A program made the position numbers and the translations under genes. A DNA stretch of 64,000 nucleotides, taken from assembly GCA_046296715.1 (NCBI GenBank), contig JBKBIN010000002.1:14011-78010 (forward strand), in the 5' to 3' direction. Of the stretch, positions 1-64,000 are shown one piece after another. The notes beneath the pieces are model-generated. The model searched no databases. It worked only from the letters and a program-made list of their open reading frames with translations, and was not told where the DNA came from. The stretch is from Candidatus Ratteibacteria bacterium. Its GTDB lineage: Bacteria > Ratteibacteria > UBA8468 > B48-G9 > JAFGKM01. The number at the start of each line of letters is the position of its first letter. The stretch's first letter is position 1.

Positions 1-693
1 ATAGAACTTTTATTTCTTCTTCAGACAATTTCATTTCTTTTCCTATCATAATCGCATATTTTTTTACATTTTCAGAGTGTCCTTTTAAATATTCATCTTT
101 TTCTTCAAGTACCTTAACAAACATTTTTACAATCCCAACATAAGTATCGCTTAACTCATAATAAATATTCTGTATTGTAATTATTAAAGCAATAAAATTT
201 GAAAGCAATGTATATATTTCTTTTTCTTTTCTTGTGAAATTTTTCACAAATGGATAGTATAAACTAAAAACTCCAATTTTTTTATCTCCAATATTTAGTG
301 GTGAAGAAATAAGAGAGACCATCTTCTTTTCTAATGCAAGAGTTGATTTTATATAAACTTTACTTTTTTCTAAATTTTTTACAGTAAAAAGTTTATTTTT
401 CTGAAAAACAAGTCCTGCAATGCTTTCACCAATCTTAATATTTTTTTTATCCTCAATATATTTTTTACTTGTTCCATAACTTGCTATTAAAGTTAAATTT
501 TTTGTTTTTGGATTGTAAATTCTAATATTTCCTGCTGTAGAACCCATAAATTTTACTGTTTTTTTAAGAATTTGATTTAAAATTTTTGATTTTTCTTGTT
601 TAAGTAAGTTTAAAGTTGCGTATTTTACAATTTCATAGAAAAAGGGGAGAAATTTTTTAGAATGATTATTCTTTAAAGTTTTTATTCCCCTCA
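1..693 (-). CDS. GAF domain plus HD-GYP domain signalling protein (likely c-di-GMP phosphodiesterase); partial, C-terminus beyond window start
   Basis: My translation of the minus strand from ATG at 691-693 gives MRGIKTLKNN... then a GAF-like region (GSTAGNIRIYNPKTKNLTLIASYG...IGESIAGLVFQ), then an HD-GYP start (YLKGHSENVKKYAIMIGKEMKLSEEEIKVL). The frame stays open to position 1. It is absent from the ORF track only because it has no in-window stop. Confidence 0.55.
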
Positions 694-742
694 TAATAGT
701 ATTTTAATATATTCGGGAACACAACACAAATTAATTTAAAGA

Positions 743-2590
743 TTAAAAAGATTGGCAACCATCTACAACTTGACATATATGAAATTCTGGAGTAATACCT
801 GTTTTTTCTTTATAATTTTTACCAACTTTTTTAATATATTCATCAATAAAATCCTTATGTATTAAAGAAATTAAACATCCACCAAAACCACCACCTGTAA
901 TTCTTGTCCCTAATACACCATCAATATTTAATGATTCTTCTCTCATAATTTCAACTTCTTTACAACTTACTTGGTAAAGGTCTCTTAAAGATATATGTGA
1001 TTGATTGAGCAATTTCCCAAGTTCTTTTACATTTCCTTCAATCAAACATTTACTTGCTCTTTCTGTCCTTTCATTTTCACTTATTACATGTAGAACCCTT
1101 TTCCTAACCTTTTCAGGCAATTTATCTTTATATTTTTCAAATTCTTCAATTTTTAGATCAGAGAGGGTCCTTATATCTAAGTAATTTTTCAATATTTTTA
1201 AACCTTCTTCACATTCTGCTCTTCTTTTATTATATTCTCCAGATGCAATTGAATGAGAAACATTTGTTGAAGAGATCAAAAAATAATAATCACCAAGATT
1301 TACAGGTATATACTTAAATTCATAACTACTGCAATCCAAAAGGATAGCATTATCTTTTTTTGCCATAGTTATCACAAACTGATCCATTATTCCACATCTT
1401 GCTCCAACAAACTCATTTTCTGCTTTTTGACATAGAAATGGTATTTTCTCTTTTTCTATGTTTAAATTAAAAATATAATTCAAAGATGTTAATGTTATAA
1501 CTTCAATTGCTCCTGATGAAGAAAGACCTCCTCCGATAGGAATATTACTTTCAAATATAAAATCAAGACCTCCAAAATTATATCCTTCATCTTTCAAAAT
1601 AGATAAAACTCCAATAGGATAATCAGCCCAGGTATTTGTCTTTTTTATATTTTTAATGTCAACTGAAACTATATTATCTTTAAATTGAAGAGATGTAAAA
1701 TTTGCAATATTTTTATTATTTCTTCTTACTGCCAGATATATATATCTATCAACAGCAAAGGGTAAAACAAAACCACCATTATAATCTGTATGTTCTCCTA
1801 TTATATTTACTCTTCCAGGAGCAATAAAAAAAGATGGTTCTTCTCCTTTACCAAAAATCTCTTTTAATTTTTTACTTAGAAGATATAGATTTGCATAGTG
1901 AAATTGATTTATATCTCCTATATCAAACCATTTATCCTGAAAAACAAATCCATATACATCAACTTTTTTATGCAAATACTGGATAAACAGACCTGCCATA
2001 TCTGGATTATTCCCTTCTTTTAAATATTCTTCAAGATATTTTTTTAAAAAACCTTTCGGGAAATAATAAACACAGATAGCAGCATCTTTTGATTTTGGAT
2101 TTTCTGGTTTTTCTTCAAAATAGACAATTTTCCCTTTTTGATCAATTATAACCTGACTATATTTTTTAATTAAATTAATATCCTCTACCCTTTTAACTCC
2201 AATAGTTATTCCTTTTTGCCTCCCATAGTTAACAAAATCATCTAAATTAAATTCAAAAAGATTATCACCTGCTATTATTAAAAATTCATCATCTTCAGTT
2301 TTTTCAACTACAAATTTTATATCTCCTATTGCTCCTAATCTCTCTTTATCTGAATTTGAACCATCGTTTAAAATGACTATATTTTCCTTATTTTTTGCCC
2401 AGATTTGAAAATCGTTAAAAAACTTATTATTTGTAACAACAAATATTTTATCTATTGGCAATCTTTTAAGTTTTTCAATTATATGGTCAATCATAGGAAT
2501 ACCTGATATCTGTAAGAGATTTTTTGACTTTACAAGTGTTAAAGGATACATCCTTGTAGCATAACCAGCACATAAAATTATCACTTTCAT
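743..2590 (-). CDS. Bifunctional sugar-1-phosphate nucleotidyltransferase (N-terminal) / galactokinase-like GHMP sugar kinase (C-terminal)
   Basis: The N-terminus is MKVIILCAGYATRMYPLT (G-x-G-T-R-x-x-P-x-T nucleotidyltransferase motif). The middle carries GRVNIIGEHTDYNGGFVLPFA (galactokinase signature) and PIGGGLSSSGAIEV (GHMP ATP-binding motif). The C-terminal GHMP motif TGGGFGGC is present. Confidence 0.7.
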   Translation of the reverse strand: MKVIILCAGYATRMYPLTLVKSKNLLQISGIPMIDHIIEKLKRLPIDKIFVVTNNKFFNDFQIWAKNKENIVILNDGSNSDKERLGAIGDIKFVVEKTEDDEFLIIAGDNLFEFNLDDFVNYGRQKGITIGVKRVEDINLIKKYSQVIIDQKGKIVYFEEKPENPKSKDAAICVYYFPKGFLKKYLEEYLKEGNNPDMAGLFIQYLHKKVDVYGFVFQDKWFDIGDINQFHYANLYLLSKKLKEIFGKGEEPSFFIAPGRVNIIGEHTDYNGGFVLPFAVDRYIYLAVRRNNKNIANFTSLQFKDNIVSVDIKNIKKTNTWADYPIGVLSILKDEGYNFGGLDFIFESNIPIGGGLSSSGAIEVITLTSLNYIFNLNIEKEKIPFLCQKAENEFVGARCGIMDQFVITMAKKDNAILLDCSSYEFKYIPVNLGDYYFLISSTNVSHSIASGEYNKRRAECEEGLKILKNYLDIRTLSDLKIEEFEKYKDKLPEKVRKRVLHVISENERTERASKCLIEGNVKELGKLLNQSHISLRDLYQVSCKEVEIMREESLNIDGVLGTRITGGGFGGCLISLIHKDFIDEYIKKVGKNYKEKTGITPEFHICQVVDGCQSF

Positions 2591-2592
2591 AT

Positions 2593-3504
2593 TTACTCCT
2601 CTTTATAATTTTTACCCTGATATATATTCTTCTCTTCCATTTTTTTTTCAATTAATTTTAACATTTTTTGTTTTTCAAGCAACCAATCTGGCGCAACAAG
2701 AAATTTCCTATCACAATCAGCAGTCAATCTTTGAATAACTGTTTCTGGGTATAAATAAGAAAGAAAATCACAAAGCACATCAACATATTCTTCCATTTCC
2801 ATAACTTTAAATCTCTTTTCTTTATACCACCTTTCAAGTTCTGTGTCCTTTAATATATGAATTGGATGGATCTTTATTCCATCAACCTTTAATCTTCCGC
2901 ATTCTTTACCTGTTTGGAGTATCTCTTCTTTTATTTCACCTGGTAATCCAATTATTACATGAACACATATTTTTATATTTCTTTTTCTTGTTAAATTGTA
3001 AGCATTCAAAAAATCTGAGTAAGTATGGTTTCTATTTATAATCTTTAATGTTTTATTATGAATACTCTGTAGTCCATATTCAATCCAAACCTCATACTTT
3101 TCACTATAACTCTCAATCAAATTTAATTTTTCCTCATCTATACAATCAGGTCTTGTCCCAATTGAAATACCAACAACTTCAGGGAATTTCTTAACAATAT
3201 CATACTTTTCTTTTAAAATTTCACAAGGTGCATATGTGTTTGAATAGGGCTGGAAATATACAATAAATTTTTCTGCCTTAAACCTCTTTTTTCCATATTC
3301 AATCCCTCTTTCTATTTGCTTTTCAATTTCTAAATTTTCCCTTAAACAGGGACTGAATGCATAGTTATTACAATAAATACATCCTTTTTTACTCAAAGTT
3401 CCATCAAGATTTGGACAAAAAAAACCAGCATTAACAGAAATCTTATGAACTCTACATCCAAATTTCTCCTTTAAATAATCCGAAAATTTCCTATAAAGCC
3501 CCAT
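2593..3504 (-). CDS. Radical SAM protein, TIGR01212 (YhcC-like) family
   Basis: FFCPNLDGTLSKKGCIYCN matches the TIGR01212 radical SAM N-terminal Cys motif. Size of about 300 aa fits. The stop is 3 nt from the upstream gene's start. Confidence 0.6.
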   Translation of the reverse strand: MGLYRKFSDYLKEKFGCRVHKISVNAGFFCPNLDGTLSKKGCIYCNNYAFSPCLRENLEIEKQIERGIEYGKKRFKAEKFIVYFQPYSNTYAPCEILKEKYDIVKKFPEVVGISIGTRPDCIDEEKLNLIESYSEKYEVWIEYGLQSIHNKTLKIINRNHTYSDFLNAYNLTRKRNIKICVHVIIGLPGEIKEEILQTGKECGRLKVDGIKIHPIHILKDTELERWYKEKRFKVMEMEEYVDVLCDFLSYLYPETVIQRLTADCDRKFLVAPDWLLEKQKMLKLIEKKMEEKNIYQGKNYKEE

Positions 3505-3576
3505 TTATTTATTTTACATTAAAATTTTTAAGAAATGGAATGAGGAATTTTTGTGAGTGGACTAATCTTTAATAAA

Positions 3577-5190
3577 TCAAATCCCATCAAATTCAAATTC
3601 TGTTTCTGCAGTCCATTTTGCTCCCCAACCAGGTTCAAAATCCAATGTATTAACTGAACATATAGATTTATTCTTTGAAAACTCCAAAACATTACCCATG
3701 CCTCTATCTTGTATCTGAAAACTCAATTTTATCCTTTTATTTTTAAATGGATTTACTTCTGAAATTTCTCTCCATGGAATAGAAAACTCATAAATATAAC
3801 CATTTTCATCTACTTTTATAAAAACTGAAGAATTTTCAACTTTGCATTTCTCTGATAAAAATTTATAATCAATTGGAAGTGGATGTATATAATAGAAATC
3901 AGGTGTTCTTACTCTCATTATTTCACCATTATTTTGGTTTGTTGGATAAATTAAATATTGATACTGAGCATTCAAATAATGACCAAATCTATAAAGTAGT
4001 GAATCGGGTGGAAATACTTCATATTTTTTATTCCATTTTTTCCTTTCAGTAATTCCAAGAGAAATTTTAACCATATCTCCTGTTGCTCCTGGAATAGGTC
4101 CTGGCTCAACATATATATAATCTGCTGGAGGATTCTGAAATTTATGAAGATTTTTTCCTGAAAGTAAAGATGGTAATATATCTTTTGTTTTATCCTTTAC
4201 TCTTATAAGTCCATATAAAAATTCATCATCATATGCAAAACTAACTTCTGCTGAAAAATCAGGCATAGATTCAACAAATTTTTCCCATGGATACCATGCT
4301 TTCAATGTCAAATCTTCATATTTTTCTTCTTTTGTAAGTATTATTGTTTTGGAATTCAATTTTTCCCAATCATCTATTTTGCCATCAACCTTTATTTTCC
4401 CTTTCTTTATTATACAAAACACCAAATTCTCTTTTAATTTTGCTATCCCTTTATCTGTATTTACTAATATTTCACTCGGATAATTATTTAAAGTGTCTTT
4501 TACCTTTAAAATATTAAAAACAAACTTATTTTTCTCAATCGGTCCTAATTCTATATCAATACTCTCTTTCTCAAATTCAATTTTTTCACATTTTACATTT
4601 AAACTACCTTTTATTTTAACTGGATAGGTATTTTTAAGTTCTATTATGAGTTTATTATCTCTACCAATTTGAAAAACTTTAATCTCAACTGGAGTAAGTT
4701 TTTCATAATATGCTTTTGACATTATTTCTTTAAATTTCTCAAAATTTAATTTTGTTGTTATATACTTTGGATTTTTATTAACTGGTATGTAAATTTTTTT
4801 AAATCTTCTCTCAATTTTAACTTCATTTCCATATAGGTCATAAACTTTTAAATCAGGTATATCCTCAATTATCATAATAGGTCTATCATCATAAAATTGT
4901 CCCCAGAAAACATATTTTCTCCAATTATATACACCACATAAAGAAGTAGATACAACTGCACAATTTTCATCTTCTCCTTCAAATAATAAAACAAAAGGAG
5001 GTCTTTCAGGATGGGCAAATCCTTTATATTCCTTATTATTTAAAAATCTTGAAAAAGCACTTGTCCATGAGGAAGTTGTATTTGGAAAACCATTTTTGTC
5101 AAATATTAAAGGTGTAACAAAAGGAGAAACTTTTTTCACGCCAAGAGCAATTTCATTTAAAAGATTTCTAACAGTTGCACTATCTCCCAT
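3577..5190 (-). CDS. Hypothetical protein with C-terminal CBM9-like (carbohydrate-binding family 9 / DOMON-like) segment
   Basis: 537 aa ORF. The segment VSFAYDDEFLYGLIRVKDKT resembles the CBM9-like hallmark (AWDDENLY.AV.V.D). No other recognisable motif. The frame stays open about 28 codons upstream of the ATG without another start. Confidence 0.35.
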   Translation of the reverse strand: MGDSATVRNLLNEIALGVKKVSPFVTPLIFDKNGFPNTTSSWTSAFSRFLNNKEYKGFAHPERPPFVLLFEGEDENCAVVSTSLCGVYNWRKYVFWGQFYDDRPIMIIEDIPDLKVYDLYGNEVKIERRFKKIYIPVNKNPKYITTKLNFEKFKEIMSKAYYEKLTPVEIKVFQIGRDNKLIIELKNTYPVKIKGSLNVKCEKIEFEKESIDIELGPIEKNKFVFNILKVKDTLNNYPSEILVNTDKGIAKLKENLVFCIIKKGKIKVDGKIDDWEKLNSKTIILTKEEKYEDLTLKAWYPWEKFVESMPDFSAEVSFAYDDEFLYGLIRVKDKTKDILPSLLSGKNLHKFQNPPADYIYVEPGPIPGATGDMVKISLGITERKKWNKKYEVFPPDSLLYRFGHYLNAQYQYLIYPTNQNNGEIMRVRTPDFYYIHPLPIDYKFLSEKCKVENSSVFIKVDENGYIYEFSIPWREISEVNPFKNKRIKLSFQIQDRGMGNVLEFSKNKSICSVNTLDFEPGWGAKWTAETEFEFDGI

Positions 5191-5240
5191 CCAAGTTATC
5201 CATGTTTCTGTATCCCATACTTCTTTTTTATAATAATTTG

Positions 5241-5786
5241 CTAAAGATGGTGAATAACATCCTTGAACTCTATTTTAGGTATATGATAAATCCTTTCAAT
5301 TTTCCCTTTTGGATTTATTCTTAAAATCCTATCTCTATTCTGATCAAGTGCATAAAAATCACCACTTTCTCCTGCTTCAACATGTCCAGGAGAATCCCAA
5401 CCCACTGTATCATTTACTAAAAAATCAGGAATTTCATACAATTTTTTAAAATTTTTATCATATATAGTAATACAATGTCTAAAATGTGCACTTGCCTCTG
5501 CTATAAAACCTTCGGAATTAGCAGTTACATTTACACTACCTCCATATCCAACATTTATACCTAATTTTTCACTTCCATCTCTATTTACTCTATAAATAAA
5601 ACCATCCCATTTTTCCGAAATAGAATTAAAAAAATAGATATTTCCATCCTTTCCTATTGTAAACGATGTATTTCTAATATTAAAAAATGGATGTTCCCGA
5701 GATATTATTTTTTCAATAGAATAAGAAAAAACAAAAGATGGGAAAAACAGAGAAATAAAAAAAATCATATTTTTAACTTTTTTCAC
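5241..5786 (-). CDS. Secreted beta-propeller-repeat protein (short; NHL/SGL-like repeats)
   Basis: Repeats GKDGNIYFFN, NRDGSEKLGIN and ESGDFYALDQNRDRILRIN. The likely start is GTG at 5784-5786, preceded by AGAAGGAGAG 5 nt upstream, giving signal peptide MKKVKNMIFFISLFFPSFVFS. The track's 5858 start has no SD. Confidence 0.4.
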   Translation of the reverse strand: MKKVKNMIFFISLFFPSFVFSYSIEKIISREHPFFNIRNTSFTIGKDGNIYFFNSISEKWDGFIYRVNRDGSEKLGINVGYGGSVNVTANSEGFIAEASAHFRHCITIYDKNFKKLYEIPDFLVNDTVGWDSPGHVEAGESGDFYALDQNRDRILRINPKGKIERIYHIPKIEFKDVIHHL

Positions 5787-5902
5787 TTTTACTCTCCTTC
5801 TCATTTTCAATACTAATTTTATAACAATACAAAATTTTGTCAATACATATTTTAACATAATAAATACTTAAAAAATACATATAAAAGAGAACTTAAAAAA
5901 TT

Positions 5903-5931
5903 TTGACAATGGGATATTTATGTGATAAATT
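5903..5931 (+). promoter_or_regulatory. Sigma70-like promoter (TTGACA-17-TAAATT) upstream of the DUF4139 triple-gene array
   Basis: TTGACA at 5903-5908, a 17-nt spacer, TAAATT at 5926-5931. A strong SD (AAAGGAGGGGG) precedes the ATG at 5950. Confidence 0.3.
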
Positions 5932-5949
5932 GTTTAAAAAGGAGGGGGA

Positions 5950-7320
5950 ATGAAAAAGATATTTTTATTTTTTATTTTTATAGGGATAATTTTTGCTCAA
6001 AGTAAGAAGGATGTAAAACTTGTAATATATAATCAGAATTTTGCTTTATGCAATGAAATAAGAAATGTTGAATTAAAGGAAGGAAAAAACGAAGTTATAT
6101 TTACAGATATTCCAAAATTTATAGAGCCTTCAAGTATTCAGATAATCCCTTTGTCTCCATATAAATTTTCTGTAATTGAACAAAGTTTCAATTATGATGT
6201 TTATACTTCTGATAAATTATTTTCAAAAAATATTGGAGAAAAGATTAGTATCATAACGAAAGATGGACAACTTTATACAGGAATTCTCATATTTTATGAA
6301 CAGGGAAATATAGGGATAGAAACAAAAGACAAAATAGTCGTGATAAATAAGGAAAATTTAAAAGAAGTAAGTTTAGCAAAAAATCAAACTTTTGCATATA
6401 AACCAGAGATGAGATTTCTTATACAGTGTGATAAGAAGGATATTTACAATGTCCTTATTAAATATACAACTTTAAATATAAACTGGAAAGCAGATTATAT
6501 TGGTGAGTATAATGAAGAAACAAATAATCTAAATATTGTTGGTTATATTACAGTAGACAATAAAACTGGAATTGACTATGAAAATGCATCTTTAGAACTT
6601 ATTGCTGGAGAAGTTAAAAAACTTGTTGAATACGATGTAAGAAAAATGCCCGAGTTTGGGGTTGCTGAAGCTTTTAGTAGAGATAAAATGCAAGTTCCTT
6701 ATTTTGAAGAAACACCAACTTTTGAATATCACAGATATAGATTAAAAGGAAAAACAGATATAAAAGATGGAGAAGTAAAACAGATCAATTTTATAACAAG
6801 GAATGATATAAATGTTGAAAAAAAATATGTTTATGATGGAGCAATTACAAAATACTATCATTATGAGAATTGGAGGAATTTAAAATTTAATGAAAAAGTT
6901 GAAGTTATAATTGAATTTAAAAATGAAAAAGAAGTATTACCAGCAGGAAAAATGAAAATATTTAAGAATGAAAAAGATGGGACTATTTTTATAGGTGAAA
7001 ATAGAATTAGCCATACACCTATAGATGAAAAAATTAAACTTTCTCTTGGTAATGCATTTGATATTAAAGGAGAAAGAAAGATTTTAAATCATGAAAGAAT
7101 AAGTCAGCAGGTTTACAAGGATACATATGAAATTAAAATTAAAAATTATAAGAAAGAAGATATCGTTGTTGATGTCATTGAACATTTATACAGTAACTGG
7201 GAGATAACTGAAAAAACACATGATTATGAAAAAATTGATGCCTTTACAATAAAATTCCCTTTGAAAGTTAAAGGAAATAGTGAAGAAACAATAAAATACA
7301 CAGTAATAACAAGATTTTAA
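5950..7320 (+). CDS. Secreted DUF4140/DUF4139 (MuiA mucoidy-inhibitor-like) family protein, paralog 1
   Basis: Signal peptide MKKIFLFFIFIGIIFA. N-terminal block VKLVIYNQNFALCNEIRNVELKEGKNEVIFTDIPKFIEPSSIQIIP matches the family pattern (tVY.dgAlVtR...l..G...l.f.glp..ldp.Slrv). The C-terminal block is shared with the two downstream genes. Confidence 0.5.
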   Translation: MKKIFLFFIFIGIIFAQSKKDVKLVIYNQNFALCNEIRNVELKEGKNEVIFTDIPKFIEPSSIQIIPLSPYKFSVIEQSFNYDVYTSDKLFSKNIGEKISIITKDGQLYTGILIFYEQGNIGIETKDKIVVINKENLKEVSLAKNQTFAYKPEMRFLIQCDKKDIYNVLIKYTTLNINWKADYIGEYNEETNNLNIVGYITVDNKTGIDYENASLELIAGEVKKLVEYDVRKMPEFGVAEAFSRDKMQVPYFEETPTFEYHRYRLKGKTDIKDGEVKQINFITRNDINVEKKYVYDGAITKYYHYENWRNLKFNEKVEVIIEFKNEKEVLPAGKMKIFKNEKDGTIFIGENRISHTPIDEKIKLSLGNAFDIKGERKILNHERISQQVYKDTYEIKIKNYKKEDIVVDVIEHLYSNWEITEKTHDYEKIDAFTIKFPLKVKGNSEETIKYTVITRF

Positions 7321-7331
7321 AGGAGAAAAAA

Positions 7332-8441
7332 ATGAAAAAGATTTTTATATTTTTGTTTTTGCCTTATATTTTAATCTATTCAAGAACAAAACTCGTTGCT
7401 CTTCCTGATAGAGAAATTTCTTATATAAGATTTGATACTCCATTTACTGCTTTTGTTGAAGAAGAAAGAATATTAACTTTACAAAAAGGTATAAATCAGG
7501 TTGACTTTTCTTGGAAAGGAGTAAATATTGACCAGGACTCAATAACCCTTACTTTTCTTACGAATAAAGACAAATTGAAACTTTTAAGTTTAAGTTATCC
7601 TCCTGAAGGAAATTCTTTAATTTGGGAAATTTTTAGCCCTGAAGGTGGGGAAGAAAAAATAAGAATATCATATTTACTTTTAAATATAGATTCTTTGTAT
7701 ACATATAAAATTGTTGTTGATAAAAATGAGGAAAGTATAAATTTTTCTGTCTTCCTTATAATAAGAAATTTTTCAGGAGAGGATTTTGAAAGAGGGATTA
7801 TTACACCTGAATTTGGAAAAACGATTGAAACTTCAACGAAAAATGAGGAGACAAAACAGATATTAATTTATCAAAAAGATGGAATAGAATTTGAAAAGGT
7901 CTTTGTTTTTGATGCCTCAAAAATGATATGGGATCCAGAAACATCAAGAGAGAATGTTGGTATTCCTGTTTATATAGAGATAAAAAATAAAAAAGAAAGT
8001 GGTCTTGGTGAATTCCCAATACTTTCAGGAAAAACAAGAATTTTTCAAACCGATAAGACAGGTAGTTCAATTTTTCTTGGAGAGGATAATTTAAAATATA
8101 CACAGATTGGAGAAAATGCTCGTCTTTATTTTGGTGATAGTAGAGATATAGTAGTAAAACAGAAAAAAATGAAAGAAACAAGAATAAATGTGAGGAAAAA
8201 TAATTCTGGTGTTATAGTTCTTTATGATACTGATGAGATTATGAAAATAGAGATAGAAAACTTCAAAGATAAAAGTGCCAAACTTGAAATCCTTGAATAT
8301 ATACCTGATGAATGGGATATGGAAGAAAGCACTCATAAATATGAAAAGATTGATACAAATAATATAAAATTTTTAATTGAATTAAAGCCGAAAAGTAAAG
8401 AAATAGTTGAATTCCATTATCATAGGAGGAATTTGAAATGA
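7332..8441 (+). CDS. Secreted DUF4140/DUF4139 (MuiA-like) family protein, paralog 2
   Basis: SD AAGGAG before the ATG. Signal peptide. TKLVALPDREISYIRF...ILTLQKGINQVDFSWKGVNIDQDSITLTFL is parallel to paralogs 1 and 3. C-terminal KYEKIDTNNIKFLIELKPKSKEIVEFHY. Confidence 0.5.
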   Translation: MKKIFIFLFLPYILIYSRTKLVALPDREISYIRFDTPFTAFVEEERILTLQKGINQVDFSWKGVNIDQDSITLTFLTNKDKLKLLSLSYPPEGNSLIWEIFSPEGGEEKIRISYLLLNIDSLYTYKIVVDKNEESINFSVFLIIRNFSGEDFERGIITPEFGKTIETSTKNEETKQILIYQKDGIEFEKVFVFDASKMIWDPETSRENVGIPVYIEIKNKKESGLGEFPILSGKTRIFQTDKTGSSIFLGEDNLKYTQIGENARLYFGDSRDIVVKQKKMKETRINVRKNNSGVIVLYDTDEIMKIEIENFKDKSAKLEILEYIPDEWDMEESTHKYEKIDTNNIKFLIELKPKSKEIVEFHYHRRNLK

Positions 8442-9736
8442 AAAAAAAGATATTATTAATTCTTATTTTTTCTACAATAATTTTTGCTAAAGTTGATATT
8501 GTTACTTTACCTTCAAGAGAAAAGGTTCAACTTACAATTTATAATTCTGCTGATTTAACACTTGTAAGAGATGAAAGAATTTTAACTTTAAAAAAGGGAG
8601 AAAACAGTTTACAGTTTTCATGGGCAAATACTTTAATAGACCCTACTTCTCTTGAATTATTACCAAAACAGGAAATAACTCAAATCAATATTTCTCAATT
8701 AATCTTTCCTCCACGAGTTAATGAACTTGGAATATGGAAAATTGATTCAAAAATTTCAAAAAAAGTTCCTTTTGAAATCTCATATTTTACATCTGGAATT
8801 TCATGGGATGCATTCTATATAGGAATTGTTTCTAATGATGAAAAAAGTATGGAACTTAATGGCTATGTTAAAGTTATAAATAGAAGTGGCGAAGATTATG
8901 AAAATGCATCTGTTCGTCTTGTTGTCGGAAAAATAAATTTACTTGACCAGATAAGAATTCTTGCTCAAAGATTCCCACCATATGGAAAGCCTGGATATCT
9001 TCCACCAGTACCAGTTGATAAAGAAAAATTTGAAATGTTTAAAGCAGCAAGAGCAGTTTTAGCAGAAGCAAAAGAAAAAGAAATAATAAAAGAAGGAATA
9101 TCTGAATATTTTTTATATACAATTGAAGGAACAGAAAATTTACCTGATAAATGGTCAAAAAGATTACTATCCTTTTCTCAAAAAAATATACCAATTGAGT
9201 TTTTTTACAAATATGATGAGGAAAAATATGGGGAAAAAGTGAAAAGATTTATAAAATTTGCCAATGATCAAAATTATAAACTTGGTAAAGAACCATTACC
9301 TGATGGAACAATTAAGATTTTTAAGTATATGAATAATGAAGGAAATTTATCTTATATTGGTTCGGATAAAACAAAATATATTCCAGTAGGAGAAAAAGTT
9401 GAACTTGACCTTGGAGAGAGTAAAGAAATAAAGGTTGATGTTAAATTAATTGATAAGAAAACAAAAAATTATATGTTCAACAAAGATGGAAATATTTCTG
9501 GTTGGGAAGAAGAGAAGATATATAAGATAAAGATTGTGAATTATAAAAATTTACCTATAAAAGTTGAGATAAAAAGAAATTTCCCTCATCAGTACTGGAA
9601 AATAGATATTGATAAGAATATTCAATGGGAAAAATATGACTTAAATAGTGTAAAGTTCTCATTAAATTTAACACCTTTTGAAATAAAAGAATTTATTTAC
9701 AAATTAACACTTTTTGAAGGCGACAGAAGATACTAA
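8438..9736 (+). CDS. Secreted DUF4140/DUF4139 (MuiA-like) family protein, paralog 3
   Basis: ATGA overlap with paralog 2. SD GGAGG. VDIVTLPSREKVQLTIYNSADLTLVRDERILTLKKGENSLQFSWANTLIDPTSLELLP is nearly identical in pattern to paralog 2. The conserved C-terminal block is present. Confidence 0.5.
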   Translation: MKKKILLILIFSTIIFAKVDIVTLPSREKVQLTIYNSADLTLVRDERILTLKKGENSLQFSWANTLIDPTSLELLPKQEITQINISQLIFPPRVNELGIWKIDSKISKKVPFEISYFTSGISWDAFYIGIVSNDEKSMELNGYVKVINRSGEDYENASVRLVVGKINLLDQIRILAQRFPPYGKPGYLPPVPVDKEKFEMFKAARAVLAEAKEKEIIKEGISEYFLYTIEGTENLPDKWSKRLLSFSQKNIPIEFFYKYDEEKYGEKVKRFIKFANDQNYKLGKEPLPDGTIKIFKYMNNEGNLSYIGSDKTKYIPVGEKVELDLGESKEIKVDVKLIDKKTKNYMFNKDGNISGWEEEKIYKIKIVNYKNLPIKVEIKRNFPHQYWKIDIDKNIQWEKYDLNSVKFSLNLTPFEIKEFIYKLTLFEGDRRY

Positions 9737-9740
9737 CCCT

Positions 9741-9761
9741 CTAACACCTACGAGGTGTTAG
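9741..9761. terminator. Perfect 9-bp stem / 3-nt loop hairpin (CTAACACCT-ACG-AGGTGTTAG) between convergent genes; likely bidirectional terminator
   Basis: The inverted repeat is read directly from the sequence. It lies 4 nt after the stop of 8438..9736 and 18 nt before the stop of the minus-strand MazG gene. Its core 14-mer recurs at 20532..20545 on the opposite strand. Confidence 0.4.
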
Positions 9762-9778
9762 GTGGAATCAGTTGAGAG

Positions 9779-10165
9779 TCAATGATTTTCTTTCTCTGTT
9801 TTTTTTATTTTTTCCCAATTGTCAATAACTTCTTTTTCGTCTTTTACTTTCTTACCTCCAAAGACATGAGGATGCCTTTTTATCATTTTTTTACACAGTG
9901 TATCAATAACATCATCAATCGTAAATACATTTTTTTCTTTTAGGATTTGCGAATGAAATACAACTTGCCATAAAATATCACCCAATTCTTCTTGCATACC
10001 ATTATAATCTTTTTTCTTAACTTCCTTTATAAATTCATTTGTTTCTTCTTTTAAATATTTCAAAATACTTTCATTTGTTTGTTTTTTATCCCAAGGACAA
10101 TTTTCTCTAATTTTTTCCATAATTTTCAGAAGATCTTTAAATTTATACCTTTTCTTTTTCCTCAT
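9779..10165 (-). CDS. mazG: MazG-family nucleoside triphosphate pyrophosphohydrolase (small single-domain type)
   Basis: ENCPWDKKQT, EELGDILWQVVFHSQI and KRHPHVF match the MazG NTP-PPase helix motifs. 128 aa. Confidence 0.65.
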   Translation of the reverse strand: MRKKKRYKFKDLLKIMEKIRENCPWDKKQTNESILKYLKEETNEFIKEVKKKDYNGMQEELGDILWQVVFHSQILKEKNVFTIDDVIDTLCKKMIKRHPHVFGGKKVKDEKEVIDNWEKIKKTEKENH

Positions 10166-10906
10166 TTATTCAACCCATATATCTTGAAAACTTAACCACT
10201 GTGTTGGATATTTTAAGATCACTTTTTCTATCTTTTTAACACTTTCAGATAGAAGAAAATCTATTTTCTCTTCATCACTTAAATTTTCAGAAGGATAATC
10301 TATCTTTTCAAAAAAAAGTTTATATTTATCATTCTCTCTTACAAAAAAACCAGCAATAAATTCTGTCTTTAGTTTTATAGCAAGTGTAGAAGGACCTCTT
10401 GGAAATATCGCCTTTTTCCCCATAAAATCAACAACAACACCTTTTTCAGTAAAAACTCTATCTCCTAATATTGCAAGAATTTTATTTTCTCTTTTAAATT
10501 TAACAAAATCCTTGGGATTTGCACCAGTAAATATTACTTCAACTTTCTTTTTTTCTCTTATTCTTCTGTATATTTCAGTTATTTTTGGTGTCATATATGG
10601 TATTACAATTGCACTTATTTTATAACCAAGTATTGAGGTAACAACTCCAGCAAGTTCCCAGTTGCCAATGTGGGCAGTTAAAGCAATAACTCCTCTATTT
10701 TTTTTCAATGCATTATCAAGTATTTCAATGTTTTCAACAATTACTTTTTCTTTGACTTTTTCATAATTAAGTTTTGGGATTGTAAAAAATTCGGTCATAT
10801 ATCTACCAAAATTAATGTAAACTTCTTTCACATATTTATCTAACTCTCTTTCAGTCAAACTTCTCTTTTCTTTGTATTCTAATATTATTTTAAGGTTTTT
10901 TCTCAT
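10166..10906 (-). CDS. Lipid A biosynthesis acyltransferase (LpxL/HtrB family, Lip_A_acyltrans). The true N-terminus probably lies upstream at about 11045 with a non-canonical ATT start.
   Basis: HIGNWELAG is the H-x4-E catalytic motif of the LpxL family. The 150 nt upstream (10907..11056) is in frame, stop-free, and encodes the expected N-terminal TM anchor (IRFFLDITYIIFAFIGKYFPEKICYLIAYFLTELRYFF). It contains no ATG, GTG or TTG. GGGAGG followed 5 nt later by ATT is the only plausible initiation site. Confidence 0.6.
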   Translation of the reverse strand: MRKNLKIILEYKEKRSLTERELDKYVKEVYINFGRYMTEFFTIPKLNYEKVKEKVIVENIEILDNALKKNRGVIALTAHIGNWELAGVVTSILGYKISAIVIPYMTPKITEIYRRIREKKKVEVIFTGANPKDFVKFKRENKILAILGDRVFTEKGVVVDFMGKKAIFPRGPSTLAIKLKTEFIAGFFVRENDKYKLFFEKIDYPSENLSDEEKIDFLLSESVKKIEKVILKYPTQWLSFQDIWVE

Positions 10907-11037
10907 AATTCTTCTTAAAGAAGGTGTAAAAAAATACCTTAACTCAGTAAGAAAATATGCGATAAGATAACAAATTTTTTCAGGAAAATATTTTCCGATA
11001 AATGCAAAAATTATATATGTAATATCAAGGAAAAATC

Positions 11038-11631
11038 TTATAATTCTTTCCTCCCTTCAATCGCTTTTTTTAATGTCTGGTTATCTATATATTCAAGTTC
11101 ACTTCCAAGTGGTAGTCCAATTGCTAATCTTGAGTGTTTAATACCAATTTTTTTTAATATTTCTGATATATAGGCGGCTGTATGTTCTCCTTCTATTGTT
11201 GGATTTGTTGCTATTATAACTTCTTCTATCTTTTCGCTTTTTATTCTTTCTATAAGTTGTGGAATTTTTAATTGTTCTGGAGTTATATTATCAAGGGGTG
11301 AAATCCTGCCCCATAAGACATGATATTTGCCTTTAAAATTTGTTTTTTCAATAGAAATTAAGTCCTTCACTTCTTCTACGACACATATAATATTTTCTCT
11401 TTTTTCATCAAGACATACATTACACAAATCTTTTTCTGCAAAATTAAAGCATCTTTTACATAATTTAACTTGGTTTTTAAGAGATATAAGAACTTCTCCA
11501 AGAGATATAACTTCATCTTCTTTTGAATGAATTAAATAATAAACAATTCTTTCAGCACTTTTAGGACCAATTCCAGGTAATTTTTTAAGTTTTTCTATTA
11601 GTTTCTCAATTATTTCAGGGTATAATCCCAT
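11038..11631 (-). CDS. recR: Recombination protein RecR
   Basis: C4 zinc finger CKRCFNFAEKDLCNVC, a Toprim domain, N-terminal HhH (LPGIGPKSAERI). Classic dnaX-ybaB-recR arrangement. Confidence 0.9.
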   Translation of the reverse strand: MGLYPEIIEKLIEKLKKLPGIGPKSAERIVYYLIHSKEDEVISLGEVLISLKNQVKLCKRCFNFAEKDLCNVCLDEKRENIICVVEEVKDLISIEKTNFKGKYHVLWGRISPLDNITPEQLKIPQLIERIKSEKIEEVIIATNPTIEGEHTAAYISEILKKIGIKHSRLAIGLPLGSELEYIDNQTLKKAIEGRKEL

Positions 11632-11633
11632 AT

Positions 11634-11927
11634 TTAAAATGGAAAACCTATCTGTGATTTAATCTCAGTTGCTATTATTTTTTCTACTTTGCTTTTTGCT
11701 TCATTAAATGTTTTCTTTATAAGTTTTTCAAAATAAGATTTATTTTCAGGTTTTAATAAGTTCTCAGAAATTTCAATATTTAAAATATCCATCTTTCCAT
11801 TTATTTTAAGTTTTATTTCATTTCCTGGAGATGAAACTTCAACAATTTTTGATTCAAGAATTTTTTGAAATTGAGATGCCTGTTGTTTTAATTGAGCCAT
11901 CTGTTTTAAATTTTCAAATATTCCCAT
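11634..11927 (-). CDS. ybaB: Nucleoid-associated protein YbaB/EbfC
   Basis: 97 aa. MGIFENLKQMAQLKQQASQFQKI. Sits between dnaX and recR. Confidence 0.85.
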   Translation of the reverse strand: MGIFENLKQMAQLKQQASQFQKILESKIVEVSSPGNEIKLKINGKMDILNIEISENLLKPENKSYFEKLIKKTFNEAKSKVEKIIATEIKSQIGFPF

Positions 11928-11928
11928 T

Positions 11929-13485
11929 TTATTCCTCCATTTTTATTATTTCTCCATTAAAAAATTCTATTATTTTTTTTACATCTGGATTTTCAATAAT
12001 TGACTGCGCATTTGTCTTTAAAACTGGTATTATTTTATAATTTTTCCCAGTTAAATCAAAAATTATTTTTTCTATTTTAATTTTATTAGACGGTTTCTCA
12101 ACCATTGATTTATGAAAACTATATTTACTTTCAAATAATACATAAATATTTTCGCCTTCTATCTTTTCAAGTTTACCTTCTCTTAATGCTGCCTCAAGTG
12201 TTGGTTTAAAATTTTTAACTTGTTTTAAAACTTCTTCCCAATTTAGTTCTTTATATTCTCTTTTTCCTTCTTCCTTTTTTGTTTCTTCTTCATCTTTAAA
12301 ATCAAAAATTGTTTCAGTTTTTTCCTCAATTTTTTCAACTTTATCTTGTTTTTCCTTTGTTTCAATAATTTTCTTTTCTAACCTATTTTCTTCCCCTTTT
12401 TTCTCTTCTACTTTTTCCTTTCCCCATAATTGAATTAACTTTAAAATAAGAATTTCGGTCAATAGAACTGGTTCTCTTTCTCTTCTTAACTTTCCTTTAA
12501 AATCAACAATATATTCAATACCTTCAAAAATTTTTTCAATTTTTAAATTATCAAAATTTTTTACAAGTGGATCATCTATTTTTAATTTTTCAATATCAAT
12601 TTTAGAGATAACTATATCCTTTATTTTTTTCATCATCCCTTCAAGAATCAAAACAGGGTCTTTCCCTTGAGAAATAAGTTTATGTAGGTTTTCTATACTT
12701 TTTATGTAATCCTTATTAAGTATATTTTCAAGTAGTATCTCTATACTCTTTTCCTCTGGCAATCCAAGTAAATTTATAACATCTTCGTATTTTATTTTTT
12801 GATCAGAAAAAATTGAAAGTTGCTCAAGTAAACTTATCGCGTCTCTCAATGAGCCCTCACAAAAATCATAAATTTCTTCTATTGCTTTTTCTTCTATTTC
12901 AATCTTTTCTTTCTCGCATATTTCAAGAATTTTATTTTTGACATCTTCAATTTTTAATGGTTTTAAATTAAATCTTTGACATCTTGATATTATTGTTAAA
13001 GGTATTTTTTCAGGAGCAGTAGTCGCAAAGAAAAATTTTATATAAGGAGGTGGTTCTTCAAGTGTTTTCAGTAAAGCATTAAATGCTTCAGTTGTTAACA
13101 TGTGAACCTCATCAATTATATAAATTTTAAATCTGGATTTTGCAGGTAGAAGATTTACATTTTCTCTAATATTTCTTATCTCATCTATTCCCCTATTTGA
13201 AGCACCGTCAATTTCAAGAACATCAAGAGAAGAACTACTTGTTATTTCTACGCAATTATCACATTTATTACAGGGGTTTGGAGTAAGACCTTCAACACAG
13301 TTTAAACACTTAGCAAATATTCTTGCAATTGTTGTTTTCCCTGTTCCTCTTGGACCAGCAAAAAGATAGGCATGTGCAATTTTTTTTAATTGTATTGACT
13401 TTTTTAAAACTTCAACTACCTCATTTTGACCACAAACTTCCTCAAAAGATTGAGGTCTATATTTTCTTGCAAGTACAGTATACAT
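11929..13485 (-). CDS. dnaX: DNA polymerase III subunit gamma/tau
   Basis: YRPQSFEEVCGQ..., Walker A GPRGTGKTT, a Zn module CNKCDNC, and KIYIIDEVHML. Confidence 0.9.
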   Translation of the reverse strand: MYTVLARKYRPQSFEEVCGQNEVVEVLKKSIQLKKIAHAYLFAGPRGTGKTTIARIFAKCLNCVEGLTPNPCNKCDNCVEITSSSSLDVLEIDGASNRGIDEIRNIRENVNLLPAKSRFKIYIIDEVHMLTTEAFNALLKTLEEPPPYIKFFFATTAPEKIPLTIISRCQRFNLKPLKIEDVKNKILEICEKEKIEIEEKAIEEIYDFCEGSLRDAISLLEQLSIFSDQKIKYEDVINLLGLPEEKSIEILLENILNKDYIKSIENLHKLISQGKDPVLILEGMMKKIKDIVISKIDIEKLKIDDPLVKNFDNLKIEKIFEGIEYIVDFKGKLRREREPVLLTEILILKLIQLWGKEKVEEKKGEENRLEKKIIETKEKQDKVEKIEEKTETIFDFKDEEETKKEEGKREYKELNWEEVLKQVKNFKPTLEAALREGKLEKIEGENIYVLFESKYSFHKSMVEKPSNKIKIEKIIFDLTGKNYKIIPVLKTNAQSIIENPDVKKIIEFFNGEIIKMEE

Positions 13486-13525
13486 TTTAATTATAATTTT
13501 ACCACTTATTTATATTTATAAGCAA

Positions 13526-14680
13526 TTAAATCTTTTTCTTTTCTGGAATTGGTGGGAAATATATAAAAAGATGGCTTATTCTATCATTTTCTCCAAGGTA
13601 TATTTCTCCAAAATCTCCTGTGCAGGCAGAAGCAAACTCATAACCATGCCATGGAATTTCAATAGTTGTATAAAGAAGTCCTAAATCTGTTAGTGAGTAT
13701 GTATCTATATTATATGAAAATAAATGTGCCATACCATCTTTCTCACCACTTATCCCATAGACAGTTCCGTCATTCCCTACAGTTAAACATGGTATATCTT
13801 TTTCAGGAGTAATTTTACCAATCATTCTTACAAAATTTATTTCAGGGTTAAATGAAAAAAATATACCATCTATACTTGTCCCACCATATATAAATCCATC
13901 ATATTTGTTAAAACAGACAGATGATACACGGTCATAAAAAGATCTTCCTTTTAAAAATGGAACATAAATGTCAAGAGGAATAATTCTATCTTCAATAATT
14001 GAATATTTAAGAATTTGACCAAAAGGTCCAAAGAAATAGATATTACTTTTGTTATCTTTTACCATTACAGGTGAAAATAATCTGTTTTTGTCAATTTTTT
14101 CTTTAATTGAAACCTCGTTTTTTGTAATATCATAGATGAAGAAATTGCCTTCATTTGTCAATCCATAAAGTAAATCTCTTTCTTCATCAGATATTAAATA
14201 AACTATAAATTCTCCAAAAACTGGTTCCAAAACTATTTTTATCTCTCCACAAGTAGTCATACCTTCATACATATAATCTTTTGATGTATCATAAAAAAAT
14301 ATATATCCTTTTTCTCCATCGCTAACTCCTCCCCATATATTTCCATTCCTATCAACACATAACGAATTTTTTACTGCCCTTGCCCCTTCAATTATTCCAA
14401 TATCACATACACCATCTCCTTCAGGAGAAAAACTATAGTAAAAAAGATGGCTTCTATTTCCACTTGTTGCTCCATAAATTTTTCTTTTTTTGCCTTTACA
14501 AAGAGAAGTTATTGCACATTCCCCAGGAGGGATTGGCTCTGAAAGTGATTGGAAAAGACGCAAACTTCTATTTTCTACTCTTCCATAAGTTACATATGGG
14601 TTATATCTTTTAAAATTCATATGAATTTCTGGTCTTTCTGGCCACTTCCTTTTTTCAAGTTCTTTTTCAAAATCTTTCAT
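13526..14680 (-). CDS. Beta-propeller repeat protein (NHL/Vgb/SGL-like), paralog B of a tandem pair
   Basis: Repeats DRNGNIWGG, GNDGTVYGISG, KSNIYFFGPFGQIL and TGDFGEIYLGE. The likely start is ATG at 14678-14680, with SD GGGGG 5 nt upstream and 2 nt after the stop of the upstream paralog. The track's 14710 start overlaps that paralog by 28 nt. Confidence 0.4.
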   Translation of the reverse strand: MKDFEKELEKRKWPERPEIHMNFKRYNPYVTYGRVENRSLRLFQSLSEPIPPGECAITSLCKGKKRKIYGATSGNRSHLFYYSFSPEGDGVCDIGIIEGARAVKNSLCVDRNGNIWGGVSDGEKGYIFFYDTSKDYMYEGMTTCGEIKIVLEPVFGEFIVYLISDEERDLLYGLTNEGNFFIYDITKNEVSIKEKIDKNRLFSPVMVKDNKSNIYFFGPFGQILKYSIIEDRIIPLDIYVPFLKGRSFYDRVSSVCFNKYDGFIYGGTSIDGIFFSFNPEINFVRMIGKITPEKDIPCLTVGNDGTVYGISGEKDGMAHLFSYNIDTYSLTDLGLLYTTIEIPWHGYEFASACTGDFGEIYLGENDRISHLFIYFPPIPEKKKI

Positions 14681-14682
14681 TT

Positions 14683-15897
14683 TTACCCCCATTGTTTTAC
14701 ATCTTTCCATGAAAAAAGTTTTTTGTTTTTATCAACATATTCAGGTCTATAGATATACATTCCTGTTGGAGAATTACCTGCTTCTGCAAAATATAAATTC
14801 CCATAAAAATCAAAAGTTGCACTTGCAATTGCTCGTGGTCTGTGCTCGCCAAAAGTTAAAGAACAAACAACCTCTCTTTCTCCTGTTTCTGGGTCCATCC
14901 TTAAAAGGTGGGTATCATATGGTTCTTCCCATCCGCGTCTCATTGTAAAATAAAGTTTTTTATCACTACCAAAAACAAGCCCTCTTACCTGCCATCCTTC
15001 AAGATGTCTATCTGTTTTAAAATCAGGTGGACCCCATGCTCTTTGTAAATCTTCCATAACTGGTTTTTCTCTATAAGGATTAAATCTCCATATATGCGAT
15101 TCATAACCCCAATCAGTCCCATAAAACCATTCCCAATCAAGAGATGGAACTACATCATAAGTAACATTGTGCCAGCCATATCTATAATTTTCAAAAGGAC
15201 ATCTTACATTCATTTTTTTTATTTCATTTGTTTCTGCATCAATTTTTAAAATAAAACCATAATCATCTGTTGTATATGCATTTCCATATTTATCAAGAAA
15301 AATTGCTTGTGGATTAATATCTCCAATTCTTCCAAGATCAATATATTTATGTGAATCAAGATAGTAAACATAGACATGATTTCTTGGCCAAGTTATACCA
15401 TACAACTTCTTTCTTTTTTCATCATAAGCAAGACATCTACTTCCTTCTCTTTTTGGTCCTATTCCAAAATTATTTATTTTATTTTTAACAGGATCATAAG
15501 TGAAAATAAAAGCACCTGGAAATCTAACATTTTCATCATCCCACGTATTCCACGGTCTCCAATAAGGATGATTTATTGGTGGTCCACTTGCATGGGTTGC
15601 ACAATACAATAAACCATCACTTCCAGGAATTAAACAATAATGAATTTTTGATTGTGTTGCATGTCCATTATCAGGGGGCTCTCCAAGTTCAGGTCCAACT
15701 TCTATCAAGTATTCAAGTTTTTCTTTGTCAGGTAGATATCTCAAAATAAAAACACTTAAACCACCTGTACATTCTCCACAGGCAGCAATATAAATATTTC
15801 CATCAAATCCTGTACAAAGTCCCCATGTTGAATCATGTTTTGGTAATTTATCAAAAACTAAATATTCTATTTCTCCGCCAAGTACTTCTTTTTTCAT
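14683..15897 (-). CDS. Beta-propeller repeat protein (NHL/Vgb/SGL-like), paralog A of a tandem pair
   Basis: Repeats GFDGNIYIAACGECTGG, GSDGLLYCATHASG, DKYGNAYTTDDYG and DFYGNLYFAEAGN. SD AAGGGAG lies before the ATG. Alignable with the downstream paralog. Confidence 0.4.
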   Translation of the reverse strand: MKKEVLGGEIEYLVFDKLPKHDSTWGLCTGFDGNIYIAACGECTGGLSVFILRYLPDKEKLEYLIEVGPELGEPPDNGHATQSKIHYCLIPGSDGLLYCATHASGPPINHPYWRPWNTWDDENVRFPGAFIFTYDPVKNKINNFGIGPKREGSRCLAYDEKRKKLYGITWPRNHVYVYYLDSHKYIDLGRIGDINPQAIFLDKYGNAYTTDDYGFILKIDAETNEIKKMNVRCPFENYRYGWHNVTYDVVPSLDWEWFYGTDWGYESHIWRFNPYREKPVMEDLQRAWGPPDFKTDRHLEGWQVRGLVFGSDKKLYFTMRRGWEEPYDTHLLRMDPETGEREVVCSLTFGEHRPRAIASATFDFYGNLYFAEAGNSPTGMYIYRPEYVDKNKKLFSWKDVKQWG

Positions 15898-16060
15898 CTT
15901 TTTCTCCCTTTTAAATTACAAAAGTATATCAACTTATAAAATTTCTGGCAAATCTTTTTATTTTAAAATTTGAAGTAAAATTTATTTTTTTTGCGAATTT
16001 AAAACAGAATTATTTCCCAAAATAAATTTCTCAATTTTTCCTCAAGTATTATAAAGTTTC

Positions 16061-17713
16061 CTATTCTTTTTGACTAATTTTATATTTACCCTTTCTAAAT
16101 TCTGATAAAATTTTTATTCCCTCGTTTATAATAAAGATAGAAAGAATTATCAAAATTAAACTTATATTGCCAAGAAGATAACTTTTTTGTCTATAAAAAG
16201 AAATCATCTGAATTGTTAGAGCAATTATTGTTGTTAGAAACATTATTAATGACGGAATTAAAATACTTAAAGAATTTCTTCTATTTAAAAAAAGATAAAA
16301 ACCGCATAAAAATAAAATAATTCCTGCAACCAATTGATTTGAAGCACCAAAAACAGGCCAGATTTTCTGCCAATTACCAAAGGCAAGATAACCTGCAAAA
16401 ATAATACATAATAATGTTGCATTATACCTATTTTTTAGAAACTTAATTTTAAAAGTAGAACCAAAAAGTTCCTGTGTTATATATCTTGAAATTCTTGTTG
16501 CAGTATCAAGAGTCGTTAAAACAAAACTATTAATCATAACAGTTGCAAATAATTTCCCAATTTGTGGATGAAAAATTTTTTTTAAAATCTGTCCATAACC
16601 TGTTGCAAAAGTACCGATCCAATCGCCTTTTTTCATCAATTCAGGATAATTTAATTCTGGGATTGAATTTGACCAAAAAAGTCCAGCAGAAACACATAAT
16701 AATGCTAAAATTGATAATAGTCCTTCTGTTAACATACCTCCATACCCAATCTTTTTAATATCTCTTTCACTTGCAATCTGTTTTGAAGTTGTGCCGCTGG
16801 AAACAAGACCATGAAAACCGCTTATCGCTCCACATGCAATTATAACAAACATCATTGGCCACAAAGAACCTTTTTCAGAAAAAAATGAAATATAAAAAGG
16901 TGTTTTAACTGATGGATGTGTAGTTAAAAGTCCAACATAACCAAAAAACATACCTGAAAAAAGTATAAAAGATGAAAGATAATCTCTTGGCTGTAAAAGA
17001 GTATTAACAGGTAAAATACTTGCTATAAAACTGTATATTAAAAGTATAATTATCCAAATTTTTAAAGGATTTAATTTGATAACAACTGGGACTTTCTTTC
17101 CGATAATAAAAAAAATAAAAAGTAAAAAAAGACAAAGAATTGTTGAGTAAAAAATTGAAAAATTTTTTTTATAAACAAGAAAACCAAAAATTATTGCATC
17201 TATTATAAGGAAAAAAGTAGGAATTACAATTTTAGGTTCTTCTATAAATGTCTTTGAAGTTACTGCTGCAAAAACTGCTATAACTAAAATTAAAGAAAGC
17301 CATAAAAATAATGAAAATATAACTTTGCTTTTTTGTCCAAATATTTTTTCTGTTATCTCGCCAACTGTCTGTCCATCATTTCTAACACTTAAAATAAGAG
17401 AAGAAAAATCATGAACTCCTCCAAGAAAAATAGAACCTAAAACAATCCAGAGTAAAGCAGGCCCCCATCCCCAAATACATATAGCAATAACAGGACCTAA
17501 AATTGGACCAGCACCAGCGATTGAAGAGAAATGATGCCCAAAGAGAATTAGCCAATGTTTTGCAGGAATATAATCAACTCCATCTCTCTTTCTATATGCT
17601 GGTGTCTGTTTATTTTCATCAATTCCCCATAACTTTTCTAAAAACTTTCCATAAAAGACATAAGCAATTATAAATAAAATCAATCCAAATAAAAATACAA
17701 ATATAGAGTCCAT
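16061..17713 (-). CDS. cstA: Carbon starvation protein A (CstA family peptide/pyruvate transporter)
   Basis: N-terminus MDSIFVFLFGLILFIIAYVFYGKFL...YRKRDGVDYIPAKHWLILFGHHFSSIAGAGPILGP is diagnostic of CstA. Multi-TM. Confidence 0.85.
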   Translation of the reverse strand: MDSIFVFLFGLILFIIAYVFYGKFLEKLWGIDENKQTPAYRKRDGVDYIPAKHWLILFGHHFSSIAGAGPILGPVIAICIWGWGPALLWIVLGSIFLGGVHDFSSLILSVRNDGQTVGEITEKIFGQKSKVIFSLFLWLSLILVIAVFAAVTSKTFIEEPKIVIPTFFLIIDAIIFGFLVYKKNFSIFYSTILCLFLLFIFFIIGKKVPVVIKLNPLKIWIIILLIYSFIASILPVNTLLQPRDYLSSFILFSGMFFGYVGLLTTHPSVKTPFYISFFSEKGSLWPMMFVIIACGAISGFHGLVSSGTTSKQIASERDIKKIGYGGMLTEGLLSILALLCVSAGLFWSNSIPELNYPELMKKGDWIGTFATGYGQILKKIFHPQIGKLFATVMINSFVLTTLDTATRISRYITQELFGSTFKIKFLKNRYNATLLCIIFAGYLAFGNWQKIWPVFGASNQLVAGIILFLCGFYLFLNRRNSLSILIPSLIMFLTTIIALTIQMISFYRQKSYLLGNISLILIILSIFIINEGIKILSEFRKGKYKISQKE

Positions 17714-17757
17714 TTTTTATCCTTATTTTTTTAATTTACATCTTTTATTCCTTCAAG

Positions 17758-18615
17758 TCAACTATCTTCAAGAATTTTTAAGTATTTTTCTGTCAGATAC
17801 TGGCTAAATTTGAAATTTTTTGATTTAAAATATCCTTTTATTTCTCTTACAGGCATAATCCCCATTAAAGTATTTGTAAGAAAAATTTCATCACAGTCAC
17901 TTAAAAAATCAATTTTAAAGCGACCTTCTTTTATTTTAATATTTTCTTTTTCACATATTTCAAATACAACTTTTCTTGTTATTCCTTCAAGACAGCCACA
18001 TTCACAAGATGGGGTATGAATAACATCTTTCTTAACAAAAAATATGTTTGAAACACTCCCTTCAGAAATATATCCAGAATTATCAAGAACAATCATATCA
18101 TCACATCTTTCTTTTTCTGCTTCAATTTTTAATATTATATTTTCAAGAAAGTTTAACGACTTTATTTTAGAAATTACTGACAAGTTATTCCTTTTAATCT
18201 TTTTACTTATTCCACACATTATTCCCTCTTTATAAAATTTTTCTGGGTATGGCTTAAAATCTCTTATAATTATTAAAAAATTTGTTTCTTTTTGATTTTC
18301 AGGGGAAATCGTCTCTGGTCTTTTTCTCCATAAATTTAATCTTATATAACAAAACTCTTCTTTTAAATTATCAATTATCAACTTTTCTATTAATTTTTTA
18401 TTTGGAACATCTAAACCACAAATTTTTGCTCCAAAAACCATTCTATTCCAATGTTCTTCAAATCTAAATATTTTTTTATTAAAAGATATCATTGTTTCAA
18501 AAATCCCATCTCCATATAAAAAACCTCTTCTTAAATGACCAAAATTTATTTCTTTCTCACTTACTTTTTTCCCATTAAACAATAATATTTCTGATTTCAT
18601 TTTCATCAATCCCAA
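17758..18615 (-). CDS. pabC: Aminodeoxychorismate lyase / class IV aminotransferase
   Basis: Class IV aminotransferase fold (FLYGDGIFETM). Overlaps pabB in an operon. Confidence 0.6.
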   Translation of the reverse strand: MGLMKMKSEILLFNGKKVSEKEINFGHLRRGFLYGDGIFETMISFNKKIFRFEEHWNRMVFGAKICGLDVPNKKLIEKLIIDNLKEEFCYIRLNLWRKRPETISPENQKETNFLIIIRDFKPYPEKFYKEGIMCGISKKIKRNNLSVISKIKSLNFLENIILKIEAEKERCDDMIVLDNSGYISEGSVSNIFFVKKDVIHTPSCECGCLEGITRKVVFEICEKENIKIKEGRFKIDFLSDCDEIFLTNTLMGIMPVREIKGYFKSKNFKFSQYLTEKYLKILEDS

Positions 18616-19984
18616 TCGTTAAAAATAAATTTCTTGCCTTCACTATTGTTTCTTCATATTCTTTCTCTGGTATACTATCCCAGACAATTCCACCACCAAC
18701 AGGATAATAGATTTTATTGTTTTTTATAAGTAGAGTTCTTATAAGTATGTTCAACTGTAAATTATGATTAAAGCCAAAATATCCTAAAGCCCCTGTATAA
18801 AAATTTCTCTTTGTTGGCTCAAGTTCTTCAATAATCTCCATTGCTCTTTTTTTTGGCGCACCTGTGATTGAACCACCTGGAAATGTTGCTTTAATTATAT
18901 CTTTCAAATTCACTCCTTTTTTCAATTTTCCTTCAATTGTTGATGTTGTCTGGTAAACTGTTTTATATTTTTCAAGATTTACAAGTTTTTTCACTCTTAC
19001 AGTTCCATATTCACAGATTTTGCCAAGGTCATTTCTTTCAAGGTCAACTATCATAATAAGTTCTGCTCTATCCTTTTCACTTCTAAGAAGGTCTTTTTTA
19101 GTTTTTTCATTTAAAACTGAATTATTTTCTGTCTTTCTTGTTCCTTTCATTGGTTTTGTGATAATACTTCTATCTTGTTTTTTAAGAAATAGTTCAGGAG
19201 AGTTTGAAACTAAAATAAAATCCCCAAAATTAAAATAAGCAGAATAAGGAGCAGGATTTATTTTCTCTAATCTTAAAAATAGATTAATTGGTTCAAAAAT
19301 CCCTTTTATTTCAAACCTGTGTGAAAAATTTATCTGATACACATCTCCTTCTTTTATATAATCCCTAATTTTTTTTATTGCAGAAATATAATATGAATAG
19401 CTCATATTTGAATTGAAACTTTCAATAGAAAATTTAGGTTTTGTAATTTTTAAAGAATGGGATTTATAAATAAGTTGCTTGCAAAACTTTTTTATTTCAT
19501 TAAATTTTCTATTAAAAAACTTGTCATTTTCAAAATCATAGGAAATTAAAAAAGAGTTTTTCTTTATAGTATCAAACAAAAAAATTGTATCATAAAAACA
19601 AATAAAAATATCTGGTAATTTCAAGTCATCCTTCGCAAAATCTGGAAGTTCTTCAATCTGCCATCCTAAATCATAGGCAAGATATCCAAAACCACCAGGG
19701 AGAAAAAAGTTATTTGAAGGCAGGTTAAATTTATCAAAAATTCCTTGTAATTGTTCAATAGGACAACCTTGAAATTTTTTAACTTCATTTTTTCTTATAA
19801 TCTCAATTTCCTTTTTTTTACTTTTAAAAATCAAAAATGGATCAAAACCAACAATTGTATATTTTTCTTTTTCGCTCCAGTTAACATTGATTAAAAAACT
19901 GTAAGGTAAATTATGTATTTTAGATAAAAGATTTTTTGGATTTGAATAAGGAAATTTTTCAAAAAAAAGATTAGCCATTTTCAA
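18575..19984 (-). CDS. pabB: Aminodeoxychorismate synthase component I (chorismate-binding enzyme)
   Basis: PMKGTRKT, IMIVDLERNDLGKICEYGTVRV, TGAPKKRAMEIIEELE and YTGALGYF are chorismate-binding family motifs. Paired with the pabC-like gene. Confidence 0.75.
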   Translation of the reverse strand: MKMANLFFEKFPYSNPKNLLSKIHNLPYSFLINVNWSEKEKYTIVGFDPFLIFKSKKKEIEIIRKNEVKKFQGCPIEQLQGIFDKFNLPSNNFFLPGGFGYLAYDLGWQIEELPDFAKDDLKLPDIFICFYDTIFLFDTIKKNSFLISYDFENDKFFNRKFNEIKKFCKQLIYKSHSLKITKPKFSIESFNSNMSYSYYISAIKKIRDYIKEGDVYQINFSHRFEIKGIFEPINLFLRLEKINPAPYSAYFNFGDFILVSNSPELFLKKQDRSIITKPMKGTRKTENNSVLNEKTKKDLLRSEKDRAELIMIVDLERNDLGKICEYGTVRVKKLVNLEKYKTVYQTTSTIEGKLKKGVNLKDIIKATFPGGSITGAPKKRAMEIIEELEPTKRNFYTGALGYFGFNHNLQLNILIRTLLIKNNKIYYPVGGGIVWDSIPEKEYEETIVKARNLFLTIGIDENEIRNIIV

Positions 19985-20411
19985 TTTTTTTTATTTTATT
20001 CACTCTTCTTAAATGTCTTCCTTTTATAAAAGGATTTGATATGAATTCTTTTGCAATTTCTAATGCAAGTTCCTTACCTATCAATCTTCCTCCAAGTGTT
20101 AAAACATTAGCATCATTATGCTGTCTTGCTAAAACTGCATCATATATTGTACAGCATCTTGCTGCTCTTATACCTTTAAATTTATTCGCAACTATATCCA
20201 TACCTATTCCTGTTCCACATATTAAAATACCAAATTCAATCTCTTTATTTAAGATACCCTTTACAACTTTTTCAGCATAATCGGGATAATCAACAACTTT
20301 TTTTATTTCTGGCCCATAATCAATTACATCATATCCTTCTTTTTTCAAACTATCTTTTAAATACTCCTTCAATTCAAACCCTGCATGGTCAGAACCAATC
20401 CCTATTTTCAT
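19971..20411 (-). CDS. rpiB: Ribose-5-phosphate isomerase B
   Basis: MKIGIGSDHAGFELKEYL...CGTGIGMDIVANKFKGIRAA. Confidence 0.85.
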   Translation of the reverse strand: MKIGIGSDHAGFELKEYLKDSLKKEGYDVIDYGPEIKKVVDYPDYAEKVVKGILNKEIEFGILICGTGIGMDIVANKFKGIRAARCCTIYDAVLARQHNDANVLTLGGRLIGKELALEIAKEFISNPFIKGRHLRRVNKIKKIENG

Positions 20412-20595
20412 TTTTTGCTCCTAATCTTATATTATAAAACTTTTCTAAAAATAAATAAAAACTTCCCTATATTTCAAACATTTCTAAATTGACGATTTGA
20501 AAACTCTTGTCTACCAACATTTTCCACCTTTCACCTCGTAGGTGTAAGGAGGCAGGTTTGACAGAAAAGAAGGAATTGATATCATTTATTATAAA

Positions 20596-22305
20596 ATGAA
20601 ACCAAGAGAAGAATTCCCGAGACCTGATTTTAAAAGAAATGAATGGATAAATTTAAATGGGTTGTGGGATTTTGAAATAGATACATCAAATTCAGGATTA
20701 GAAAGAAAATTTTATTTATCGGAGAAAAAATTTAAAGAAAAAATACTTGTTCCATTTCCTCCTGAAAGTAAACTGTCAGGAATTGGAAATAAAGATTTTA
20801 TGGTTTCTGTATGGTACAAAAGAAAAATTGAAATACCTGAAAAATGGAAAGATAAAAGAATATTTTTAAATTTTGGTGCAGTTGATTTTTTAACAAATGT
20901 CTGGATAAATGGAGAAAAACTTGGGACCCATATTGGTGGTTATACTCCATTTACATTTGAAATAACTGATTTTTTAAAAAGAGAAAATGAAATTGTAGTA
21001 AATGCCTATGATGACAATAGAACTTACTTACAACCATGCGGAAAACAGTCAGATAAATATAATTCATATGGATGCCGTTATACAAGAGTAACTGGAATTT
21101 GGCAAACAGTTTATCTCTATGCAACAGGTAAAAATTACATAAAAAATTTTAAACTTTATCCAAATTATGATACAGGGCAAGTTCTGTTTTTAATAAATAT
21201 AGAAGGAGAAGGGAAATTAGAAGTTGAAATATTTAAAGAAACTGAAAAAATAGATAAAAAGACTGGTTATGGAAGTGGAACTGTTTTTATTTCAACAAAA
21301 ATTAAAAACTTTATTCCTTGGGATATAGAAAATCCATTCCTTTATAATTTTAAGATCTCTCTATTCTCAAAAAATCAAAAAGAAGATGAAGTTGAATCAT
21401 ATTTTGGTTTTAGGAAATTGGAAATTAAAGGGAAAAAAATTTTATTAAATGGAAAAGTTTTATTTATGAGAATGGTTCTTGACCAGGGGTATTATCCTGA
21501 TGGAATTTATACTGCACCAGACAAACAAGATATAAAAAATGATATAAAGATAGCAAAAGATATGGGATTTAATGGAGCAAGATTACATCAAAAGGTCTTT
21601 GAACCATTATTTTTATACTGGGCTGATAAACTTGGTTATCTTGTCTGGAGTGAATATCCAAACTGGGGAATTAAAAATGGAATAAGTGATAAAAGTTTTG
21701 GAGTTTTAAGTAAAGAATGGATAGATGTTATAGAAAGAGATTTCAATCATCCTTCAATAATTGGCTGGTGTCCTTTAAATGAAACTTCTCCAAGTCAGAA
21801 TAATGAACTTGTAAGAGCCCTTTATTTAATTACAAAAAATTTAGATAAAACAAGACCAGTGATAGATACAAGTGGATATGTTCATGTTGAGACAGATATT
21901 TATGATTGCCATAATTATAAACAGGACCCTCAACAATTTAAAAAAGATTTTGAATTATTTGAGAAAGAAGATAAAATTTGGCAAAATTTCCCTCAATATG
22001 ATGCTCCATACAAAGGACAGCCATACTGGATAAGTGAATATGGTGGAATATGGTGGGATATAGAAGGAAGAGAAAATGGATGGGGATATGGAGAAAGACC
22101 AAAAACAGAAAAAGAATTTATTGAAAGATATAAAAATTTAACAGAAATCCTTTTAAATCATCCGAAAATATGTGGTTTTTGTTATACGCAACTTTATGAT
22201 ATAGAACAGGAAGTCAATGGTCTTTACACATATTTAAGAAAACCAAAATTTAAACCAGAAATAATAAGAAAAATAAATTCAAAAAAAGCAAAAATTGAAA
22301 AATGA
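20596..22305 (+). CDS. Glycoside hydrolase family 2 protein (beta-galactosidase/beta-mannosidase-like)
   Basis: [15 protein letters not shown], and the GH2 sugar-binding domain pattern [37 protein letters not shown]-barrel region [13 protein letters not shown]. Confidence 0.65.
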
Positions 22306-22721
22306 AGTCCTATACTGAATATTTATGGTTTTGCACAGAAAAAAAAGTTGAATTTATAAATATTACTGAAAAAGTTGAAGAGATTGTTAAAAAGAGCAAA
22401 GTTAAAGAAGGGATATGTCTTGTAAATGCTATGCATATAACAGCAAGTGTTTTTATAAATGATGATGAAAAAGGACTACATTCTGATTTTATTGAATTTC
22501 TTGAAAAACTTGCTCCACATCAGCCAATTTCAAAATATAAACATAATCTAACAGGAGAAACAAATGCAGATGCACATCTAAAAAGAACAATTATGGGAAG
22601 AGAAGTAGTTGTTGCAATTACAAATGGAAAACTTGATTTAGGACCTTGGGAACAGATCTTTTATGGTGAATTTGATGGTCAGAGAAAGAAAAGAGTCCTT
22701 ATAAAAATAATAGGGGAATAA
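22302..22721 (+). CDS. yjbQ: YjbQ/UPF0047 family protein (secondary thiamine-phosphate synthase-like)
   Basis: 139 aa. The pattern ...[12 protein letters not shown]...[15 protein letters not shown]...[14 protein letters not shown] is typical of the YjbQ family. ATGA overlap with GH2. Confidence 0.75.
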
Positions 22722-22802
22722 AAATATAAAAAATTTTCTCAAATCTTTTTTAAAACTTTTGTTTGACAATTTTATAGTATAGGGTAAAATTTATTATAAT
22801 CA

Positions 22803-23729
22803 ATGAAAAAAATTGTTGATACATTAAGGGTAGCAATAACAGATAAATGTAATTTTAATTGTGTTTACTGTTCAAGAAAATTTAATAAAGTTGATAGAAA
22901 AGAAGTTTTAAGTTACGAAGAGATATTTGAGATTGTAAGAATTTTGAGTCAAATTGGTGTTGAAAAAATAAAGATTACTGGCGGAGAACCACTTATTAGA
23001 AAAAATTTATCTTTCCTTATTAAAAAAATCTCAGAGATAAAGCAAATTAAGGATATTTCTTTAACTACAAATGGTTTTTATCTATCTGAGAAGATTGACG
23101 AACTTATAAATTCAGGTCTTAAAAGAATAAATATCAGTTTAGACACACTTGACAAAAATAAATTCAAATTTATTACAGGTTTTGATTATTTTGATAGAGT
23201 TATAGATGGAATTAAAAAGGCAAAGGATAAATTTTCAAATGTAAAATTAAATGTTGTATTGATGAAGATTAATTTTGAAGAGATATTTGATTTTGTTGAA
23301 TTTTCAAAAGAAAATGGTTTAATTTTAAGATTTATTGAACTTATGCCAGTTGATAACAATTTAAATTTCTGGAAGGAAAATTTTGTTCCTTATATAAATG
23401 CTATTGAAAAAATAAAATCTAAAACTGAAATATTCTTTTTATTCCAGGTTAGTAATACAAAATATTATTTAATAGTCAGAGATAACCTAAAAATCGGATT
23501 TATAACTTCAATGACTGAACCATTTTGTTCAGATTGTAAAAAAATAAGAATAGATGCTCTTGGAAATTTCTTTTTATGTCTTTATGGGAAGCCAGTATTA
23601 AACTTTAAAAAAGTTCTATATGAACTTGATAAGGAAGAGATTAAAAAAATTTTGATTGAAAAAATAAATTCAAAGTCATTGTCAAGGACTTATTCAAAAT
23701 TTCCAGTTATGAATTGTATTGGAGGATAA
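22803..23729 (+). CDS. moaA: GTP 3',8-cyclase MoaA (radical SAM)
   Basis: LRVAITDKCNFNCVYCS, KITGGEPL. First gene of the Moco/FDH operon. TTGACA and TATAAT boxes upstream. Confidence 0.85.
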   Translation: MKKIVDTLRVAITDKCNFNCVYCSRKFNKVDRKEVLSYEEIFEIVRILSQIGVEKIKITGGEPLIRKNLSFLIKKISEIKQIKDISLTTNGFYLSEKIDELINSGLKRINISLDTLDKNKFKFITGFDYFDRVIDGIKKAKDKFSNVKLNVVLMKINFEEIFDFVEFSKENGLILRFIELMPVDNNLNFWKENFVPYINAIEKIKSKTEIFFLFQVSNTKYYLIVRDNLKIGFITSMTEPFCSDCKKIRIDALGNFFLCLYGKPVLNFKKVLYELDKEEIKKILIEKINSKSLSRTYSKFPVMNCIGG

Positions 23730-24476
23730 ATGATTGTGAAAAAGGAAATTTTAATGTATAAAAATGGAGAGATTCACAAAATTGTTGATGAAATTATTGA
23801 AGAAAAATATTTAAGAATTTTCATAAATAATAAAGAACTGGTGATTTTAGGAATTTTACCTGAAAAAATAGAGTATTTTGTTTATGGCTTTCTTTTCACA
23901 AATGGGATTATTAAAAATATTTCAGAGATAAAAAGTTTGAAAATAACTGAAAATTTATTATGTTTTGTAGAAATAGAAAATTATGATGAATTTACATTAG
24001 GCCTTAAAAATTTAAATTCTGGCTGTGGAAGTGAATATATTTCTTTCAAAAAAGAAGAAAAAATAGAAAGTAGAATTAAAATCCAATCTGAAAAAATTTT
24101 ACAATTAAAGAACATCTTTGAAAAAATGTCAGAAATTTATAAAAAAACAGGTAGTGTTCATTCATGTGGACTTTCTGATCATGAAAATATAATAATTTTT
24201 GCTGAGGATATTTCAAGGCATAATGCTTTTGATAAAGTTATTGGTGAAACTTTGGCTAAGAATTTAGGATTTGAAGATAAAATTCTTTTTTCCTCTGGAA
24301 GGATTACAACAGATATTATTACAAAATCTATAAAAGTAAAAATTCCAATCATTGTTTCAATCTCAGCTCCAACATATTATGCTTTAAAAATAGCTGAATT
24401 CTATAATATCACAGTTATTGGATTTGCAAGAGGAAAAAGATTTAATATTTATACTCACAACTGGAGAATTATATGA
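23730..24476 (+). CDS. fdhD: Formate dehydrogenase accessory sulfurtransferase FdhD
   Basis: GSVHSCGLSDHENIIIFAEDISRHNAFDKV carries the FdhD catalytic Cys-loop and the RHNA motif. Confidence 0.8.
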   Translation: MIVKKEILMYKNGEIHKIVDEIIEEKYLRIFINNKELVILGILPEKIEYFVYGFLFTNGIIKNISEIKSLKITENLLCFVEIENYDEFTLGLKNLNSGCGSEYISFKKEEKIESRIKIQSEKILQLKNIFEKMSEIYKKTGSVHSCGLSDHENIIIFAEDISRHNAFDKVIGETLAKNLGFEDKILFSSGRITTDIITKSIKVKIPIIVSISAPTYYALKIAEFYNITVIGFARGKRFNIYTHNWRII

Positions 24477-24874
24477 TTGATATAGAAAAAAAGAAAATCA
24501 CAAGAAGAAAAGCAATAGCAGAAGGAACGATTATTCTTGATAAAAAAATTATTGAAGATATAAAAAATCAAAAAATTCCAAAAGGAGATGTTTTAAATAT
24601 TTCAAAGGCAGCTGCTCTTTTAGCAATTAAACAGACACCGCTTTTAATCCCATTTTGTCACCCAGTTAAAATAACAAAAGGAGATATAAAATTTGAAATT
24701 TTTGATGATAGAATTAAAGTTATATGTGAAGTTGAAGGAATTGATAGAACTGGTTTTGAAATAGAAGCACTTGTTGGAGTTTGCATATGCCTTCTTACAA
24801 TCTATGATATGTGTAAAATCTATAAAAAAGAAATGGAACTGGAAGGAATAAAAATAGTTAAAAAAGTAAAATGA
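24473..24874 (+). CDS. moaC: Cyclic pyranopterin monophosphate synthase MoaC
   Basis: 133 aa. KGDVLNISKAAALLAIKQTPLLIPFCHPVKIT... shows MoaC family conservation. Confidence 0.8.
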   Translation: MIDIEKKKITRRKAIAEGTIILDKKIIEDIKNQKIPKGDVLNISKAAALLAIKQTPLLIPFCHPVKITKGDIKFEIFDDRIKVICEVEGIDRTGFEIEALVGVCICLLTIYDMCKIYKKEMELEGIKIVKKVK

Positions 24875-25788
24875 AAGGGATTGTTTATTCAGTAAATATT
24901 GGAGAGAAGAAAGGAGAAATTAAAAAGAAAGTTGAATTTATTGAACTTATTACAAATTATGGAGTTAAAGGTGATTGTCATGCAGAATATGGAACAACAA
25001 GACAAGTAAGTTTATTATCATGGGAGAGAATGAATGAAGAGTTTTTTTGTTTAAAAAAAGAGGGCGACTTAAAACCAGGAATTTTTGCAGAAAATATAAC
25101 AACTCTTAAAATTGATTTGAGAAAACTTAAAGTTGGAGATAAACTGAAAATAAACGATACCTTAATAGAAATATCTCAAATTGGAAAAAACTGTCATAAA
25201 TACTGTGAAATATATAAAAAAGTTGGTAAATGTATTATGCCAAAAGAAGGAATATTTGGGAAAGTAATTAAAGGTGGGATTATAAAAGAAAAAGATATTA
25301 TTGAAGTTTTACCAAAGATTGATGTTGCTATTTTGACAATAAGTGATAGTTGTTTTGAAGGGAAAAGAAAGGATGAAAGTGGAAATTTCTTAAAGGATGT
25401 CTGTGAAGAAAATGATTGGAATGTATTAAAATATGAAATAATTCCTGATGAAAAGGAGGTAATAAAAGAAAAACTGAATCAGTTTTCAAATATATGTGAT
25501 TTAATATTAACTACTGGAGGGACAGGAATTACAAAAAGAGATCAAACGCCTGAAGCAACAAAAGAAGTAATAGAAAAAGAGATTCCAGGAGTTTCTGAGA
25601 TTTTAAGAATTAAAACATATGAAAAATCTAAATTTTCTGTTATTTCAAGAGGCATTTGCGGTATAAAAGGAAATACATTAATAATTAATTTTCCTGGGAG
25701 TTTAAATGGAGTTAAAGATTATTTTGAAGTTGCTAAAGATATTATAGTACACTTAATTGAAATGATAAGAGAGTTCCCACATGATTGA
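24871..25788 (+). CDS. Fusion protein: N-terminal MOSC domain + C-terminal MogA/MoaB molybdopterin adenylyltransferase domain
   Basis: N-terminal GVKGDCHA...RQVSLLSWE...GIFAENITTL...IGKNCHKYC is MOSC-like. C-terminal DVAILTISDSCFEGKRKDESGNFL...LILTTGGTGITKRDQTPEA has the MogA/MoaB GGTG motif. Confidence 0.7.
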   Translation: MKGIVYSVNIGEKKGEIKKKVEFIELITNYGVKGDCHAEYGTTRQVSLLSWERMNEEFFCLKKEGDLKPGIFAENITTLKIDLRKLKVGDKLKINDTLIEISQIGKNCHKYCEIYKKVGKCIMPKEGIFGKVIKGGIIKEKDIIEVLPKIDVAILTISDSCFEGKRKDESGNFLKDVCEENDWNVLKYEIIPDEKEVIKEKLNQFSNICDLILTTGGTGITKRDQTPEATKEVIEKEIPGVSEILRIKTYEKSKFSVISRGICGIKGNTLIINFPGSLNGVKDYFEVAKDIIVHLIEMIREFPHD

Positions 25789-26227
25789 AATTAAAGAGAT
25801 TATTGAAAAAATAAAAATTAAAAAATTGTCAAACATTGAAATATTACAGTTAGTTCAAGAAAAATTCGGATATGTTCCAATTGAAATATTGAATGAAATA
25901 TGTAAACAAATTGAAATACCGAAAAGTAAAATTTTTGGAGTTTTGACTTTTTATTCTCAATTTTCAACTGAAGAAAGAGGTAAATATTTAATCACAGTTT
26001 GTGATGGGACTGCTTGCCATATAAAAGGTGGTGATAAAATTATTGATATGTTAAAAAAAGATTTTAATCTTGAAGATGGAAAAACAACACAAGATAAAAA
26101 ATTTACATTACAGATTGTCAGATGTCTTGGAAGTTGTTTTCGTGCTCCTGTTTGTATGATAAATAAAAGTTATTATGGGAATATGGATGAGAAAAAAATC
26201 AAAAAAATCTTAAAAGAATTAAGATGA
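25781..26227 (+). CDS. NuoE/HoxE-like [2Fe-2S] thioredoxin-like subunit (FDH gamma / HylC-like)
   Basis: CDGTACHIKGG...RCLGSCFRAPVCMIN is the four-Cys 2Fe-2S motif of NuoE-like proteins. Confidence 0.75.
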   Translation: MIEIKEIIEKIKIKKLSNIEILQLVQEKFGYVPIEILNEICKQIEIPKSKIFGVLTFYSQFSTEERGKYLITVCDGTACHIKGGDKIIDMLKKDFNLEDGKTTQDKKFTLQIVRCLGSCFRAPVCMINKSYYGNMDEKKIKKILKELR

Positions 26228-28026
26228 AATTTAAAAATATAAACGATTTTAAAAATTATTCAGAGAGTTTAAAAGAGAGTGTTGACCAAAGTGTAAAAAT
26301 AAAAATTTGTATAACTGGTTGCAGAGTTGTAGGTGCGCTTGAAATATTTGATAAATTCAAAGAAAAAACTTTTAACTTGAAAAATGTAAAAGTTATACCA
26401 ACTGGATGTCAAAAATTTTGCTCAGGGGGGCCTGTTGTTAAAGTAGATTTTAATTCAAATTCTGTTTTATATGAGAAAGTTTCATTATTAGATGTTGATA
26501 AAATTTTAAAATCAGTAGAGAAAAAAGAAATTATTAAATCTCTTCTCATTAAAGATGTCAATTTTCTAAAAAATCAAACATTTAAAGTTTTAAAACTATG
26601 CGGAGAGATTGATCCAATTGACATTGATGATTATATAAGACATGGAGGATTTTATTCATTTATAAAGGTTATTGAAGAATATTCTCCTGAAAGGGTAATT
26701 GAAGAATTAAAAAAATCAAAATTAAGAGGAAGAGGTGGTGCTGGATTTCCAACATATTTAAAATGGGATTTAATCAAAAAACAGCAAGAAGAAATAAAAT
26801 TTTTAATATGCAATGGAGATGAAGGTGATCCAGGTGCTTTTATGGATAGGACTTTACTTGAAGGAGTCCCTTTTCAGGTTATTGAAGGAATGCTTATTGG
26901 TGGTTATACAGTAGGTGCAAAAATTGGATATTTTTATATAAGGTCTGAATATCCAATTGCAATAGAACATATTGAAAAAGCAATAAGTAAATGTTATGAA
27001 TATGGTCTTCTTGGGAAAAATATTTTAAATACTTCTTTTTCTTTTGATATTGAGATTAAAAAAGGTGCTGGAGCTTTTGTTTGTGGAGAAGAAACAGCAC
27101 TTATATCATCAATTGAAGGCAAAAGAGGTATGCCAAGACCAAGGCCTCCTTTTCCAGTTGAAAAAGGCTTATTTAATAAACCGACATGTATAAATAATGT
27201 TGAAACATTTGCCAATATTCCTTTGATCGTAAGTGAAGGGGGTGAGAATTTTTCTTCAATTGGGACTGAAAAAAGTGGTGGAACAAAGATATTTTCGCTT
27301 GCTGGAAAAATTAAAAACACAGGACTTGTTGAAGTACCACTCGGCACACCTTTATGGAAAATTATATATGAGATTGGTGGTGGGCCTTTGAAAAATAGAA
27401 AAATAAAAGGAGTTCAAACAGGAGGACCTTCAGGTGGATGTATACCTGTTGAGTATTTTAATACTCCTGTTGATTATGAAACATTTGCATCACTTGGTTC
27501 AATTATGGGTTCAGGAGGTATGATTGTTATTGATGATAAAGTTTGTGTTGTTGAATTTGCAAGATATTTTTTAAGTTTTGCTCAGCAAGAATCCTGTGGA
27601 AAATGTGTTCCTTGTAGGATTGGGACAAAAAGGATGCTTGAAATTATTGAAAAAATTACAAATGGAAATGGAACTATAGAGGATTTAGATAAACTTAAAA
27701 TACTTGGAGATTACATTAAAGATACAAGTTTATGCGGATTAGGACAAACAGCACCAAATCCAGTTTTGACAACAATTAAATATTTTGAAAATGAATATAT
27801 TGAGCATATAAAAGACAAAAAGTGCAAAGCAGGGGTTTGTAAGAATCTGTTCGTATATATTATCAATTTAGAAAAATGTGTTGGATGTGGAATATGTTTC
27901 AAAAATTGTTCTTACGGAGCAATTGAAGGAGAAAAAAATAAACCACATAAAATTAAAACTGAAAGATGTATAAAATGTGGCATTTGTTTTAATGTATGTA
28001 AATTTGGTGCAGTTGAAATAAATTAA
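26224..28026 (+). CDS. NuoF-like NAD(P)H-binding FMN/Fe-S subunit with an N-terminal thioredoxin-like domain and a C-terminal 2x[4Fe-4S] ferredoxin domain (FDH beta / HylB-HydB-like)
   Basis: GRGGAGFPTYLKWD (NADH-binding). ICNGDEGDPGAF (FMN). ESCGKCVPCRIG (4Fe-4S). C-terminal CVGCGICFKNC and CIKCGICFNVC. Confidence 0.8.
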   Translation: MKFKNINDFKNYSESLKESVDQSVKIKICITGCRVVGALEIFDKFKEKTFNLKNVKVIPTGCQKFCSGGPVVKVDFNSNSVLYEKVSLLDVDKILKSVEKKEIIKSLLIKDVNFLKNQTFKVLKLCGEIDPIDIDDYIRHGGFYSFIKVIEEYSPERVIEELKKSKLRGRGGAGFPTYLKWDLIKKQQEEIKFLICNGDEGDPGAFMDRTLLEGVPFQVIEGMLIGGYTVGAKIGYFYIRSEYPIAIEHIEKAISKCYEYGLLGKNILNTSFSFDIEIKKGAGAFVCGEETALISSIEGKRGMPRPRPPFPVEKGLFNKPTCINNVETFANIPLIVSEGGENFSSIGTEKSGGTKIFSLAGKIKNTGLVEVPLGTPLWKIIYEIGGGPLKNRKIKGVQTGGPSGGCIPVEYFNTPVDYETFASLGSIMGSGGMIVIDDKVCVVEFARYFLSFAQQESCGKCVPCRIGTKRMLEIIEKITNGNGTIEDLDKLKILGDYIKDTSLCGLGQTAPNPVLTTIKYFENEYIEHIKDKKCKAGVCKNLFVYIINLEKCVGCGICFKNCSYGAIEGEKNKPHKIKTERCIKCGICFNVCKFGAVEIN

Positions 28027-28028
28027 AA

Positions 28029-30725
28029 ATGAACTCACAAAAAATAAAAATTTATATAAATGGAAAAGAGATAGTAACACAACAAGGTAAATTTATCTTA
28101 GAAGTTGCGTTAGAAAATAATATAGAAATCCCTCATTTGTGTTATGACAAAAGAGTATCTCCAAATGGTGCCTGCAGATTGTGTATTGTAGAAGTTGAAG
28201 GTGAAAAAAGACCCGTTGCTTCTTGTTGTTATCCTGTTTATGATGGAATGAATGTCTTTATAAACACAGAAAAAATAATAAATTATAGAAAATTAACTTT
28301 ACAACTTCTTATTTCAAACCATCCTTATGATTGTATGACATGTGAGAAAAGTGGAGATTGTTTACTTGAAAAATATGCTTATGAATATGGAATAAAGGAA
28401 GTAAATTATCAAGGAGAAAAACAGAAAATTAGAGAAAAAGACGGTAAACCATTTATAATTAGAGATTATGAAAAATGTATATTATGCGGAAGATGTGTAA
28501 AGGTATGTGAAGAGATAGTTGGAGCAAATGCAATTGATTATAAAAACAGAGGTTTTTTGACTGAAATATCAGCAGGATTTGATCAAATATTGAAAGATAC
28601 AGAATGTTTATTTTGTGGAAATTGTATTGAAGTATGTCCTGTTGGTGCATTAAGAGAGATGTATTCTGAAAGAAAAGGAAGGGTTTGGGAATTTAAAAAA
28701 GTAAATACAATATGTCCTTATTGTGGTGTTGGCTGTGGAATAGTTGTTTATGTTAAAGATAATCAAATTATTAAAATAAAAGGAGATGAACAAAGCCCTG
28801 TAAATAATGGATTTTTATGCATTAAAGGGAAATTTGGTTTTGAATATGTTGATTCAGAAAACCGTATAAAAAAACCATTGATAAAAGAAAATGGAAAATT
28901 TAAGGAAGTATCTTGGGAAAATGCAATTAATTTTGTTTATGAAAAATTGAAATACTATAAAGAAAAATATGGACCTTATTCAATTGCTGGTCTTTCTTCT
29001 GCAAAATGTACAAATGAAGAAAATTATCTATTTCAGAAGTTTTTCAGAGTTGTTCTAAAATCTAATAATATTGACCATTGTGCTCGCCTTTGTCATTCTT
29101 CAACAGTAATTGGTCTTTCTAAAACTCTTGGTTCTGCTGCAATGAGCAATTCTCTTGAAGAAATTGAAAAATATTCAGATTGTATAATTATAACTGGAAC
29201 AAATTTAACAGAAACACAGCCTGTCACATCTTATAGGATTAGAAAGGCAAAAGAAAAAGGTGCAAAAGTTATAGTTATAGATCCAAGAGAAATTGAAATA
29301 TCTAAAATTGCAGATATATATATTCAACCAAGATATGGAACAGATGTTATTGTTTTTAATGGAATTGCAAAGATTATAATTGATGAGAAACTTTATAATG
29401 AAAAGTTTGTTGAAGAACGGACAGAAAATTTTCAAGAATATAAAAACTTTATAGAAAAATTTGATTTATCACTTGTTGAAAAAATTGCAAATGTAAAGAT
29501 TGAAGATTTAAGAAAAGTTGCATATCTTTATTCAAAATCAAAATCAAGTGTAATTCTTTGGGCAATGGGTATAACCCAGCATATAACAGGTACAGAAAAT
29601 GTATTTTGTCTATCAAATTTAGCACTTTTAACTGGCCAAATTGGGAAAAAAGGTGCAGGACTTGCTCCTTTAAGAGGGCAAAACAATGTCCAAGGTGCAT
29701 GTGATATGGGATGTCTTCCTGAATTTTATCCAGGATATAAAAGTGTCTCTGATAAAAATACAATTATTGAATTTGAAAATATTTGGAATGAAAAAAATCT
29801 ACCTGATAAAATTGGATTTACTGTTGTTGAAATGTTTGAGAATATATTTAAAGGGAACATTAAAGCAATGTATATTATAGGTGAAATGCCTTTGGTTTCT
29901 GATCCAGATATATTACATATAAAAGAAGGGCTTGAAAAACTTGAATTTCTTGTTGTTCAGGATATTTTATTTAATGATTTATGCGAATATGCGGATGTAA
30001 TTCTTCCTGCTTGTTCTTCTTTTGAAAAAGAAGGAACTTTTACAAATACTGAAAGGAGAGTTCAAAAAATATCTAAATCTATTGAAAATTATTCAGAGGC
30101 AAAACCTGATTGGTGGATTGTAAATGAAATCGCAAAAAAATTTGGATATGATTGGGGTTATAAAGATGTTTGGGATATTTTAAGAGAAATAAATTCAGTA
30201 ATTGAAAGTTATAAAGGGATTACACCTGAAAGAGTCAAAAAGGGAAAAAAAATACAGTGGCCTTGTTTTTCAGAAAATGACAATGGAACAGAAACATTAC
30301 ATATTGAAAAATTTAAAAGAGGAAAAGGACTTTTTAAAATTGTTGAATATAAAGAGCCATTTGAATTACCTGATGATAAGTATCCATATTTATTAACAAC
30401 AGGAAGAATTTTACAAGAATATCATTCAAGAACTATGACAGGAAAGACAAAAGGAATAAAAGATATTGTTGGAGATGAGTTTTTTGTCATGAATCCATTA
30501 GATGCTGTAAATGAGAATATTAAAGAAGGAGATAAAGTTAGAATTGAATCAAAAAGAGGAGTTGTAGAGTTGAAAGCAAAATTAAGTAATAAAATTCAGA
30601 AAGGTGTTATATTTATTCCATTTCATTTTTATGCAAACATATTAACCCATCATGAAATTGATCCATATTCAAAAATTCCTGAATTTAAAATATGTGCTGT
30701 TAGAATTTCTAAAATTAAAAAATGA
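28029..30725 (+). CDS. fdhA: Formate dehydrogenase catalytic (alpha) subunit, molybdopterin-dependent, cysteine-type (no selenocysteine)
   Basis: N-terminal NuoG-like 2Fe-2S/4Fe-4S region. CPYCGVGCGIVVYVKD...GFLCIKGKFG. Active-site stretch IDHCARLCHSSTVIGL aligns to E. coli FdhF VDCCARVUHGPSVAGL, with a Cys codon TGT at 29091..29093 at the Sec position. Confidence 0.85.
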   Translation: MNSQKIKIYINGKEIVTQQGKFILEVALENNIEIPHLCYDKRVSPNGACRLCIVEVEGEKRPVASCCYPVYDGMNVFINTEKIINYRKLTLQLLISNHPYDCMTCEKSGDCLLEKYAYEYGIKEVNYQGEKQKIREKDGKPFIIRDYEKCILCGRCVKVCEEIVGANAIDYKNRGFLTEISAGFDQILKDTECLFCGNCIEVCPVGALREMYSERKGRVWEFKKVNTICPYCGVGCGIVVYVKDNQIIKIKGDEQSPVNNGFLCIKGKFGFEYVDSENRIKKPLIKENGKFKEVSWENAINFVYEKLKYYKEKYGPYSIAGLSSAKCTNEENYLFQKFFRVVLKSNNIDHCARLCHSSTVIGLSKTLGSAAMSNSLEEIEKYSDCIIITGTNLTETQPVTSYRIRKAKEKGAKVIVIDPREIEISKIADIYIQPRYGTDVIVFNGIAKIIIDEKLYNEKFVEERTENFQEYKNFIEKFDLSLVEKIANVKIEDLRKVAYLYSKSKSSVILWAMGITQHITGTENVFCLSNLALLTGQIGKKGAGLAPLRGQNNVQGACDMGCLPEFYPGYKSVSDKNTIIEFENIWNEKNLPDKIGFTVVEMFENIFKGNIKAMYIIGEMPLVSDPDILHIKEGLEKLEFLVVQDILFNDLCEYADVILPACSSFEKEGTFTNTERRVQKISKSIENYSEAKPDWWIVNEIAKKFGYDWGYKDVWDILREINSVIESYKGITPERVKKGKKIQWPCFSENDNGTETLHIEKFKRGKGLFKIVEYKEPFELPDDKYPYLLTTGRILQEYHSRTMTGKTKGIKDIVGDEFFVMNPLDAVNENIKEGDKVRIESKRGVVELKAKLSNKIQKGVIFIPFHFYANILTHHEIDPYSKIPEFKICAVRISKIKK

Positions 30726-31348
30726 ATGGACTAATTCTTGCAAAAGGAGAAAAAAGTGAAAGATTGAATTTTGACAAAGCATTTATAAAGTTTGAAAATA
30801 AAAAAGTTATAGAGATTATTATTGAAAAGATAAGTCCTTTATTTGAAGAGATTTATATTGTTACTCTTTCTCCTTATAAGTTTAGGATTTATGAGAATCA
30901 AAAGATAAAAATTGTAAAAGATGCTCTTGGTTGTGGTCCTCTTGGCGGAATTTATACTGGTTTAAATATTTCAAAAAGTATTTACAATTTTGTTTTTGCC
31001 TGCGATTTACCTTTTTTAGATATTGATTTTATTAAATATATGATGAAGATTGAAAAAAATTATGATATACTTGTCCCAGTTTATAAAAATAAATTCCAAC
31101 TTTTACACTCAATCTATAGTAGGAAAATTATAAAAACAATTGAAGATATGCTGAATAAAAAAAAATATACTGTTAGAGAAATTTTGAACAGAGTAAATGT
31201 TAAGTATATCCCTGAAGTCGAAATAAAAAATTTTACCAAAAATTTTAATGTCTTTTTCAATCTTAATACAGAAGATGACCTTAAGAAATTTTTGAAATTA
31301 GAAAGGAGTTTTTATGGAAGAATTAATCTCTGTAAAAGAAGCAATTGA
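30722..31348 (+). CDS. mobA: Molybdenum cofactor guanylyltransferase MobA
   Basis: MNGLILAKGEKSERL... is MobA-like nucleotidyltransferase. Positioned directly after fdhA. Confidence 0.6.
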   Translation: MNGLILAKGEKSERLNFDKAFIKFENKKVIEIIIEKISPLFEEIYIVTLSPYKFRIYENQKIKIVKDALGCGPLGGIYTGLNISKSIYNFVFACDLPFLDIDFIKYMMKIEKNYDILVPVYKNKFQLLHSIYSRKIIKTIEDMLNKKKYTVREILNRVNVKYIPEVEIKNFTKNFNVFFNLNTEDDLKKFLKLERSFYGRINLCKRSN

Positions 31349-32528
31349 TATTGTATTAAAAGAAACGGAAATTTTAGGAGCTGAAAAGGTTAAAATAATA
31401 AACTCAATTGGAAGAATTATTGCAGAAGATATTATATCTCCTTTTGATATGCCTCCGTTTAGAAGAAGTGCTATGGATGGATATGCTATTAAATATGACG
31501 ATTTAAATTTTACAGATAGATTTGAGATAATTGATGAGATTAAGTCAGGAGAAATAAAAGATATTAAATATAAAAAAGGTTCATGTGTTTTAATAATGAC
31601 TGGTGCAAAAATACCAGATATTTTTGATACAGTTGTTAAATTTGAAGATACAGAGGAAGTTTTTAATAATCAAAAAAGGGAAATAAGAATTTTAAAAAAG
31701 ATAAAGAAATTTGAAAACATTGCAGAAAAAGGAGAAGATTTTAAAAAAGGAGAAATAATTTTAAATAAAGGAAGTTTAATTGATAGCGCTTTTCTTGCTA
31801 TTCTTGCCTACTGTGGGAAAAGTGAAATTTTAGTTTATAAAAAACCAAAAGTTGGAATAATAGCAACTGGTGACGAAATAAAAAAAATTGGTGAAAAATT
31901 GAAAGAAGGAGAAATATATGATTGTAATTCTTACTCTATTTATGGACTTGTTTTAAAATATGGAGGACAACCTGAAATTCTTGGTATTGCAAAGGATAAC
32001 AAAAAAGAATTAAAAAATTTAATTGAAGAAGGAATTAAAAAGAAAAAAGATATTTTAATTTTATCAGGTGGAGTTAGTGAAGGAAAATATGATTTTGTTG
32101 TTAACGTCTTTAAAGAAATTGGAATTGATATGAAATTTTGGAAAGTTGCAGTGAAACCAGGTAAACCAACATTTTTTGGTAAAAAAGGAAGTTGTCTAAT
32201 CTTTGGACTTCCAGGATATCCAGTTTCTGCATATATTAATTTTGAGAATCTAATAAGACCTGCAATTTTAAAAATGCAAGGAGCAAATACTTTTGAAAGA
32301 TTTAAAGTTTTAGGAATTCTAACAGAAGATATAGAGAATAAAGGAGATAGAGATGAATTTTTAAGGGTTATATTGAAAATTGAAAATGACGAAAATATTG
32401 TAATTCCATATAAAAAACAGAAATCAGGTGTCTTTACATCAATAACTTCAACAAATGCTCTTTTATATTTGAAAAAAGGGGAAAAAATAAAAAAGGGAGA
32501 AAAAGTAATCGTTGAAATTTATAGATAA
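31314..32528 (+). CDS. moeA: Molybdopterin molybdenumtransferase MoeA
   Basis: MPPFRRSAMDGYA, and GGVSEGKYDFV of the MoeA/gephyrin E-domain. Confidence 0.8.
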   Translation: MEELISVKEAIDIVLKETEILGAEKVKIINSIGRIIAEDIISPFDMPPFRRSAMDGYAIKYDDLNFTDRFEIIDEIKSGEIKDIKYKKGSCVLIMTGAKIPDIFDTVVKFEDTEEVFNNQKREIRILKKIKKFENIAEKGEDFKKGEIILNKGSLIDSAFLAILAYCGKSEILVYKKPKVGIIATGDEIKKIGEKLKEGEIYDCNSYSIYGLVLKYGGQPEILGIAKDNKKELKNLIEEGIKKKKDILILSGGVSEGKYDFVVNVFKEIGIDMKFWKVAVKPGKPTFFGKKGSCLIFGLPGYPVSAYINFENLIRPAILKMQGANTFERFKVLGILTEDIENKGDRDEFLRVILKIENDENIVIPYKKQKSGVFTSITSTNALLYLKKGEKIKKGEKVIVEIYR

Positions 32529-32545
32529 ATTAAAATGGAGGAAAA

Positions 32546-34744
32546 ATGGAAAAGAAATATGAACTTGTTGTTTGCGGAGGAGGACTTGCAGGTGTATGTG
32601 CAGCCTTATCGGGTAAGAGATTAGGTCTATCTACCTGTATAATTCAGGATAGACCTGTTTTTGGTGGAAATGCAAGTTCTGAAATAAGAGTAAACATTGG
32701 AGGTGCTTGTGCTTTCAATGCATGGGCAAGAGAAACAGGAATTATTAACGAAATTTTTCTTGAAGAGAGAAAAAGGAATTATGAATATCATAGAACTACC
32801 TGGAATAATGGCATTCTTGATATTGTCTTATATGAGTTTTTGAAAAATGAGGAAGTTGCAATATATCTTAATACTTCAATTCGCAAGGCAATTATGAAAT
32901 CAAAAGAAGAGATAGAAGGTGTATATTGTGTTCAACTTGGAAATGAGAAAGAATTTATTATTTATGGCGATTATTTTATTGATGCAACTGGTGATGGAGT
33001 TGTTGGTTTTACATCTGGAGCAGAATTCAGAATTGGAAGAGAAAGTAAATATGAGTATGGAGAAGAACTTGCACCTGAAAAAGAAGATATGGGGATTATG
33101 GGAAATTCACTTTTATTTCATATTAGAGATGTTGGAAGACCTATTAAATTTGTTCCACCTACATGGGCAGTTAAATTTGAAAAGGAAGATATAACATTAA
33201 AAACAAGAGCACATAATTATCAACCAGGATACTGGTGGATTGAAGTTGGATGGCCTTTTGATACAATTTATGATAATGAAGAGATAAAAGAAAAACTACT
33301 TTCATATGTTTTTGGTGTTTGGGACCATATGAAGAATTCAGAAGACCATGGATTCAGTAATTATGTTATTGACTGGATTGGTATGGTCCCTGGAAAAAGA
33401 GAATCAAGAAGGTTTATAGGAGATTATATTTTAAATGAAAATGATATTAAAAAAAGGAAAAAATTTGAAGATGCAATTGCCTATGGTGGATGGTATATTG
33501 ATTTACATACTCCTGGTGGGATTTTAGCAAAAGACCAACCTCCTGAACCAACTCATCAAGTAGAAAGAGAAAAAAGAATAGAGGAACAGGATAGAAGATT
33601 TGTTTATATTTACCAGATACCTTATAGATGCATTTACTCAAAAAATATAAAGAATTTACTTTTTGCAGGAAGAAATATAAGTGTTAGCCATGTAGCACTT
33701 GGAACAACAAGATTGATGGGAACATGTGCAATAATAGGTCAGGCAGCAGGAACTGCTGTTTATCTATGCAAAAAATATAATTTTTCCCCAAGGGAGATTT
33801 ATGAAAAAGGATACTATAAAGAATTACAACAGATATTATTAAGAGAAGGTTGTTTTATACCTGATATAAAAAATGAAGACAAAAAAGATTTAATCTTAAA
33901 TTCAAAAATTTCTTCCTCCTCATCAAAACCTTTAAAATTTGAAAGATTTGATGGTGAAATTAAACTTGATATTCCAACCGGACAGAAAATCCCTCTTGAT
34001 GGAAAAATTGAAAAGATTAAATTTAAATGCAGAATAGAAAAAGAAACTTTTTTAAAATTTCATTTAAGAAGTTCTTATGATTTGTGGGATTTTAATTCCG
34101 AACAAGATATTCTATACAAAGAAATAAATCTTAAAAAGTCAGAACAAGAAATAATTATTGATATAAATTCTGAATTTAAGAAAGGAATATACTGGTTTTA
34201 TTTTGAAAAAAATGAAAATGTCTATTTAAAAACAACAACTGAAAACTTCCCTGGTTTATCTTTGATTACAAAACCTGGTAAAAAATGGAGATTTAATTGG
34301 TGTTCAAAAAGGATTAATTTATATTTTGAGATAGAACCAAATATTTATCCTTTTGGAGCTGAAAATATAATAAATGGTGTTTCAAGACCTGAAAAATGGA
34401 CAAATGTCTGGATTTCTGATAAAACTTTACCACAGTTTATTGAAATTGAGTTTGATAAGGAAAAAGAATTTAATTATATTCAATTTATTTTTGATTCAGA
34501 ACTTGATAAAGAATATACCCACATTGAACCATTTTATATTCCAAAAAGTATTCCGAGGGATTTCAATATTTATATTGAAGATAGAAACAAATGGAATAAA
34601 ATTTTAGAAATTCATGATAATACTTCTTACTTCTGCAAATATAAGTTTGAAACAGTAAAAAGTAAAAAAATCAGAATTGAATTTTTAAAAACAAATGGAA
34701 GTGAAAATATAATGGTTTATGAAGTAAGAATTTATAAATTTTAA
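32546..34744 (+). CDS. FAD-dependent oxidoreductase (FAD_oxidored family) with a C-terminal beta-sandwich extension
   Basis: YELVVCGGGLAGVCAALSGKRLGLSTCIIQDRPVFGGNASSE carries the dinucleotide-binding GxGxxG. A 280-aa C-terminal non-catalytic region (possible discoidin/CBM-like). Confidence 0.55.
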   Translation: MEKKYELVVCGGGLAGVCAALSGKRLGLSTCIIQDRPVFGGNASSEIRVNIGGACAFNAWARETGIINEIFLEERKRNYEYHRTTWNNGILDIVLYEFLKNEEVAIYLNTSIRKAIMKSKEEIEGVYCVQLGNEKEFIIYGDYFIDATGDGVVGFTSGAEFRIGRESKYEYGEELAPEKEDMGIMGNSLLFHIRDVGRPIKFVPPTWAVKFEKEDITLKTRAHNYQPGYWWIEVGWPFDTIYDNEEIKEKLLSYVFGVWDHMKNSEDHGFSNYVIDWIGMVPGKRESRRFIGDYILNENDIKKRKKFEDAIAYGGWYIDLHTPGGILAKDQPPEPTHQVEREKRIEEQDRRFVYIYQIPYRCIYSKNIKNLLFAGRNISVSHVALGTTRLMGTCAIIGQAAGTAVYLCKKYNFSPREIYEKGYYKELQQILLREGCFIPDIKNEDKKDLILNSKISSSSSKPLKFERFDGEIKLDIPTGQKIPLDGKIEKIKFKCRIEKETFLKFHLRSSYDLWDFNSEQDILYKEINLKKSEQEIIIDINSEFKKGIYWFYFEKNENVYLKTTTENFPGLSLITKPGKKWRFNWCSKRINLYFEIEPNIYPFGAENIINGVSRPEKWTNVWISDKTLPQFIEIEFDKEKEFNYIQFIFDSELDKEYTHIEPFYIPKSIPRDFNIYIEDRNKWNKILEIHDNTSYFCKYKFETVKSKKIRIEFLKTNGSENIMVYEVRIYKF

Positions 34745-34759
34745 AAAAGGAGGTTTGAA

Positions 34760-35527
34760 ATGGGAATAAAAGAACTTTTCAATCTTGAAGGAGAAAAAGC
34801 AATTGTAACAGGTGCATCTCAAGGGCTTGGAAGAGAAATGGCAATTGCTCTTGCTGAAGCAGGTGCTGATATTGCTGTTGTTGATATAAATCAAGAAAAA
34901 GGGGAAAAAGTTGTTGAAGAAATAAAAAAAATAGGAAAAGAAGGTTTTTTTGTAAAATGTGATGTCTCAAAAGAAGATGAAGTTGAAAATATGATAAATA
35001 AAGTTAAAGAAAATTTTGGAAAAATTGACATTCTTGTTAATAACGCAGGAATTGTAAGCAATTATCCAGCAGAAGAAATGGAATTAAAAGAATGGGATAG
35101 AATTTTAGATGTTGACCTTAGGGCTGTTTTTATTTGCTGTCAGAAAGCAGGAAAAGTTATGATAGAACAAAAAAAGGGAGTTATTGTTAATATTGCTTCA
35201 ATGTCAGGAATTATTGTAAATACTCCTCAGCCACAATCTCACTATAATACAGCTAAGGCAGGCGTAATTATGCTTACAAAATCACTTGCAGTTGAATGGG
35301 CAAAATATAATATAAGGGTTAATGCTATTGCTCCTGGTTATATGGGAACTGAAATGGTTCAAAAAGCATTTCCAAAATACGGAGAAAAATGGCTTTTTCT
35401 CATACCAATGGGAAGAATAGGCAATCCTGAAGAAATAAAAGGACCTATAGTATTTTTATGTTCAAAAGCATCAAGTTATATAACTGGAAGTGTTCTTGTA
35501 ATGGATGGTGGATATACTTGCTGGTAG
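34760..35527 (+). CDS. SDR-family oxidoreductase (gluconate 5-dehydrogenase / KduD-like)
   Basis: KAIVTGASQGLGREMA (TGxxxGxG). NNAG. YNTAKAGVIMLTK (YxxxK). SD AAAGGAGGT. Confidence 0.8.
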   Translation: MGIKELFNLEGEKAIVTGASQGLGREMAIALAEAGADIAVVDINQEKGEKVVEEIKKIGKEGFFVKCDVSKEDEVENMINKVKENFGKIDILVNNAGIVSNYPAEEMELKEWDRILDVDLRAVFICCQKAGKVMIEQKKGVIVNIASMSGIIVNTPQPQSHYNTAKAGVIMLTKSLAVEWAKYNIRVNAIAPGYMGTEMVQKAFPKYGEKWLFLIPMGRIGNPEEIKGPIVFLCSKASSYITGSVLVMDGGYTCW

Positions 35528-37051
35528 TCAAATAAATTCTCTATCAAGGCATCTATATTGAATTGCTTCTGAAATATGATGTGGAAGAATTTTCTCAGAT
35601 TCATCAAGATCTGCTATTGTTCTTGCTACTTTTCTTATTTTATCATATGCTCTTGCTGAAATTTTTAAATTTTCTATTGCATTTTTTAACAGTTCTTTTG
35701 CCTCATTGGTTAATATACAATATTTTTTTATTTGAGAAGAATTCATATGAGCATTGAAATATATATTTTCATTTTTAAACCTTTGCTTTTGTATTTCTCT
35801 TGCCCTTTCAACTCTTTTCCTTATACTTTCTGAGCTTTCTTCTTCATACTCTTCAAATAAAACATTTGCAGGTAAACTTGTTATTTCAATATGTATATCA
35901 ATTCTATCAAGTAATGGTCCTGACAATTTCTTTCTATACTTTAAAATCTGTGATAAAGTACAGTGACATTCTCTCTGACTATCTCCATACCAACCACAAG
36001 GACATGGATTTGTTGCTGCTACAAGTAAAAATCTTGAAGGAAATTCAATGCGACCTTTTGCTCTTGAAATATTAACTTTCCCATCTTCAAGTGGTTGTCT
36101 CAATCCTTCAAGAACATCTCTGTGAAATTCTGCCATCTCATCAAGAAACAGGACACCATTATGTGCTAAACTAACTTCCCCTGGTTTTGGAACTGCTCCA
36201 CCACCTATTAAAGCGATATCTGAAATTGTATGATGCGGACTTCTAAAAGGCCTTTCAAAAACAATAGGGTCTTTTAAAATACCACTAACTGAATGAATTT
36301 TTGTAATTTCTAACGCTTCCTGTAATGTTAAAGATGGTAAAATTGTTGGAATCCTTCTTGCTATCATTGTCTTTCCGCTGCCAGGAGAACCAATCATTAA
36401 AATATTATGTCCTCCACTTACAGCAACCTCAACTGCTCTTTTAACGTACTTCTGCCCTTTTACTTCTTTAAAATCAACATCATATTTGTTTCTTTTATTA
36501 AAAATTTCTTCAACATCTGACTTAACTGGTTTTATCTCTTTTTCTCCCATCAAAAATTCAACACATTCATTTAAATTTTTTACTGGATAAACATCAACTT
36601 CTTTTATAATTGATCCTTCAAGAGAATTCTCAAAAGGTATAATAAATTTCTTATTTCTTATTTCTTTTAACTTTAATACCATTGGTAAAATTCCAGGGAC
36701 AGATCTTATTTCACCATTTAAAGCAAGTTCGCCAACAAAATAAAACTCATCAATCTTTGACTGTTTTATTTTACCACTTGCTGCAAGTATTCCGATTGCT
36801 ATTGGTAAATCAAAATATGGTCCTTCTTTTCTTAAATCAGCAGGAGCAAGATTAACCGTGATTTTACCTGATGGAAATTCATATCCAGAGTTTTTAATTG
36901 CTGGTTTTATTCTGTCTTTACTTTCTTTAATTGCCTGGTCTGGAAGCCCAACTATTGAAATACCTGGAATACCTTTAGAAATATCAACTTCAATCTCAAC
37001 AGAATATGCTTCAATTCCCCAAATTGTAAAAGAAGATATTTTTGAAATCAT
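35528..37051 (-). CDS. comM: YifB/ComM family Mg-chelatase-like AAA+ ATPase
   Basis: N-terminal Lon-like domain SFTIWGIEAYSVEIEVDISKGIPGISIVGLPDQAIKESKDRI. Walker A GSPGSGKT. 507 aa. Confidence 0.85.
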   Translation of the reverse strand: MISKISSFTIWGIEAYSVEIEVDISKGIPGISIVGLPDQAIKESKDRIKPAIKNSGYEFPSGKITVNLAPADLRKEGPYFDLPIAIGILAASGKIKQSKIDEFYFVGELALNGEIRSVPGILPMVLKLKEIRNKKFIIPFENSLEGSIIKEVDVYPVKNLNECVEFLMGEKEIKPVKSDVEEIFNKRNKYDVDFKEVKGQKYVKRAVEVAVSGGHNILMIGSPGSGKTMIARRIPTILPSLTLQEALEITKIHSVSGILKDPIVFERPFRSPHHTISDIALIGGGAVPKPGEVSLAHNGVLFLDEMAEFHRDVLEGLRQPLEDGKVNISRAKGRIEFPSRFLLVAATNPCPCGWYGDSQRECHCTLSQILKYRKKLSGPLLDRIDIHIEITSLPANVLFEEYEEESSESIRKRVERAREIQKQRFKNENIYFNAHMNSSQIKKYCILTNEAKELLKNAIENLKISARAYDKIRKVARTIADLDESEKILPHHISEAIQYRCLDREFI

Positions 37052-37427
37052 AATTTTAATCTACATTTTTTTAATTTTCCTGTCAACTCCCTTTAACACC
37101 TTAAGTATTATTAAGTTAAATTGAAAGGTGTAACTAAAGGTTGTTTCCTGTATAGATAAGTACTAAGAACATTTTATAAATGGACACACGATATGAATTG
37201 TTTGGGATAAGTGCTTGAGGAACAAATTTATAAAAGAAGATATAGTATAATTTTCGTCGTCCAGGTCAATCGCAACTATCTTACACCTATTGAGTTTTTA
37301 TGTAAAAAAGAAAAATTTGATGGAAATGAAAAAATATGTAAAAATGTGTTTAAGAGAAAGTGTTACCTATGTACCCTATCTGTGCGTTGAATTGACATAA
37401 CTTGTAAAATGAATATAAAATTAAACT

Positions 37428-38246
37428 ATGGATAAAGGAAAAATAGGTTTGTCTGCATATTCTTTAAATATTTTTAGAGAATGCGAAAGATGTTTTTACC
37501 TTCAAGTAAAATATAATATTTCAAGACCAAAAGGCCCAATGCCTTCAATTGCATCAGGTATAGATTCTTTGATAAAAAAATATTTTGAATCATTCAGAGA
37601 AAAAGGAGAATTACCTCCTTTTCTTAAAGGGAAAGTTAATGGCAAATTAATTACAAATCTGAAAAAAACATATTACTATGACATAGAAACTAATAAAAAC
37701 TATTATCTCTATGGACATCTTGATGAGGTAATTCAACTACCGAATGGTCTTTATATTCCACTTGATCATAAAACAAAAGCGAGTTTCCCAAAAGGAGAAC
37801 CACACGATGCATATAAATTTCAATTATCAATCTATTCATTACTTTTAAAAAAAGAAAACGAAAAAATAAAAAAAGAAAACAAAAAAATAAAAAAAGAAAA
37901 CAAAAAAAATGAAGTTGATTTCGGGTATCTTGTTTATTATTATCCAGAAAAAGGACTAATTGATTACAATGCCAATGAAATTAAAAATATAATAAATTTC
38001 AATTTTGAAGTAAAGGTAGTAAAATTGGATATAAATAAAACTAAAGAAATAATTGAAAGTGCTATAAGATGTATTGAAAATAGTAGACTTCCTGAAAAAG
38101 GGAAAGAATGTAAATACTGTGAATGGTTTGAGAAAGTAAAAATTTATTATATAGAAAATCCGGTTTATGAAGTGAAAATTAAAGAAGAAAAAGAAAACAG
38201 AAAAGTTGAAATAAAGAAAGAGGAATTTAAAGATACACTTTTTTAA
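37428..38246 (+). CDS. PD-(D/E)XK family nuclease with predicted Fe-S cluster (Cas4/DUF83-like), solo; contains an internal K/E-rich tandem repeat
   Basis: N-terminal Cys pair RECERCFYL. RecB-like motifs GHLDEV and IPLDHKTK. QhxxY motif FQLSIYSLL. C-terminal RCIEN...CKYCEW. No cas genes or CRISPR in the window. Confidence 0.5.
   Translation: MDKGKIGLSAYSLNIFRECERCFYLQVKYNISRPKGPMPSIASGIDSLIKKYFESFREKGELPPFLKGKVNGKLITNLKKTYYYDIETNKNYYLYGHLDEVIQLPNGLYIPLDHKTKASFPKGEPHDAYKFQLSIYSLLLKKENEKIKKENKKIKKENKKNEVDFGYLVYYYPEKGLIDYNANEIKNIINFNFEVKVVKLDINKTKEIIESAIRCIENSRLPEKGKECKYCEWFEKVKIYYIENPVYEVKIKEEKENRKVEIKKEEFKDTLF
37854..37916 (+). repeat. 21-nt tandem repeat x3 (GAAAACRAAAAAATAAAAAAA) inside the nuclease CDS, encoding ENEKIKK-ENKKIKK-ENKKNEV
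   Basis: Direct reading: units at 37854-37874, 37875-37895 and 37896-37916. In frame, so it keeps the ORF open. Confidence 0.7.
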
Positions 38247-38327
38247 ATTTTCCTAATAGACCTTAAAAAACAATAAATAGTTATATAGATGATTGCACAC
38301 CAAGAAATAATCATCATAATCCAACCA

Positions 38328-39872
38328 CTAAGTTTCAAATCTTTCTCCTTTTTTACTCCATGAAATTTTAACAAGGATACATAAAGCAATAAAAAGAATA
38401 AAAAGTATTATACGAGTCATTAAGATAAATGGCAAATTTTCTTGAGAAATGTTTTTTAATAATAAAGTAGGGATTGCATACTGAACTGTCCAGAAAAAAA
38501 GAATGCACATTAAAAACAATGGTGTTATATACTTAATTATAAACTTGTAAAATCTCGGTAAAGTAATATCAGAACCTGAATGCATTTCCTCCCAGGCTTT
38601 TTCTATTCCAAATACCCATGAAAAAAGAATTGTCTCTACTGTTGCAAAAACTACAAGTGCAAAAGTTCCACCCCAAAAATCAAGTTCATCAACAACTCCT
38701 TTACTTAAAAATAAAACAGAAAGATGGGAAAGTAAAAAACAAATGATACCAAAAATTAAAACACTTTTTCTCTTTGATAAATTAAACTCATCTTCAAGAA
38801 AAGCAATCGCTGGTTGACAAAGAGAAATTGAAGAAGTAAGACCTGCAAGGAAAAGTAAAAAGAACCATAATATTTCAAAAATTTTACCAAATGGAAGAGA
38901 TTTTAGGATTAAAGGCATTGTAACAAATCCAAGATTAAATGCTCCCTGATTTGCGACTTCTCTAATACCAATAGGACCAAAAAAAACAAAAGCAGCAGGA
39001 ATAACTATACTACCACCAAGAATAACTTCAGCAAATTCATTTGTACTTGCACTTGTAAGTCCTGAAAGTAAAACATCATCTTCTTTTGTTAAATAACTTG
39101 CATAAGTAAGAATAACTCCAATTCCAACACTTAATGTAAAAAATATCTGTCCTGCTGCTGAAAGCCAGACCTTCGCATCTTTCAACGAAGAAAAGTCAGG
39201 ATTCCATAAAAAGCCAAGTCCATTTAAAGGAGACCAATCTGGATTTGTTTCATTTTTTAATGTTAAAACTCTTATAACTAAAATTAAGGCAAAAATAAAT
39301 AAAGTAGGCATTGCAAATTTACATACCCTTTCTATTCCCCTTTTTATTCCAAAATATATAATAAATAGATTAAGAGCAAAAGTTATTACAAAGAAAAAAT
39401 AGGCAGGTAAAATTGAGGCAAAATACTCATTTTTAACAACTCCTTGATATCCTTGTAAAAATGCAACCATCTGTTCTTTTGTAGAGATTAAAGAAAAATC
39501 ACTCCTTAAAGGAAAAAATGTATAGGCAAGTAACCATGATTCAATATATATATAATAAATAAAAATTGCTATCGGACCAAAAATCCCAATAACACCAAAA
39601 TACTTGATAAATCTGTTTTTTCTCCATAATGATTGAAATATACCTGGAGCAGTTCCATGTCCAAATCCACCTCCAAACCTACCTATTGTCCATTCTATCC
39701 ACATCAAAGGAATCCCAAGTAAAAAAAGAGAGATAAAGTAAGGAATTATAAAAGCACCACCACCATTTTTTACCGCCTGAACAGGAAATCTTAAAAAATT
39801 ACCAAGACCAACAGCACTACCAGCAACTGCAAGAATAACTCCTAATCTACTTCCCCACTTTTCTCTTTCCAT
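38328..39872 (-). CDS. Sodium-dependent transporter, neurotransmitter:sodium symporter (NSS/SNF) family
   Basis: WGSRLGVILAVAGSAVGLGNFLRFP is the NSS N-terminal signature. 12-TM pattern. Confidence 0.8.
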   Translation of the reverse strand: MEREKWGSRLGVILAVAGSAVGLGNFLRFPVQAVKNGGGAFIIPYFISLFLLGIPLMWIEWTIGRFGGGFGHGTAPGIFQSLWRKNRFIKYFGVIGIFGPIAIFIYYIYIESWLLAYTFFPLRSDFSLISTKEQMVAFLQGYQGVVKNEYFASILPAYFFFVITFALNLFIIYFGIKRGIERVCKFAMPTLFIFALILVIRVLTLKNETNPDWSPLNGLGFLWNPDFSSLKDAKVWLSAAGQIFFTLSVGIGVILTYASYLTKEDDVLLSGLTSASTNEFAEVILGGSIVIPAAFVFFGPIGIREVANQGAFNLGFVTMPLILKSLPFGKIFEILWFFLLFLAGLTSSISLCQPAIAFLEDEFNLSKRKSVLIFGIICFLLSHLSVLFLSKGVVDELDFWGGTFALVVFATVETILFSWVFGIEKAWEEMHSGSDITLPRFYKFIIKYITPLFLMCILFFWTVQYAIPTLLLKNISQENLPFILMTRIILFILFIALCILVKISWSKKGERFET

Positions 39873-39875
39873 CTT

Positions 39876-40640
39876 TTATAATTTTAAATTTCTCAAAAAC
39901 TCAACACACTTTTTATATCCAACTTCCTTATCATTCCCTTCGTATTCAACACACCAAACACCTTTATATTTATTCTCTATAAGTATTTTTATTGCATCAA
40001 CAACAGGAATCTCTCCTTGCCCAAGAACTTTTCCAATATAATTTTCTCTGCTACCAACTCCATCTTTTATATGTGTATGTAAAGTATAAGGTGCAATTAA
40101 TTTATATATTTCAACAAGTTTTTCAACAGGATATCCATACCATCTATAATTCATTGTATCAAGATTTGCTCCAAGAAATTTTGAATTAATCTTTTTAAAT
40201 ATCTCAATTTGAAACTCATAATCATTAGTTATTACACCATGATTATCAAGGGCAAGATATACATTTTCTTTCTCAGCAATCTCAATACTTCTTTCAATCC
40301 CCTCAATTATCAAATCTTTATAATCCTTAATGTTAACTCCTTCTTTAGGCCAACCACCATCAATTCTTATTATATTACACTCTAACTCTTTAACTTTTTT
40401 ACACAACTGACCCACTTTTTCAACCTGATTTAGAAGTTCTTCTTTTGTCTTTTGAACAAAATCATTCCCTGCACTAACTTGTGAAATTTTTACATTATAT
40501 TTATTCATTATTTTCTTTGCTTGTTCTAAATCTTTAGCAGAGATTTCAATAAATTCAACAAAATTCTCTTTGCACCATTTAAAAATATCTTCTATATCTT
40601 TAAAAGAGAAATTATATGCTATCACACCGAGTTTTTCCAT
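39876..40640 (-). CDS. Sugar phosphate isomerase/epimerase (xylose isomerase-like TIM barrel)
   Basis: Start moved to ATG 40638-40640 (MEKLGVIAYNF...), with SD AAGGAG 5 nt upstream. The track's 40730 start has no RBS. The family pattern is AP-endonuclease 2 / TIM barrel (LDNHG, HIKD). Confidence 0.6.
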   Translation of the reverse strand: MEKLGVIAYNFSFKDIEDIFKWCKENFVEFIEISAKDLEQAKKIMNKYNVKISQVSAGNDFVQKTKEELLNQVEKVGQLCKKVKELECNIIRIDGGWPKEGVNIKDYKDLIIEGIERSIEIAEKENVYLALDNHGVITNDYEFQIEIFKKINSKFLGANLDTMNYRWYGYPVEKLVEIYKLIAPYTLHTHIKDGVGSRENYIGKVLGQGEIPVVDAIKILIENKYKGVWCVEYEGNDKEVGYKKCVEFLRNLKL

Positions 40641-40711
40641 TTTTTCTCCTTTTCTATCTTTTATTGTAATATATTTTTGGGAAAATTTGAAATTTAATGT
40701 ATAATAATTGA

Positions 40712-41380
40712 ATGTTGTATATAGTTGCAACTCCTATAGGAAATATTAAGGATATAACTTTAAGAGGTTTAGAAATTCTAAAAGAGGTAGATTTGATTTT
40801 GTGCGAGGATACAAGGGAAACGAGTAAACTTTTAAACCATTATAATATTAAAAAACCACTTTTGAGTTATTATAGAGAAATTGAAAAAAAGAAAGTTGCA
40901 AAGGTAATTGAATTATTAAAGGAGGGTAAAGATATAGCACTTGTATGTGATAGAGGAACACCTGGAATTTCAGACCCTGCTTATATACTTGTGAACGAAG
41001 CATATAAAAATAATATAAAAGTAATTCCAATTCCAGGACCATCTGCATTAACAGCAGCAATGAGTATTTCGGGTTTCCCTTTAAATAAAGTTTATTTTTT
41101 AGGATTTTTACCAAAGAAAGAAAATGAAAAAAGGAAAATTTTTAAAGAGTTAAAAGATGAAACAATTATATTTTTTGAATCTGTCCATAGAATTGAAAAA
41201 ACAATGAATTTACTTTATGAAATTATGCCAGAAAAAGAAATCTTTATTGGAAGAGAATTGACAAAATTTTTTGAAGAAATAATAAGAGGAAAAGTTAAAG
41301 AAGTATATGAAATTTTTAAAAAAGCGAAGAAAAAAGGAGAATTTGTTATTATTATAAAAGGAGAAAAAAATGGCTCTTAA
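40712..41380 (+). CDS. rsmI: 16S rRNA (cytidine1402-2'-O)-methyltransferase RsmI
   Basis: MLYIVATPIGNIKDITLRGLEILKEVDLILCEDTR is the canonical RsmI N-terminus. Confidence 0.85.
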   Translation: MLYIVATPIGNIKDITLRGLEILKEVDLILCEDTRETSKLLNHYNIKKPLLSYYREIEKKKVAKVIELLKEGKDIALVCDRGTPGISDPAYILVNEAYKNNIKVIPIPGPSALTAAMSISGFPLNKVYFLGFLPKKENEKRKIFKELKDETIIFFESVHRIEKTMNLLYEIMPEKEIFIGRELTKFFEEIIRGKVKEVYEIFKKAKKKGEFVIIIKGEKNGS

Positions 41381-42086
41381 ATTCTTTAGGAAAAGAAAAA
41401 ATGTTAGAATTATTCTTTGGATTATAACAATTCTTATTATCCCTGGTTTTTTCTTATGGGGTGTCGGAATTGGTGAAAGTAAGAAATCTCAATATGCAGC
41501 AATTGTAAATAGAGAACCAATATACTTGAGAGATTTTTACGATCAGTTATATAAAGTTGAAGAAAGATATAAACAAATTTTTGGAGAAAATTATAATCAA
41601 ATTAGAGACAAATTAAATATTGAGAAAAGTGTTTTAGAAAGTATGATTAGAGAAAAATTGTTATTCCAGCAAGCAAAAAAAAGAAGAATAAGAGTTTATA
41701 AAAATGAAATAGTGAGTGTGATAAAACAAGACCCTGTTTTCAAAAATGAAAAAGGAGAGTTTGACGAAGAAAAATTTAAGCAAATAATCAGTAATTATCC
41801 AGATGAAGAACTTGCCAAAATTGAAGAGGAAATAAAAAAAGAAATTTTATTACAAAAACTTAAGGAACAGGTTGTATCTGAAACAAATATAGATGTAAGT
41901 GAAAAAGAAATAGAAGATTATGCAAAATTTACAGGAAATGAAAAAATTGATAAAGAAAACATAAGAAAAATGATTTTATGGCAGAAGAAAGAAAAATATT
42001 TTGAGGACTGGTATAAAAAATTAAGAGAAAAATCAAAAGTAATTATCTACTTAAATTTTGAAAATAAAGCAGGAAAAAATGATTGA
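41370..42086 (+). CDS. Membrane-anchored SurA N-terminal-domain-like (PpiD-like) chaperone protein
   Basis: N-terminal TM. AAIVNREPIYLRDFYDQL is SurA_N-like. K/E-rich helical region. No PPIase domain. SD AAAGGAG. Confidence 0.35.
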   Translation: MALKFFRKRKNVRIILWIITILIIPGFFLWGVGIGESKKSQYAAIVNREPIYLRDFYDQLYKVEERYKQIFGENYNQIRDKLNIEKSVLESMIREKLLFQQAKKRRIRVYKNEIVSVIKQDPVFKNEKGEFDEEKFKQIISNYPDEELAKIEEEIKKEILLQKLKEQVVSETNIDVSEKEIEDYAKFTGNEKIDKENIRKMILWQKKEKYFEDWYKKLREKSKVIIYLNFENKAGKND

Positions 42087-43263
42087 AATTAGACCATTTA
42101 AAGGATTTTTATATAATCTTGAGAAAATTAAAGATATTGGTAATGTTATTTCCCCGCCTTGGGATTTAGTAAATCAGGAATTGAAAGAAAAACTTTTGTC
42201 TGTCTGTGAATATAATATAGCAAAATTGATAACAGGTGAAAATAATCCCCAAGAGGTTTTAAATTGTTTTAACTTGTGGATAAAAAATAAAATTTTAATT
42301 CAAGATAAGAAAGAAAATTTTTATTTTTTAAAAACAACCTTTGAATATGAAAACAAAATTTATAAAAGGAGTGGGATAATTGGAATTTTAAAATTAGAAG
42401 ATTTTCAGAAAGGAGAAATAATCCCACACGAAAAAATTTTTAAGAAATATTCAGATAATAGATATAAACTTATTGAAAAATGTAGAGCAAATTTCTGTCC
42501 TGTTTTTATGTTATATCAGGATAAAAATTTTCTAATTGAGCAAATAATTGAGAAAGAGAAAATTTACTCAAAATTTAAAATTAATAGCGAAAACTTTGAA
42601 TTTGGGAAAGTTGAAGATGTGGATAATATAGAAATTGTAAAAAATTTTTTTAGAGATAAAAAAATTTTTATTGCTGATGGACATCATAGATATAATGCCT
42701 CACTTATGTTTTATAAAGATAATCCCAATCCTGAAAATGCTTATATCCTTGTTTATCTTGCAAATATTGAATCTGAAGGTGTCTTAATTCTTCCTACACA
42801 TAGATACATTCCAGCAGATGTTGAAATAAATTTTAGCCATAACAACATTAAGATAATTGAAAAACCAGATTTTGAAAGTATGAGAGAGCAAATGAGAAAA
42901 GGACAAAGAGAAATAGGTATGTTCTATAATAGAAGATTTTACATACTTAATTTAAATGAGTATATAAAAAAAATTGATGCTGATACTGACTATAAAAATC
43001 TTGACACATTTATTGTTGACAACTACCTTCTGAAAGATTTTGTTAAGTTAAAAGAAGATGTTGAATTTCTTTACCATAGTTCAATAGATTATCTTTTTAA
43101 AGAATACGAAAAAAGAAAAAAAGGAGTTATTTTCTATTTAAATCCAGTTAAAAAAGATATATTTATTGAAATGTGTTTAAAAGAGAAAATTATGCCCCAT
43201 AAATCAACTTTCTTCTTTCCAAAAGTTCCTTCTGGTCTTGTTATTTATAAATTTCCAAAATAG
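42079..43263 (+). CDS. DUF1015 family protein
   Basis: MIEIRPFKGFLYN...ISPPWDLV...IADGHHRYNAS is the hallmark of DUF1015. The ATG at 42079 (AGGA 5 nt upstream) is preferred over the track's TTG at 42058. Confidence 0.65.
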   Translation: MIEIRPFKGFLYNLEKIKDIGNVISPPWDLVNQELKEKLLSVCEYNIAKLITGENNPQEVLNCFNLWIKNKILIQDKKENFYFLKTTFEYENKIYKRSGIIGILKLEDFQKGEIIPHEKIFKKYSDNRYKLIEKCRANFCPVFMLYQDKNFLIEQIIEKEKIYSKFKINSENFEFGKVEDVDNIEIVKNFFRDKKIFIADGHHRYNASLMFYKDNPNPENAYILVYLANIESEGVLILPTHRYIPADVEINFSHNNIKIIEKPDFESMREQMRKGQREIGMFYNRRFYILNLNEYIKKIDADTDYKNLDTFIVDNYLLKDFVKLKEDVEFLYHSSIDYLFKEYEKRKKGVIFYLNPVKKDIFIEMCLKEKIMPHKSTFFFPKVPSGLVIYKFPK

Positions 43264-44260
43264 AGGAGAGATAATCAACAATTTTATAAGCATTTTTCTC
43301 TTTCACATAACCCATACCACATGAAGGAGTAAAAATCAATTGTTTTTGTATTTCTTCAATTTTATATCCCTTTTTTTTAAAATACTTAGAAATTGAATAT
43401 AATTTTTCTTTTATCTCTTCTAAATCTATATTTTCAATCTCATCAGTAGATGGAATTATTCCCAATGCAATAATTTTTTCATTTTGTAAAAAATTTCTTA
43501 TATCATCCCAATATACAAAGAAATTTTCGTAATAGGTAAAAGCATCAAAACTCAAAATGTCTATATCTAAATTTAAAAAAATATTCCAATCAGTATTACC
43601 ACAACAATGAATCCCTATTAAAATATCATTATCCCTTTCCCTTAAAAATTTTATTAATCCTTCAAAAATATTTATTATTCTATTTTTATCAAGAGGAAAA
43701 AAGGCAGAACCAAAACTTGACATTACTGGTTCGTCATAAAAAATCACAGGGCTTTTTCCTTTTTCTTTTATTTTTTTGGCTAACCATAAGCCCTTCATTC
43801 CAAGAAATTTGACAAAAAGATCTTCAACAATTTCATTGAATATTAAAGGTTTCCCTTCTTTGTCTTTAACTGTTGATAAAAAAGTGATAGGTCCTGAAAT
43901 TTGTCCTTTTAAGAAAAATCCTTCTAATTCAATATTTAGTAATTCGTAAATTCCAATTCCATAGTCCTTACTAATTTTAAAATATTCAATATCATTTTCT
44001 TCTATTTTCTGATAGGTATCTAAAATATCTTGTTCTGAATATGAAAAAATAATTTTCCTTTCTTCTAATCTGATACCTGGCATATTTTCAATTACTTGAA
44101 TATTCATATCATCTTTAAAGTTTAATCTGGGCAATTGTGGTAAAAAAGGAATATCTTTGAAATTGTTTTTAATAAACTCAATACTTTCTTGCAAATCTCT
44201 GAAAGGTAAACTCCCAATCCCTGTAATTTTTTTTCCTACTTTTTTCAAAATTTCAATCAT
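43241..44260 (-). CDS. Short MetE/UroD-superfamily protein (cobalamin-independent methionine synthase C-terminal-like / methyltransferase)
   Basis: IGIHCCGNTDW and FTPSCGMG resemble the Zn-ligand motifs of MetE-like enzymes (H.C...C). 339 aa. Confidence 0.4.
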   Translation of the reverse strand: MIEILKKVGKKITGIGSLPFRDLQESIEFIKNNFKDIPFLPQLPRLNFKDDMNIQVIENMPGIRLEERKIIFSYSEQDILDTYQKIEENDIEYFKISKDYGIGIYELLNIELEGFFLKGQISGPITFLSTVKDKEGKPLIFNEIVEDLFVKFLGMKGLWLAKKIKEKGKSPVIFYDEPVMSSFGSAFFPLDKNRIINIFEGLIKFLRERDNDILIGIHCCGNTDWNIFLNLDIDILSFDAFTYYENFFVYWDDIRNFLQNEKIIALGIIPSTDEIENIDLEEIKEKLYSISKYFKKKGYKIEEIQKQLIFTPSCGMGYVKEKNAYKIVDYLSSILEIYK

Positions 44261-44978
44261 TTTTTATAACCTCATTTTTAAGAGGATATTTCCCACAACT
44301 AAATTTTTCTCCTTCAGGACAATAACCAAGATATTCACATTTTGGACCACTTTTTTCAAATACGGAAGGCAAATTTTCCTTGCATATTTTAAGCATTTCA
44401 TAAGCAAGGGCTCTTATTTCCCACTGAGCACGGCTGCAGCATCTAACTCTAAAAAAATTAAGAAGTTCTCTACAGTTCATAGTAACAACAATTTTTGTTT
44501 CTGTCGCATTTGGCAATATATATCTTGCATCCTGATTTGCCATTTCCCCTTCAACACCCAGTTCTTTAAATCTTTCAATCAATTTTTTATATGCCTCTTT
44601 AATTTCATTTAGAATACTTTGATATATCTCTAATAAACTTCTATCGTTTTTTATAGACGGTGGAATAATATAATTAAAATTTTTCATATTTACATATCTT
44701 TGACTCTGCTGTGAATATGAAGCAATTCTGTGTCTGACAAGTTGATGTGTTAAAGCACGAGATACACCCGAAATTGCAAAAGTAAATTTTACATGTTCAA
44801 GAACACTTTCATGTCCTGATTTTACAATTTCATTTATAAATTTTCTTATTTTATCTTTTTTTATATTATTTGCTTCAATAAAAATCCCATAAGCATCTTT
44901 TTCTGAATAACATTGCCTTGCAGCAGAATAAATAATTTCTTCAGGATTTGCTGTCATTTCTAATAATTCTACTTTCAT
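44253..44978 (-). CDS. thyX: FAD-dependent thymidylate synthase ThyX
   Basis: LVRHRIASYSQQSQRYV is the ThyX RHRxxSxxxxSxR motif. Confidence 0.85.
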   Translation of the reverse strand: MKVELLEMTANPEEIIYSAARQCYSEKDAYGIFIEANNIKKDKIRKFINEIVKSGHESVLEHVKFTFAISGVSRALTHQLVRHRIASYSQQSQRYVNMKNFNYIIPPSIKNDRSLLEIYQSILNEIKEAYKKLIERFKELGVEGEMANQDARYILPNATETKIVVTMNCRELLNFFRVRCCSRAQWEIRALAYEMLKICKENLPSVFEKSGPKCEYLGYCPEGEKFSCGKYPLKNEVIKND

Positions 44979-45080
44979 ATTTACTCCTTTTTAAAATTTG
45001 ACTTGAATTTTTTTTATATTATACTATAATTTTTAAAGTAGCACGAATTTTAAAAAAATAACACAAAAGGAGGTGAAAAA

Positions 45081-45794
45081 ATGACAGGTAAAAGATGTGA
45101 AAAAATTGGAGGATTTTTGATTTTCTTCTTTGTTTTTTCATCTCTTCTTTATGCAGGAAGACCCTTAACAACAGATGATGCTTATACAGTTGAAAAAGGA
45201 AAGTTTGAACTTGAGATTGGATATGATTTTACAGAAAATAATGATAAAACAAAAAATCAAGAAATTGGAATCTCTTTAAAATATGGATTAACTGATTGGT
45301 TGGATTTTGGGATTTCTTCTCCTTTCTTAATTAAAGAAAGTGATTTAAAAGTAAATGAATGGAAAAGAATTGAGATAGGTGCTAAATTTTCTATTTTAAA
45401 GGAAAATGAAAAAACACCAGGAATTTCTTTTACAATTTCAGCAACACCAAATCCAAATGAAGGTGATACAGAATTTTCTCTAAACTCAATATTATCAAAA
45501 AACTTTGGAAAATTAATTTGGCACTTAAATTTAGGAACATATTTCCAAAAAACTTCTTCAAGCAGTGAACAATACTTTACTTATTCAACTGCTTTAGAAT
45601 ATCCAATCAGTGAAAAATTAAATTTTGTTAGTGAAATTGTTGGAAAAAATAATGATGAAAAACCTCTTGAAATTCTTATTGGTTTAAATTTTACACTAAA
45701 TGATTATATAGTTTATGACTTTGGGTTTTCTAAAGGACTTAATAATGATGCATCTAATTGGAGGATAACTACAGGATTTACATTTAACTGGTAA
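45081..45794 (+). CDS. Outer-membrane beta-barrel protein (MetA-pathway/transporter-like small porin), first gene of the Ni/Co uptake locus
   Basis: Signal peptide. Alternating amphipathic beta-strands. C-terminal aromatic ending TGFTFNW. Strong promoter (TTGACT-17-TATACT/TATAAT) and SD AAAGGAGGTG. Confidence 0.45.
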
Positions 45795-45808
45795 AAAAGG
45801 AGGAAGAT

Positions 45809-46573
45809 ATGTTAAAAAAAATATTTTTCTTTCTGTTTGTATCAGTCGTTTTAAATTTATTTGCTCATTTTGGTATGATTATTCCTTCCTCTGATATAGT
45901 AGAGGAAAAAGAAAAAGCAACTATAAATTTAAAAATCCTTTTTGCACATCCTTTTGAAGGAAAAACTATGCCTATGGAAAAACCAGAAGATTTTGGACTA
46001 CTTTTTAAAAAAGAAAAAATATCATTATTAAATCAGTTAAAGGAAGCAAATTTCAAATTCTATTCAGATGAAAAAGCAAATAAAGGGTGGATTTTAAGTT
46101 ATAATTTAAAAAGGCCAGGTGATTATATTTTTTACTGTATTCCTAAACCATATTTTGAACCAGCAGAAGAAAAATATATAATCCATTATACAAAAGTTAT
46201 TGTAAATGGATTTGGAATGGGAGAAGGATGGGACAAAGAAGTTGGATTAAAAGTTGAGATTATTCCGCTTGTAAGACCTTATGGACTTTATACAGGAAAT
46301 ACTTTTTATGGAATAGTCAAATTTAACGGAAAAGAAGTTCCTTTCTGCGATGTTGAGATTGAATATTTCAATGAAAAAGGAAATTTAAAGGCACCATATT
46401 CTCCTTTTATAACACAAGTCATAAAAACAGATAAAAATGGTGTATTTTATTATTCTTTCCCTAAAAGTGGATGGTATGGTTTTTCAGCAATTTGTACAGA
46501 TGAAAAGAAAATAAATAACAAAGAAGTTGAAGTTGCAGGTGTTTTATGGATTAAAGTTTATGATATGAAATAA
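45809..46573 (+). CDS. Periplasmic DUF4198-like protein (NikK-like accessory component of Nik/Cbi(MN)QO transporter)
   Basis: Signal peptide followed by [10 protein letters not shown]. Sits immediately upstream of cbiM. SD AAAGGAGGAAG. Confidence 0.45.
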
Positions 46574-46574
46574 A

Positions 46575-47168
46575 ATGCATATATCTGAAGGTATATTATC
46601 AGGTAAGGTTCTTGGTATAGGAGCAGGTATAACATTAGCAGGAACATTTATTGGAATTAAGGATTTAAAATTTGACGACTATCCAAAAGTTTCTCTATTA
46701 ACAAGTGCTTTTTTTGTTGCATCACTGATTCATGTTCCTATTGGTCCAACAAGTACCCATCTTGTTTTAAATGGTTTATGTGGAATAATCCTTGGCTGGA
46801 AAACTTTTCCTTCTATTTTACTTGCTTTGTTTTTACAGGCAATTTTGTTTCAATTTGGTGGGCTAACTACTCTTGGTGTTAATACTACAAATATGGCAAT
46901 TCCAGCAATAATTTCATATTATTTATTCAGACCATTCTTGAAAAAGAGTTATTTTATCACTGGTTTTTTTAGTGGCTTTTTCTCAATTGTCTTTTCATCT
47001 CTTCTGGTTTGTTTTTCCCTTTACTTTACAGAAAAGCATTTTTTAAACCTTGCAAAAACAATATTTATTGCTAATTTGCCTATTGCAATAATTGAAGGAA
47101 TAATAACTGGCTTTATTTTAACTTTCTTAAGTAAAACAAAAAAAGAAATAATATGGGGTGAAAAATGA
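46575..47168 (+). CDS. cbiM: ECF transporter substrate-capture subunit CbiM/NikM
   Basis: MHISEGILSG... is the conserved CbiM N-terminus. Multi-TM. Confidence 0.8.
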   Translation: MHISEGILSGKVLGIGAGITLAGTFIGIKDLKFDDYPKVSLLTSAFFVASLIHVPIGPTSTHLVLNGLCGIILGWKTFPSILLALFLQAILFQFGGLTTLGVNTTNMAIPAIISYYLFRPFLKKSYFITGFFSGFFSIVFSSLLVCFSLYFTEKHFLNLAKTIFIANLPIAIIEGIITGFILTFLSKTKKEIIWGEK

Positions 47169-47710
47169 AAAAAATTATTCTTTCTTTGTTAATTTTAAAT
47201 TTTTTTGCTTTCGCACACAAAATAAATATTTTTTCTTATAAAGAAGGAGAGAAAATTTTTGTTGAAGGATATTTTGCGGATGGAAAACCATGTAAAAATT
47301 CACAAGTTATTGTATATGATGAGAATCAAAAAGAAATACTTAAAGGGAAAACAAATGAAGAAGGAATTTTTTCTTTTGATATCCCAGAAACATCTAAAAT
47401 AAAAGTAGTTTTAATTGCTGATGTGGGACACAAGGTAGAAACTGAGATGCAATTAAAAGAAAAAGAAACTGAAAAAAGAATAGTAAAAGAAGAAAAAAAA
47501 GCAGAACAAAAGCAAATTCAAATAAATATTGATGAAGAAAAGATAAGAAAAATTGTTGAAGAAAGTATAGAAAGAGAGATAAATAAAATCTTAAAAGAAA
47601 TTGAAAAAGAAAAACAGAAAGTTAAAATTCAGGATATAATAGGAGGTTTTGGTTATATCTTAGGTATATTTGGTATTTTTCTTTATTTACGAAATCGCAC
47701 ATTAAAATGA
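47165..47710 (+). CDS. NikL/CbiN-position accessory membrane protein with a transthyretin-like periplasmic domain
   Basis: N-terminal signal/TM. HKINIFSYKEGEKIFVEGYFADGKPCKNSQVIVYDEN...EGIFSFDIPE is a carboxypeptidase-regulatory-like fold. K/E coiled coil. C-terminal TM GGFGYILGIFGIFLYL. Confidence 0.4.
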   Translation: MKKIILSLLILNFFAFAHKINIFSYKEGEKIFVEGYFADGKPCKNSQVIVYDENQKEILKGKTNEEGIFSFDIPETSKIKVVLIADVGHKVETEMQLKEKETEKRIVKEEKKAEQKQIQINIDEEKIRKIVEESIEREINKILKEIEKEKQKVKIQDIIGGFGYILGIFGIFLYLRNRTLK

Positions 47711-48411
47711 TAGATCCAAGATTAAGATTGATAATAGGATTTGTTTATTCAATATTTGTTGCACTTGAAAAAAATTTTTGTTTGTTCAGATATTATTCTA
47801 TCTTACCTATATTTTTACTTTTTTTTATCACTGATTTTAAGAAATTTTTAAAGGGCTTTATTTCTGTTAATTTTTTTATAATTTTAATGTGGATTTTTCT
47901 ACCTTTTAGTTTTTCTGGAAAAGAAGTTCTTAAAATTTTAAAATTTTCAGCAACTTATGAAGGGATAAGATATGCCACTTTAATAACGATAAAATCAAAC
48001 TTAATTTTCATAACAAATTTTATTTTAATTTTTTCCTCCCATCCAATAATAACAATACATGCTCTTCATCATTTACATGTACCAAGAAAACTTGTCAATA
48101 TCTTCTTTCTTTCAACAAGGTATATACCTGTTATTGAAGAAGAGAAAAATAGATTAGAAAGAGCAATGAAAATGAGATGTTTTAAGCCTAAAAACGACCT
48201 TCACACATATAAAACAATTGGAAACTTATTTGGTCTTATTGTTTTAAGAGCGTATGAAAAAAGTAAAACAATATATAAAGCAATGATTTTGAGAAACTTT
48301 TCAGGTATATTCTGGACATATCACCATTTTAAATGGGAAAAAAGAGACACTTTTTTCTGTCTTTGTGCTATAATTTATTTTTTATGGATAATTTACTTAA
48401 AACTCCATTAA
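47707..48411 (+). CDS. cbiQ: ECF transporter transmembrane subunit CbiQ/EcfT
   Basis: Multi-TM. MIDPRLRLIIGFVYSIF... Sits between cbiM and cbiO. Confidence 0.65.
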   Translation: MIDPRLRLIIGFVYSIFVALEKNFCLFRYYSILPIFLLFFITDFKKFLKGFISVNFFIILMWIFLPFSFSGKEVLKILKFSATYEGIRYATLITIKSNLIFITNFILIFSSHPIITIHALHHLHVPRKLVNIFFLSTRYIPVIEEEKNRLERAMKMRCFKPKNDLHTYKTIGNLFGLIVLRAYEKSKTIYKAMILRNFSGIFWTYHHFKWEKRDTFFCLCAIIYFLWIIYLKLH

Positions 48412-49052
48412 TTGAATTAAAAGAAATTAAAGTTTCATATCCTGAAACTGGAACAGTTTTAGATAATCTTTCCCTTATAATTTATAAAGATGATAGAATA
48501 GGTATAAAAGGAGCAAATGGTTCTGGAAAAACAACCTTACTTTATACAATTGTAGGACTTGTAAGACCGGAAAAGGGAGAAATAAAAATTTTTGGTAAAA
48601 TAATGAAGAATGAAAAGGATTTTGTAGAAGTAAGGAAAAAAATAGGTTTCTTATTTCAAAATTCAGACGATCAATTATTTTCTCCAACTGTTGAAGAAGA
48701 TATTGCATTTGGTCCATTAAATTTAAGATTACAAAAAGAAGTTGTAAAAAAAAGAGTGGAAGAAACAATTAAATTACTTGGGATTGAAAAATTAAGACAT
48801 AGATTTCCTCAAAATCTATCTTATGGAGAAAAAAGAATTGTGGCAATATCAACAATTTTATCTATGAAACCAGATATATATTTACTTGATGAACCAACAA
48901 CAGGACTTGATGAAAAAACAACTGAAAAAATAGAGAAATTTTTAATAGAAAATGATTTAACTTATTGTGTCGTCTCCCACGATTTATATTTTATAAAGAG
49001 TGTATGCAATAAAATTTATATCCTTGAAAAAGGGAAAATCTATCCTTTATAG
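48384..49052 (+). CDS. cbiO: ECF transporter ATPase CbiO/EcfA (ABC ATP-binding)
   Basis: Walker A GANGSGKTTLLYT. ABC signature LSYGEKRIVAI. Walker B IYLLDEPT. Start moved to the internal ATG at 48384, which reduces the overlap with cbiQ. Confidence 0.8.
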   Translation: MDNLLKTPLIELKEIKVSYPETGTVLDNLSLIIYKDDRIGIKGANGSGKTTLLYTIVGLVRPEKGEIKIFGKIMKNEKDFVEVRKKIGFLFQNSDDQLFSPTVEEDIAFGPLNLRLQKEVVKKRVEETIKLLGIEKLRHRFPQNLSYGEKRIVAISTILSMKPDIYLLDEPTTGLDEKTTEKIEKFLIENDLTYCVVSHDLYFIKSVCNKIYILEKGKIYPL

Positions 49053-49081
49053 TTTTTCCTGTTTGTGTTAAACTTATATTT

Positions 49082-49732
49082 ATGATTAAAATTGCTCCTT
49101 CTTTATTAAGTGCTGATTTTGCATCTTTGGGAGAGGAAGTGAAAAAGGTAACATCTGCTGGTGCTGATTTAATTCATTTTGATGTTATGGATGGCCATTT
49201 TGTTCCAAATTTAACTTTTGGACCAATGGTCCTTGCTGCAATAAGAAAATACTCACATTTACCTTTTGAAGCACATTTAATGATAACAAATCCTGAAAAA
49301 TACTGGAAAAATTTTGCAGATTCAGGAGCAGATATTATAGGTATACATATAGAATGCGAAATTGACCATATATCAATAATTAAAGAAATACAGAAATATG
49401 GAAAGAAGGTATGTATAGTTATAAATCCTCCGACTCCTGTTGAAAAGATATACCCTTTTTTAGAAATAGTTGATATGGTTCTGGTTATGACAGTCAATCC
49501 TGGTTTTGGTGGTCAGAAATTTATATATGAGATGGTGGAAAAAATAAGAAAAATCAATAAAATTAGAAAAGAGAAAAATTTAAACTTTGAAATAGAGGTT
49601 GATGGTGGAATAAATGAAAAAACAAGTAAGATTGTAATTGAAAATGGGGTTGATATTCTTGTTGCAGGGAATTATATTTTTTCTGGGAAAAATTACAAAG
49701 AAAGGATTGAGAGTTTAAGATGGAAAAAATAG
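49082..49732 (+). CDS. rpe: Ribulose-phosphate 3-epimerase
   Basis: MIKIAPSLLSADFASLGEEV...HFDVMDGHFVPNLTFGP. Confidence 0.9.
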   Translation: MIKIAPSLLSADFASLGEEVKKVTSAGADLIHFDVMDGHFVPNLTFGPMVLAAIRKYSHLPFEAHLMITNPEKYWKNFADSGADIIGIHIECEIDHISIIKEIQKYGKKVCIVINPPTPVEKIYPFLEIVDMVLVMTVNPGFGGQKFIYEMVEKIRKINKIRKEKNLNFEIEVDGGINEKTSKIVIENGVDILVAGNYIFSGKNYKERIESLRWKK

Positions 49733-50910
49733 ATTTTGAAGGTTTGAAAAAAATATTAAAAAGAGAGCAAGAGAATATTGAAAATGATGTTAGAGAAATA
49801 ATAGAAAAAATAAGAAAAGAAAAGGATAAAGCAATATTTTATTTTACAGAAAAGTTTGATAAAGTTAAACTTGAAAAACTGAAGATTACACAAAAGGAAA
49901 TTCAAGAAAGTAAAAGATATTTAAAAGGTGAAGTTTTTGATTATATTAAAAAAGCGAAAGAAAGGATAGAAAGATACCATAAAAAACAACTACCGAAAGG
50001 ATTCAAAATAAAGGAAAAGGATATTGAGATTGAATTTAAATATTCACCAATTGAAAAAGTTGGTATATATATTCCTGGTGGACAGGCACCTTTAATATCA
50101 ACTATTTTAATGACTGTAATACCAGCAAAAATTGCAGGTGTTAAAGAGATATATATTTGTTCACCACCTTCTTATAATGGAAATATACACCCTTTAATTA
50201 TTGCTACATCAGATTATTTTGGAATTAAAAATATTTTTTCAATTGGTGGGGTCTGTGCAATAAGTGCATTTGCTTTTGGGACAGAAACAGTCCCAAAAGT
50301 TGACTTGGTGTGTGGACCTGGAAATAAATATGTAAATTGTGCAAAAAAGTTATTATATGGACAAGTTGGCATTGATTTACCAGCAGGACCAAGTGAAGTT
50401 GTTATTTTTTCAGATGATTCTGGTAAAATTGATTTTATTGAATATGACCTTAAAGCACAAATGGAACATACAGATGGACTTGGAATTTTTATTACAACAG
50501 ATCAAAAACTTGGAAATTTATTATCGGAAAAAGTTGAAAATGGATATTGTATAATTGTTAAAAATGAAAAGGAAGCAATTGAAATGATAAATTATATATG
50601 TCCTGAACATTTACAGGTATTTTCTAAAAAACCAAACCTCTTTAAAAATTGTAAAGCAGGAGCAATATTTATAGGCGATTATTCTCCTGCAACAATTGGT
50701 GATTATTTTGCCGGTCCATCCCATGTTCTACCAACTGGACAAACAGCAAGATTTTCCTCTGGAATTTCTGTTTTAACTTTTTTGAGAAGTTATGCAATTG
50801 TTAAATGTAAAGAAAAATTTATAAAAAAATTTGGAAAACAAATAGAAAAAATAGCAGAAATAGAAGGACTTTTAAACCATAAAACCACAATAAAAATTAG
50901 AAATTTATAG
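49720..50910 (+). CDS. hisD: Histidinol dehydrogenase
   Basis: IPGGQAPLISTILMTVIPAKIAGV and CGPGNKYVNCAKKLLYGQVGIDLPAGPSEV are HisD motifs. Confidence 0.8.
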   Translation: MEKIDFEGLKKILKREQENIENDVREIIEKIRKEKDKAIFYFTEKFDKVKLEKLKITQKEIQESKRYLKGEVFDYIKKAKERIERYHKKQLPKGFKIKEKDIEIEFKYSPIEKVGIYIPGGQAPLISTILMTVIPAKIAGVKEIYICSPPSYNGNIHPLIIATSDYFGIKNIFSIGGVCAISAFAFGTETVPKVDLVCGPGNKYVNCAKKLLYGQVGIDLPAGPSEVVIFSDDSGKIDFIEYDLKAQMEHTDGLGIFITTDQKLGNLLSEKVENGYCIIVKNEKEAIEMINYICPEHLQVFSKKPNLFKNCKAGAIFIGDYSPATIGDYFAGPSHVLPTGQTARFSSGISVLTFLRSYAIVKCKEKFIKKFGKQIEKIAEIEGLLNHKTTIKIRNL

Positions 50911-51149
50911 TTTTAAAGGTTTTCCTTCTTTTGCTGATTGATCTGCTTTAAAAATAATTCTATGGACAATTGCAGCATCTTCAATATCAGGGAAAGGTTT
51001 TTTATCGTTCAAAATACAATCAACAAAATGATTAACTTCTCCTTCAAATGGATGGTGTCTCACATCTCCACTATCTGGCAAAATTGTTGGAATTGTTATA
51101 TAACCAATTTGGCCTGGAAATCTTTCAGGAGCATAAATATTATTATTTC

Positions 51150-51929
51150 TTATTGTTTTGTTCCTTTTGAACCAAATAATTCAATATTAAAAATATATGG
51201 TGTCTTACAATCAAGAGAAGAAGCAACCTTACCAATTGAATTATCCTCAAATCTTATTAAAGTTACGCTTGTTGGGTCATATTCATATTCTTTAAAATCT
51301 TGATTTTTGCTTCTTGTTGAAAAAGAAAATACCTCAACTGCTTTTTTATTCATAAACCATAATAAAGCATCTAAGGCATGACATCCAGCAGAAAGTAAGG
51401 AACTTCCTCCAACATCCTTTTTTATATTCCACCAATATTGCTTATACCATGGACCTATTCCATGAAAATAATCTACTTCTGCATAATAAATTTCTCCAAT
51501 TGTATTATCCTTTAAAAGTTTATCAATTGTCATTAAAAGAGGATTCCAATGTAAAACAAAACTCACAAGTGTCTTAACTCTATTTTTTCTAACAACTTTA
51601 AGCATCCTATTCAAATCATCTTCATTTAAAGCAATAGGTTTTTCAATCAAAATATGCTTTTTATATTCAGCAGCAATAATTGTTTGTTCTGGATGTAAAT
51701 TATTTGGAGTACATATTGAAACAATATCTATCTCTTCTTTCTTTAACATTTCTTCATAATCAGTATAAATTTTTGCAGAGAAACCATATTCCTTTAATTT
51801 TTTTTCAGCAGATTCTTTTGTCCTTCCACAAACAGCAACAAGTTCACAATTTGGATTCTGAACAAAAGCAGACATATGCTCACCTGAAACCCATCCAGTC
51901 CCAACTATTCCAACTTTCAATTTTATCAT
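51150..51929 (-). CDS. Gfo/Idh/MocA-family NAD(P)-dependent oxidoreductase. This is the N-terminal 259 codons of a gene interrupted by a -1 frameshift; the C-terminal 81 codons continue in another frame to 50905.
   Basis: Rossmann N-terminus KVGIVGTGWVSGEHM. The ORF ends ELFGSKGTKQ-stop at the run ACAAAACAA. A different minus frame reads TIRNNNIYAPERFPGQIGYITIPTILPDSGDVRHHPFEGEVNHFVDCILNDKKPF...SAKEGKPLKL-stop at 50905-50907, the canonical Gfo/Idh/MocA C-terminus. Confidence 0.7.
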   Translation of the reverse strand: MIKLKVGIVGTGWVSGEHMSAFVQNPNCELVAVCGRTKESAEKKLKEYGFSAKIYTDYEEMLKKEEIDIVSICTPNNLHPEQTIIAAEYKKHILIEKPIALNEDDLNRMLKVVRKNRVKTLVSFVLHWNPLLMTIDKLLKDNTIGEIYYAEVDYFHGIGPWYKQYWWNIKKDVGGSSLLSAGCHALDALLWFMNKKAVEVFSFSTRSKNQDFKEYEYDPTSVTLIRFEDNSIGKVASSLDCKTPYIFNIELFGSKGTKQ

Positions 51930-52032
51930 TTTAACTCTCCTATTTGTTTTAGTTAAATTTTTCTCTCTTGTCTATATAATAATACTATTTTTGACAAAAC
52001 AGGCAATTTGAGTTAATTTTTAAAACATAAAA

Positions 52033-52995
52033 ATGAGAAAAAAACCAGTAATTTGTGTAGTTGGTTCTTCAAATGTTGATTTAGTTGTAAAAACTTCTAC
52101 TTATCCTTCTGGGGGCGAAACAGTTATTGGAGATAAATTTTTTATTTGTCCTGGTGGAAAAGGAGCAAATCAGGCAGTAGTGGCTTCAAGATTAGGGGCT
52201 AAAGTAAATTTTATTTCCTGTATTGGAAATGATTTTTTTGGTGATTTAATTCTTAACAATTTAAGAAAAGAAAAAATAGAAACTAATTCTATCATTCGTA
52301 AACCTAAAATTTCTTCAGGCGTAGCATTAATTATTGTGGATAAAAAAGGTGAAAATGCCATTGTTGTTAGTCCTGGTGCAAATTATAAATTAAATAAAAA
52401 AGATATTGAAAAAAATAAAAAATATATTCAATCAGCAGATATACTTGTTCTTCAATTAGAAATTCCTATATCTACTGTTCAATATGCTATAAAAATTGCA
52501 AAAGAAAAAGATATACCGGTTATTCTAAATCCAGCACCAGCAAGAAGAATTACTGATAGTTTATTAAAAGAAGTAGATATTCTTACTCCAAATCAAAATG
52601 AACTGGAAAAATTAACTGACGAAAAATTAAACTCAATAGAATCAATAAAAAAAGCATCTTATAAATTAATAAATAAAGGAATAAAGGTAGTTGTGGTTAC
52701 ATTAGGAGAAAAAGGAGCATTATTGACTACAAAAGATTTATGTGAGTTGGTCCCTTCTATAAAAGTAAAAACAGTAGATACAACAGGTGCAGGAGATGCT
52801 TTTAATGGAGCCCTTTCTTTTGCAATTGCCAAACAGATGGATTTGAAAAAAGCAGTATATTTTGCAAATATTGTTGCTGCTTTATCAGTTAAAAAATTTG
52901 GAGCACAATCATCTCCAACAATTTCAGAAGTTAAAAAGTTTTTGAAAAATTTAAAATTGACATTAAAAGAAAAAATAAATAAAATTTTACTTTAA
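52033..52995 (+). CDS. rbsK: Ribokinase (PfkB family)
   Basis: [19 protein letters not shown] and [13 protein letters not shown] are the PfkB/ribokinase motifs. Confidence 0.8.
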
Positions 52996-53005
52996 ATTTA
53001 TAAAA

Positions 53006-53665
53006 ATGAAAAAGAAAATTTCAGGATTTACATTGATTGAATTGCTTGTTGTAATTGGAATAGTTGCAATTCTTGCTGGTATACTTTTACCTGCACTAAA
53101 TAAAGCAAGAGAAAAAGCAAGACAGGCAACTTGTACAAATAATTTAAAACAAATATATATTGCTCTTGAAATCTATGCAAATGATAATGAAGATTTCTAT
53201 CCATTTTGTCAGGGAACTTGTTTCTGGCAAACAGGAAATATAAATCCTCCATATCCTGGATATCCTGGGTGGACAGAACAGTTATACCCATATGTAAAAA
53301 ATAAAAAGATATATAGATGTCCTACCTATCCAGTTAAAAATGATGAGTTTTCATATTTTTTGAGTGCAAGAGCAGCATATATTGATGCAGGAAATCAAAG
53401 AGCAGCAACTAACAGAAAAAAGATAAGATTTCCAAGTGCCTTTGTTCTTGCAGGAGATAATCAATATAAAAATTTCAGTGTTAATGATAATGATAAAGAT
53501 GATTACTCACAAAACTGTTTAAGTTGGATAGAAACACAATCTCACTGGAAACCATATCATCTTGGAGGATTAAATGTTCTATTTGCTGATGGCCATGTTA
53601 TTTGGATAAAAGAATATGACAGTCAAAAAATAACATTCAGATATTATGAATTTTCAAATTGGTAG
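53006..53665 (+). CDS. Prepilin-type N-terminal cleavage/methylation domain protein with C-terminal H-X9-DG motif (DUF1559 family)
   Basis: [25 protein letters not shown] is the class III signal/pilin N-terminus. C-terminal [14 protein letters not shown] is H-x9-DG. Confidence 0.8.
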
Positions 53666-53684
53666 AATATGTTAATATATTTAT

Positions 53685-54269
53685 ATGAAAAGAAAAGGAA
53701 TTTTTAAAAGGAAAACAAAAGAAACAGAAATTGAAATAGAAATTAATCTTGATGGACAAGGAGATTATAATATTACTACTCCTATTGGTTTTTTAAATCA
53801 TATGCTTGAGTTATTTTCAAAATTTTCGTCTTTTGATTTAAAAATTAAAGTCAAAGGAGATATTGAAGTTGATACACATCATATTATTGAAGATACTGGA
53901 ATATGTCTTGGCTCTGTTATAAAAGAAGCATTGAGAGATAAAAAGGGGATAAAAAGATTTGGTTTTTCTTCAACTCCTATGGATGAGGTTTTAGTTAATA
54001 TTTCACTTGATATCTCAGGAAGACCTTATCTTGTTTTTAATGTTCCTTTTATAAAAGGAAGAGAAGGAAGTTTTGAAATAGAAGATGCGAAAGAATTTTT
54101 GAAAGGTTTTGTTAATCATCTTGGACTTACTTTACATATAAATCTTGTTTATGGAGAAAATTTACATCATATATTTGAAGCAATTTTTAAAGGTCTTGGA
54201 CTTGCTTTGAAGGAAGCAGTAAAAATAGAAGGGAAAAAACTACCATCAACAAAAGGAAAAATTGACTGA
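53685..54269 (+). CDS. hisB: Imidazoleglycerol-phosphate dehydratase
   Basis: RKTKETEIEIEINLDG...DTHHIIEDTGI... is the canonical IGPD. Confidence 0.85.
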   Translation: MKRKGIFKRKTKETEIEIEINLDGQGDYNITTPIGFLNHMLELFSKFSSFDLKIKVKGDIEVDTHHIIEDTGICLGSVIKEALRDKKGIKRFGFSSTPMDEVLVNISLDISGRPYLVFNVPFIKGREGSFEIEDAKEFLKGFVNHLGLTLHINLVYGENLHHIFEAIFKGLGLALKEAVKIEGKKLPSTKGKID

Positions 54270-54594
54270 AATGGAAAGAAAGGATTTACCAAATCCAAGA
54301 ATTGCCGCATTACTTTCCTTTGTTTTTAATGGACTTGGACAGATTTATAATGGAGAGATAAAAAAGGGCCTTTCTTTAATATTTCTTTCTGGGGTTTCTC
54401 TTTTAATTTTAATTATAGGGGCTATTTTTATTTTCTATTTTATAAAAACCCTTCCACCAATAAGTTTCTTAATATGGGGTGTATGTCTCTTTTTCTTTGG
54501 TCTAACAGGAATGATAATTATTGGAATTTATAGTATTTCCGATGCATATAATACTGCAAGAAAAATAAGCCAAGAGAATGAAAGACAAACTTAA
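54262..54594 (+). CDS. Small integral membrane protein (2 TM), unknown function
   Basis: 110 aa. NGLGQIYNGEIKKG motif. Two hydrophobic helices. Overlaps hisB and xer by a few nt, so it sits in an operon. Confidence 0.35.
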   Translation: MTEMERKDLPNPRIAALLSFVFNGLGQIYNGEIKKGLSLIFLSGVSLLILIIGAIFIFYFIKTLPPISFLIWGVCLFFFGLTGMIIIGIYSISDAYNTARKISQENERQT

Positions 54595-55456
54595 AAAATT
54601 TATTGATTATCTTGCAAACCAAAAAAATTACTCAAAACATACATTAAAAGGATATAAAAAAGATATAAGTCAGTTTATTGAATTTTTAAGACAAAAGAAG
54701 ATTTCTGATTTTGAAAAAGTTGAATATGAAGACCTTATAAGTTTTATAAGCAAATTGAAAAATTCTGGTTTAAAAGAAAAAACAATTGGAAGAAAAGTTG
54801 CTTCTTTAAAATCGTTCTATAAATTTCTTGTCAGTAAAAAATTTATAAAGAAAAATCCAGCACTTTTAATTCAATCACCGAAAATCCCTGAAAAATTACC
54901 AAATTTTTTGACTTATAATGAAGTTATAAATCTTCTTGAAACACCTTTTAATAAAAAAAACTGGCAATCTTTAAGAGATAAAGCAATACTTGAAGTTTTA
55001 TATTCAACAGGGATAAGAGTAGGAGAACTTGTAAATTTAAAAATAGAGGATATTAATTTTGCAGATGAGGTAATAAAAGTAAAAGGGAAAGGAAAAAAAG
55101 AAAGGATTGTTCCAATTGGTAAGACAGCCCTTAATTGTTTAATTGAATATATTGAAAAAAGACCGAATAAAAAAGAAAGATTTGTTTTTTTGAATAAATA
55201 TGGAAAAAAGATTACCGAAAGGAGTGTTGAAAGAATTGTAAAGAAATATATGTTAATTTCCAAAATCAATAAAAACATTACTCCTCATACCTTAAGACAT
55301 ACATTTGCAACACATCTTCTTGATAGAGGAGCAGATTTAAGAACTGTTCAGGAATTGCTTGGACACGAAAGAATAACAACAACTCAAATTTATACACATC
55401 TAACTATAGAAAAACTAAAGCAATTATATGAAAAATTTCATCCAAGAGGTAAATAA
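54578..55456 (+). CDS. xerC: Tyrosine recombinase XerC/XerD
   Basis: C-terminal HTLRHTFATHLLDRGADLRTVQELLGHERITTTQIYTHL carries the R..H-R-H...Y catalytic residues. 292 aa. Confidence 0.8.
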   Translation: MKDKLKKFIDYLANQKNYSKHTLKGYKKDISQFIEFLRQKKISDFEKVEYEDLISFISKLKNSGLKEKTIGRKVASLKSFYKFLVSKKFIKKNPALLIQSPKIPEKLPNFLTYNEVINLLETPFNKKNWQSLRDKAILEVLYSTGIRVGELVNLKIEDINFADEVIKVKGKGKKERIVPIGKTALNCLIEYIEKRPNKKERFVFLNKYGKKITERSVERIVKKYMLISKINKNITPHTLRHTFATHLLDRGADLRTVQELLGHERITTTQIYTHLTIEKLKQLYEKFHPRGK

Positions 55457-56310
55457 TTTTTTAGAACTTTTCTTACTTCTTTTTCTTCTGGCTTTACTTC
55501 TCCAACTTCAATAAGATTCCATATTTCTTTATATTCAATTTTACTTTGTGGTTCAACAATTTTAAGTGGACTTAATGTCTCAAGTTCTAAAAATTTTGAA
55601 TTTGTGTATACTTCAACATTACAACCAAAATCAGGATATTCTCCTTCTTCAGTTTCAAAACTTTTAACAAATAAAAATCCATCAATATAATAAGCAACCC
55701 AGTTTTCATTTACATTTATACCTATTTTAAATGGTTCTTCAATCCCAATATCCTGTTTAACAAAAATAAAATTTTTATTCAAAATCAATCTTTTATCTGA
55801 AATATCTGTATATTGCCACAGTGAAATATGTCTATCAGGTAGAAGTCCATGCTTATCAACTTTTTTAGGTATCATTGGTATAATTGCAAATCCTCCTTTT
55901 TTCATAACAGATAAACACCATGCTGAAAGTTTTATAGGCCATCTTCCAATATTTTTTATTATATGATTTACTTCAAGCATCTGCCCTATTTTTTTTATCA
56001 CTATTTGCTTTTCAACAGAATTCTGTATTTCTGGATTGCCATAAATCTTTATTAATTCATCCAGTTGTTCAATTTTTACAGGTTTATCATCCAGAGAATA
56101 AGAACGTGGCTTGTCTTCAGGAGATGTCCACAATCTATGTCCACCATATATATGCCATTTTCCCTCTTCTGTATCAATTGTTAAATCAGGAAGAATTTCA
56201 AAAACATTCTTGTCAGGATATTTTTTTAAAGAAAAATGAATAATTCTTGGACCTATATCTTCTGGTATGCCTACAATAAAATTACCGATTTGAAATTCTC
56301 TTATCTTCAT
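55438..56310 (-). CDS. Hypothetical protein (possible epimerase-like beta-sandwich)
   Basis: 290 aa, no signal peptide. No motif I can name, other than HIYGGHRLW. Last gene of the efflux-containing minus-strand block. Confidence 0.25.
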   Translation of the reverse strand: MKIREFQIGNFIVGIPEDIGPRIIHFSLKKYPDKNVFEILPDLTIDTEEGKWHIYGGHRLWTSPEDKPRSYSLDDKPVKIEQLDELIKIYGNPEIQNSVEKQIVIKKIGQMLEVNHIIKNIGRWPIKLSAWCLSVMKKGGFAIIPMIPKKVDKHGLLPDRHISLWQYTDISDKRLILNKNFIFVKQDIGIEEPFKIGINVNENWVAYYIDGFLFVKSFETEEGEYPDFGCNVEVYTNSKFLELETLSPLKIVEPQSKIEYKEIWNLIEVGEVKPEEKEVRKVLKNYLPLG

Positions 56311-56329
56311 TTCCCCTCCTATTTTAGAT

Positions 56330-56845
56330 TTAAAAATTATACCCTATTCCAATTAGAAAAATTCTTGAATTAATACCTTCATTTGGCAATTTTATACCAG
56401 CATTTGAAACATGTCTAAATCTTCCTTCTGTATAAATTGAAAGTTTTTTAAGTTTAAATTTAAAACCAAGACCAATTGAAGTAGCAAAATTAAAATGTGT
56501 TGCTTGTTCTATAAAATCAGTTGAAAGATAAATTATTCCAGTTCCTATTTTTATATATGGTTGAAAATTGCTTTCAGAAAAACTATAAAGGGCAAAAAGC
56601 AAAATCCCAACTTCAAAATTATCAGAAGGACTTGATACATAAGCAATTGATGGTTCTATTTGAAAGAAAAAATTTTTAAAACCTTCTACTGGCTTTGTGA
56701 AATCAACTACAAATGTATTAAATCTATAACTTTTAGGATCTTGAATTTTAGTAAATCCATATCCTGTAAAAAAAGATGTGTTATAATTATCTGCAAAGCA
56801 ACATAAACACAAAAAAAGGAAAATCTTTAAAATCAGTTTTTTCAT
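56330..56845 (-). CDS. Lipid A 3-O-deacylase (PagL)-like outer-membrane beta-barrel protein
   Basis: Signal peptide. About 150-aa barrel. Near-C-terminal RFRHVSNAG (His-x-Ser catalytic dyad motif of the PagL family). Terminal aromatic GIGYNF. Confidence 0.5.
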   Translation of the reverse strand: MKKLILKIFLFLCLCCFADNYNTSFFTGYGFTKIQDPKSYRFNTFVVDFTKPVEGFKNFFFQIEPSIAYVSSPSDNFEVGILLFALYSFSESNFQPYIKIGTGIIYLSTDFIEQATHFNFATSIGLGFKFKLKKLSIYTEGRFRHVSNAGIKLPNEGINSRIFLIGIGYNF

Positions 56846-56904
56846 CTTTTTTTTAAATATATAATTCCCATTATAAATCTTTTCAAAATTTGATAAAACT
56901 CTTT

Positions 56905-59900
56905 TTAAGAGGGAGATTTTCTATTCATAAGGAGATAAATAACAGGGACTAAAACCAAAGTGATAATCCATGATACTAAAAATCCACCAATTGCAGTTAT
57001 ACCAAAACCACGCCACATTTCTCCCCCTGTTCCTCTACCAAGAGCAAGAGGTAATATTCCAAAAATTGTTGATAAAGAAGTCATCATAATTGGTCTTAAT
57101 CTTGTTCTTCCACCCTCAATTATTGCCTCAACTAAATTTAATCCTCTTTTCCTTAAAGTATTTATATAGTCAACAAGAACAATAGCATTATTAACAACAA
57201 CTCCCATAAGCATTATCATTCCCATAAATGAGACAATTGAAAAATTAACTCCTGTTAAAAATGTAAACCATATAACTCCAATAAATGTAAATGGAATGGA
57301 GAAAAATATAATAAATGGTGTTTTAAATGATTCGTAAAGTCCAACCATAACCATATAAACAAGAATAATACCTAAAATTAAAAGAATTCTTAAATCAGCA
57401 AAACTTTCTCTCTGCTGTTTCACCATTCCACCAAATTTTATTTTTATATCAGATGGTATATTTAAATTCTTGATTTCCTCTTCTATGTCCTTAAAGACTT
57501 CACTCATTGCTCTTTGATAAGTATCACATCCAACTTTAATAATTCTTTCCCTATTTTTTCTATTTATCTCTATTGGACCTGTTGCAAGTTCAATTTCTGC
57601 AATATCTTTCAATTTAATTACTTTGCCCATCTGTGTAAAAATAGGTAACTGCCCAAAATTTTCAATATTATATCTCTGACTTTCTTCAAGTTGCATAAAA
57701 ATATCAAAATCTTCTCCAGTTTCCCTATATTTAGTTGGAGTAAAACCATAAATGTATCCTCTTATTGTTTGAGAAACTTGAGCAGTTGAAATACCAAGTG
57801 TTTTTGCCTTTTCTTTATCAATTTTAATATGAAATTCAAGACGCTCTCCTTTATATGATGTTTTTATATTAATTGCTCCAGGTATTTTTTTAATCCTTTC
57901 TTTTAAAATTTCTGCATAATGAATAAGTTTTTCAATATCAGAACTATAAAGTTCAATCTCTATTTGACTGGACGAGCCTGTAAAAATTGCTTCCATTCCA
58001 CTTCCAGTTGAAATAGTAAATCTTTCTATTCCAGGGATTTCTTTTATTCTTTTTCTTAAAATTTCAGCAATTTCTTTATCAGACCTTTTCCTTTCTTCTC
58101 TCCAAACAAGCATTGTTGAAACCTCTCCTGAATAAGGGCCTTCTTCTCTTCCCATTACAGCACTAAAACCAGTTCCAGATTCTCCTAAGTTTGCATACCA
58201 AAATCTTCTTTCAGGTATTTCTTTTTCAAAGATTTTACCAATTTTTTTTGCAATTTTATCTGTTTGTTCAATTCGTGAAGAAGGGTTTAATGCAAAACTT
58301 ACCTCTATTCTTCCCATATCATATTGAGGAAAAAATTCAGTTCCAATAAATTTAGTCAAAGAAAAGGAAAAAAGAAAAATTAAAGAAATAAAAGATAGAA
58401 ATTTACCAGGATTATCAAGGCAAAATTTGAGAATTTTAGAGTATATTTCATCAATTTTCTTAAGAAAATTTTCTCCCATTTTGTAAAACTTTGTTTGTGG
58501 TCTTTCTGTTGGTCTTATTAATTTTGAACAAAGCATAGGAACAAGTGTTAAAGCAATAACCATAGACATAAAAATTGTAGTAGTTATAATAAATGCAAGT
58601 TGTTTAAACATTATACCTATAAAACCTCTAATTAAAACCAATGGGAAAAATACAACAATTGTTGTTAAAGAAGAGGCAACTATCGCAGTTGCTATTTCTT
58701 CTGCTCCAAAAATACTTGCTTTTTTAATATCCTGGCCTTTTTCAAAATTTCTTACAATATTTTCAAGAATAACAATTGAATTATCAACAACCATCCCTAT
58801 TACAACAGTTAAACTCATTAAAGAAATAACATTTATGGTAAAACCACCAAGGTAAAGAAAAAGGAAAGCACATATTAATGAAAATGGAATTGAAGTCGCA
58901 ACAATCAAACTTAAATTTAACTTTCTTAAAAATAAAATCGTAATAAGTATAACAAGAATTCCAGCAGTAATAGCAGTATTGATAAGGTTTTTTATTGTTC
59001 TTATAATTATTTCAGAAGAATCAAAAACAATTTGAATGTCTATATCTTTCGGAATATAATTTTTGATTTCTTCTATTTTCTTTTTTATATTATTTGCAAC
59101 AATCACAGTATTTCTGCCTGACTGCTTCTGAACAACAAGAACAATTGCATCTTTCCCATTAAGATAACCTTTGGATTTCTCTTCTTCAAAATGGTCTTCA
59201 ATCTTAGCAATATCTTTCAAATAAATATTTTTACCTGAAACACTTAATATTAAAATATTATTTATTTCATCTGGATTTCTGAATCTTCCTGTAACCCTTA
59301 AAAAATAATTTCTTCTTCCTGTTTTTATCTCTCCAATTGGAAAATCAATATTTTCTTCTTTTAATCTTTGATATATTAACTCTATTGGAATTCCATATCC
59401 TTTTATTTTTTCCCAATCGAGATAAATTTTTATTTGTCTTTTAAGACCACCAAAAAGCATAACACTACCAACTCCCTCTGTTTTTTTTAATTGGTCTGAA
59501 ATCTGTTTATCTGTAATATAATAAAGGTCTTTCCATAATGAATCAGAAGAAACAGAAATTATAACAACAGGAGTCATTGCTGTTGAAAACTTAAAAATAA
59601 GTGGTTCTTCTGCATCAGGAGCATGTTGGTATATTTCGGTTTTTGCAAGGTCAACTTTATCTCTTATATCATTTGTTGCAGAATCAAGATTTTTACCCCA
59701 TTTAAATTTACAAGTTACAATTGAAATATTATCTTTTGAAATTGAATTTATTTCATCAAGATCTTCAACTGTAATAAGTTGGTCTTCAAGATATTTTGTA
59801 ATATCATTTTCAACATCAGAAGCACTCGCACCAGGATAAGGGACTATAACTGTTATAGCTGGCACTTCAATATTTGGCATTAAATCAATTGGAATTTTAG

Positions 59901-59988
59901 GGATTGTAATTAAAGATATTAACAAAATTGCTAAAAAAAACATCAAAATTGTATACGGTCTTCTTACTGAAATTTCTGGTAATGTCAT
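56905..59988 (-). CDS. RND efflux transporter permease (AcrB/HAE1-like)
   Basis: 1027 aa, 12-TM RND architecture. MTLPEISVRRPYTILMFFLAIL. Confidence 0.9.
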   Translation of the reverse strand: MTLPEISVRRPYTILMFFLAILLISLITIPKIPIDLMPNIEVPAITVIVPYPGASASDVENDITKYLEDQLITVEDLDEINSISKDNISIVTCKFKWGKNLDSATNDIRDKVDLAKTEIYQHAPDAEEPLIFKFSTAMTPVVIISVSSDSLWKDLYYITDKQISDQLKKTEGVGSVMLFGGLKRQIKIYLDWEKIKGYGIPIELIYQRLKEENIDFPIGEIKTGRRNYFLRVTGRFRNPDEINNILILSVSGKNIYLKDIAKIEDHFEEEKSKGYLNGKDAIVLVVQKQSGRNTVIVANNIKKKIEEIKNYIPKDIDIQIVFDSSEIIIRTIKNLINTAITAGILVILITILFLRKLNLSLIVATSIPFSLICAFLFLYLGGFTINVISLMSLTVVIGMVVDNSIVILENIVRNFEKGQDIKKASIFGAEEIATAIVASSLTTIVVFFPLVLIRGFIGIMFKQLAFIITTTIFMSMVIALTLVPMLCSKLIRPTERPQTKFYKMGENFLKKIDEIYSKILKFCLDNPGKFLSFISLIFLFSFSLTKFIGTEFFPQYDMGRIEVSFALNPSSRIEQTDKIAKKIGKIFEKEIPERRFWYANLGESGTGFSAVMGREEGPYSGEVSTMLVWREERKRSDKEIAEILRKRIKEIPGIERFTISTGSGMEAIFTGSSSQIEIELYSSDIEKLIHYAEILKERIKKIPGAINIKTSYKGERLEFHIKIDKEKAKTLGISTAQVSQTIRGYIYGFTPTKYRETGEDFDIFMQLEESQRYNIENFGQLPIFTQMGKVIKLKDIAEIELATGPIEINRKNRERIIKVGCDTYQRAMSEVFKDIEEEIKNLNIPSDIKIKFGGMVKQQRESFADLRILLILGIILVYMVMVGLYESFKTPFIIFFSIPFTFIGVIWFTFLTGVNFSIVSFMGMIMLMGVVVNNAIVLVDYINTLRKRGLNLVEAIIEGGRTRLRPIMMTSLSTIFGILPLALGRGTGGEMWRGFGITAIGGFLVSWIITLVLVPVIYLLMNRKSPS

Positions 59989-59990
59989 TT

Positions 59991-61106
59991 TTACTCCTTT
60001 ATTACTTTAACTTTTTTACCTGTATCAAGGATTCCTTGTGATGTAACTATTACTATATCATCTTTATTTAATCCATCTTTTATTTCTACATAATTTTCGC
60101 CAATCTTTCCAACTTTAATATAAACTTTTTCAGCAGAATTATCTTTTATCCTGAAACAATAATAATTTCCACTTGCTGGTAATTTCATAATTGCATCCAA
60201 AGGAACAATAAGTGCTTTTTTTTCTCCTGTTATAATTGTCCCTTTACAGAACATTCCTGGTTTTATAATAAATGAACTATTTTCAAGTATAACTTCTACA
60301 TTAACAGTTCTTGTCTTTTCATCAACAAATGGATAAATTCTTGAAACTTTGCCATAAAAAGCTTTATCTGGGAAACTTTCAGTCTTTATTAAAACACTCT
60401 GTCCTTTTTTAACCTTCCCAATATTTTCAGCAGAAATAGGCAAATTAACCTTAACTTTACTTATATCAATGATAGAAACAATTGGGACAGATCTCATCAT
60501 AGAACTTTCTGTTATAAACTCTCCTTCATCAACAAATTTTTCTGCAATAAATCCATTAATAGGAGAGTAAATGAATGCTTCATTTAATCTTATTTTTGTA
60601 AGTTCAAATTGTTTTTTAAGTGCTTCTACCTGATGAGAAACAACCTCATACTGTGTTTTTATATCGTCAAGTTTTTTTTCAGAAATTACTCCTTCTTTAA
60701 ATAGATTTGTAAACCTTTCGTAGTCCTTTTTTATATTTTCAAGATTTATCATTGCTGCTTTAAGTTGATTTTCTACATTTTCATAATCAATCTTTCTTTT
60801 TTTATAATCAATCTGGGCAATAAAATCACCCTTTTTAACATAGTCACCCTCTTTAACATTTAGTTTTTCAATAAGGCCGCTTACTTCTGAATAAATCACA
60901 ACTTTCTGATATGGCTCAATTTCACCTAATGCTTCAATTTCATCCTTCAAAATAACTTCCTGAACTTTTACAACTTCAACAGGAATTTCTTCCTCTACAA
61001 AAACTTCTTTTGCCTTTTCTTGATTTTTCTTTTTGTGTAATTGTAAGAAAACTATTGTTATAATTATAAAAACAACTATAAAACCAGTAATATTCTTTTT
61101 TTTCAT
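59991..61106 (-). CDS. RND efflux periplasmic adaptor (membrane fusion protein, HlyD/AcrA-like)
   Basis: Start moved to ATG 61104-61106, with SD GGAGG 6 nt upstream. This gives an ATGA overlap with the TolC-like stop. Coiled-coil and beta-barrel MFP domains. Confidence 0.8.
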   Translation of the reverse strand: MKKKNITGFIVVFIIITIVFLQLHKKKNQEKAKEVFVEEEIPVEVVKVQEVILKDEIEALGEIEPYQKVVIYSEVSGLIEKLNVKEGDYVKKGDFIAQIDYKKRKIDYENVENQLKAAMINLENIKKDYERFTNLFKEGVISEKKLDDIKTQYEVVSHQVEALKKQFELTKIRLNEAFIYSPINGFIAEKFVDEGEFITESSMMRSVPIVSIIDISKVKVNLPISAENIGKVKKGQSVLIKTESFPDKAFYGKVSRIYPFVDEKTRTVNVEVILENSSFIIKPGMFCKGTIITGEKKALIVPLDAIMKLPASGNYYCFRIKDNSAEKVYIKVGKIGENYVEIKDGLNKDDIVIVTSQGILDTGKKVKVIKE

Positions 61107-62398
61107 TTTTCCTCCAATTTTAAAATTCCACATGCTTTTTCAAGTTCAGCATAAGCAATTTTATATTCATAGAGAGCATTGTGAAAGTTGTTTTTTGCCT
61201 CTGTTAATGAGGTTATTGCATCAATTACATCTAATGTTGTTGACAATCCTTCCCTATAAAGAATTTCTGCAACTCTTAAATTTTCTTCTGCTACCTCTAT
61301 CTGTTTTTTACTTTCTTCTATTTTATCCTTACTTGCTATAAAGTTTAAATAAGCATTTTTTATTTCAATTTCTATTGAATTTTTTAAAAGTTTATATTGA
61401 TTTTCAATTTCCTCTTTTTCTTTTTCTGTCTTTTTTATTTTATCCTTTGTTTGTCCCCAGTTCCATATATCATAAGAAAGCAAAATTCCTGTATTCCAGT
61501 TTGTATCCCATTTTCCAAAAGATGCTTGTGTTCCTCTTTCTATATTGTAATTGAAGAAAAAATAAATTTGTGGATATAAATTACTTTTTTCAATCTCTAT
61601 GTTTTTCTGATAAATTGAAATAAGCTTCTGAAAACTTTTTATTTCTTTTCTTTCTTTGAGTCCTGTTTCAATCCACCATCTATAATCTTTTATATCTTCT
61701 TCTTTGATTTCAAGTATATCCTCAACTTCAAATTCATAATCAGGACTTCTGTTTAAAATAAAGTTTAGATTTGCTTTAGCAAGTTTTAAATAATTTTCAC
61801 TCTCTATAATTTTTGTCTCAACATTTTTTAAAGCAACTTCTGTTTTTAAAATATCAAGTTTTGTTACAATCCCTTGTTCAAATAACTTTTTTGCATCTAT
61901 TAGGTGTTTTTCAAGATTTTCTTTATATTTTTTGCTTGTTTCAACAAATCTTTTTGCTTTCAAAATATTAAAATAACCCTTTTTAACAGCCAATATTAAA
62001 TCTGATAGTTCTTTTTCATAATCAATCTCTGATTTTTCATAACTTTCTTTTGCGATTTGATATGCTTTTTCAATTTTTTTCCCTGTAAATAAAGGTTGTT
62101 TTAAAGTAAATGTAAAAGTATAAAGATTGTCTTCTGTAAATTTTATAGGACCAAATCCAACAAAATTTATTCCTTCATTATCTCCAAGATATGTATAGTT
62201 GAAAGAAAGGGATAAAGATGGTAAGAGATATTTTCTTACAATTTCTTTCTGATAAAATGACTGCTCTATTTTGTTTTTTGCAATTTTTATTTTCAAATTA
62301 TTCTCAATAGCAATTTTAACACAATCATCAAGTTTAAGTATCTCTTCTGTAAAAGAGAGAGAAAAAATAATCAAAAATATTATCAAAATTTTTTTCAT
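61103..62398 (-). CDS. TolC-like outer membrane efflux protein
   Basis: Signal peptide. Two repeated OEP helical/beta-barrel halves. 431 aa. Confidence 0.8.
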   Translation of the reverse strand: MKKILIIFLIIFSLSFTEEILKLDDCVKIAIENNLKIKIAKNKIEQSFYQKEIVRKYLLPSLSLSFNYTYLGDNEGINFVGFGPIKFTEDNLYTFTFTLKQPLFTGKKIEKAYQIAKESYEKSEIDYEKELSDLILAVKKGYFNILKAKRFVETSKKYKENLEKHLIDAKKLFEQGIVTKLDILKTEVALKNVETKIIESENYLKLAKANLNFILNRSPDYEFEVEDILEIKEEDIKDYRWWIETGLKERKEIKSFQKLISIYQKNIEIEKSNLYPQIYFFFNYNIERGTQASFGKWDTNWNTGILLSYDIWNWGQTKDKIKKTEKEKEEIENQYKLLKNSIEIEIKNAYLNFIASKDKIEESKKQIEVAEENLRVAEILYREGLSTTLDVIDAITSLTEAKNNFHNALYEYKIAYAELEKACGILKLEEK

Positions 62399-62967
62399 CT
62401 TTTTATCCCCTCTGTAAAAATTTTAAAAATTACATCTTTCTTTTTGGCAAGAGAATAACTTCTTCCATCTATTATCCATTTGTGGATATTCCCATGTAAT
62501 ATCCCTATCAGTGAATAAATTATGTCATCCAAATTAAGTCTTTTTATTTTGTACCTTTTTATCTCTTTTTTAAAACCCTTTTTCATAAAATCTCCCCATT
62601 TTTCAAAAAATTCCTTCCACAAATTTTCAAAACTTTTTCCTCTAATAAATGGCTTTTCCTGAAGTAGAATTTTGAAAAAATCATAATTTTTTTCAAAATA
62701 ATTAAGGTATATTTCAATTCCTTTTTTCAATCTTTCAAAAAAATCGTCTATATCATTGACTTCTTCTTTAATTTTTAACATAAGATTTTCAAACTCTTCC
62801 TTAATAATAGAGGAAAACAAATCACTTTTATCTTTAAAATAAAGATAAAAAGTCCCTTTCCCTATACCTGCTTTTTTTGTAATCTCATCAACCGTTGTCT
62901 TTGAATAACCTTTCTTACTTATCAATTTTTCAGCAACTTTTATAATTAGATATTTTTTGTTTTCCAT
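62395..62967 (-). CDS. TetR/AcrR family transcriptional regulator
   Basis: HTH TVDEITKKAGIGKGTFYLYFKDKSDLF. Confidence 0.85.
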   Translation of the reverse strand: MENKKYLIIKVAEKLISKKGYSKTTVDEITKKAGIGKGTFYLYFKDKSDLFSSIIKEEFENLMLKIKEEVNDIDDFFERLKKGIEIYLNYFEKNYDFFKILLQEKPFIRGKSFENLWKEFFEKWGDFMKKGFKKEIKRYKIKRLNLDDIIYSLIGILHGNIHKWIIDGRSYSLAKKKDVIFKIFTEGIKR

Positions 62968-62968
62968 T

Positions 62969-62986
62969 TGACTGACCAGTCAGTCA
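62969..62986. promoter_or_regulatory. Perfect palindromic operator TGACTGAC-ca-GTCAGTCA abutting the tetR start codon (likely TetR autoregulatory site)
   Basis: 8-bp inverted repeat with a 2-bp spacer, read directly. It sits 1 nt upstream of the tetR ATG. Confidence 0.5.
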
Positions 62987-63093
62987 TCATTTTATTTTAA
63001 AAATTTTATTTTGTCAAGTATTTTTTTAACCCTTGATATTTCTTTATTTCAAAAGATACAAACAGAAAACAAAAAGAAAAAATCTATCTTTAT

Positions 63094-63122
63094 TTGACAA
63101 AGAACAAATAATGATTTAAAAA
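63094..63122 (+). promoter_or_regulatory. Sigma70-like promoter TTGACA-17-TAAAAA upstream of lysine-rich sORFs
   Basis: TTGACA at 63094-63099, a 17-nt spacer, TAAAAA at 63117-63122, then AAAGGAGGTGA. Confidence 0.3.
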
Positions 63123-63147
63123 ATAAAAAAGAAAGGAGGTGAAAAAA

Positions 63148-63216
63148 GTGGCAAAAAAAGCAGCAAAAAAAACAGCAAAAAAGACAGCAAAAAAAAGTAG
63201 CAAAAAATGTAAATAA
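63148..63216 (+). CDS. Candidate sORF, 22 aa lysine-rich peptide (M/V)AKKAAKKTAKKTAKKSSKKCK
   Basis: Perfect SD AAAGGAGGTG 7 nt before GTG 63148. The SD motif is identical to the one used by the gene at 45081. The coding DNA is an imperfect 12-nt tandem repeat (GCAAAAAAARCA). Confidence 0.3.
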   Translation: MAKKAAKKTAKKTAKKSSKKCK

Positions 63217-63219
63217 AAA

Positions 63220-63294
63220 ATGAGAAGGAAAAAAAGAAAACTTAGATGGAGAAGTAAAAAAGCACTCCACAGAAAGAAACCTACAATGGGTTAA
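63220..63294 (+). CDS. Candidate sORF, 24 aa highly basic peptide MRRKKRKLRWRSKKALHRKKPTMG (same frame as the preceding sORF, separated by one TAA)
   Basis: ATG at 63220, in frame with sORF1. Overlaps the prs stop on the opposite strand by 4 nt. Confidence 0.2.
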   Translation: MRRKKRKLRWRSKKALHRKKPTMG

Positions 63295-64000
63295 ATAAAA
63301 AGTTTACTCACAGTTGTTTCAAGATGTATACTTTTAATTGCTTCTCCAAGTAATTCAGAGACAGAAAGAAGAGTAAATTTTTTCGGTAAAGAAGGATGGG
63401 GAATTGTATCAGTTATAATAATTTCTTTAAAAGGGGAATTTTCAATTTTTGCAATTGCATCTCCTGCTAAAACTGCATGTGTACAAGAACCATAAATTTC
63501 AGAAGCGCCATTTTTTAATAATGCATATCCTGCCTCAATTAAAGTATTCCCTGTTGAAATTAAATCATCCACAATAATAGCCTGGCAGTTTTTTACATCA
63601 CCTATAACATGTACCATTTCAACTTTATCAGGTGAATCCCTCCTTTTATCAACTATCGCTAAATTACCGGGTAATCTTTTTGCAAATGCTCTCGCCAACT
63701 TCACACTACCAACATCAGGTGCAACAATAACTGGATTTTTAAAATTTTTTTCTCTTAAATATTTTATTATTACAGGAGCAGCAAAAAGATGGTCAACAGG
63801 AATATCAAAAAAGCCCTGAATTTGTGGAGCATGAAGATCCATAGTTAGAATTCTATTTGCTCCTGCTGTTACAAGAAGATTTGCAACAAGTTTTGCTGTT
63901 ATAGGAACTCTTGGTTGATCTTTCCTATCCTGTCTTGCATAACCATAATAAGGAATTACTGCTGTGATTCTTCTTGGAGATGCTCTTCTTAAAGCATCAA
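63291..64000 (-). CDS. prs: Ribose-phosphate pyrophosphokinase (PRPP synthetase); partial, N-terminus beyond window end
   Basis: MDLHAPQIQGFFDIPVDHL and the upstream in-frame ...YYGYARQDRK... The frame is open to position 64000. Confidence 0.85.
   Translation of the reverse strand, partial: DALRRASPRRITAVIPYYGYARQDRKDQPRVPITAKLVANLLVTAGANRILTMDLHAPQIQGFFDIPVDHLFAAPVIIKYLREKNFKNPVIVAPDVGSVKLARAFAKRLPGNLAIVDKRRDSPDKVEMVHVIGDVKNCQAIIVDDLISTGNTLIEAGYALLKNGASEIYGSCTHAVLAGDAIAKIENSPFKEIIITDTIPHPSLPKKFTLLSVSELLGEAIKSIHLETTVSKLFI

Follow-up and report, generated by a model that had tools for sequence, protein, structure and literature searches.

Two neighbouring genes on the minus strand of a 64,000-nucleotide stretch of Candidatus Ratteibacteria DNA (the window) encode seven-bladed beta-propellers, A and B, which profile comparison shows to be ancient, distant paralogues, and which are always co-encoded, mostly as A then B, and fused into one chain in other lineages. 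We put the chances at roughly even that A and B are two subunits of one cytoplasmic double-propeller, an uncharacterised heteromeric unit that would probably be a sugar-processing enzyme. Judging from the distribution of conserved residues, A is probably catalytic and B accessory. What is new here, at the level of sequence comparison, is the apparently obligate A-B pairing, the natural fusions, a conserved cluster confined to A and the sugar-related operon mates.

Table 1. Features of the A-B gene pair (window coordinates)
Feature	Position	Strand	Description
Gene A	14683..15897	-	404 aa, seven-bladed beta-propeller; more conserved, putatively catalytic subunit; codons 14686-15897, stop 14683-14685 (ORF listing)
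Gene B	13526..14680	-	384 aa, seven-bladed beta-propeller; distant paralogue of A, putatively non-catalytic partner; codons 13529-14680, stop 13526-13528 (ORF listing)
Coupling junction TGG GGG TAA AA ATG	14678..14691	-	Read from sequence; GGGGG 14690-14686, A stop 14685-14683, 2-nt spacer, B ATG 14680-14678
Promoter-like TTGCCA-17-TATACT (with TG)	15923..15951	-	About 25 nt upstream of A; consensus scan; weak
K84-H102 codons of A (SKIHYCLIPGSDGLLYCATH)	15592..15648	-	Core K-x-H ... T-H motif, A blade 2, superfamily-wide
E42; H174; H21 of A	15772-15774; 15376-15378; 15835-15837	-	Complete the A cluster with K84-H102
A C-terminal tail [KR]-x-W-G-COOH (KQWG)	14686..14697	-	WG end in 110/112 full-length A homologues
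B N-terminal arm, residues 1-50	14531..14680	-	Motif L-x-x-R-x-W-P-x-[RK]-P ... SEPIPPGE

An earlier, sequence-only reading of this DNA had described two proteins of about 390-400 aa, the second starting 2 nt past the stop of the first behind a GGGGG run, and both the open reading frames and the junction sequence bear this out (Table 1). The dN/dS values of A and B (0.05-0.15) indicate that both are real genes. The Shine-Dalgarno-like run, 5 nt ahead of the B start codon, is made up of the final two codons of A (Trp-Gly), and most related loci share this ...TGGGGN-stop layout, with the B start codon no more than about 10 nt from the A stop or overlapping it. The ATG of B is the conserved start, as homologues at two other loci (L005 and L006) open with M[KR]D[FL]EKELEKRKWPE; a longer B frame from 14710 is without support. 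We also considered whether the Trp-Gly end of A is merely a ribosome-binding site for B, and rejected this as the sole cause since the WG end is kept where A and B are separated by spacers of 50-105 nt. The number of promoter-like sites found in the region by consensus scan was not above the shuffled expectation, and Rfam and tRNA scans of the window returned nothing relevant.

Structure prediction with AF2 gave high-confidence beta-propellers for both proteins (pLDDT 95 for A and 91 for B), as anticipated from the sequence alone. Each model is a ring of seven antiparallel blades, with four strands per blade, arranged about a central axis and closed by an N-terminal strand, and this places both in the seven-bladed class. 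Seven xDGxIY-type blade motifs were found in each protein, in agreement with the models and with the six or seven counted earlier. The similarity of A to B is weak for single sequences (BLASTP E 0.001); the profile match is clear and runs the full length (hhalign 99.7%, E 1e-26, 317 columns, 21% identity). Of two examples offered previously for a blade-for-blade alignment, that from blade 7 is right, but the other was shifted by one blade: blade 1 of A (GFDGNIYIAACGE) pairs with blade 1 of B (GKKRKIYGATSGN) and not with DRNGNIWGG. Neither protein has a hydrophobic N-terminus or a transmembrane segment (maximum 19-aa Kyte-Doolittle score 1.35), consistent with the earlier statement that both lack a signal peptide, and the absence of such segments suggests that the A/B unit is probably cytoplasmic.

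Searches against Pfam, NCBIfam and PADLOC returned nothing above threshold for A, for B, for 97 aligned homologues (47 A and 50 B) or for fused or distant relatives; the PADLOC anti-phage defence models had no match at all. Searches of PDB sequences with single sequences, profiles, one fusion and one distant relative gave no meaningful match, the B profile finding only designer 'Cake' propellers and, weakly, BT4663 (4a2l, E 9e-5). The Pfam WD40 profile matched neither A nor B, so that the likeness to WD40 proteins is structural only, and a full-text literature search found no paper on such a propeller pair. The description of the family as unassigned therefore stands, in that no characterised family in Pfam, NCBIfam, PADLOC or the PDB sequences claims A or B. 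We define the split family by two adjacent propellers: the first, of A type, bears K-x-H...T-H and ends in [KR]xWG, and the second, of B type, comes directly after it and has the N-terminal arm ...RxWPx[RK]P...SEPIPPGECAITSL. The window pair carries every one of these features. At the 50% identity level, a search with the A profile collected 929 cluster representatives. The window pair shares 96% (A) and 90% (B) identity with its counterpart in an Omnitrophota MAG.

Examination of related genomes, which the sequence-only reading had proposed as a check on constant adjacency, showed that B adjoins A in 46/46 testable loci (45 in the order A then B, one in the order B then A). The pair is spread over more than 12 phyla, mostly uncultured and archaea included, among them Omnitrophota, Armatimonadota, Planctomycetota, Verrucomicrobiota, Lentisphaerota, Firestonebacteria, Ratteibacteria, WOR-3, Actinomycetota, Bacillota, Bathyarchaeota and Thermoproteota. 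Across pairs the identities of A and of B are correlated (r = 0.83), and A is better conserved than B in 92% of comparisons. Moreover, natural fusions account for at least 20 divergent cluster representatives, 745-845 aa long, in which an A-like N-terminal half is joined to a B-like C-terminal half; two fusions have the order B-A. The linkers of 20-70 aa are not homologous to one another, the WG tail is missing, and fusions recur on several independent contigs, and we therefore rejected the possibility of read-through artefacts. The occurrence of fusions with unrelated linkers indicates that both propellers work as one unit. Together with the constant adjacency, they strengthen, by genomic inference, the earlier idea of a heterodimer, and A and B may form a stable 1:1 heteromer.

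The ends of the two proteins offer a possible means of association. In split B homologues, W13, V30, G33, R38, L40 and P49-P51 of the N-terminal arm are 87-99% conserved, and W13 and P49 are lost in fusions. Residues 1-30 of B are modelled with lower confidence (pLDDT 67-76). The arm is a candidate docking element for A, and the [KR]xWG tail of A together with the 50-residue arm of B may stand in for the covalent linker of the fused forms.

We then compared residue conservation in 92 A-like propellers from three architectures (single, fused and distant). K84 and H86 were present in 100%, H102 in 77-100% and T101 in 84-100%, with E42 (55-100%) and H174 (70-82%) less strictly kept. In the hhalign alignment, B carries A102, K104, V119, S120, N75 and N179 at the positions of K84, H86, T101, H102, E42 and H174, and the residues that are widely conserved in B are mostly Gly or aromatic. 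This asymmetry, with a His/Lys cluster that is superfamily-wide in A only, had gone unseen in the first reading. From DSSP and canonical propeller topology, we infer that the A cluster occupies one (top) face, on the D-A and B-C loops that belong to blades 1-3, and such a loop face is the usual site of propeller active sites. A would then be the catalytic subunit, its putative site formed by K84, H86, T101 and H102 together with the less strictly kept E42, H174, H21 and R172. The cluster resembles a site built on His residues that would act on an anionic or polar substrate, probably with the aid of a divalent metal. E42 is its only broadly conserved acidic residue, which is atypical of a classical two-carboxylate glycosidase. 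B, having lost or never had the cluster, would probably serve as a wall, lid or substrate-binding partner.

The genomic neighbourhood of the pair in other genomes points to sugars. The commonest neighbour is a GntR regulator with a sugar-binding domain (16 loci), and other recurrent neighbours are MFS and ABC sugar transporters, PfkB, MIPS-like, Zn-ADH and GFO/IDH/MocA proteins, an NAD-epimerase, a xylose-isomerase-like TIM protein, HAD, a CBM9-containing protein and GH2. Among 112 operon mates tallied, MFS (6), MIPS-like (4) and Zn-ADH (4) came top; no third gene was constant across the loci, so the context is a theme and not a pathway. Distant relatives of 670-700 aa lie directly behind sugar ABC transporters and beside genes for GH43, GH38, fucose isomerase and FGGY kinase, and in one relative (P0321) an A-like propeller is joined to a SASA carbohydrate esterase. 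On the basis of these operon mates and the esterase fusion, the unit would most likely be a hydrolase or lyase whose substrate is a sugar, oligosaccharide or sugar derivative taken up by the cell, and belong to a CAZyme-like family. A similar theme is known from the PL22 oligogalacturonate lyase (Ogl), a cytoplasmic seven-bladed propeller of about 390 aa with a His-rich Mn2+ site. Ogl acts on oligosaccharides from dedicated importers, and the reactions that follow rely on a PfkB-family kinase and dehydrogenases. The PL22 profile was absent from the Pfam results for the 97 members at E <= 0.1.

In the window, cstA flanks the pair upstream and dnaX-ybaB-recR downstream, as first noted. Close relatives from Omnitrophota likewise have the pair between cstA and dnaX, with no obvious sugar operon in either case; rpiB and a GH2 gene are found within 6 kb of it in the window. 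That the pair is a housekeeping factor for DNA replication or recombination, probably co-transcribed with dnaX-ybaB-recR (B and dnaX share a strand that shows no terminator-like site, only 40 nt separate the B stop from the dnaX start, and L005 has the same gene order), is very hard to credit, because the dnaX linkage recurs only in this near-identical relative and loosely at L033, all other loci have different and mostly sugar-related neighbours, and a family that is patchy, missing from most bacteria and multi-copy in some genomes is unlike a replication factor.

Foldseek matches were generic, comprising Vgb lyase, YncE and Lp49 followed by WD40 proteins, with many non-enzymatic WD40 scaffolds among them. 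YncE (3VGZ) and Lp49 (3BWS) are YVTN-type bacterial seven-bladed propellers that are secreted or periplasmic, have no partner propeller and, from the negative NCBIfam and Pfam searches, bear no sequence-level relation to A or B. The sequence-only reading had drawn analogies to Vgb, NHL and SGL propellers. Vgb was indeed among the fold matches, by a small margin over generic WD40, but NHL and SGL were unmatched. Vgb (virginiamycin B or streptogramin B lyase, PDB 2Z2N) is 8-14% identical to the pair and gave no profile-level or significant sequence match; this level of identity and the slim margin indicate a fold resemblance and not family membership.

It is unlikely, in our view, that each propeller acts largely on its own as a Vgb/SGL-type lyase or lactonase for small molecules, inactivating cyclic ester or depsipeptide antibiotics or hydrolysing sugar lactones, for example. 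A few members do show sub-threshold SGL, Lactonase or strictosidine-synthase-like matches, one distant relative was named 'gluconolactonase' by JGI, and sugar dehydrogenases, which could produce lactones, are common nearby. However, neither protein belongs at sequence level to the Vgb, SGL/SMP-30 (PF08450) or NHL (PF01436) families, no profile exceeding threshold (sub-threshold SGL in 4/50 B and 0/47 A members, NHL in 1/47), and SGL and NHL are six-bladed families, unlike A and B. Vgb is a single propeller of 293 aa, whereas the second propeller is obligatory here, paired or fused. The subunit closest to Vgb in structure is B, which lacks the conserved polar cluster, and the context is one of sugar catabolism and not of antibiotic resistance, with no resistance genes.

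A non-enzymatic double-propeller module for ligand binding or scaffolding, such as a cytoplasmic sugar sensor or adaptor, appears quite improbable. It would be comparable to the two-propeller periplasmic sensor of the Bacteroides hybrid two-component systems, and the heparin-sensing double propeller of BT4663 was both the top Foldseek match of B and the weak PDB match of its profile mentioned above. Sub-threshold Reg_prop (PF07494) matches, each to a single repeat and at best with E 1.4e-4, were recorded for 18 of 47 A and 12 of 50 B members, the GntR regulator with its sugar-binding domain is the most frequent neighbour, and scaffolds are the majority of fold neighbours. Nevertheless, none of the architectures examined carries an output domain, be it signalling, DNA-binding or transmembrane, and catalysis is what an invariant cluster such as K-x-H/T-H/E/H typically indicates. 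The operon slot right behind transporters is the place of catabolic enzymes, a carbohydrate esterase is joined to one relative, and polysaccharide degraders carry several paralogous pairs per genome. The architecture itself has precedents: in the BT4663 HTCS sensor domain (4A2L) and in GH74 xyloglucanases, two seven-bladed propellers form one unit with the ligand between them. These proteins, however, are single-chain and extracytoplasmic and have Reg_prop or BNR repeats, whereas A and B fall below the threshold of both, appear cytoplasmic and are usually encoded by two genes.

Returning to an enzymatic double-propeller, we tentatively suggest that the pair may represent, in split form, a large and unrecognised superfamily of double-beta-propeller carbohydrate-active enzymes. 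These would use a His/Lys/Glu site on the first propeller, probably with help from a metal, while the second propeller, an inactive paralogue, would provide a wall for substrate binding. Such enzymes, active in the cytoplasm of bacterial and archaeal anaerobes from gut and sediment, would amount to a new family of glycoside hydrolases or polysaccharide lyases. The beta-propeller fold is common, yet this family has no above-threshold Pfam or NCBIfam entry and no relative among PDB sequences, and it occurs in sugar-utilisation loci of gut and sediment anaerobes, a frequent source of new carbohydrate-active enzymes. Its split, fused and order-swapped forms provide a natural experiment in which a two-domain enzyme would have been divided into an active subunit and an inactive paralogue. 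Discovery of an activity would allow hundreds of 'hypothetical' genes to be annotated, possibly as a new CAZy family; otherwise the pair stays an ordinary conserved hypothetical pair.

With regard to composition, both proteins had been described as Cys- and Trp-rich. This holds for Trp in A (3.7% versus a background of 1.1%) but not in B (0.8%), and Cys is barely raised (2.0% and 2.1% in the two proteins versus 1.5%). A is also enriched in His (3.0% versus 1.2%).

The sequence-only reading had described the neighbouring minus-strand genes A and B as an uncharacterised pair of beta-propeller proteins, and this observation and its interpretation were upheld and extended here. The junction sequence agreed with a B start 2 nt past the A stop, behind a GGGGG run that arises from the final codons of A (Trp403-Gly404). 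A B start at 14710, given by the longest ORF, was rejected because in the closely related loci L005 and L006 the conserved stretch M[KR]D[FL]EKELEKRKWPE begins at the ATG that lies at 14680 in the window. Comparison with L005 and L006 showed both genes to be under purifying selection, with dN/dS values of 0.045-0.13 (A) and 0.11-0.15 (B). Both sequences lack TM-like segments, and neither N-terminus is hydrophobic, consistent with the reported lack of a signal peptide. The description of both proteins as Cys- and Trp-rich was only partly borne out, since A is rich in Trp (3.7%), as well as in His (3.0%), but B is not Trp-rich (0.8%), and Cys is only slightly raised in each.

Coordinates of genes A and B and of associated features (window positions unless a locus is named)
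Feature	Position	Strand	Size or remark
Gene A, coding	14686-15897	minus	404 aa
Gene A, stop TAA	14683-14685	minus	
Gene B, coding	13529-14680	minus	384 aa
Gene B, stop	13526-13528	minus	
A/B junction		minus	...CAA TGG GGG TAA AA ATG AAA... (sequence read)
GGGGG run	14690-14686	minus	
B stop to dnaX start	13486-13525	minus	40 nt
GH2-family glycosidase gene	20596-22305	plus	~4.7 kb from pair, as in L005
GH2-family glycosidase gene	L005:3266-4975		
GH2 gene, archaeal (Thermoproteota) locus	L023:12416-14368		directly adjoins B
Second A copy	L004:10542-10907		begins right after B
c3 family gene	L046:8986-11229		~748 aa
c2 URO-D-like gene	L001:10396-11535		directly downstream of B

AlphaFold2 models built on alignments of 47 (A) and 50 (B) homologues were all-beta, with a mean pLDDT of 94.9 and pTM of 0.94 for A, and 91.3 and 0.88 for B. 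DSSP assigned seven four-stranded blades to each, blade 7 being completed by the N-terminal strand, so that the propeller fold proposed earlier was confirmed in the predicted structures. Direct comparison of A with B shows hardly any similarity (BLASTP E 0.001), but their family profiles align blade for blade over 317 columns (probability 99.7%, E 1e-26), which substantiates the proposed paralogy; one of the two blade alignments originally offered as examples was correct, and the other was shifted by one blade. Fold comparison with B returned Vgb (32.6), YncE (30.7) and Lp49 (30.1), then WD40 proteins (~29-30), while Foldseek returned BT4663 and G-beta. From the models and these generic structural matches, we consider the predicted fold certain, with no function singled out by its neighbours. 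A small-molecule lyase or lactonase resembling Vgb or SGL is one alternative, for which resemblance of fold is the sole argument.

Searches of Pfam, NCBIfam and PADLOC, and PDB sequence and profile searches, gave no threshold-passing match for A or B, and family and PDB searches likewise gave none for their fused and distant relatives. Pfam found nothing above threshold on 97 aligned homologues, among which sub-threshold repeat matches to Reg_prop, DUF5074, Kelch, Tachylectin and SGL were scattered. Members are labelled 'hypothetical protein' in their sources or carry automatic labels such as 'BamB' or 'gluconolactonase', and we found no literature on the family. The beta-propeller is a very common fold, of which A/B represents a previously undescribed variant at family level.

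A scan of a genome collection with the A profile yielded 52 loci, from Omnitrophota, Armatimonadota, Brocadiaceae, Phycisphaerae, Verrucomicrobiia, Victivallales/Lentisphaeria, Firestonebacteria and Ratteibacteria, from further MAGs (WOR-3, TA06, Actinomycetota, Bacillota), and from archaea (Bathyarchaeota, Thermoproteota/Nitrososphaerota). Wherever the flank sufficed, a B homologue was the immediate same-strand neighbour of A (46/46 loci), in the order A to B at 45 loci and B to A at one (L027); the adjacency check suggested by the earlier reading was thus positive throughout. At most loci A ends in TGG GGN stop, and the B start codon overlaps the stop or lies within ~10 nt of it. Divergences of A and B are correlated (r = 0.83, 40 pairs), A being more conserved in 92% of comparisons. 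In several genomes the pair is present two or three times (loci L032/L038/L053, L019/L040/L055, L025/L051/L052 and L026/L031). At L004, a contig ends in an A-B-A arrangement, and at L051 and L053 A is split into two ORFs, possibly by frameshift, pseudogenisation or assembly error.

An exhaustive A-profile search of 1.84 billion cluster representatives retrieved 929 proteins at E <= 1e-3 (116 at E <= 1e-30). The best 150 of these include at least 20 fusion proteins, 745-845 aa long, in which a full A-like propeller precedes a full B-like one; two fusions have the reverse order. Their linkers (20-70 aa) are mutually unrelated and lack the WG motif, and the fusions occur on independent contigs from different sources, which led us to reject a read-through artefact. 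As classical Rosetta-stone evidence, the fusions strongly suggest that A and B work as a single physical unit. The earlier idea that the two may act together is strengthened by these natural fusions and by the invariant adjacency, and the case for one two-propeller unit is strong. Two elements characterise only the split form, in which A and B are separate genes: an A tail, [KR]-x-W-G-COOH, present in 110/112 full-length homologues and kept even where the intergenic spacer is long, and a strongly conserved N-terminal arm of ~50 residues in B, modelled in the monomer with lower confidence. Tail and arm may be docking elements that stand in for the covalent linker.

An A-profile alignment of 44 single-domain, 20 fused and 28 distant (640-740 aa) A-like propellers revealed a conserved cluster. 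K84, H86 and G128 are 100% conserved in all three groups, followed by T101 (84-100%), H102 (77-100%), E42 (55-100%), H174 (70-82%), H21 (30-75%) and R172 (39-71%). In the A model, H21 and H86 immediately precede an inner strand, and E42, T101-H102 and R172-H174 lie just past the second strand of blades 1-3; by canonical propeller topology, these residues would share the 'top' face. Propeller enzymes carry their active sites on this face. The profile alignment places A102, K104, V119, S120, N75 and N179 of B at the cluster positions, and broadly conserved residues of B are mostly Gly or aromatic. This difference suggests that catalysis probably resides in A, and that B is a degenerate paralogue retained for structure or substrate binding, a catalytic asymmetry that is moderately supported.

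Clustering of neighbour genes within +/-8 kb of the pairs revealed no third gene constant across loci. Recurrent neighbours were a GntR-HTH regulator with a sugar-binding domain (16 loci), a DUF1559 prepilin-like protein (13), a URO-D-like protein (c2, 10), an unknown 748-aa protein (c3, 10), a CBM9-containing 990-aa protein (7), an MFS transporter (7), a PfkB kinase, a myo-inositol-1-phosphate-synthase-like protein and an NAD epimerase (6 each), Zn-ADH and GFO/IDH/MocA (5 each), together with Metallophos, HAD, xylose-isomerase-like TIM barrels and creatininase-family proteins. MFS, MIPS-like, Zn-ADH, AP_endonuc_2, sugar ABC components, PfkB, epimerase, HAD and Metallophos led the Pfam families among 112 same-strand operon mates, and in an Actinobacteria MAG a sugar ABC transporter lies directly upstream. 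Thematically, these neighbourhoods centre on the uptake and conversion of carbohydrates. A role as a non-catalytic module for ligand binding or scaffolding would fit the regulator neighbours and the generic fold neighbours, but the proteins have no output domain and the invariant cluster looks catalytic.

Relatives of the pair also occur in carbohydrate contexts. The 658-aa relative P0321 joins an N-terminal SASA/CE-type sialic-acid-specific acetylesterase domain (PF03629, E 2.7e-69) to an A-like propeller, and links the family to carbohydrate-active enzymes in a single chain. Genes of a distant family of 670-700 aa (343 matches, many in gut Oscillospiraceae MAGs) directly follow those for AraC-type two-component systems and for sugar ABC transporters, and adjoin genes for GH43, GH38, fucose isomerase and FGGY kinase. 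In our best-supported model, A and B would form a cytoplasmic heteromeric double propeller, in which A bears a His/Lys/Glu site, probably metal-assisted, and B supplies the second wall of the substrate cleft; the context suggests a carbohydrate role, and the unit would be a hydrolase or lyase for a sugar derivative taken up by the cell. What makes the family notable is its size, its spread over uncultured phyla and archaea, and the obligate pairing or fusion of its two propellers; it holds no mechanistic surprise yet, and as a well-defined 'conserved hypothetical' may plausibly lead to a new carbohydrate-active enzyme family.

Some neighbours and relatives have features of their own. The c3 family, with no Pfam or PDB sequence match, adjoins the pair in Victivallales/Lentisphaeria and Omnitrophota, often in tandem, and is another candidate glycan-processing protein. 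The c2 genes are of the uroporphyrinogen decarboxylase/MtaA type, sometimes in 2-4 copies per locus (loci including L001, L021, L022, L027, L028 and L045). In the distant relative P0336 (692 aa), residues 608-668 weakly match alphavirus nsP3 macrodomains (E ~0.002-0.007), possibly by chance, and the C-terminal 300 aa of its family are only partly B-like.

The minus-strand gene order in the window, rpiB, pabB, class-IV aminotransferase, cstA, A, B, dnaX, ybaB, recR, lipid-A acyltransferase, mazG, agrees with the earlier placement of the pair between cstA and dnaX-ybaB-recR, and the window is collinear with L005, on a Candidatus Omnitrophota MAG contig, at ~89% nucleotide identity. A replication-linked housekeeping role would draw on this local synteny only, and cstA and dnaX were immediate neighbours of the pair solely in the window and close relatives. 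Neither tRNA genes nor Rfam families at the gathering threshold were found across the whole 64-kb window. The short spacer between B and dnaX has no terminator-like site, and in this organism A, B and dnaX-ybaB-recR probably share one transcript. Within 6 kb of the pair, the window carries rpiB and one GH2 gene.

Follow-up and report, generated by a model that had tools for sequence, protein, structure and literature searches.

The nine genes at positions 22803-32528 of the 64,000-nt stretch of Ratteibacteria DNA analysed here (the window) include those of a soluble Mo- or W-dependent formate dehydrogenase (FDH). With a probability of about 0.68, we read them as a single transcription unit for a cytoplasmic three-subunit, Cys-type Mo/W-bis-PGD FDH with a bifurcating-type head, together with genes for its cofactor. 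Judged by its sequence relationships, the enzyme is a hybrid of an FdsA-like alpha subunit and a HydBC-like head, and its best label is probably Type 1 Fdh-Bfu (Schut 2022), because alpha passes the FDH model and the head is of the bifurcating type in both its cluster motifs and its diagnostic residues. The original prediction of a "HylABC/FdsGBA-type" enzyme lumped two kinds, neither of which this enzyme is, as it has a fused FdsA-like alpha and a HydBC-like head.

Gene content and organization

All nine ORFs lie on the plus strand, exactly where they had been placed before, and Pfam and NCBIfam agree with the earlier gene identities. The number does not: the cluster had been described as ten genes, and ten functions are reached only by counting a MOSC-MogA fusion twice. 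Overlaps of 4 to 35 nt, said to run throughout, occur at six of the eight junctions (4, 4, 8, 4, 4 and 35 nt), but moaA and fdhD abut with zero gap and a 2-nt spacer separates nuoF from fdhA. The translationally coupled junctions support the operon reading, as does a promoter-like candidate site (TTGACA-16 nt-TAAAAT; 22763-22790, plus strand), identified by consensus match alone (11/12), which lies within the 81-nt gap 5' of moaA and is likely the start of the operon. A Moco riboswitch would not fit into so short a gap, and Rfam gave no match at the gathering threshold. As the GC content of the cluster (0.268) equals that of the window (0.274), the cluster looks native rather than recently imported.

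The first four genes serve the cofactor. MoaA (GTP 3',8-cyclase, radical SAM; 22803-23729, 308 aa) has the Pfam domains Radical_SAM and Mob_synth_C and barely exceeds the cut-off of TIGR02666 (286.5 bits against 284.05). It is followed by fdhD (23730-24476, 248 aa), encoding the FDH accessory sulfurtransferase and bis-MGD chaperone (PF02634, 220 bits; TIGR00129, 201 bits, cut-off 140.9), which can be aligned to structures 2pw9 and 4pde and has one loop Cys (SGCGSE), and by moaC (24473-24874, 133 aa), encoding cyclic pyranopterin monophosphate synthase (PF01967, 148 bits). The next product (24871-25788, 305 aa) fuses a MOSC domain (approximately residues 4-147) to a MogA/MoaB-type molybdopterin adenylyltransferase (approximately 150-290; Pfam MOSC and MoCF_biosynth; NCBIfam molyb_syn, 125 bits, cut-off 85). 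The three structural genes encode the gamma subunit (BfuC/HydC/NuoE-like; 25781-26227, 148 aa; PF01257, 170 bits), the beta subunit (BfuB/HydB-like/NuoF-like; 26224-28026, 600 aa), assigned by Pfam domains, motifs and structure-homologue scores, and the alpha subunit FdhA (28029-30725, 898 aa), assigned by Pfam, TIGR01591 and Cys/Arg motifs. Two maturation genes close the cluster: mobA (30722-31348, 208 aa; PF12804), for the molybdenum cofactor guanylyltransferase that forms the MGD dinucleotide, for which NCBIfam MobA models score best yet stay under their own cut-offs, and moeA (31314-32528, 404 aa; Pfam MoeA_N, MoCF_biosynth and MoeA_C), for the molybdopterin molybdo/tungsto-transferase, whose top NCBIfam match is MoeA at 347 bits, under the cut-off of 440.

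The claim that the operon encodes its own cofactor synthesis is thus only partly true: most maturation genes are present, but moaD, moaE and moeB are absent from the window. Neither Pfam, run on all window ORFs of 100 aa or longer, nor a motif search among the small ORFs turned up a ferredoxin, a hydrogenase or a transporter for tungstate or molybdate, in line with the earlier statement that small ferredoxin, hydrogenase and tungsten-specific genes were lacking; nor was a gene for an enzyme producing reduced ferredoxin found in the window. The absence of these ferredoxin-related genes and the gaps in the cofactor pathway weigh against our reading.

The alpha subunit is a formate dehydrogenase

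FdhA scores 850.1 bits against TIGR01591 (formate dehydrogenase alpha; cut-off 666), and among solved structures it comes closest to Rhodobacter FdsA and related NAD-FDHs (643-650 bits, full length). Its active site comprises Cys355 (TGT), His356 and Arg549, in the motifs ARLCHSS and PLRGQNNVQG, which align with arvchsp and plrgqnnvqg of FdsA. An FdsA-like N-terminal domain carries a [2Fe-2S], a His-ligated [4Fe-4S] and two further [4Fe-4S] clusters; the remainder consists of the molybdopterin-domain [4Fe-4S] and the bis-PGD catalytic domain. That FdhA is instead a bis-PGD enzyme of a different kind, for example an assimilatory nitrate reductase, is highly improbable: the NasC and NapA models reach significant E-values, as superfamily membership predicts, but NasC gives 564 bits, far below its cut-off of 1100, while the Fdh-alpha model is passed, the Cys-His and Arg motifs align to FdsA and the operon contains fdhD. 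A non-FDH identity had been named in advance as an outcome that would overturn the assignment, and the FDH reading stands.

The electron-transfer head

The beta subunit comprises an N-terminal thioredoxin-like 4-Cys domain (CxxxC...CxxxC; C29/C33/C62/C66), a NuoF core for FMN, NAD(P)H and the [4Fe-4S] cluster B1, and a C-terminal two-[4Fe-4S] domain with CxxCxxCxxxC twice (residues 552-562 and 582-592). Three ligands of an H-x5-C-x4-C site were mapped (H528-C534-C539); the Bfu-specific beta sites are all found. These motifs and a full-length alignment with HydB of T. maritima and A. woodii bear out the architecture first proposed for this subunit, and the FMN/NADH motifs, the loss of which was to count against that proposal, are intact (GRGGAGFPT, CNGDEGDPGAFMDR and GAGAFVCGEETAL). 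Beta scores highest against Csac NfnB (9bov_B, 700 bits), NiFe-HydB (685), T. kivui HydB (669) and T. maritima HydB (640), compared with 353-395 bits against FdsB, in alignments limited to the core. Likewise, gamma, with [2Fe-2S] ligands C74, C79, C115 and C119, has its best solved relatives in HydC/NfnC of bifurcating enzymes (141-110 bits; FdsG, 58-72 bits).

Residues separating bifurcating from non-bifurcating beta subunits have been described (PMC7311640), and here they are in the bifurcating state: A205/M207 (GAFMDR), the Phe of GAGAFVCGEET, and GGPSG at 400-404; two of the three positions are tied to published residue numbers. The Bfu-specific cluster sites listed above are precisely what non-bifurcating homologues are missing, and T. 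kivui HydABC loses bifurcation upon deletion of the B3/B4 domain (PMC9304861, PMC11829005). The suggestion that the enzyme is possibly bifurcating is therefore strengthened by the scores against Bfu enzymes, the extra cluster sites and the diagnostic residue states, all read from sequence. Since searches of the literature and the PDB returned no purified or solved Type 1 Fdh-Bfu, we infer bifurcation from the homology of the head module.

One alternative is a simple NAD(H)-dependent FDH without bifurcation, working like FdsGBA, the extra beta clusters being structural or vestigial. The alpha subunit most resembles the FdsA proteins of Rhodobacter and Methylorubrum, whose enzymes do not bifurcate, no ferredoxin gene lies nearby, and a near relative (L017) apparently gets by with a bare NuoF. 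We nevertheless regard this as unlikely: beta and gamma are far closer to bifurcating enzymes, B2-B5-type sites are all kept and every mapped diagnostic residue is in the bifurcating state, whereas characterised non-bifurcating homologues are without B2-B5-type sites (PMC9304861, PMC11829005).

Relatives and genomic context

The entire gene order is kept in one relative (L002), with 36-60% amino-acid identity, although its MOSC and MogA/MoaB-type domains are two separate genes. The order fdhA-mobA-moeA is common to L002 and L004, and L003 has fdhA-mobA, after which the contig ends. It tells against our reading that, in close relatives, FdhA proteins of this clade come with differing head types, which suggests that the head is evolutionarily labile and that function is not dictated by the catalytic subunit. 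One near-syntenic Omnitrophota relative has a bare NuoF, its residues in the non-bifurcating states, in place of the segment from gamma through beta to the FdhA N-terminus, and its catalytic domain is still 91% identical.

These neighbourhoods bear on two further alternatives. The bifurcation chemistry could be unchanged with the enzyme NADP(H)-specific, like the HytB-containing C. autoethanogenum enzyme, or tungsten-dependent, either of which would imply a different metabolic role. Nucleotide and metal specificity are not fixed by sequence alone, and in relatives from the same FdhA clade a GltD-type NADPH module is joined to beta (L002, 1014 aa). Slight and indirect evidence points the other way: the sole nearby transporter in a relative, that of L004, passes the ModA molybdate model (TIGR01256, 106 bits, cut-off 62.5), and no tupABC or wtpABC was seen. 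We hold such a variant to be improbable, though about as credible as the non-bifurcating enzyme.

Somewhat less credible still is a larger complex built around the three subunits, with partners encoded elsewhere, either a hydrogenase module, as in C. autoethanogenum Hyt-Fdh, or an Hdr/MetVF-type complex, that would couple formate to H2 or to the reduction of methylene-THF. Extra subunits do occur in Type 2 and Type 3 Fdh-Bfu (PMC9304861), and directly 5' of the L002 cluster are metV-metF and the genes for a NiFe hydrogenase large subunit and its protease. In the window, however, the flanks are unrelated (GH2 and UPF0047 upstream; FAD oxidoreductase and SDR downstream), and fusion of the FdhA pterin domain to the BfuA Fe-S domain is the self-sufficient Type 1 layout (PMC9304861).

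Relation to known systems

Type 1 Fdh-Bfu is a kind already known by genome prediction, for example from Carboxydothermus hydrogenoformans (PMC9304861). The enzyme described here shares with it the three subunits, a BfuA in which the pterin active site and the A1-A5 Fe-S domain share one chain, a BfuB with FMN and sites B1, B2, B3, B4 and B5, and a BfuC with [2Fe-2S]. It differs in its host lineage, which is Omnitrophota-like whereas Fdh-Bfu occur chiefly in Firmicutes, Proteobacteria and Chloroflexi (PMC9304861), and in that its genes sit inside a seven-gene Moco maturation operon.

With FdsGBA(D) of Rhodobacter capsulatus and Cupriavidus necator (6tga, 6vw7) it shares the full-length homologous alpha, including the five Fe-S motifs and the Cys-His/Arg active site, a NuoE-like gamma and an FdhD/FdsC-type chaperone gene within the operon. 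Unlike in FdsGBA(D), beta adds the N-terminal 4-Cys domain, the Zn/B2-type site and the C-terminal two-[4Fe-4S] domain, its diagnostic residues are bifurcating, FdsD is absent, and the scores of beta and gamma against FdsB and FdsG are about half those against HydB and HydC. Full-length homologues of beta and gamma with equal cofactor motifs are found in the HydABC [FeFe] hydrogenases (T. maritima 7p5h, T. kivui 7q4v, A. woodii 8a6t) and the NfnABC/StnABC transhydrogenases (9bov, 8oh5), from which the mechanism proposed below is borrowed; their third substrate site is an H-cluster or NADPH/FAD site rather than a Mo/W-pterin formate site. Among FDHs, bifurcation has been demonstrated biochemically only for HylABC-FdhF2 from Gottschalkia acidurici and Hyt-Fdh from Clostridium autoethanogenum (PMC9304861), which likewise combine a HydB/HydC-like head with formate as third substrate. 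They have a separate pterin subunit, which in G. acidurici uses selenocysteine and tungsten, and extra subunits, whereas here the ligand is Cys (TGT) and a single polypeptide holds both the pterin domain and the Fe-S domain of BfuA.

Proposed function

We suggest that transcription starts at the promoter-like site ahead of moaA and that seven genes build and insert the cofactor of the three-subunit enzyme encoded alongside them. MoaA and MoaC would make cPMP, MogA/MoaB and MoeA would carry out molybdopterin adenylylation and metal insertion, MobA would make the guanine dinucleotide, and FdhD, perhaps with the MOSC domain, would sulfurate and deliver the cofactor. Formate oxidation or CO2 reduction would occur at the pterin site of FdhA, with electrons passing through its five Fe-S clusters to the HydB/HydC-type head. 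If it works as in HydABC, NfnABC and StnABC, this head would use a [4Fe-4S]-FMN-[2Fe-2S] 'flavobicluster' together with beta's mobile C-terminal two-cluster domain, with the predicted coupling 2 formate + NAD(P)+ + 2 Fd(ox) <-> 2 CO2 + NAD(P)H + 2 Fd(red).

What the sequences show are the gene identities, the domains and ligands and the relationships; the nucleotide, the metal and the physiological direction, like bifurcation, are inferred. The neighbourhoods in relatives fit the proposed role: L002 has metV-metF and a NiFe hydrogenase immediately 5' of the cluster, and L004 has fhs and modA-like genes immediately 3'. For the relevant Omnitrophota classes, an anaerobic life as acetogens or fermenters equipped with PFOR and Rnf has been predicted (PMC10066038). 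In such a fermentative or acetogenic cell, the likely direction would be confurcation, in which glycolytic NADH and reduced ferredoxin from pyruvate oxidation jointly reduce CO2 to formate, and the formate may then serve as an electron sink or enter the methyl branch of the Wood-Ljungdahl pathway.

Results

Between 22803 and 32528 of the window, ORF calling with Pfam and NCBIfam identities places nine same-strand ORFs, exactly where the original prediction had located the cluster, although it had counted ten genes. On the plus strand these are moaA (22803-23729), fdhD (23730-24476), moaC (24473-24874), a fusion of MOSC and MogA/MoaB domains (24871-25788), the genes for a 148-aa NuoE-like gamma subunit (25781-26227), a 600-aa NuoF-like beta subunit (26224-28026) and the 898-aa alpha subunit FdhA (28029-30725), mobA (30722-31348) and moeA (31314-32528). 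The overlaps claimed for the whole cluster hold at six of the eight junctions (4, 4, 8, 4, 4 and 35 nt), whereas of the other two one joins end to end and one leaves 2 nt between the genes. A sigma-70-like site, TTGACA-16-TAAAAT (22763-22790), matches 11 of 12 consensus positions in the 81-nt gap before moaA. A terminator scan of the operon end gave no convincing terminator-like hairpin after moeA; Rfam at the gathering threshold returned no Moco riboswitch or other RNA, and ARAGORN no tRNA. GC content is about 27% across the whole window, and that of the cluster equals it.

Shortly before moaA, plus-strand genes at 20596-22721 encode a GH2 glycosidase and a UPF0047 (YjbQ-like) protein, and the FDH operon is therefore flanked by carbohydrate-related genes. 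Their products are 89% and 94% identical to those of L017, the near-syntenic locus of a relative, above the values for the Moco genes (70-82%). On the other side, moeA is followed by genes for a 732-aa PF12831 FAD-dependent oxidoreductase and a 255-aa SDR (32546-35527, plus strand), which may be co-transcribed with the operon because the gaps are only 17 and 15 nt and hold no terminator-like site. Solved structures match the 732-aa protein only at its N-terminal FAD-binding motif, and the pair is not kept beside the cluster in L002 or L004, loci of two further relatives. Farther away, ORFs of 456, 369 and 432 aa at 5950-9736 (plus strand) and of 394 and 404 aa at 13526-15897 (minus strand) have no Pfam family or weak DUF4139 matches only.

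FdhA passed the NCBIfam Fdh-alpha model TIGR01591 (850.1 bits, cut-off 666.25) whereas it fell far short of the NasC model (564 bits, cut-off 1100) and stayed under the cut-offs of the NapA, NuoG and FdhN models, and the nitrate-reductase identity against which the prediction of a formate dehydrogenase had to be weighed was rejected on these scores. Among solved structures FdhA comes closest, over the full length, to the alpha subunits of NAD-dependent FDHs (Rhodobacter FdsA, 643-650 bits; Methylorubrum FDH1, 633 bits), and its 'ARLCHSS' and 'PLRGQNNVQG' align with 'arvchsp' and 'plrgqnnvqg' of R. capsulatus FdsA. The active site comprises Cys355, His356 and Arg549; as the ligand Cys355 is encoded by TGT, FdhA is not a selenoprotein. 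Of its five cluster motifs, four fall within the N-terminal 220 residues (a [2Fe-2S], a His-ligated [4Fe-4S] and two more [4Fe-4S]), and the fifth stands at the start of the molybdopterin domain. This single ORF holds the Pfam domains Fer2_4, NADH-G_4Fe-4S_3, Fer4_Nqo3, Molybdop_Fe4S4, Molybdopterin and Molydop_binding, so that a BfuA Fe-S domain is fused to the pterin catalytic domain, the arrangement that characterizes Type 1 Fdh-Bfu.

The relatedness of the electron-transfer subunits was judged by bit-score contrasts against PDB sequences, by domain and ligand content and by published diagnostic residues. Beta aligns essentially over its whole length with the B subunits of structurally characterized bifurcating enzymes (Caldicellulosiruptor NfnB, 9bov, 700 bits; NiFe-HydB, 7t2r, 685; T. 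kivui HydB, 669; Sporomusa StnB, 668; A. woodii HydB, 646; T. maritima HydB, 640), whereas FdsB matches at 353-395 bits and in the core only (residues about 50-525). Gamma (PF01257, 170 bits) behaves likewise, with 141-110 bits to HydC/NfnC, its nearest solved relatives, versus 58-72 bits to FdsG, and has C74, C79, C115 and C119, the residues expected of the [2Fe-2S] C1 cluster of BfuC. The NuoF core of beta (Complex1_51K, SLBB and NADH_4Fe-4S in Pfam) keeps the FMN and NAD(H) motifs whose loss would have argued against the predicted function, namely GRGGAGFPT (169), CNGDEGDPGAFMDR (196) and GAGAFVCGEETAL (281), together with the B1 [4Fe-4S] motif (ESCGKCVPC, 456, and SLCGLG, 502).

The extra domains predicted for beta were found at both ends. 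Residues 2-130, which have no Pfam match, align with the N-terminal domains of HydB from A. woodii and T. maritima and carry C29, C33, C62 and C66, the B5 site of a thioredoxin-like domain. At the C-terminus, CVGCGICFKNC (552-562) and CIKCGICFNVC (582-592) form two [4Fe-4S] motifs (B3 and B4) within a region (545-599) that matches Pfam Fer4 families and aligns with the C-terminal domains of 9bov_B and 7t2r_B. The pattern H528-x5-C534-x4-C539, conserved with the same two structures, resembles the Zn/B2 site, which consists of three Cys and one His and holds Zn in most structures (PMC9304861), and C441 is a candidate fourth ligand. These additional BfuB sites define the Bfu family, and non-bifurcating homologues, including the Rhodobacter FDH, lack them (Schut et al., PMC9304861); deletion of the B3/B4 domain abolishes bifurcation (Li et al., PMC11829005). 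According to Losey et al. (PMC7311640), bifurcating beta subunits can be told from non-bifurcating ones by Ala/Glu and Met in the NADH region, by Phe instead of Tyr close to FMN and by GGPSG in the SLBB region. The window beta is in the bifurcating state at A205/M207 (in GAFMDR) and at GGPSG (400-404). Its Phe285 (in GAGAFVCGEET) corresponds to Nqo1 Tyr180 by motif and offset and not by the residue number of Losey et al., whose 'position 367' falls by alignment offsets near residue 340, away from the GAGA(F/Y) motif.

With beta and gamma nearer to HydB/HydC than to FdsB/FdsG, with the extra cluster sites and with these residues, the hedged reading of a possibly bifurcating enzyme is supported at the level of sequence. 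The more specific label of a HylABC/FdsGBA-type enzyme joins two systems, and the enzyme belongs to neither. In FdsGBA(D), beta carries FMN and a single [4Fe-4S] cluster, whereas the window beta has in addition the four-Cys domain at its N-terminus, the B2-type site and, at its C-terminus, two [4Fe-4S] motifs, and a search for an unassigned ORF that could be FdsD found none inside the tightly packed cluster; because of these extra domains and the absence of FdsD, the enzyme is not FdsGBA. Nor is it HylABC-FdhF2 of G. acidurici, since that type has a separate selenocysteine pterin subunit (FdhF2) beside a separate NuoG-like HylA, whereas here one ORF holds both functions and the active-site codon is TGT (Cys). 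Judged by its predicted domains, the enzyme is a Type 1 Fdh-Bfu, combining an FdsA-like alpha subunit, in which pterin and Fe-S domains are fused, with a HydB/HydC-type head.

The operon had also been credited with its own cofactor synthesis, and this is only partly true. MoaA and MoaC account for the synthesis of cyclic pyranopterin monophosphate (cPMP), the MogA/MoaB domain and MoeA for adenylylation of MPT and insertion of the metal, MobA for MGD formation and FdhD for sulfuration/insertion. However, MoaD, MoaE and MoeB were not found among window ORFs of 100 aa or more, none of the ORFs of 55-120 aa has a GG C-terminus, and a scan of every ORF of at least 100 aa gave no molybdate or tungstate transporter; moaD, moaE and moeB may lie elsewhere in the genome. 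The same scan, with small ORFs screened for ferredoxin motifs as well as a C-terminal GG, bore out the prediction that the window holds no ferredoxin, hydrogenase or tungsten genes. The catalytic loop of FdhD has one Cys (SGCGSE, C99), like structure 2pw9, and lacks the other Cys found in the E. coli motif CGVCG; the MOSC domain fused to MogA may also take part in sulfurating and delivering the cofactor. MoaC (133 aa) is N-terminally short relative to typical MoaC, as its match to the NCBIfam MoaC profiles begins only at about position 12-17, and MoaA lies only narrowly above its equivalog cut-off (286.5 versus 284.05 bits). Elsewhere, genes at 45809-49052 (plus strand) encode DUF4198, CbiM, a 181-aa protein that matches bMG3 weakly, CbiQ and an ABC ATPase. 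They form an uptake cluster of the ECF type for Ni/Co, not for Mo/W, which could serve Ni or Co enzymes encoded elsewhere, for example a hydrogenase or corrinoid proteins.

A scan for FdhA relatives, with one genome per species, found the nearest in uncultured 'Candidatus Omnitrophota' and unclassified MAGs (57-79% identity). Locus L002 (FdhA 60% identical) keeps the full order moaA-fdhD-moaC-MOSC-mogA-nuoE-nuoF-fdhA-mobA-moeA, and since so distant a relative does so, the arrangement must be old in this group. Directly upstream of it (L002 20-3410) are genes for a NiFe hydrogenase large subunit, a maturation protease and metV-metF (methylene-THF reductase). In L004 (12697-20952), fdhA-mobA-moeA-fhs is followed by genes for a ModA-type binding protein that passes its cut-off, a permease that matches ModB best, though below the cut-off, and an ABC ATPase. 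The gene context in these two loci points to a link with C1 metabolism. In L004, the permease and ATPase genes are separated by a RhuM/Fic-family gene and two small ORFs, and nuoE/nuoF-like genes are found 7 kb upstream, on the other strand.

The head varies among these relatives. L001 (FdhA 79%) and L019 (64%) keep a ferredoxin-type beta, and that of L002 is a 1014-aa NuoF-GltD fusion. L017, a 31.6-kb contig of an Omnitrophota MAG, is syntenic with the window from an aminotransferase gene through MOSC-mogA, at 84.6% nucleotide identity over window positions 17766-25731. Similarity is then undetectable at about 25732-28286 (L017 8592-10246) and resumes at 83.9%. The unmatched segment holds the last ~57 nt of MOSC-mogA, the nuoE-like and nuoF-like genes and the first ~86 codons of fdhA, including the N-terminal [2Fe-2S] domain. 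In its place L017 has a bare 400-aa NuoF (41% identical) with T/K, Tyr and no GGPSG, the non-bifurcating residue states, and no NuoE-like gene. A 56-aa ORF between its MOSC-mogA and nuoF genes was considered as a NuoE remnant and rejected, the match being too weak (9/26 identities, pairwise E = 0.001); a likeness of the bare NuoF to S. aciditrophicus HydAB was also dropped, because that HydB is a NuoE-NuoF fusion and hence not equivalent.

Identity between the two FdhA proteins climbs from 47% (residues 1-86) through 72% (87-220) to 91% in the catalytic domain (221-410). A second mosaic occurs in the Omnitrophota contig L005 (1-2814; FdhA 72% overall), where FdhA is 96% identical to that of the window in residues 87-220 and 63-69% identical beyond, in the catalytic domain, and where a GltD-type (NADPH/FAD) C-terminus upstream of fdhA is read as part of a NuoF-GltD fusion. 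From this gradient and the differing heads, the head and the FdhA domain that docks it appear to have been exchanged as a unit among close relatives. Chimeric assembly could produce such mosaics, as L017 and L005 are both metagenome contigs and L005 is only 2.8 kb long. We put at about even odds the reading that the window and L017 are a natural swap pair, in which the same catalytic domain is joined to a HydBC-type bifurcating head in one and to a bare NuoF in the non-bifurcating state in the other.

Discussion

Type 1 Fdh-Bfu has been predicted from genomes, for example that of Carboxydothermus (Schut et al., PMC9304861), and our search of the literature and the PDB found no paper or entry on a purified Type 1 enzyme. 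Only two bifurcating FDHs have been shown biochemically, both multi-subunit and selenium-containing, whereas for the simple Type 1 form with three subunits there are genome predictions only. Being compact, of the Cys type and encoded together with most of its maturation genes, the enzyme described here would lend itself to heterologous expression and structure determination, with a view to CO2/formate conversion powered by NADH and ferredoxin, and to the testing of a minimal bifurcating FDH.

By homology with HydABC and NfnABC, we propose that formate electrons would travel along the FdhA clusters to the [B1-FMN-C1] site, where electron pairs would be split between NAD(P)+ at FMN and ferredoxin, reached via C1 and a mobile B3/B4 domain. 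A sugar fermenter would run the enzyme in the reverse, confurcating direction, with NADH and reduced ferredoxin re-oxidized together by formate production. Glycolysis and PFOR yield one NADH for two reduced ferredoxins, a ratio that confurcating formate production would fit. The use of NAD(P), the metal (Mo or W) and the direction in vivo are putative assignments.

For the anaerobic classes of Omnitrophota, fermentation or acetogenesis with PFOR and Rnf is predicted, and KEGG-based surveys reported some of them without a recognizable FDH, a step missing from some of their predicted Wood-Ljungdahl pathways (PMC10066038). For Omnitrophota, the operon supplies this FDH step. If the swap is real, close relatives exchange the capacity to bifurcate as a recombination cassette, which would provide a ready-made comparative series on what makes a Bfu enzyme bifurcate. 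The swap would carry more weight than the added FDH step, as it suggests that the choice of redox partner, and hence the energetics of formate metabolism, can be changed by a single recombination event.
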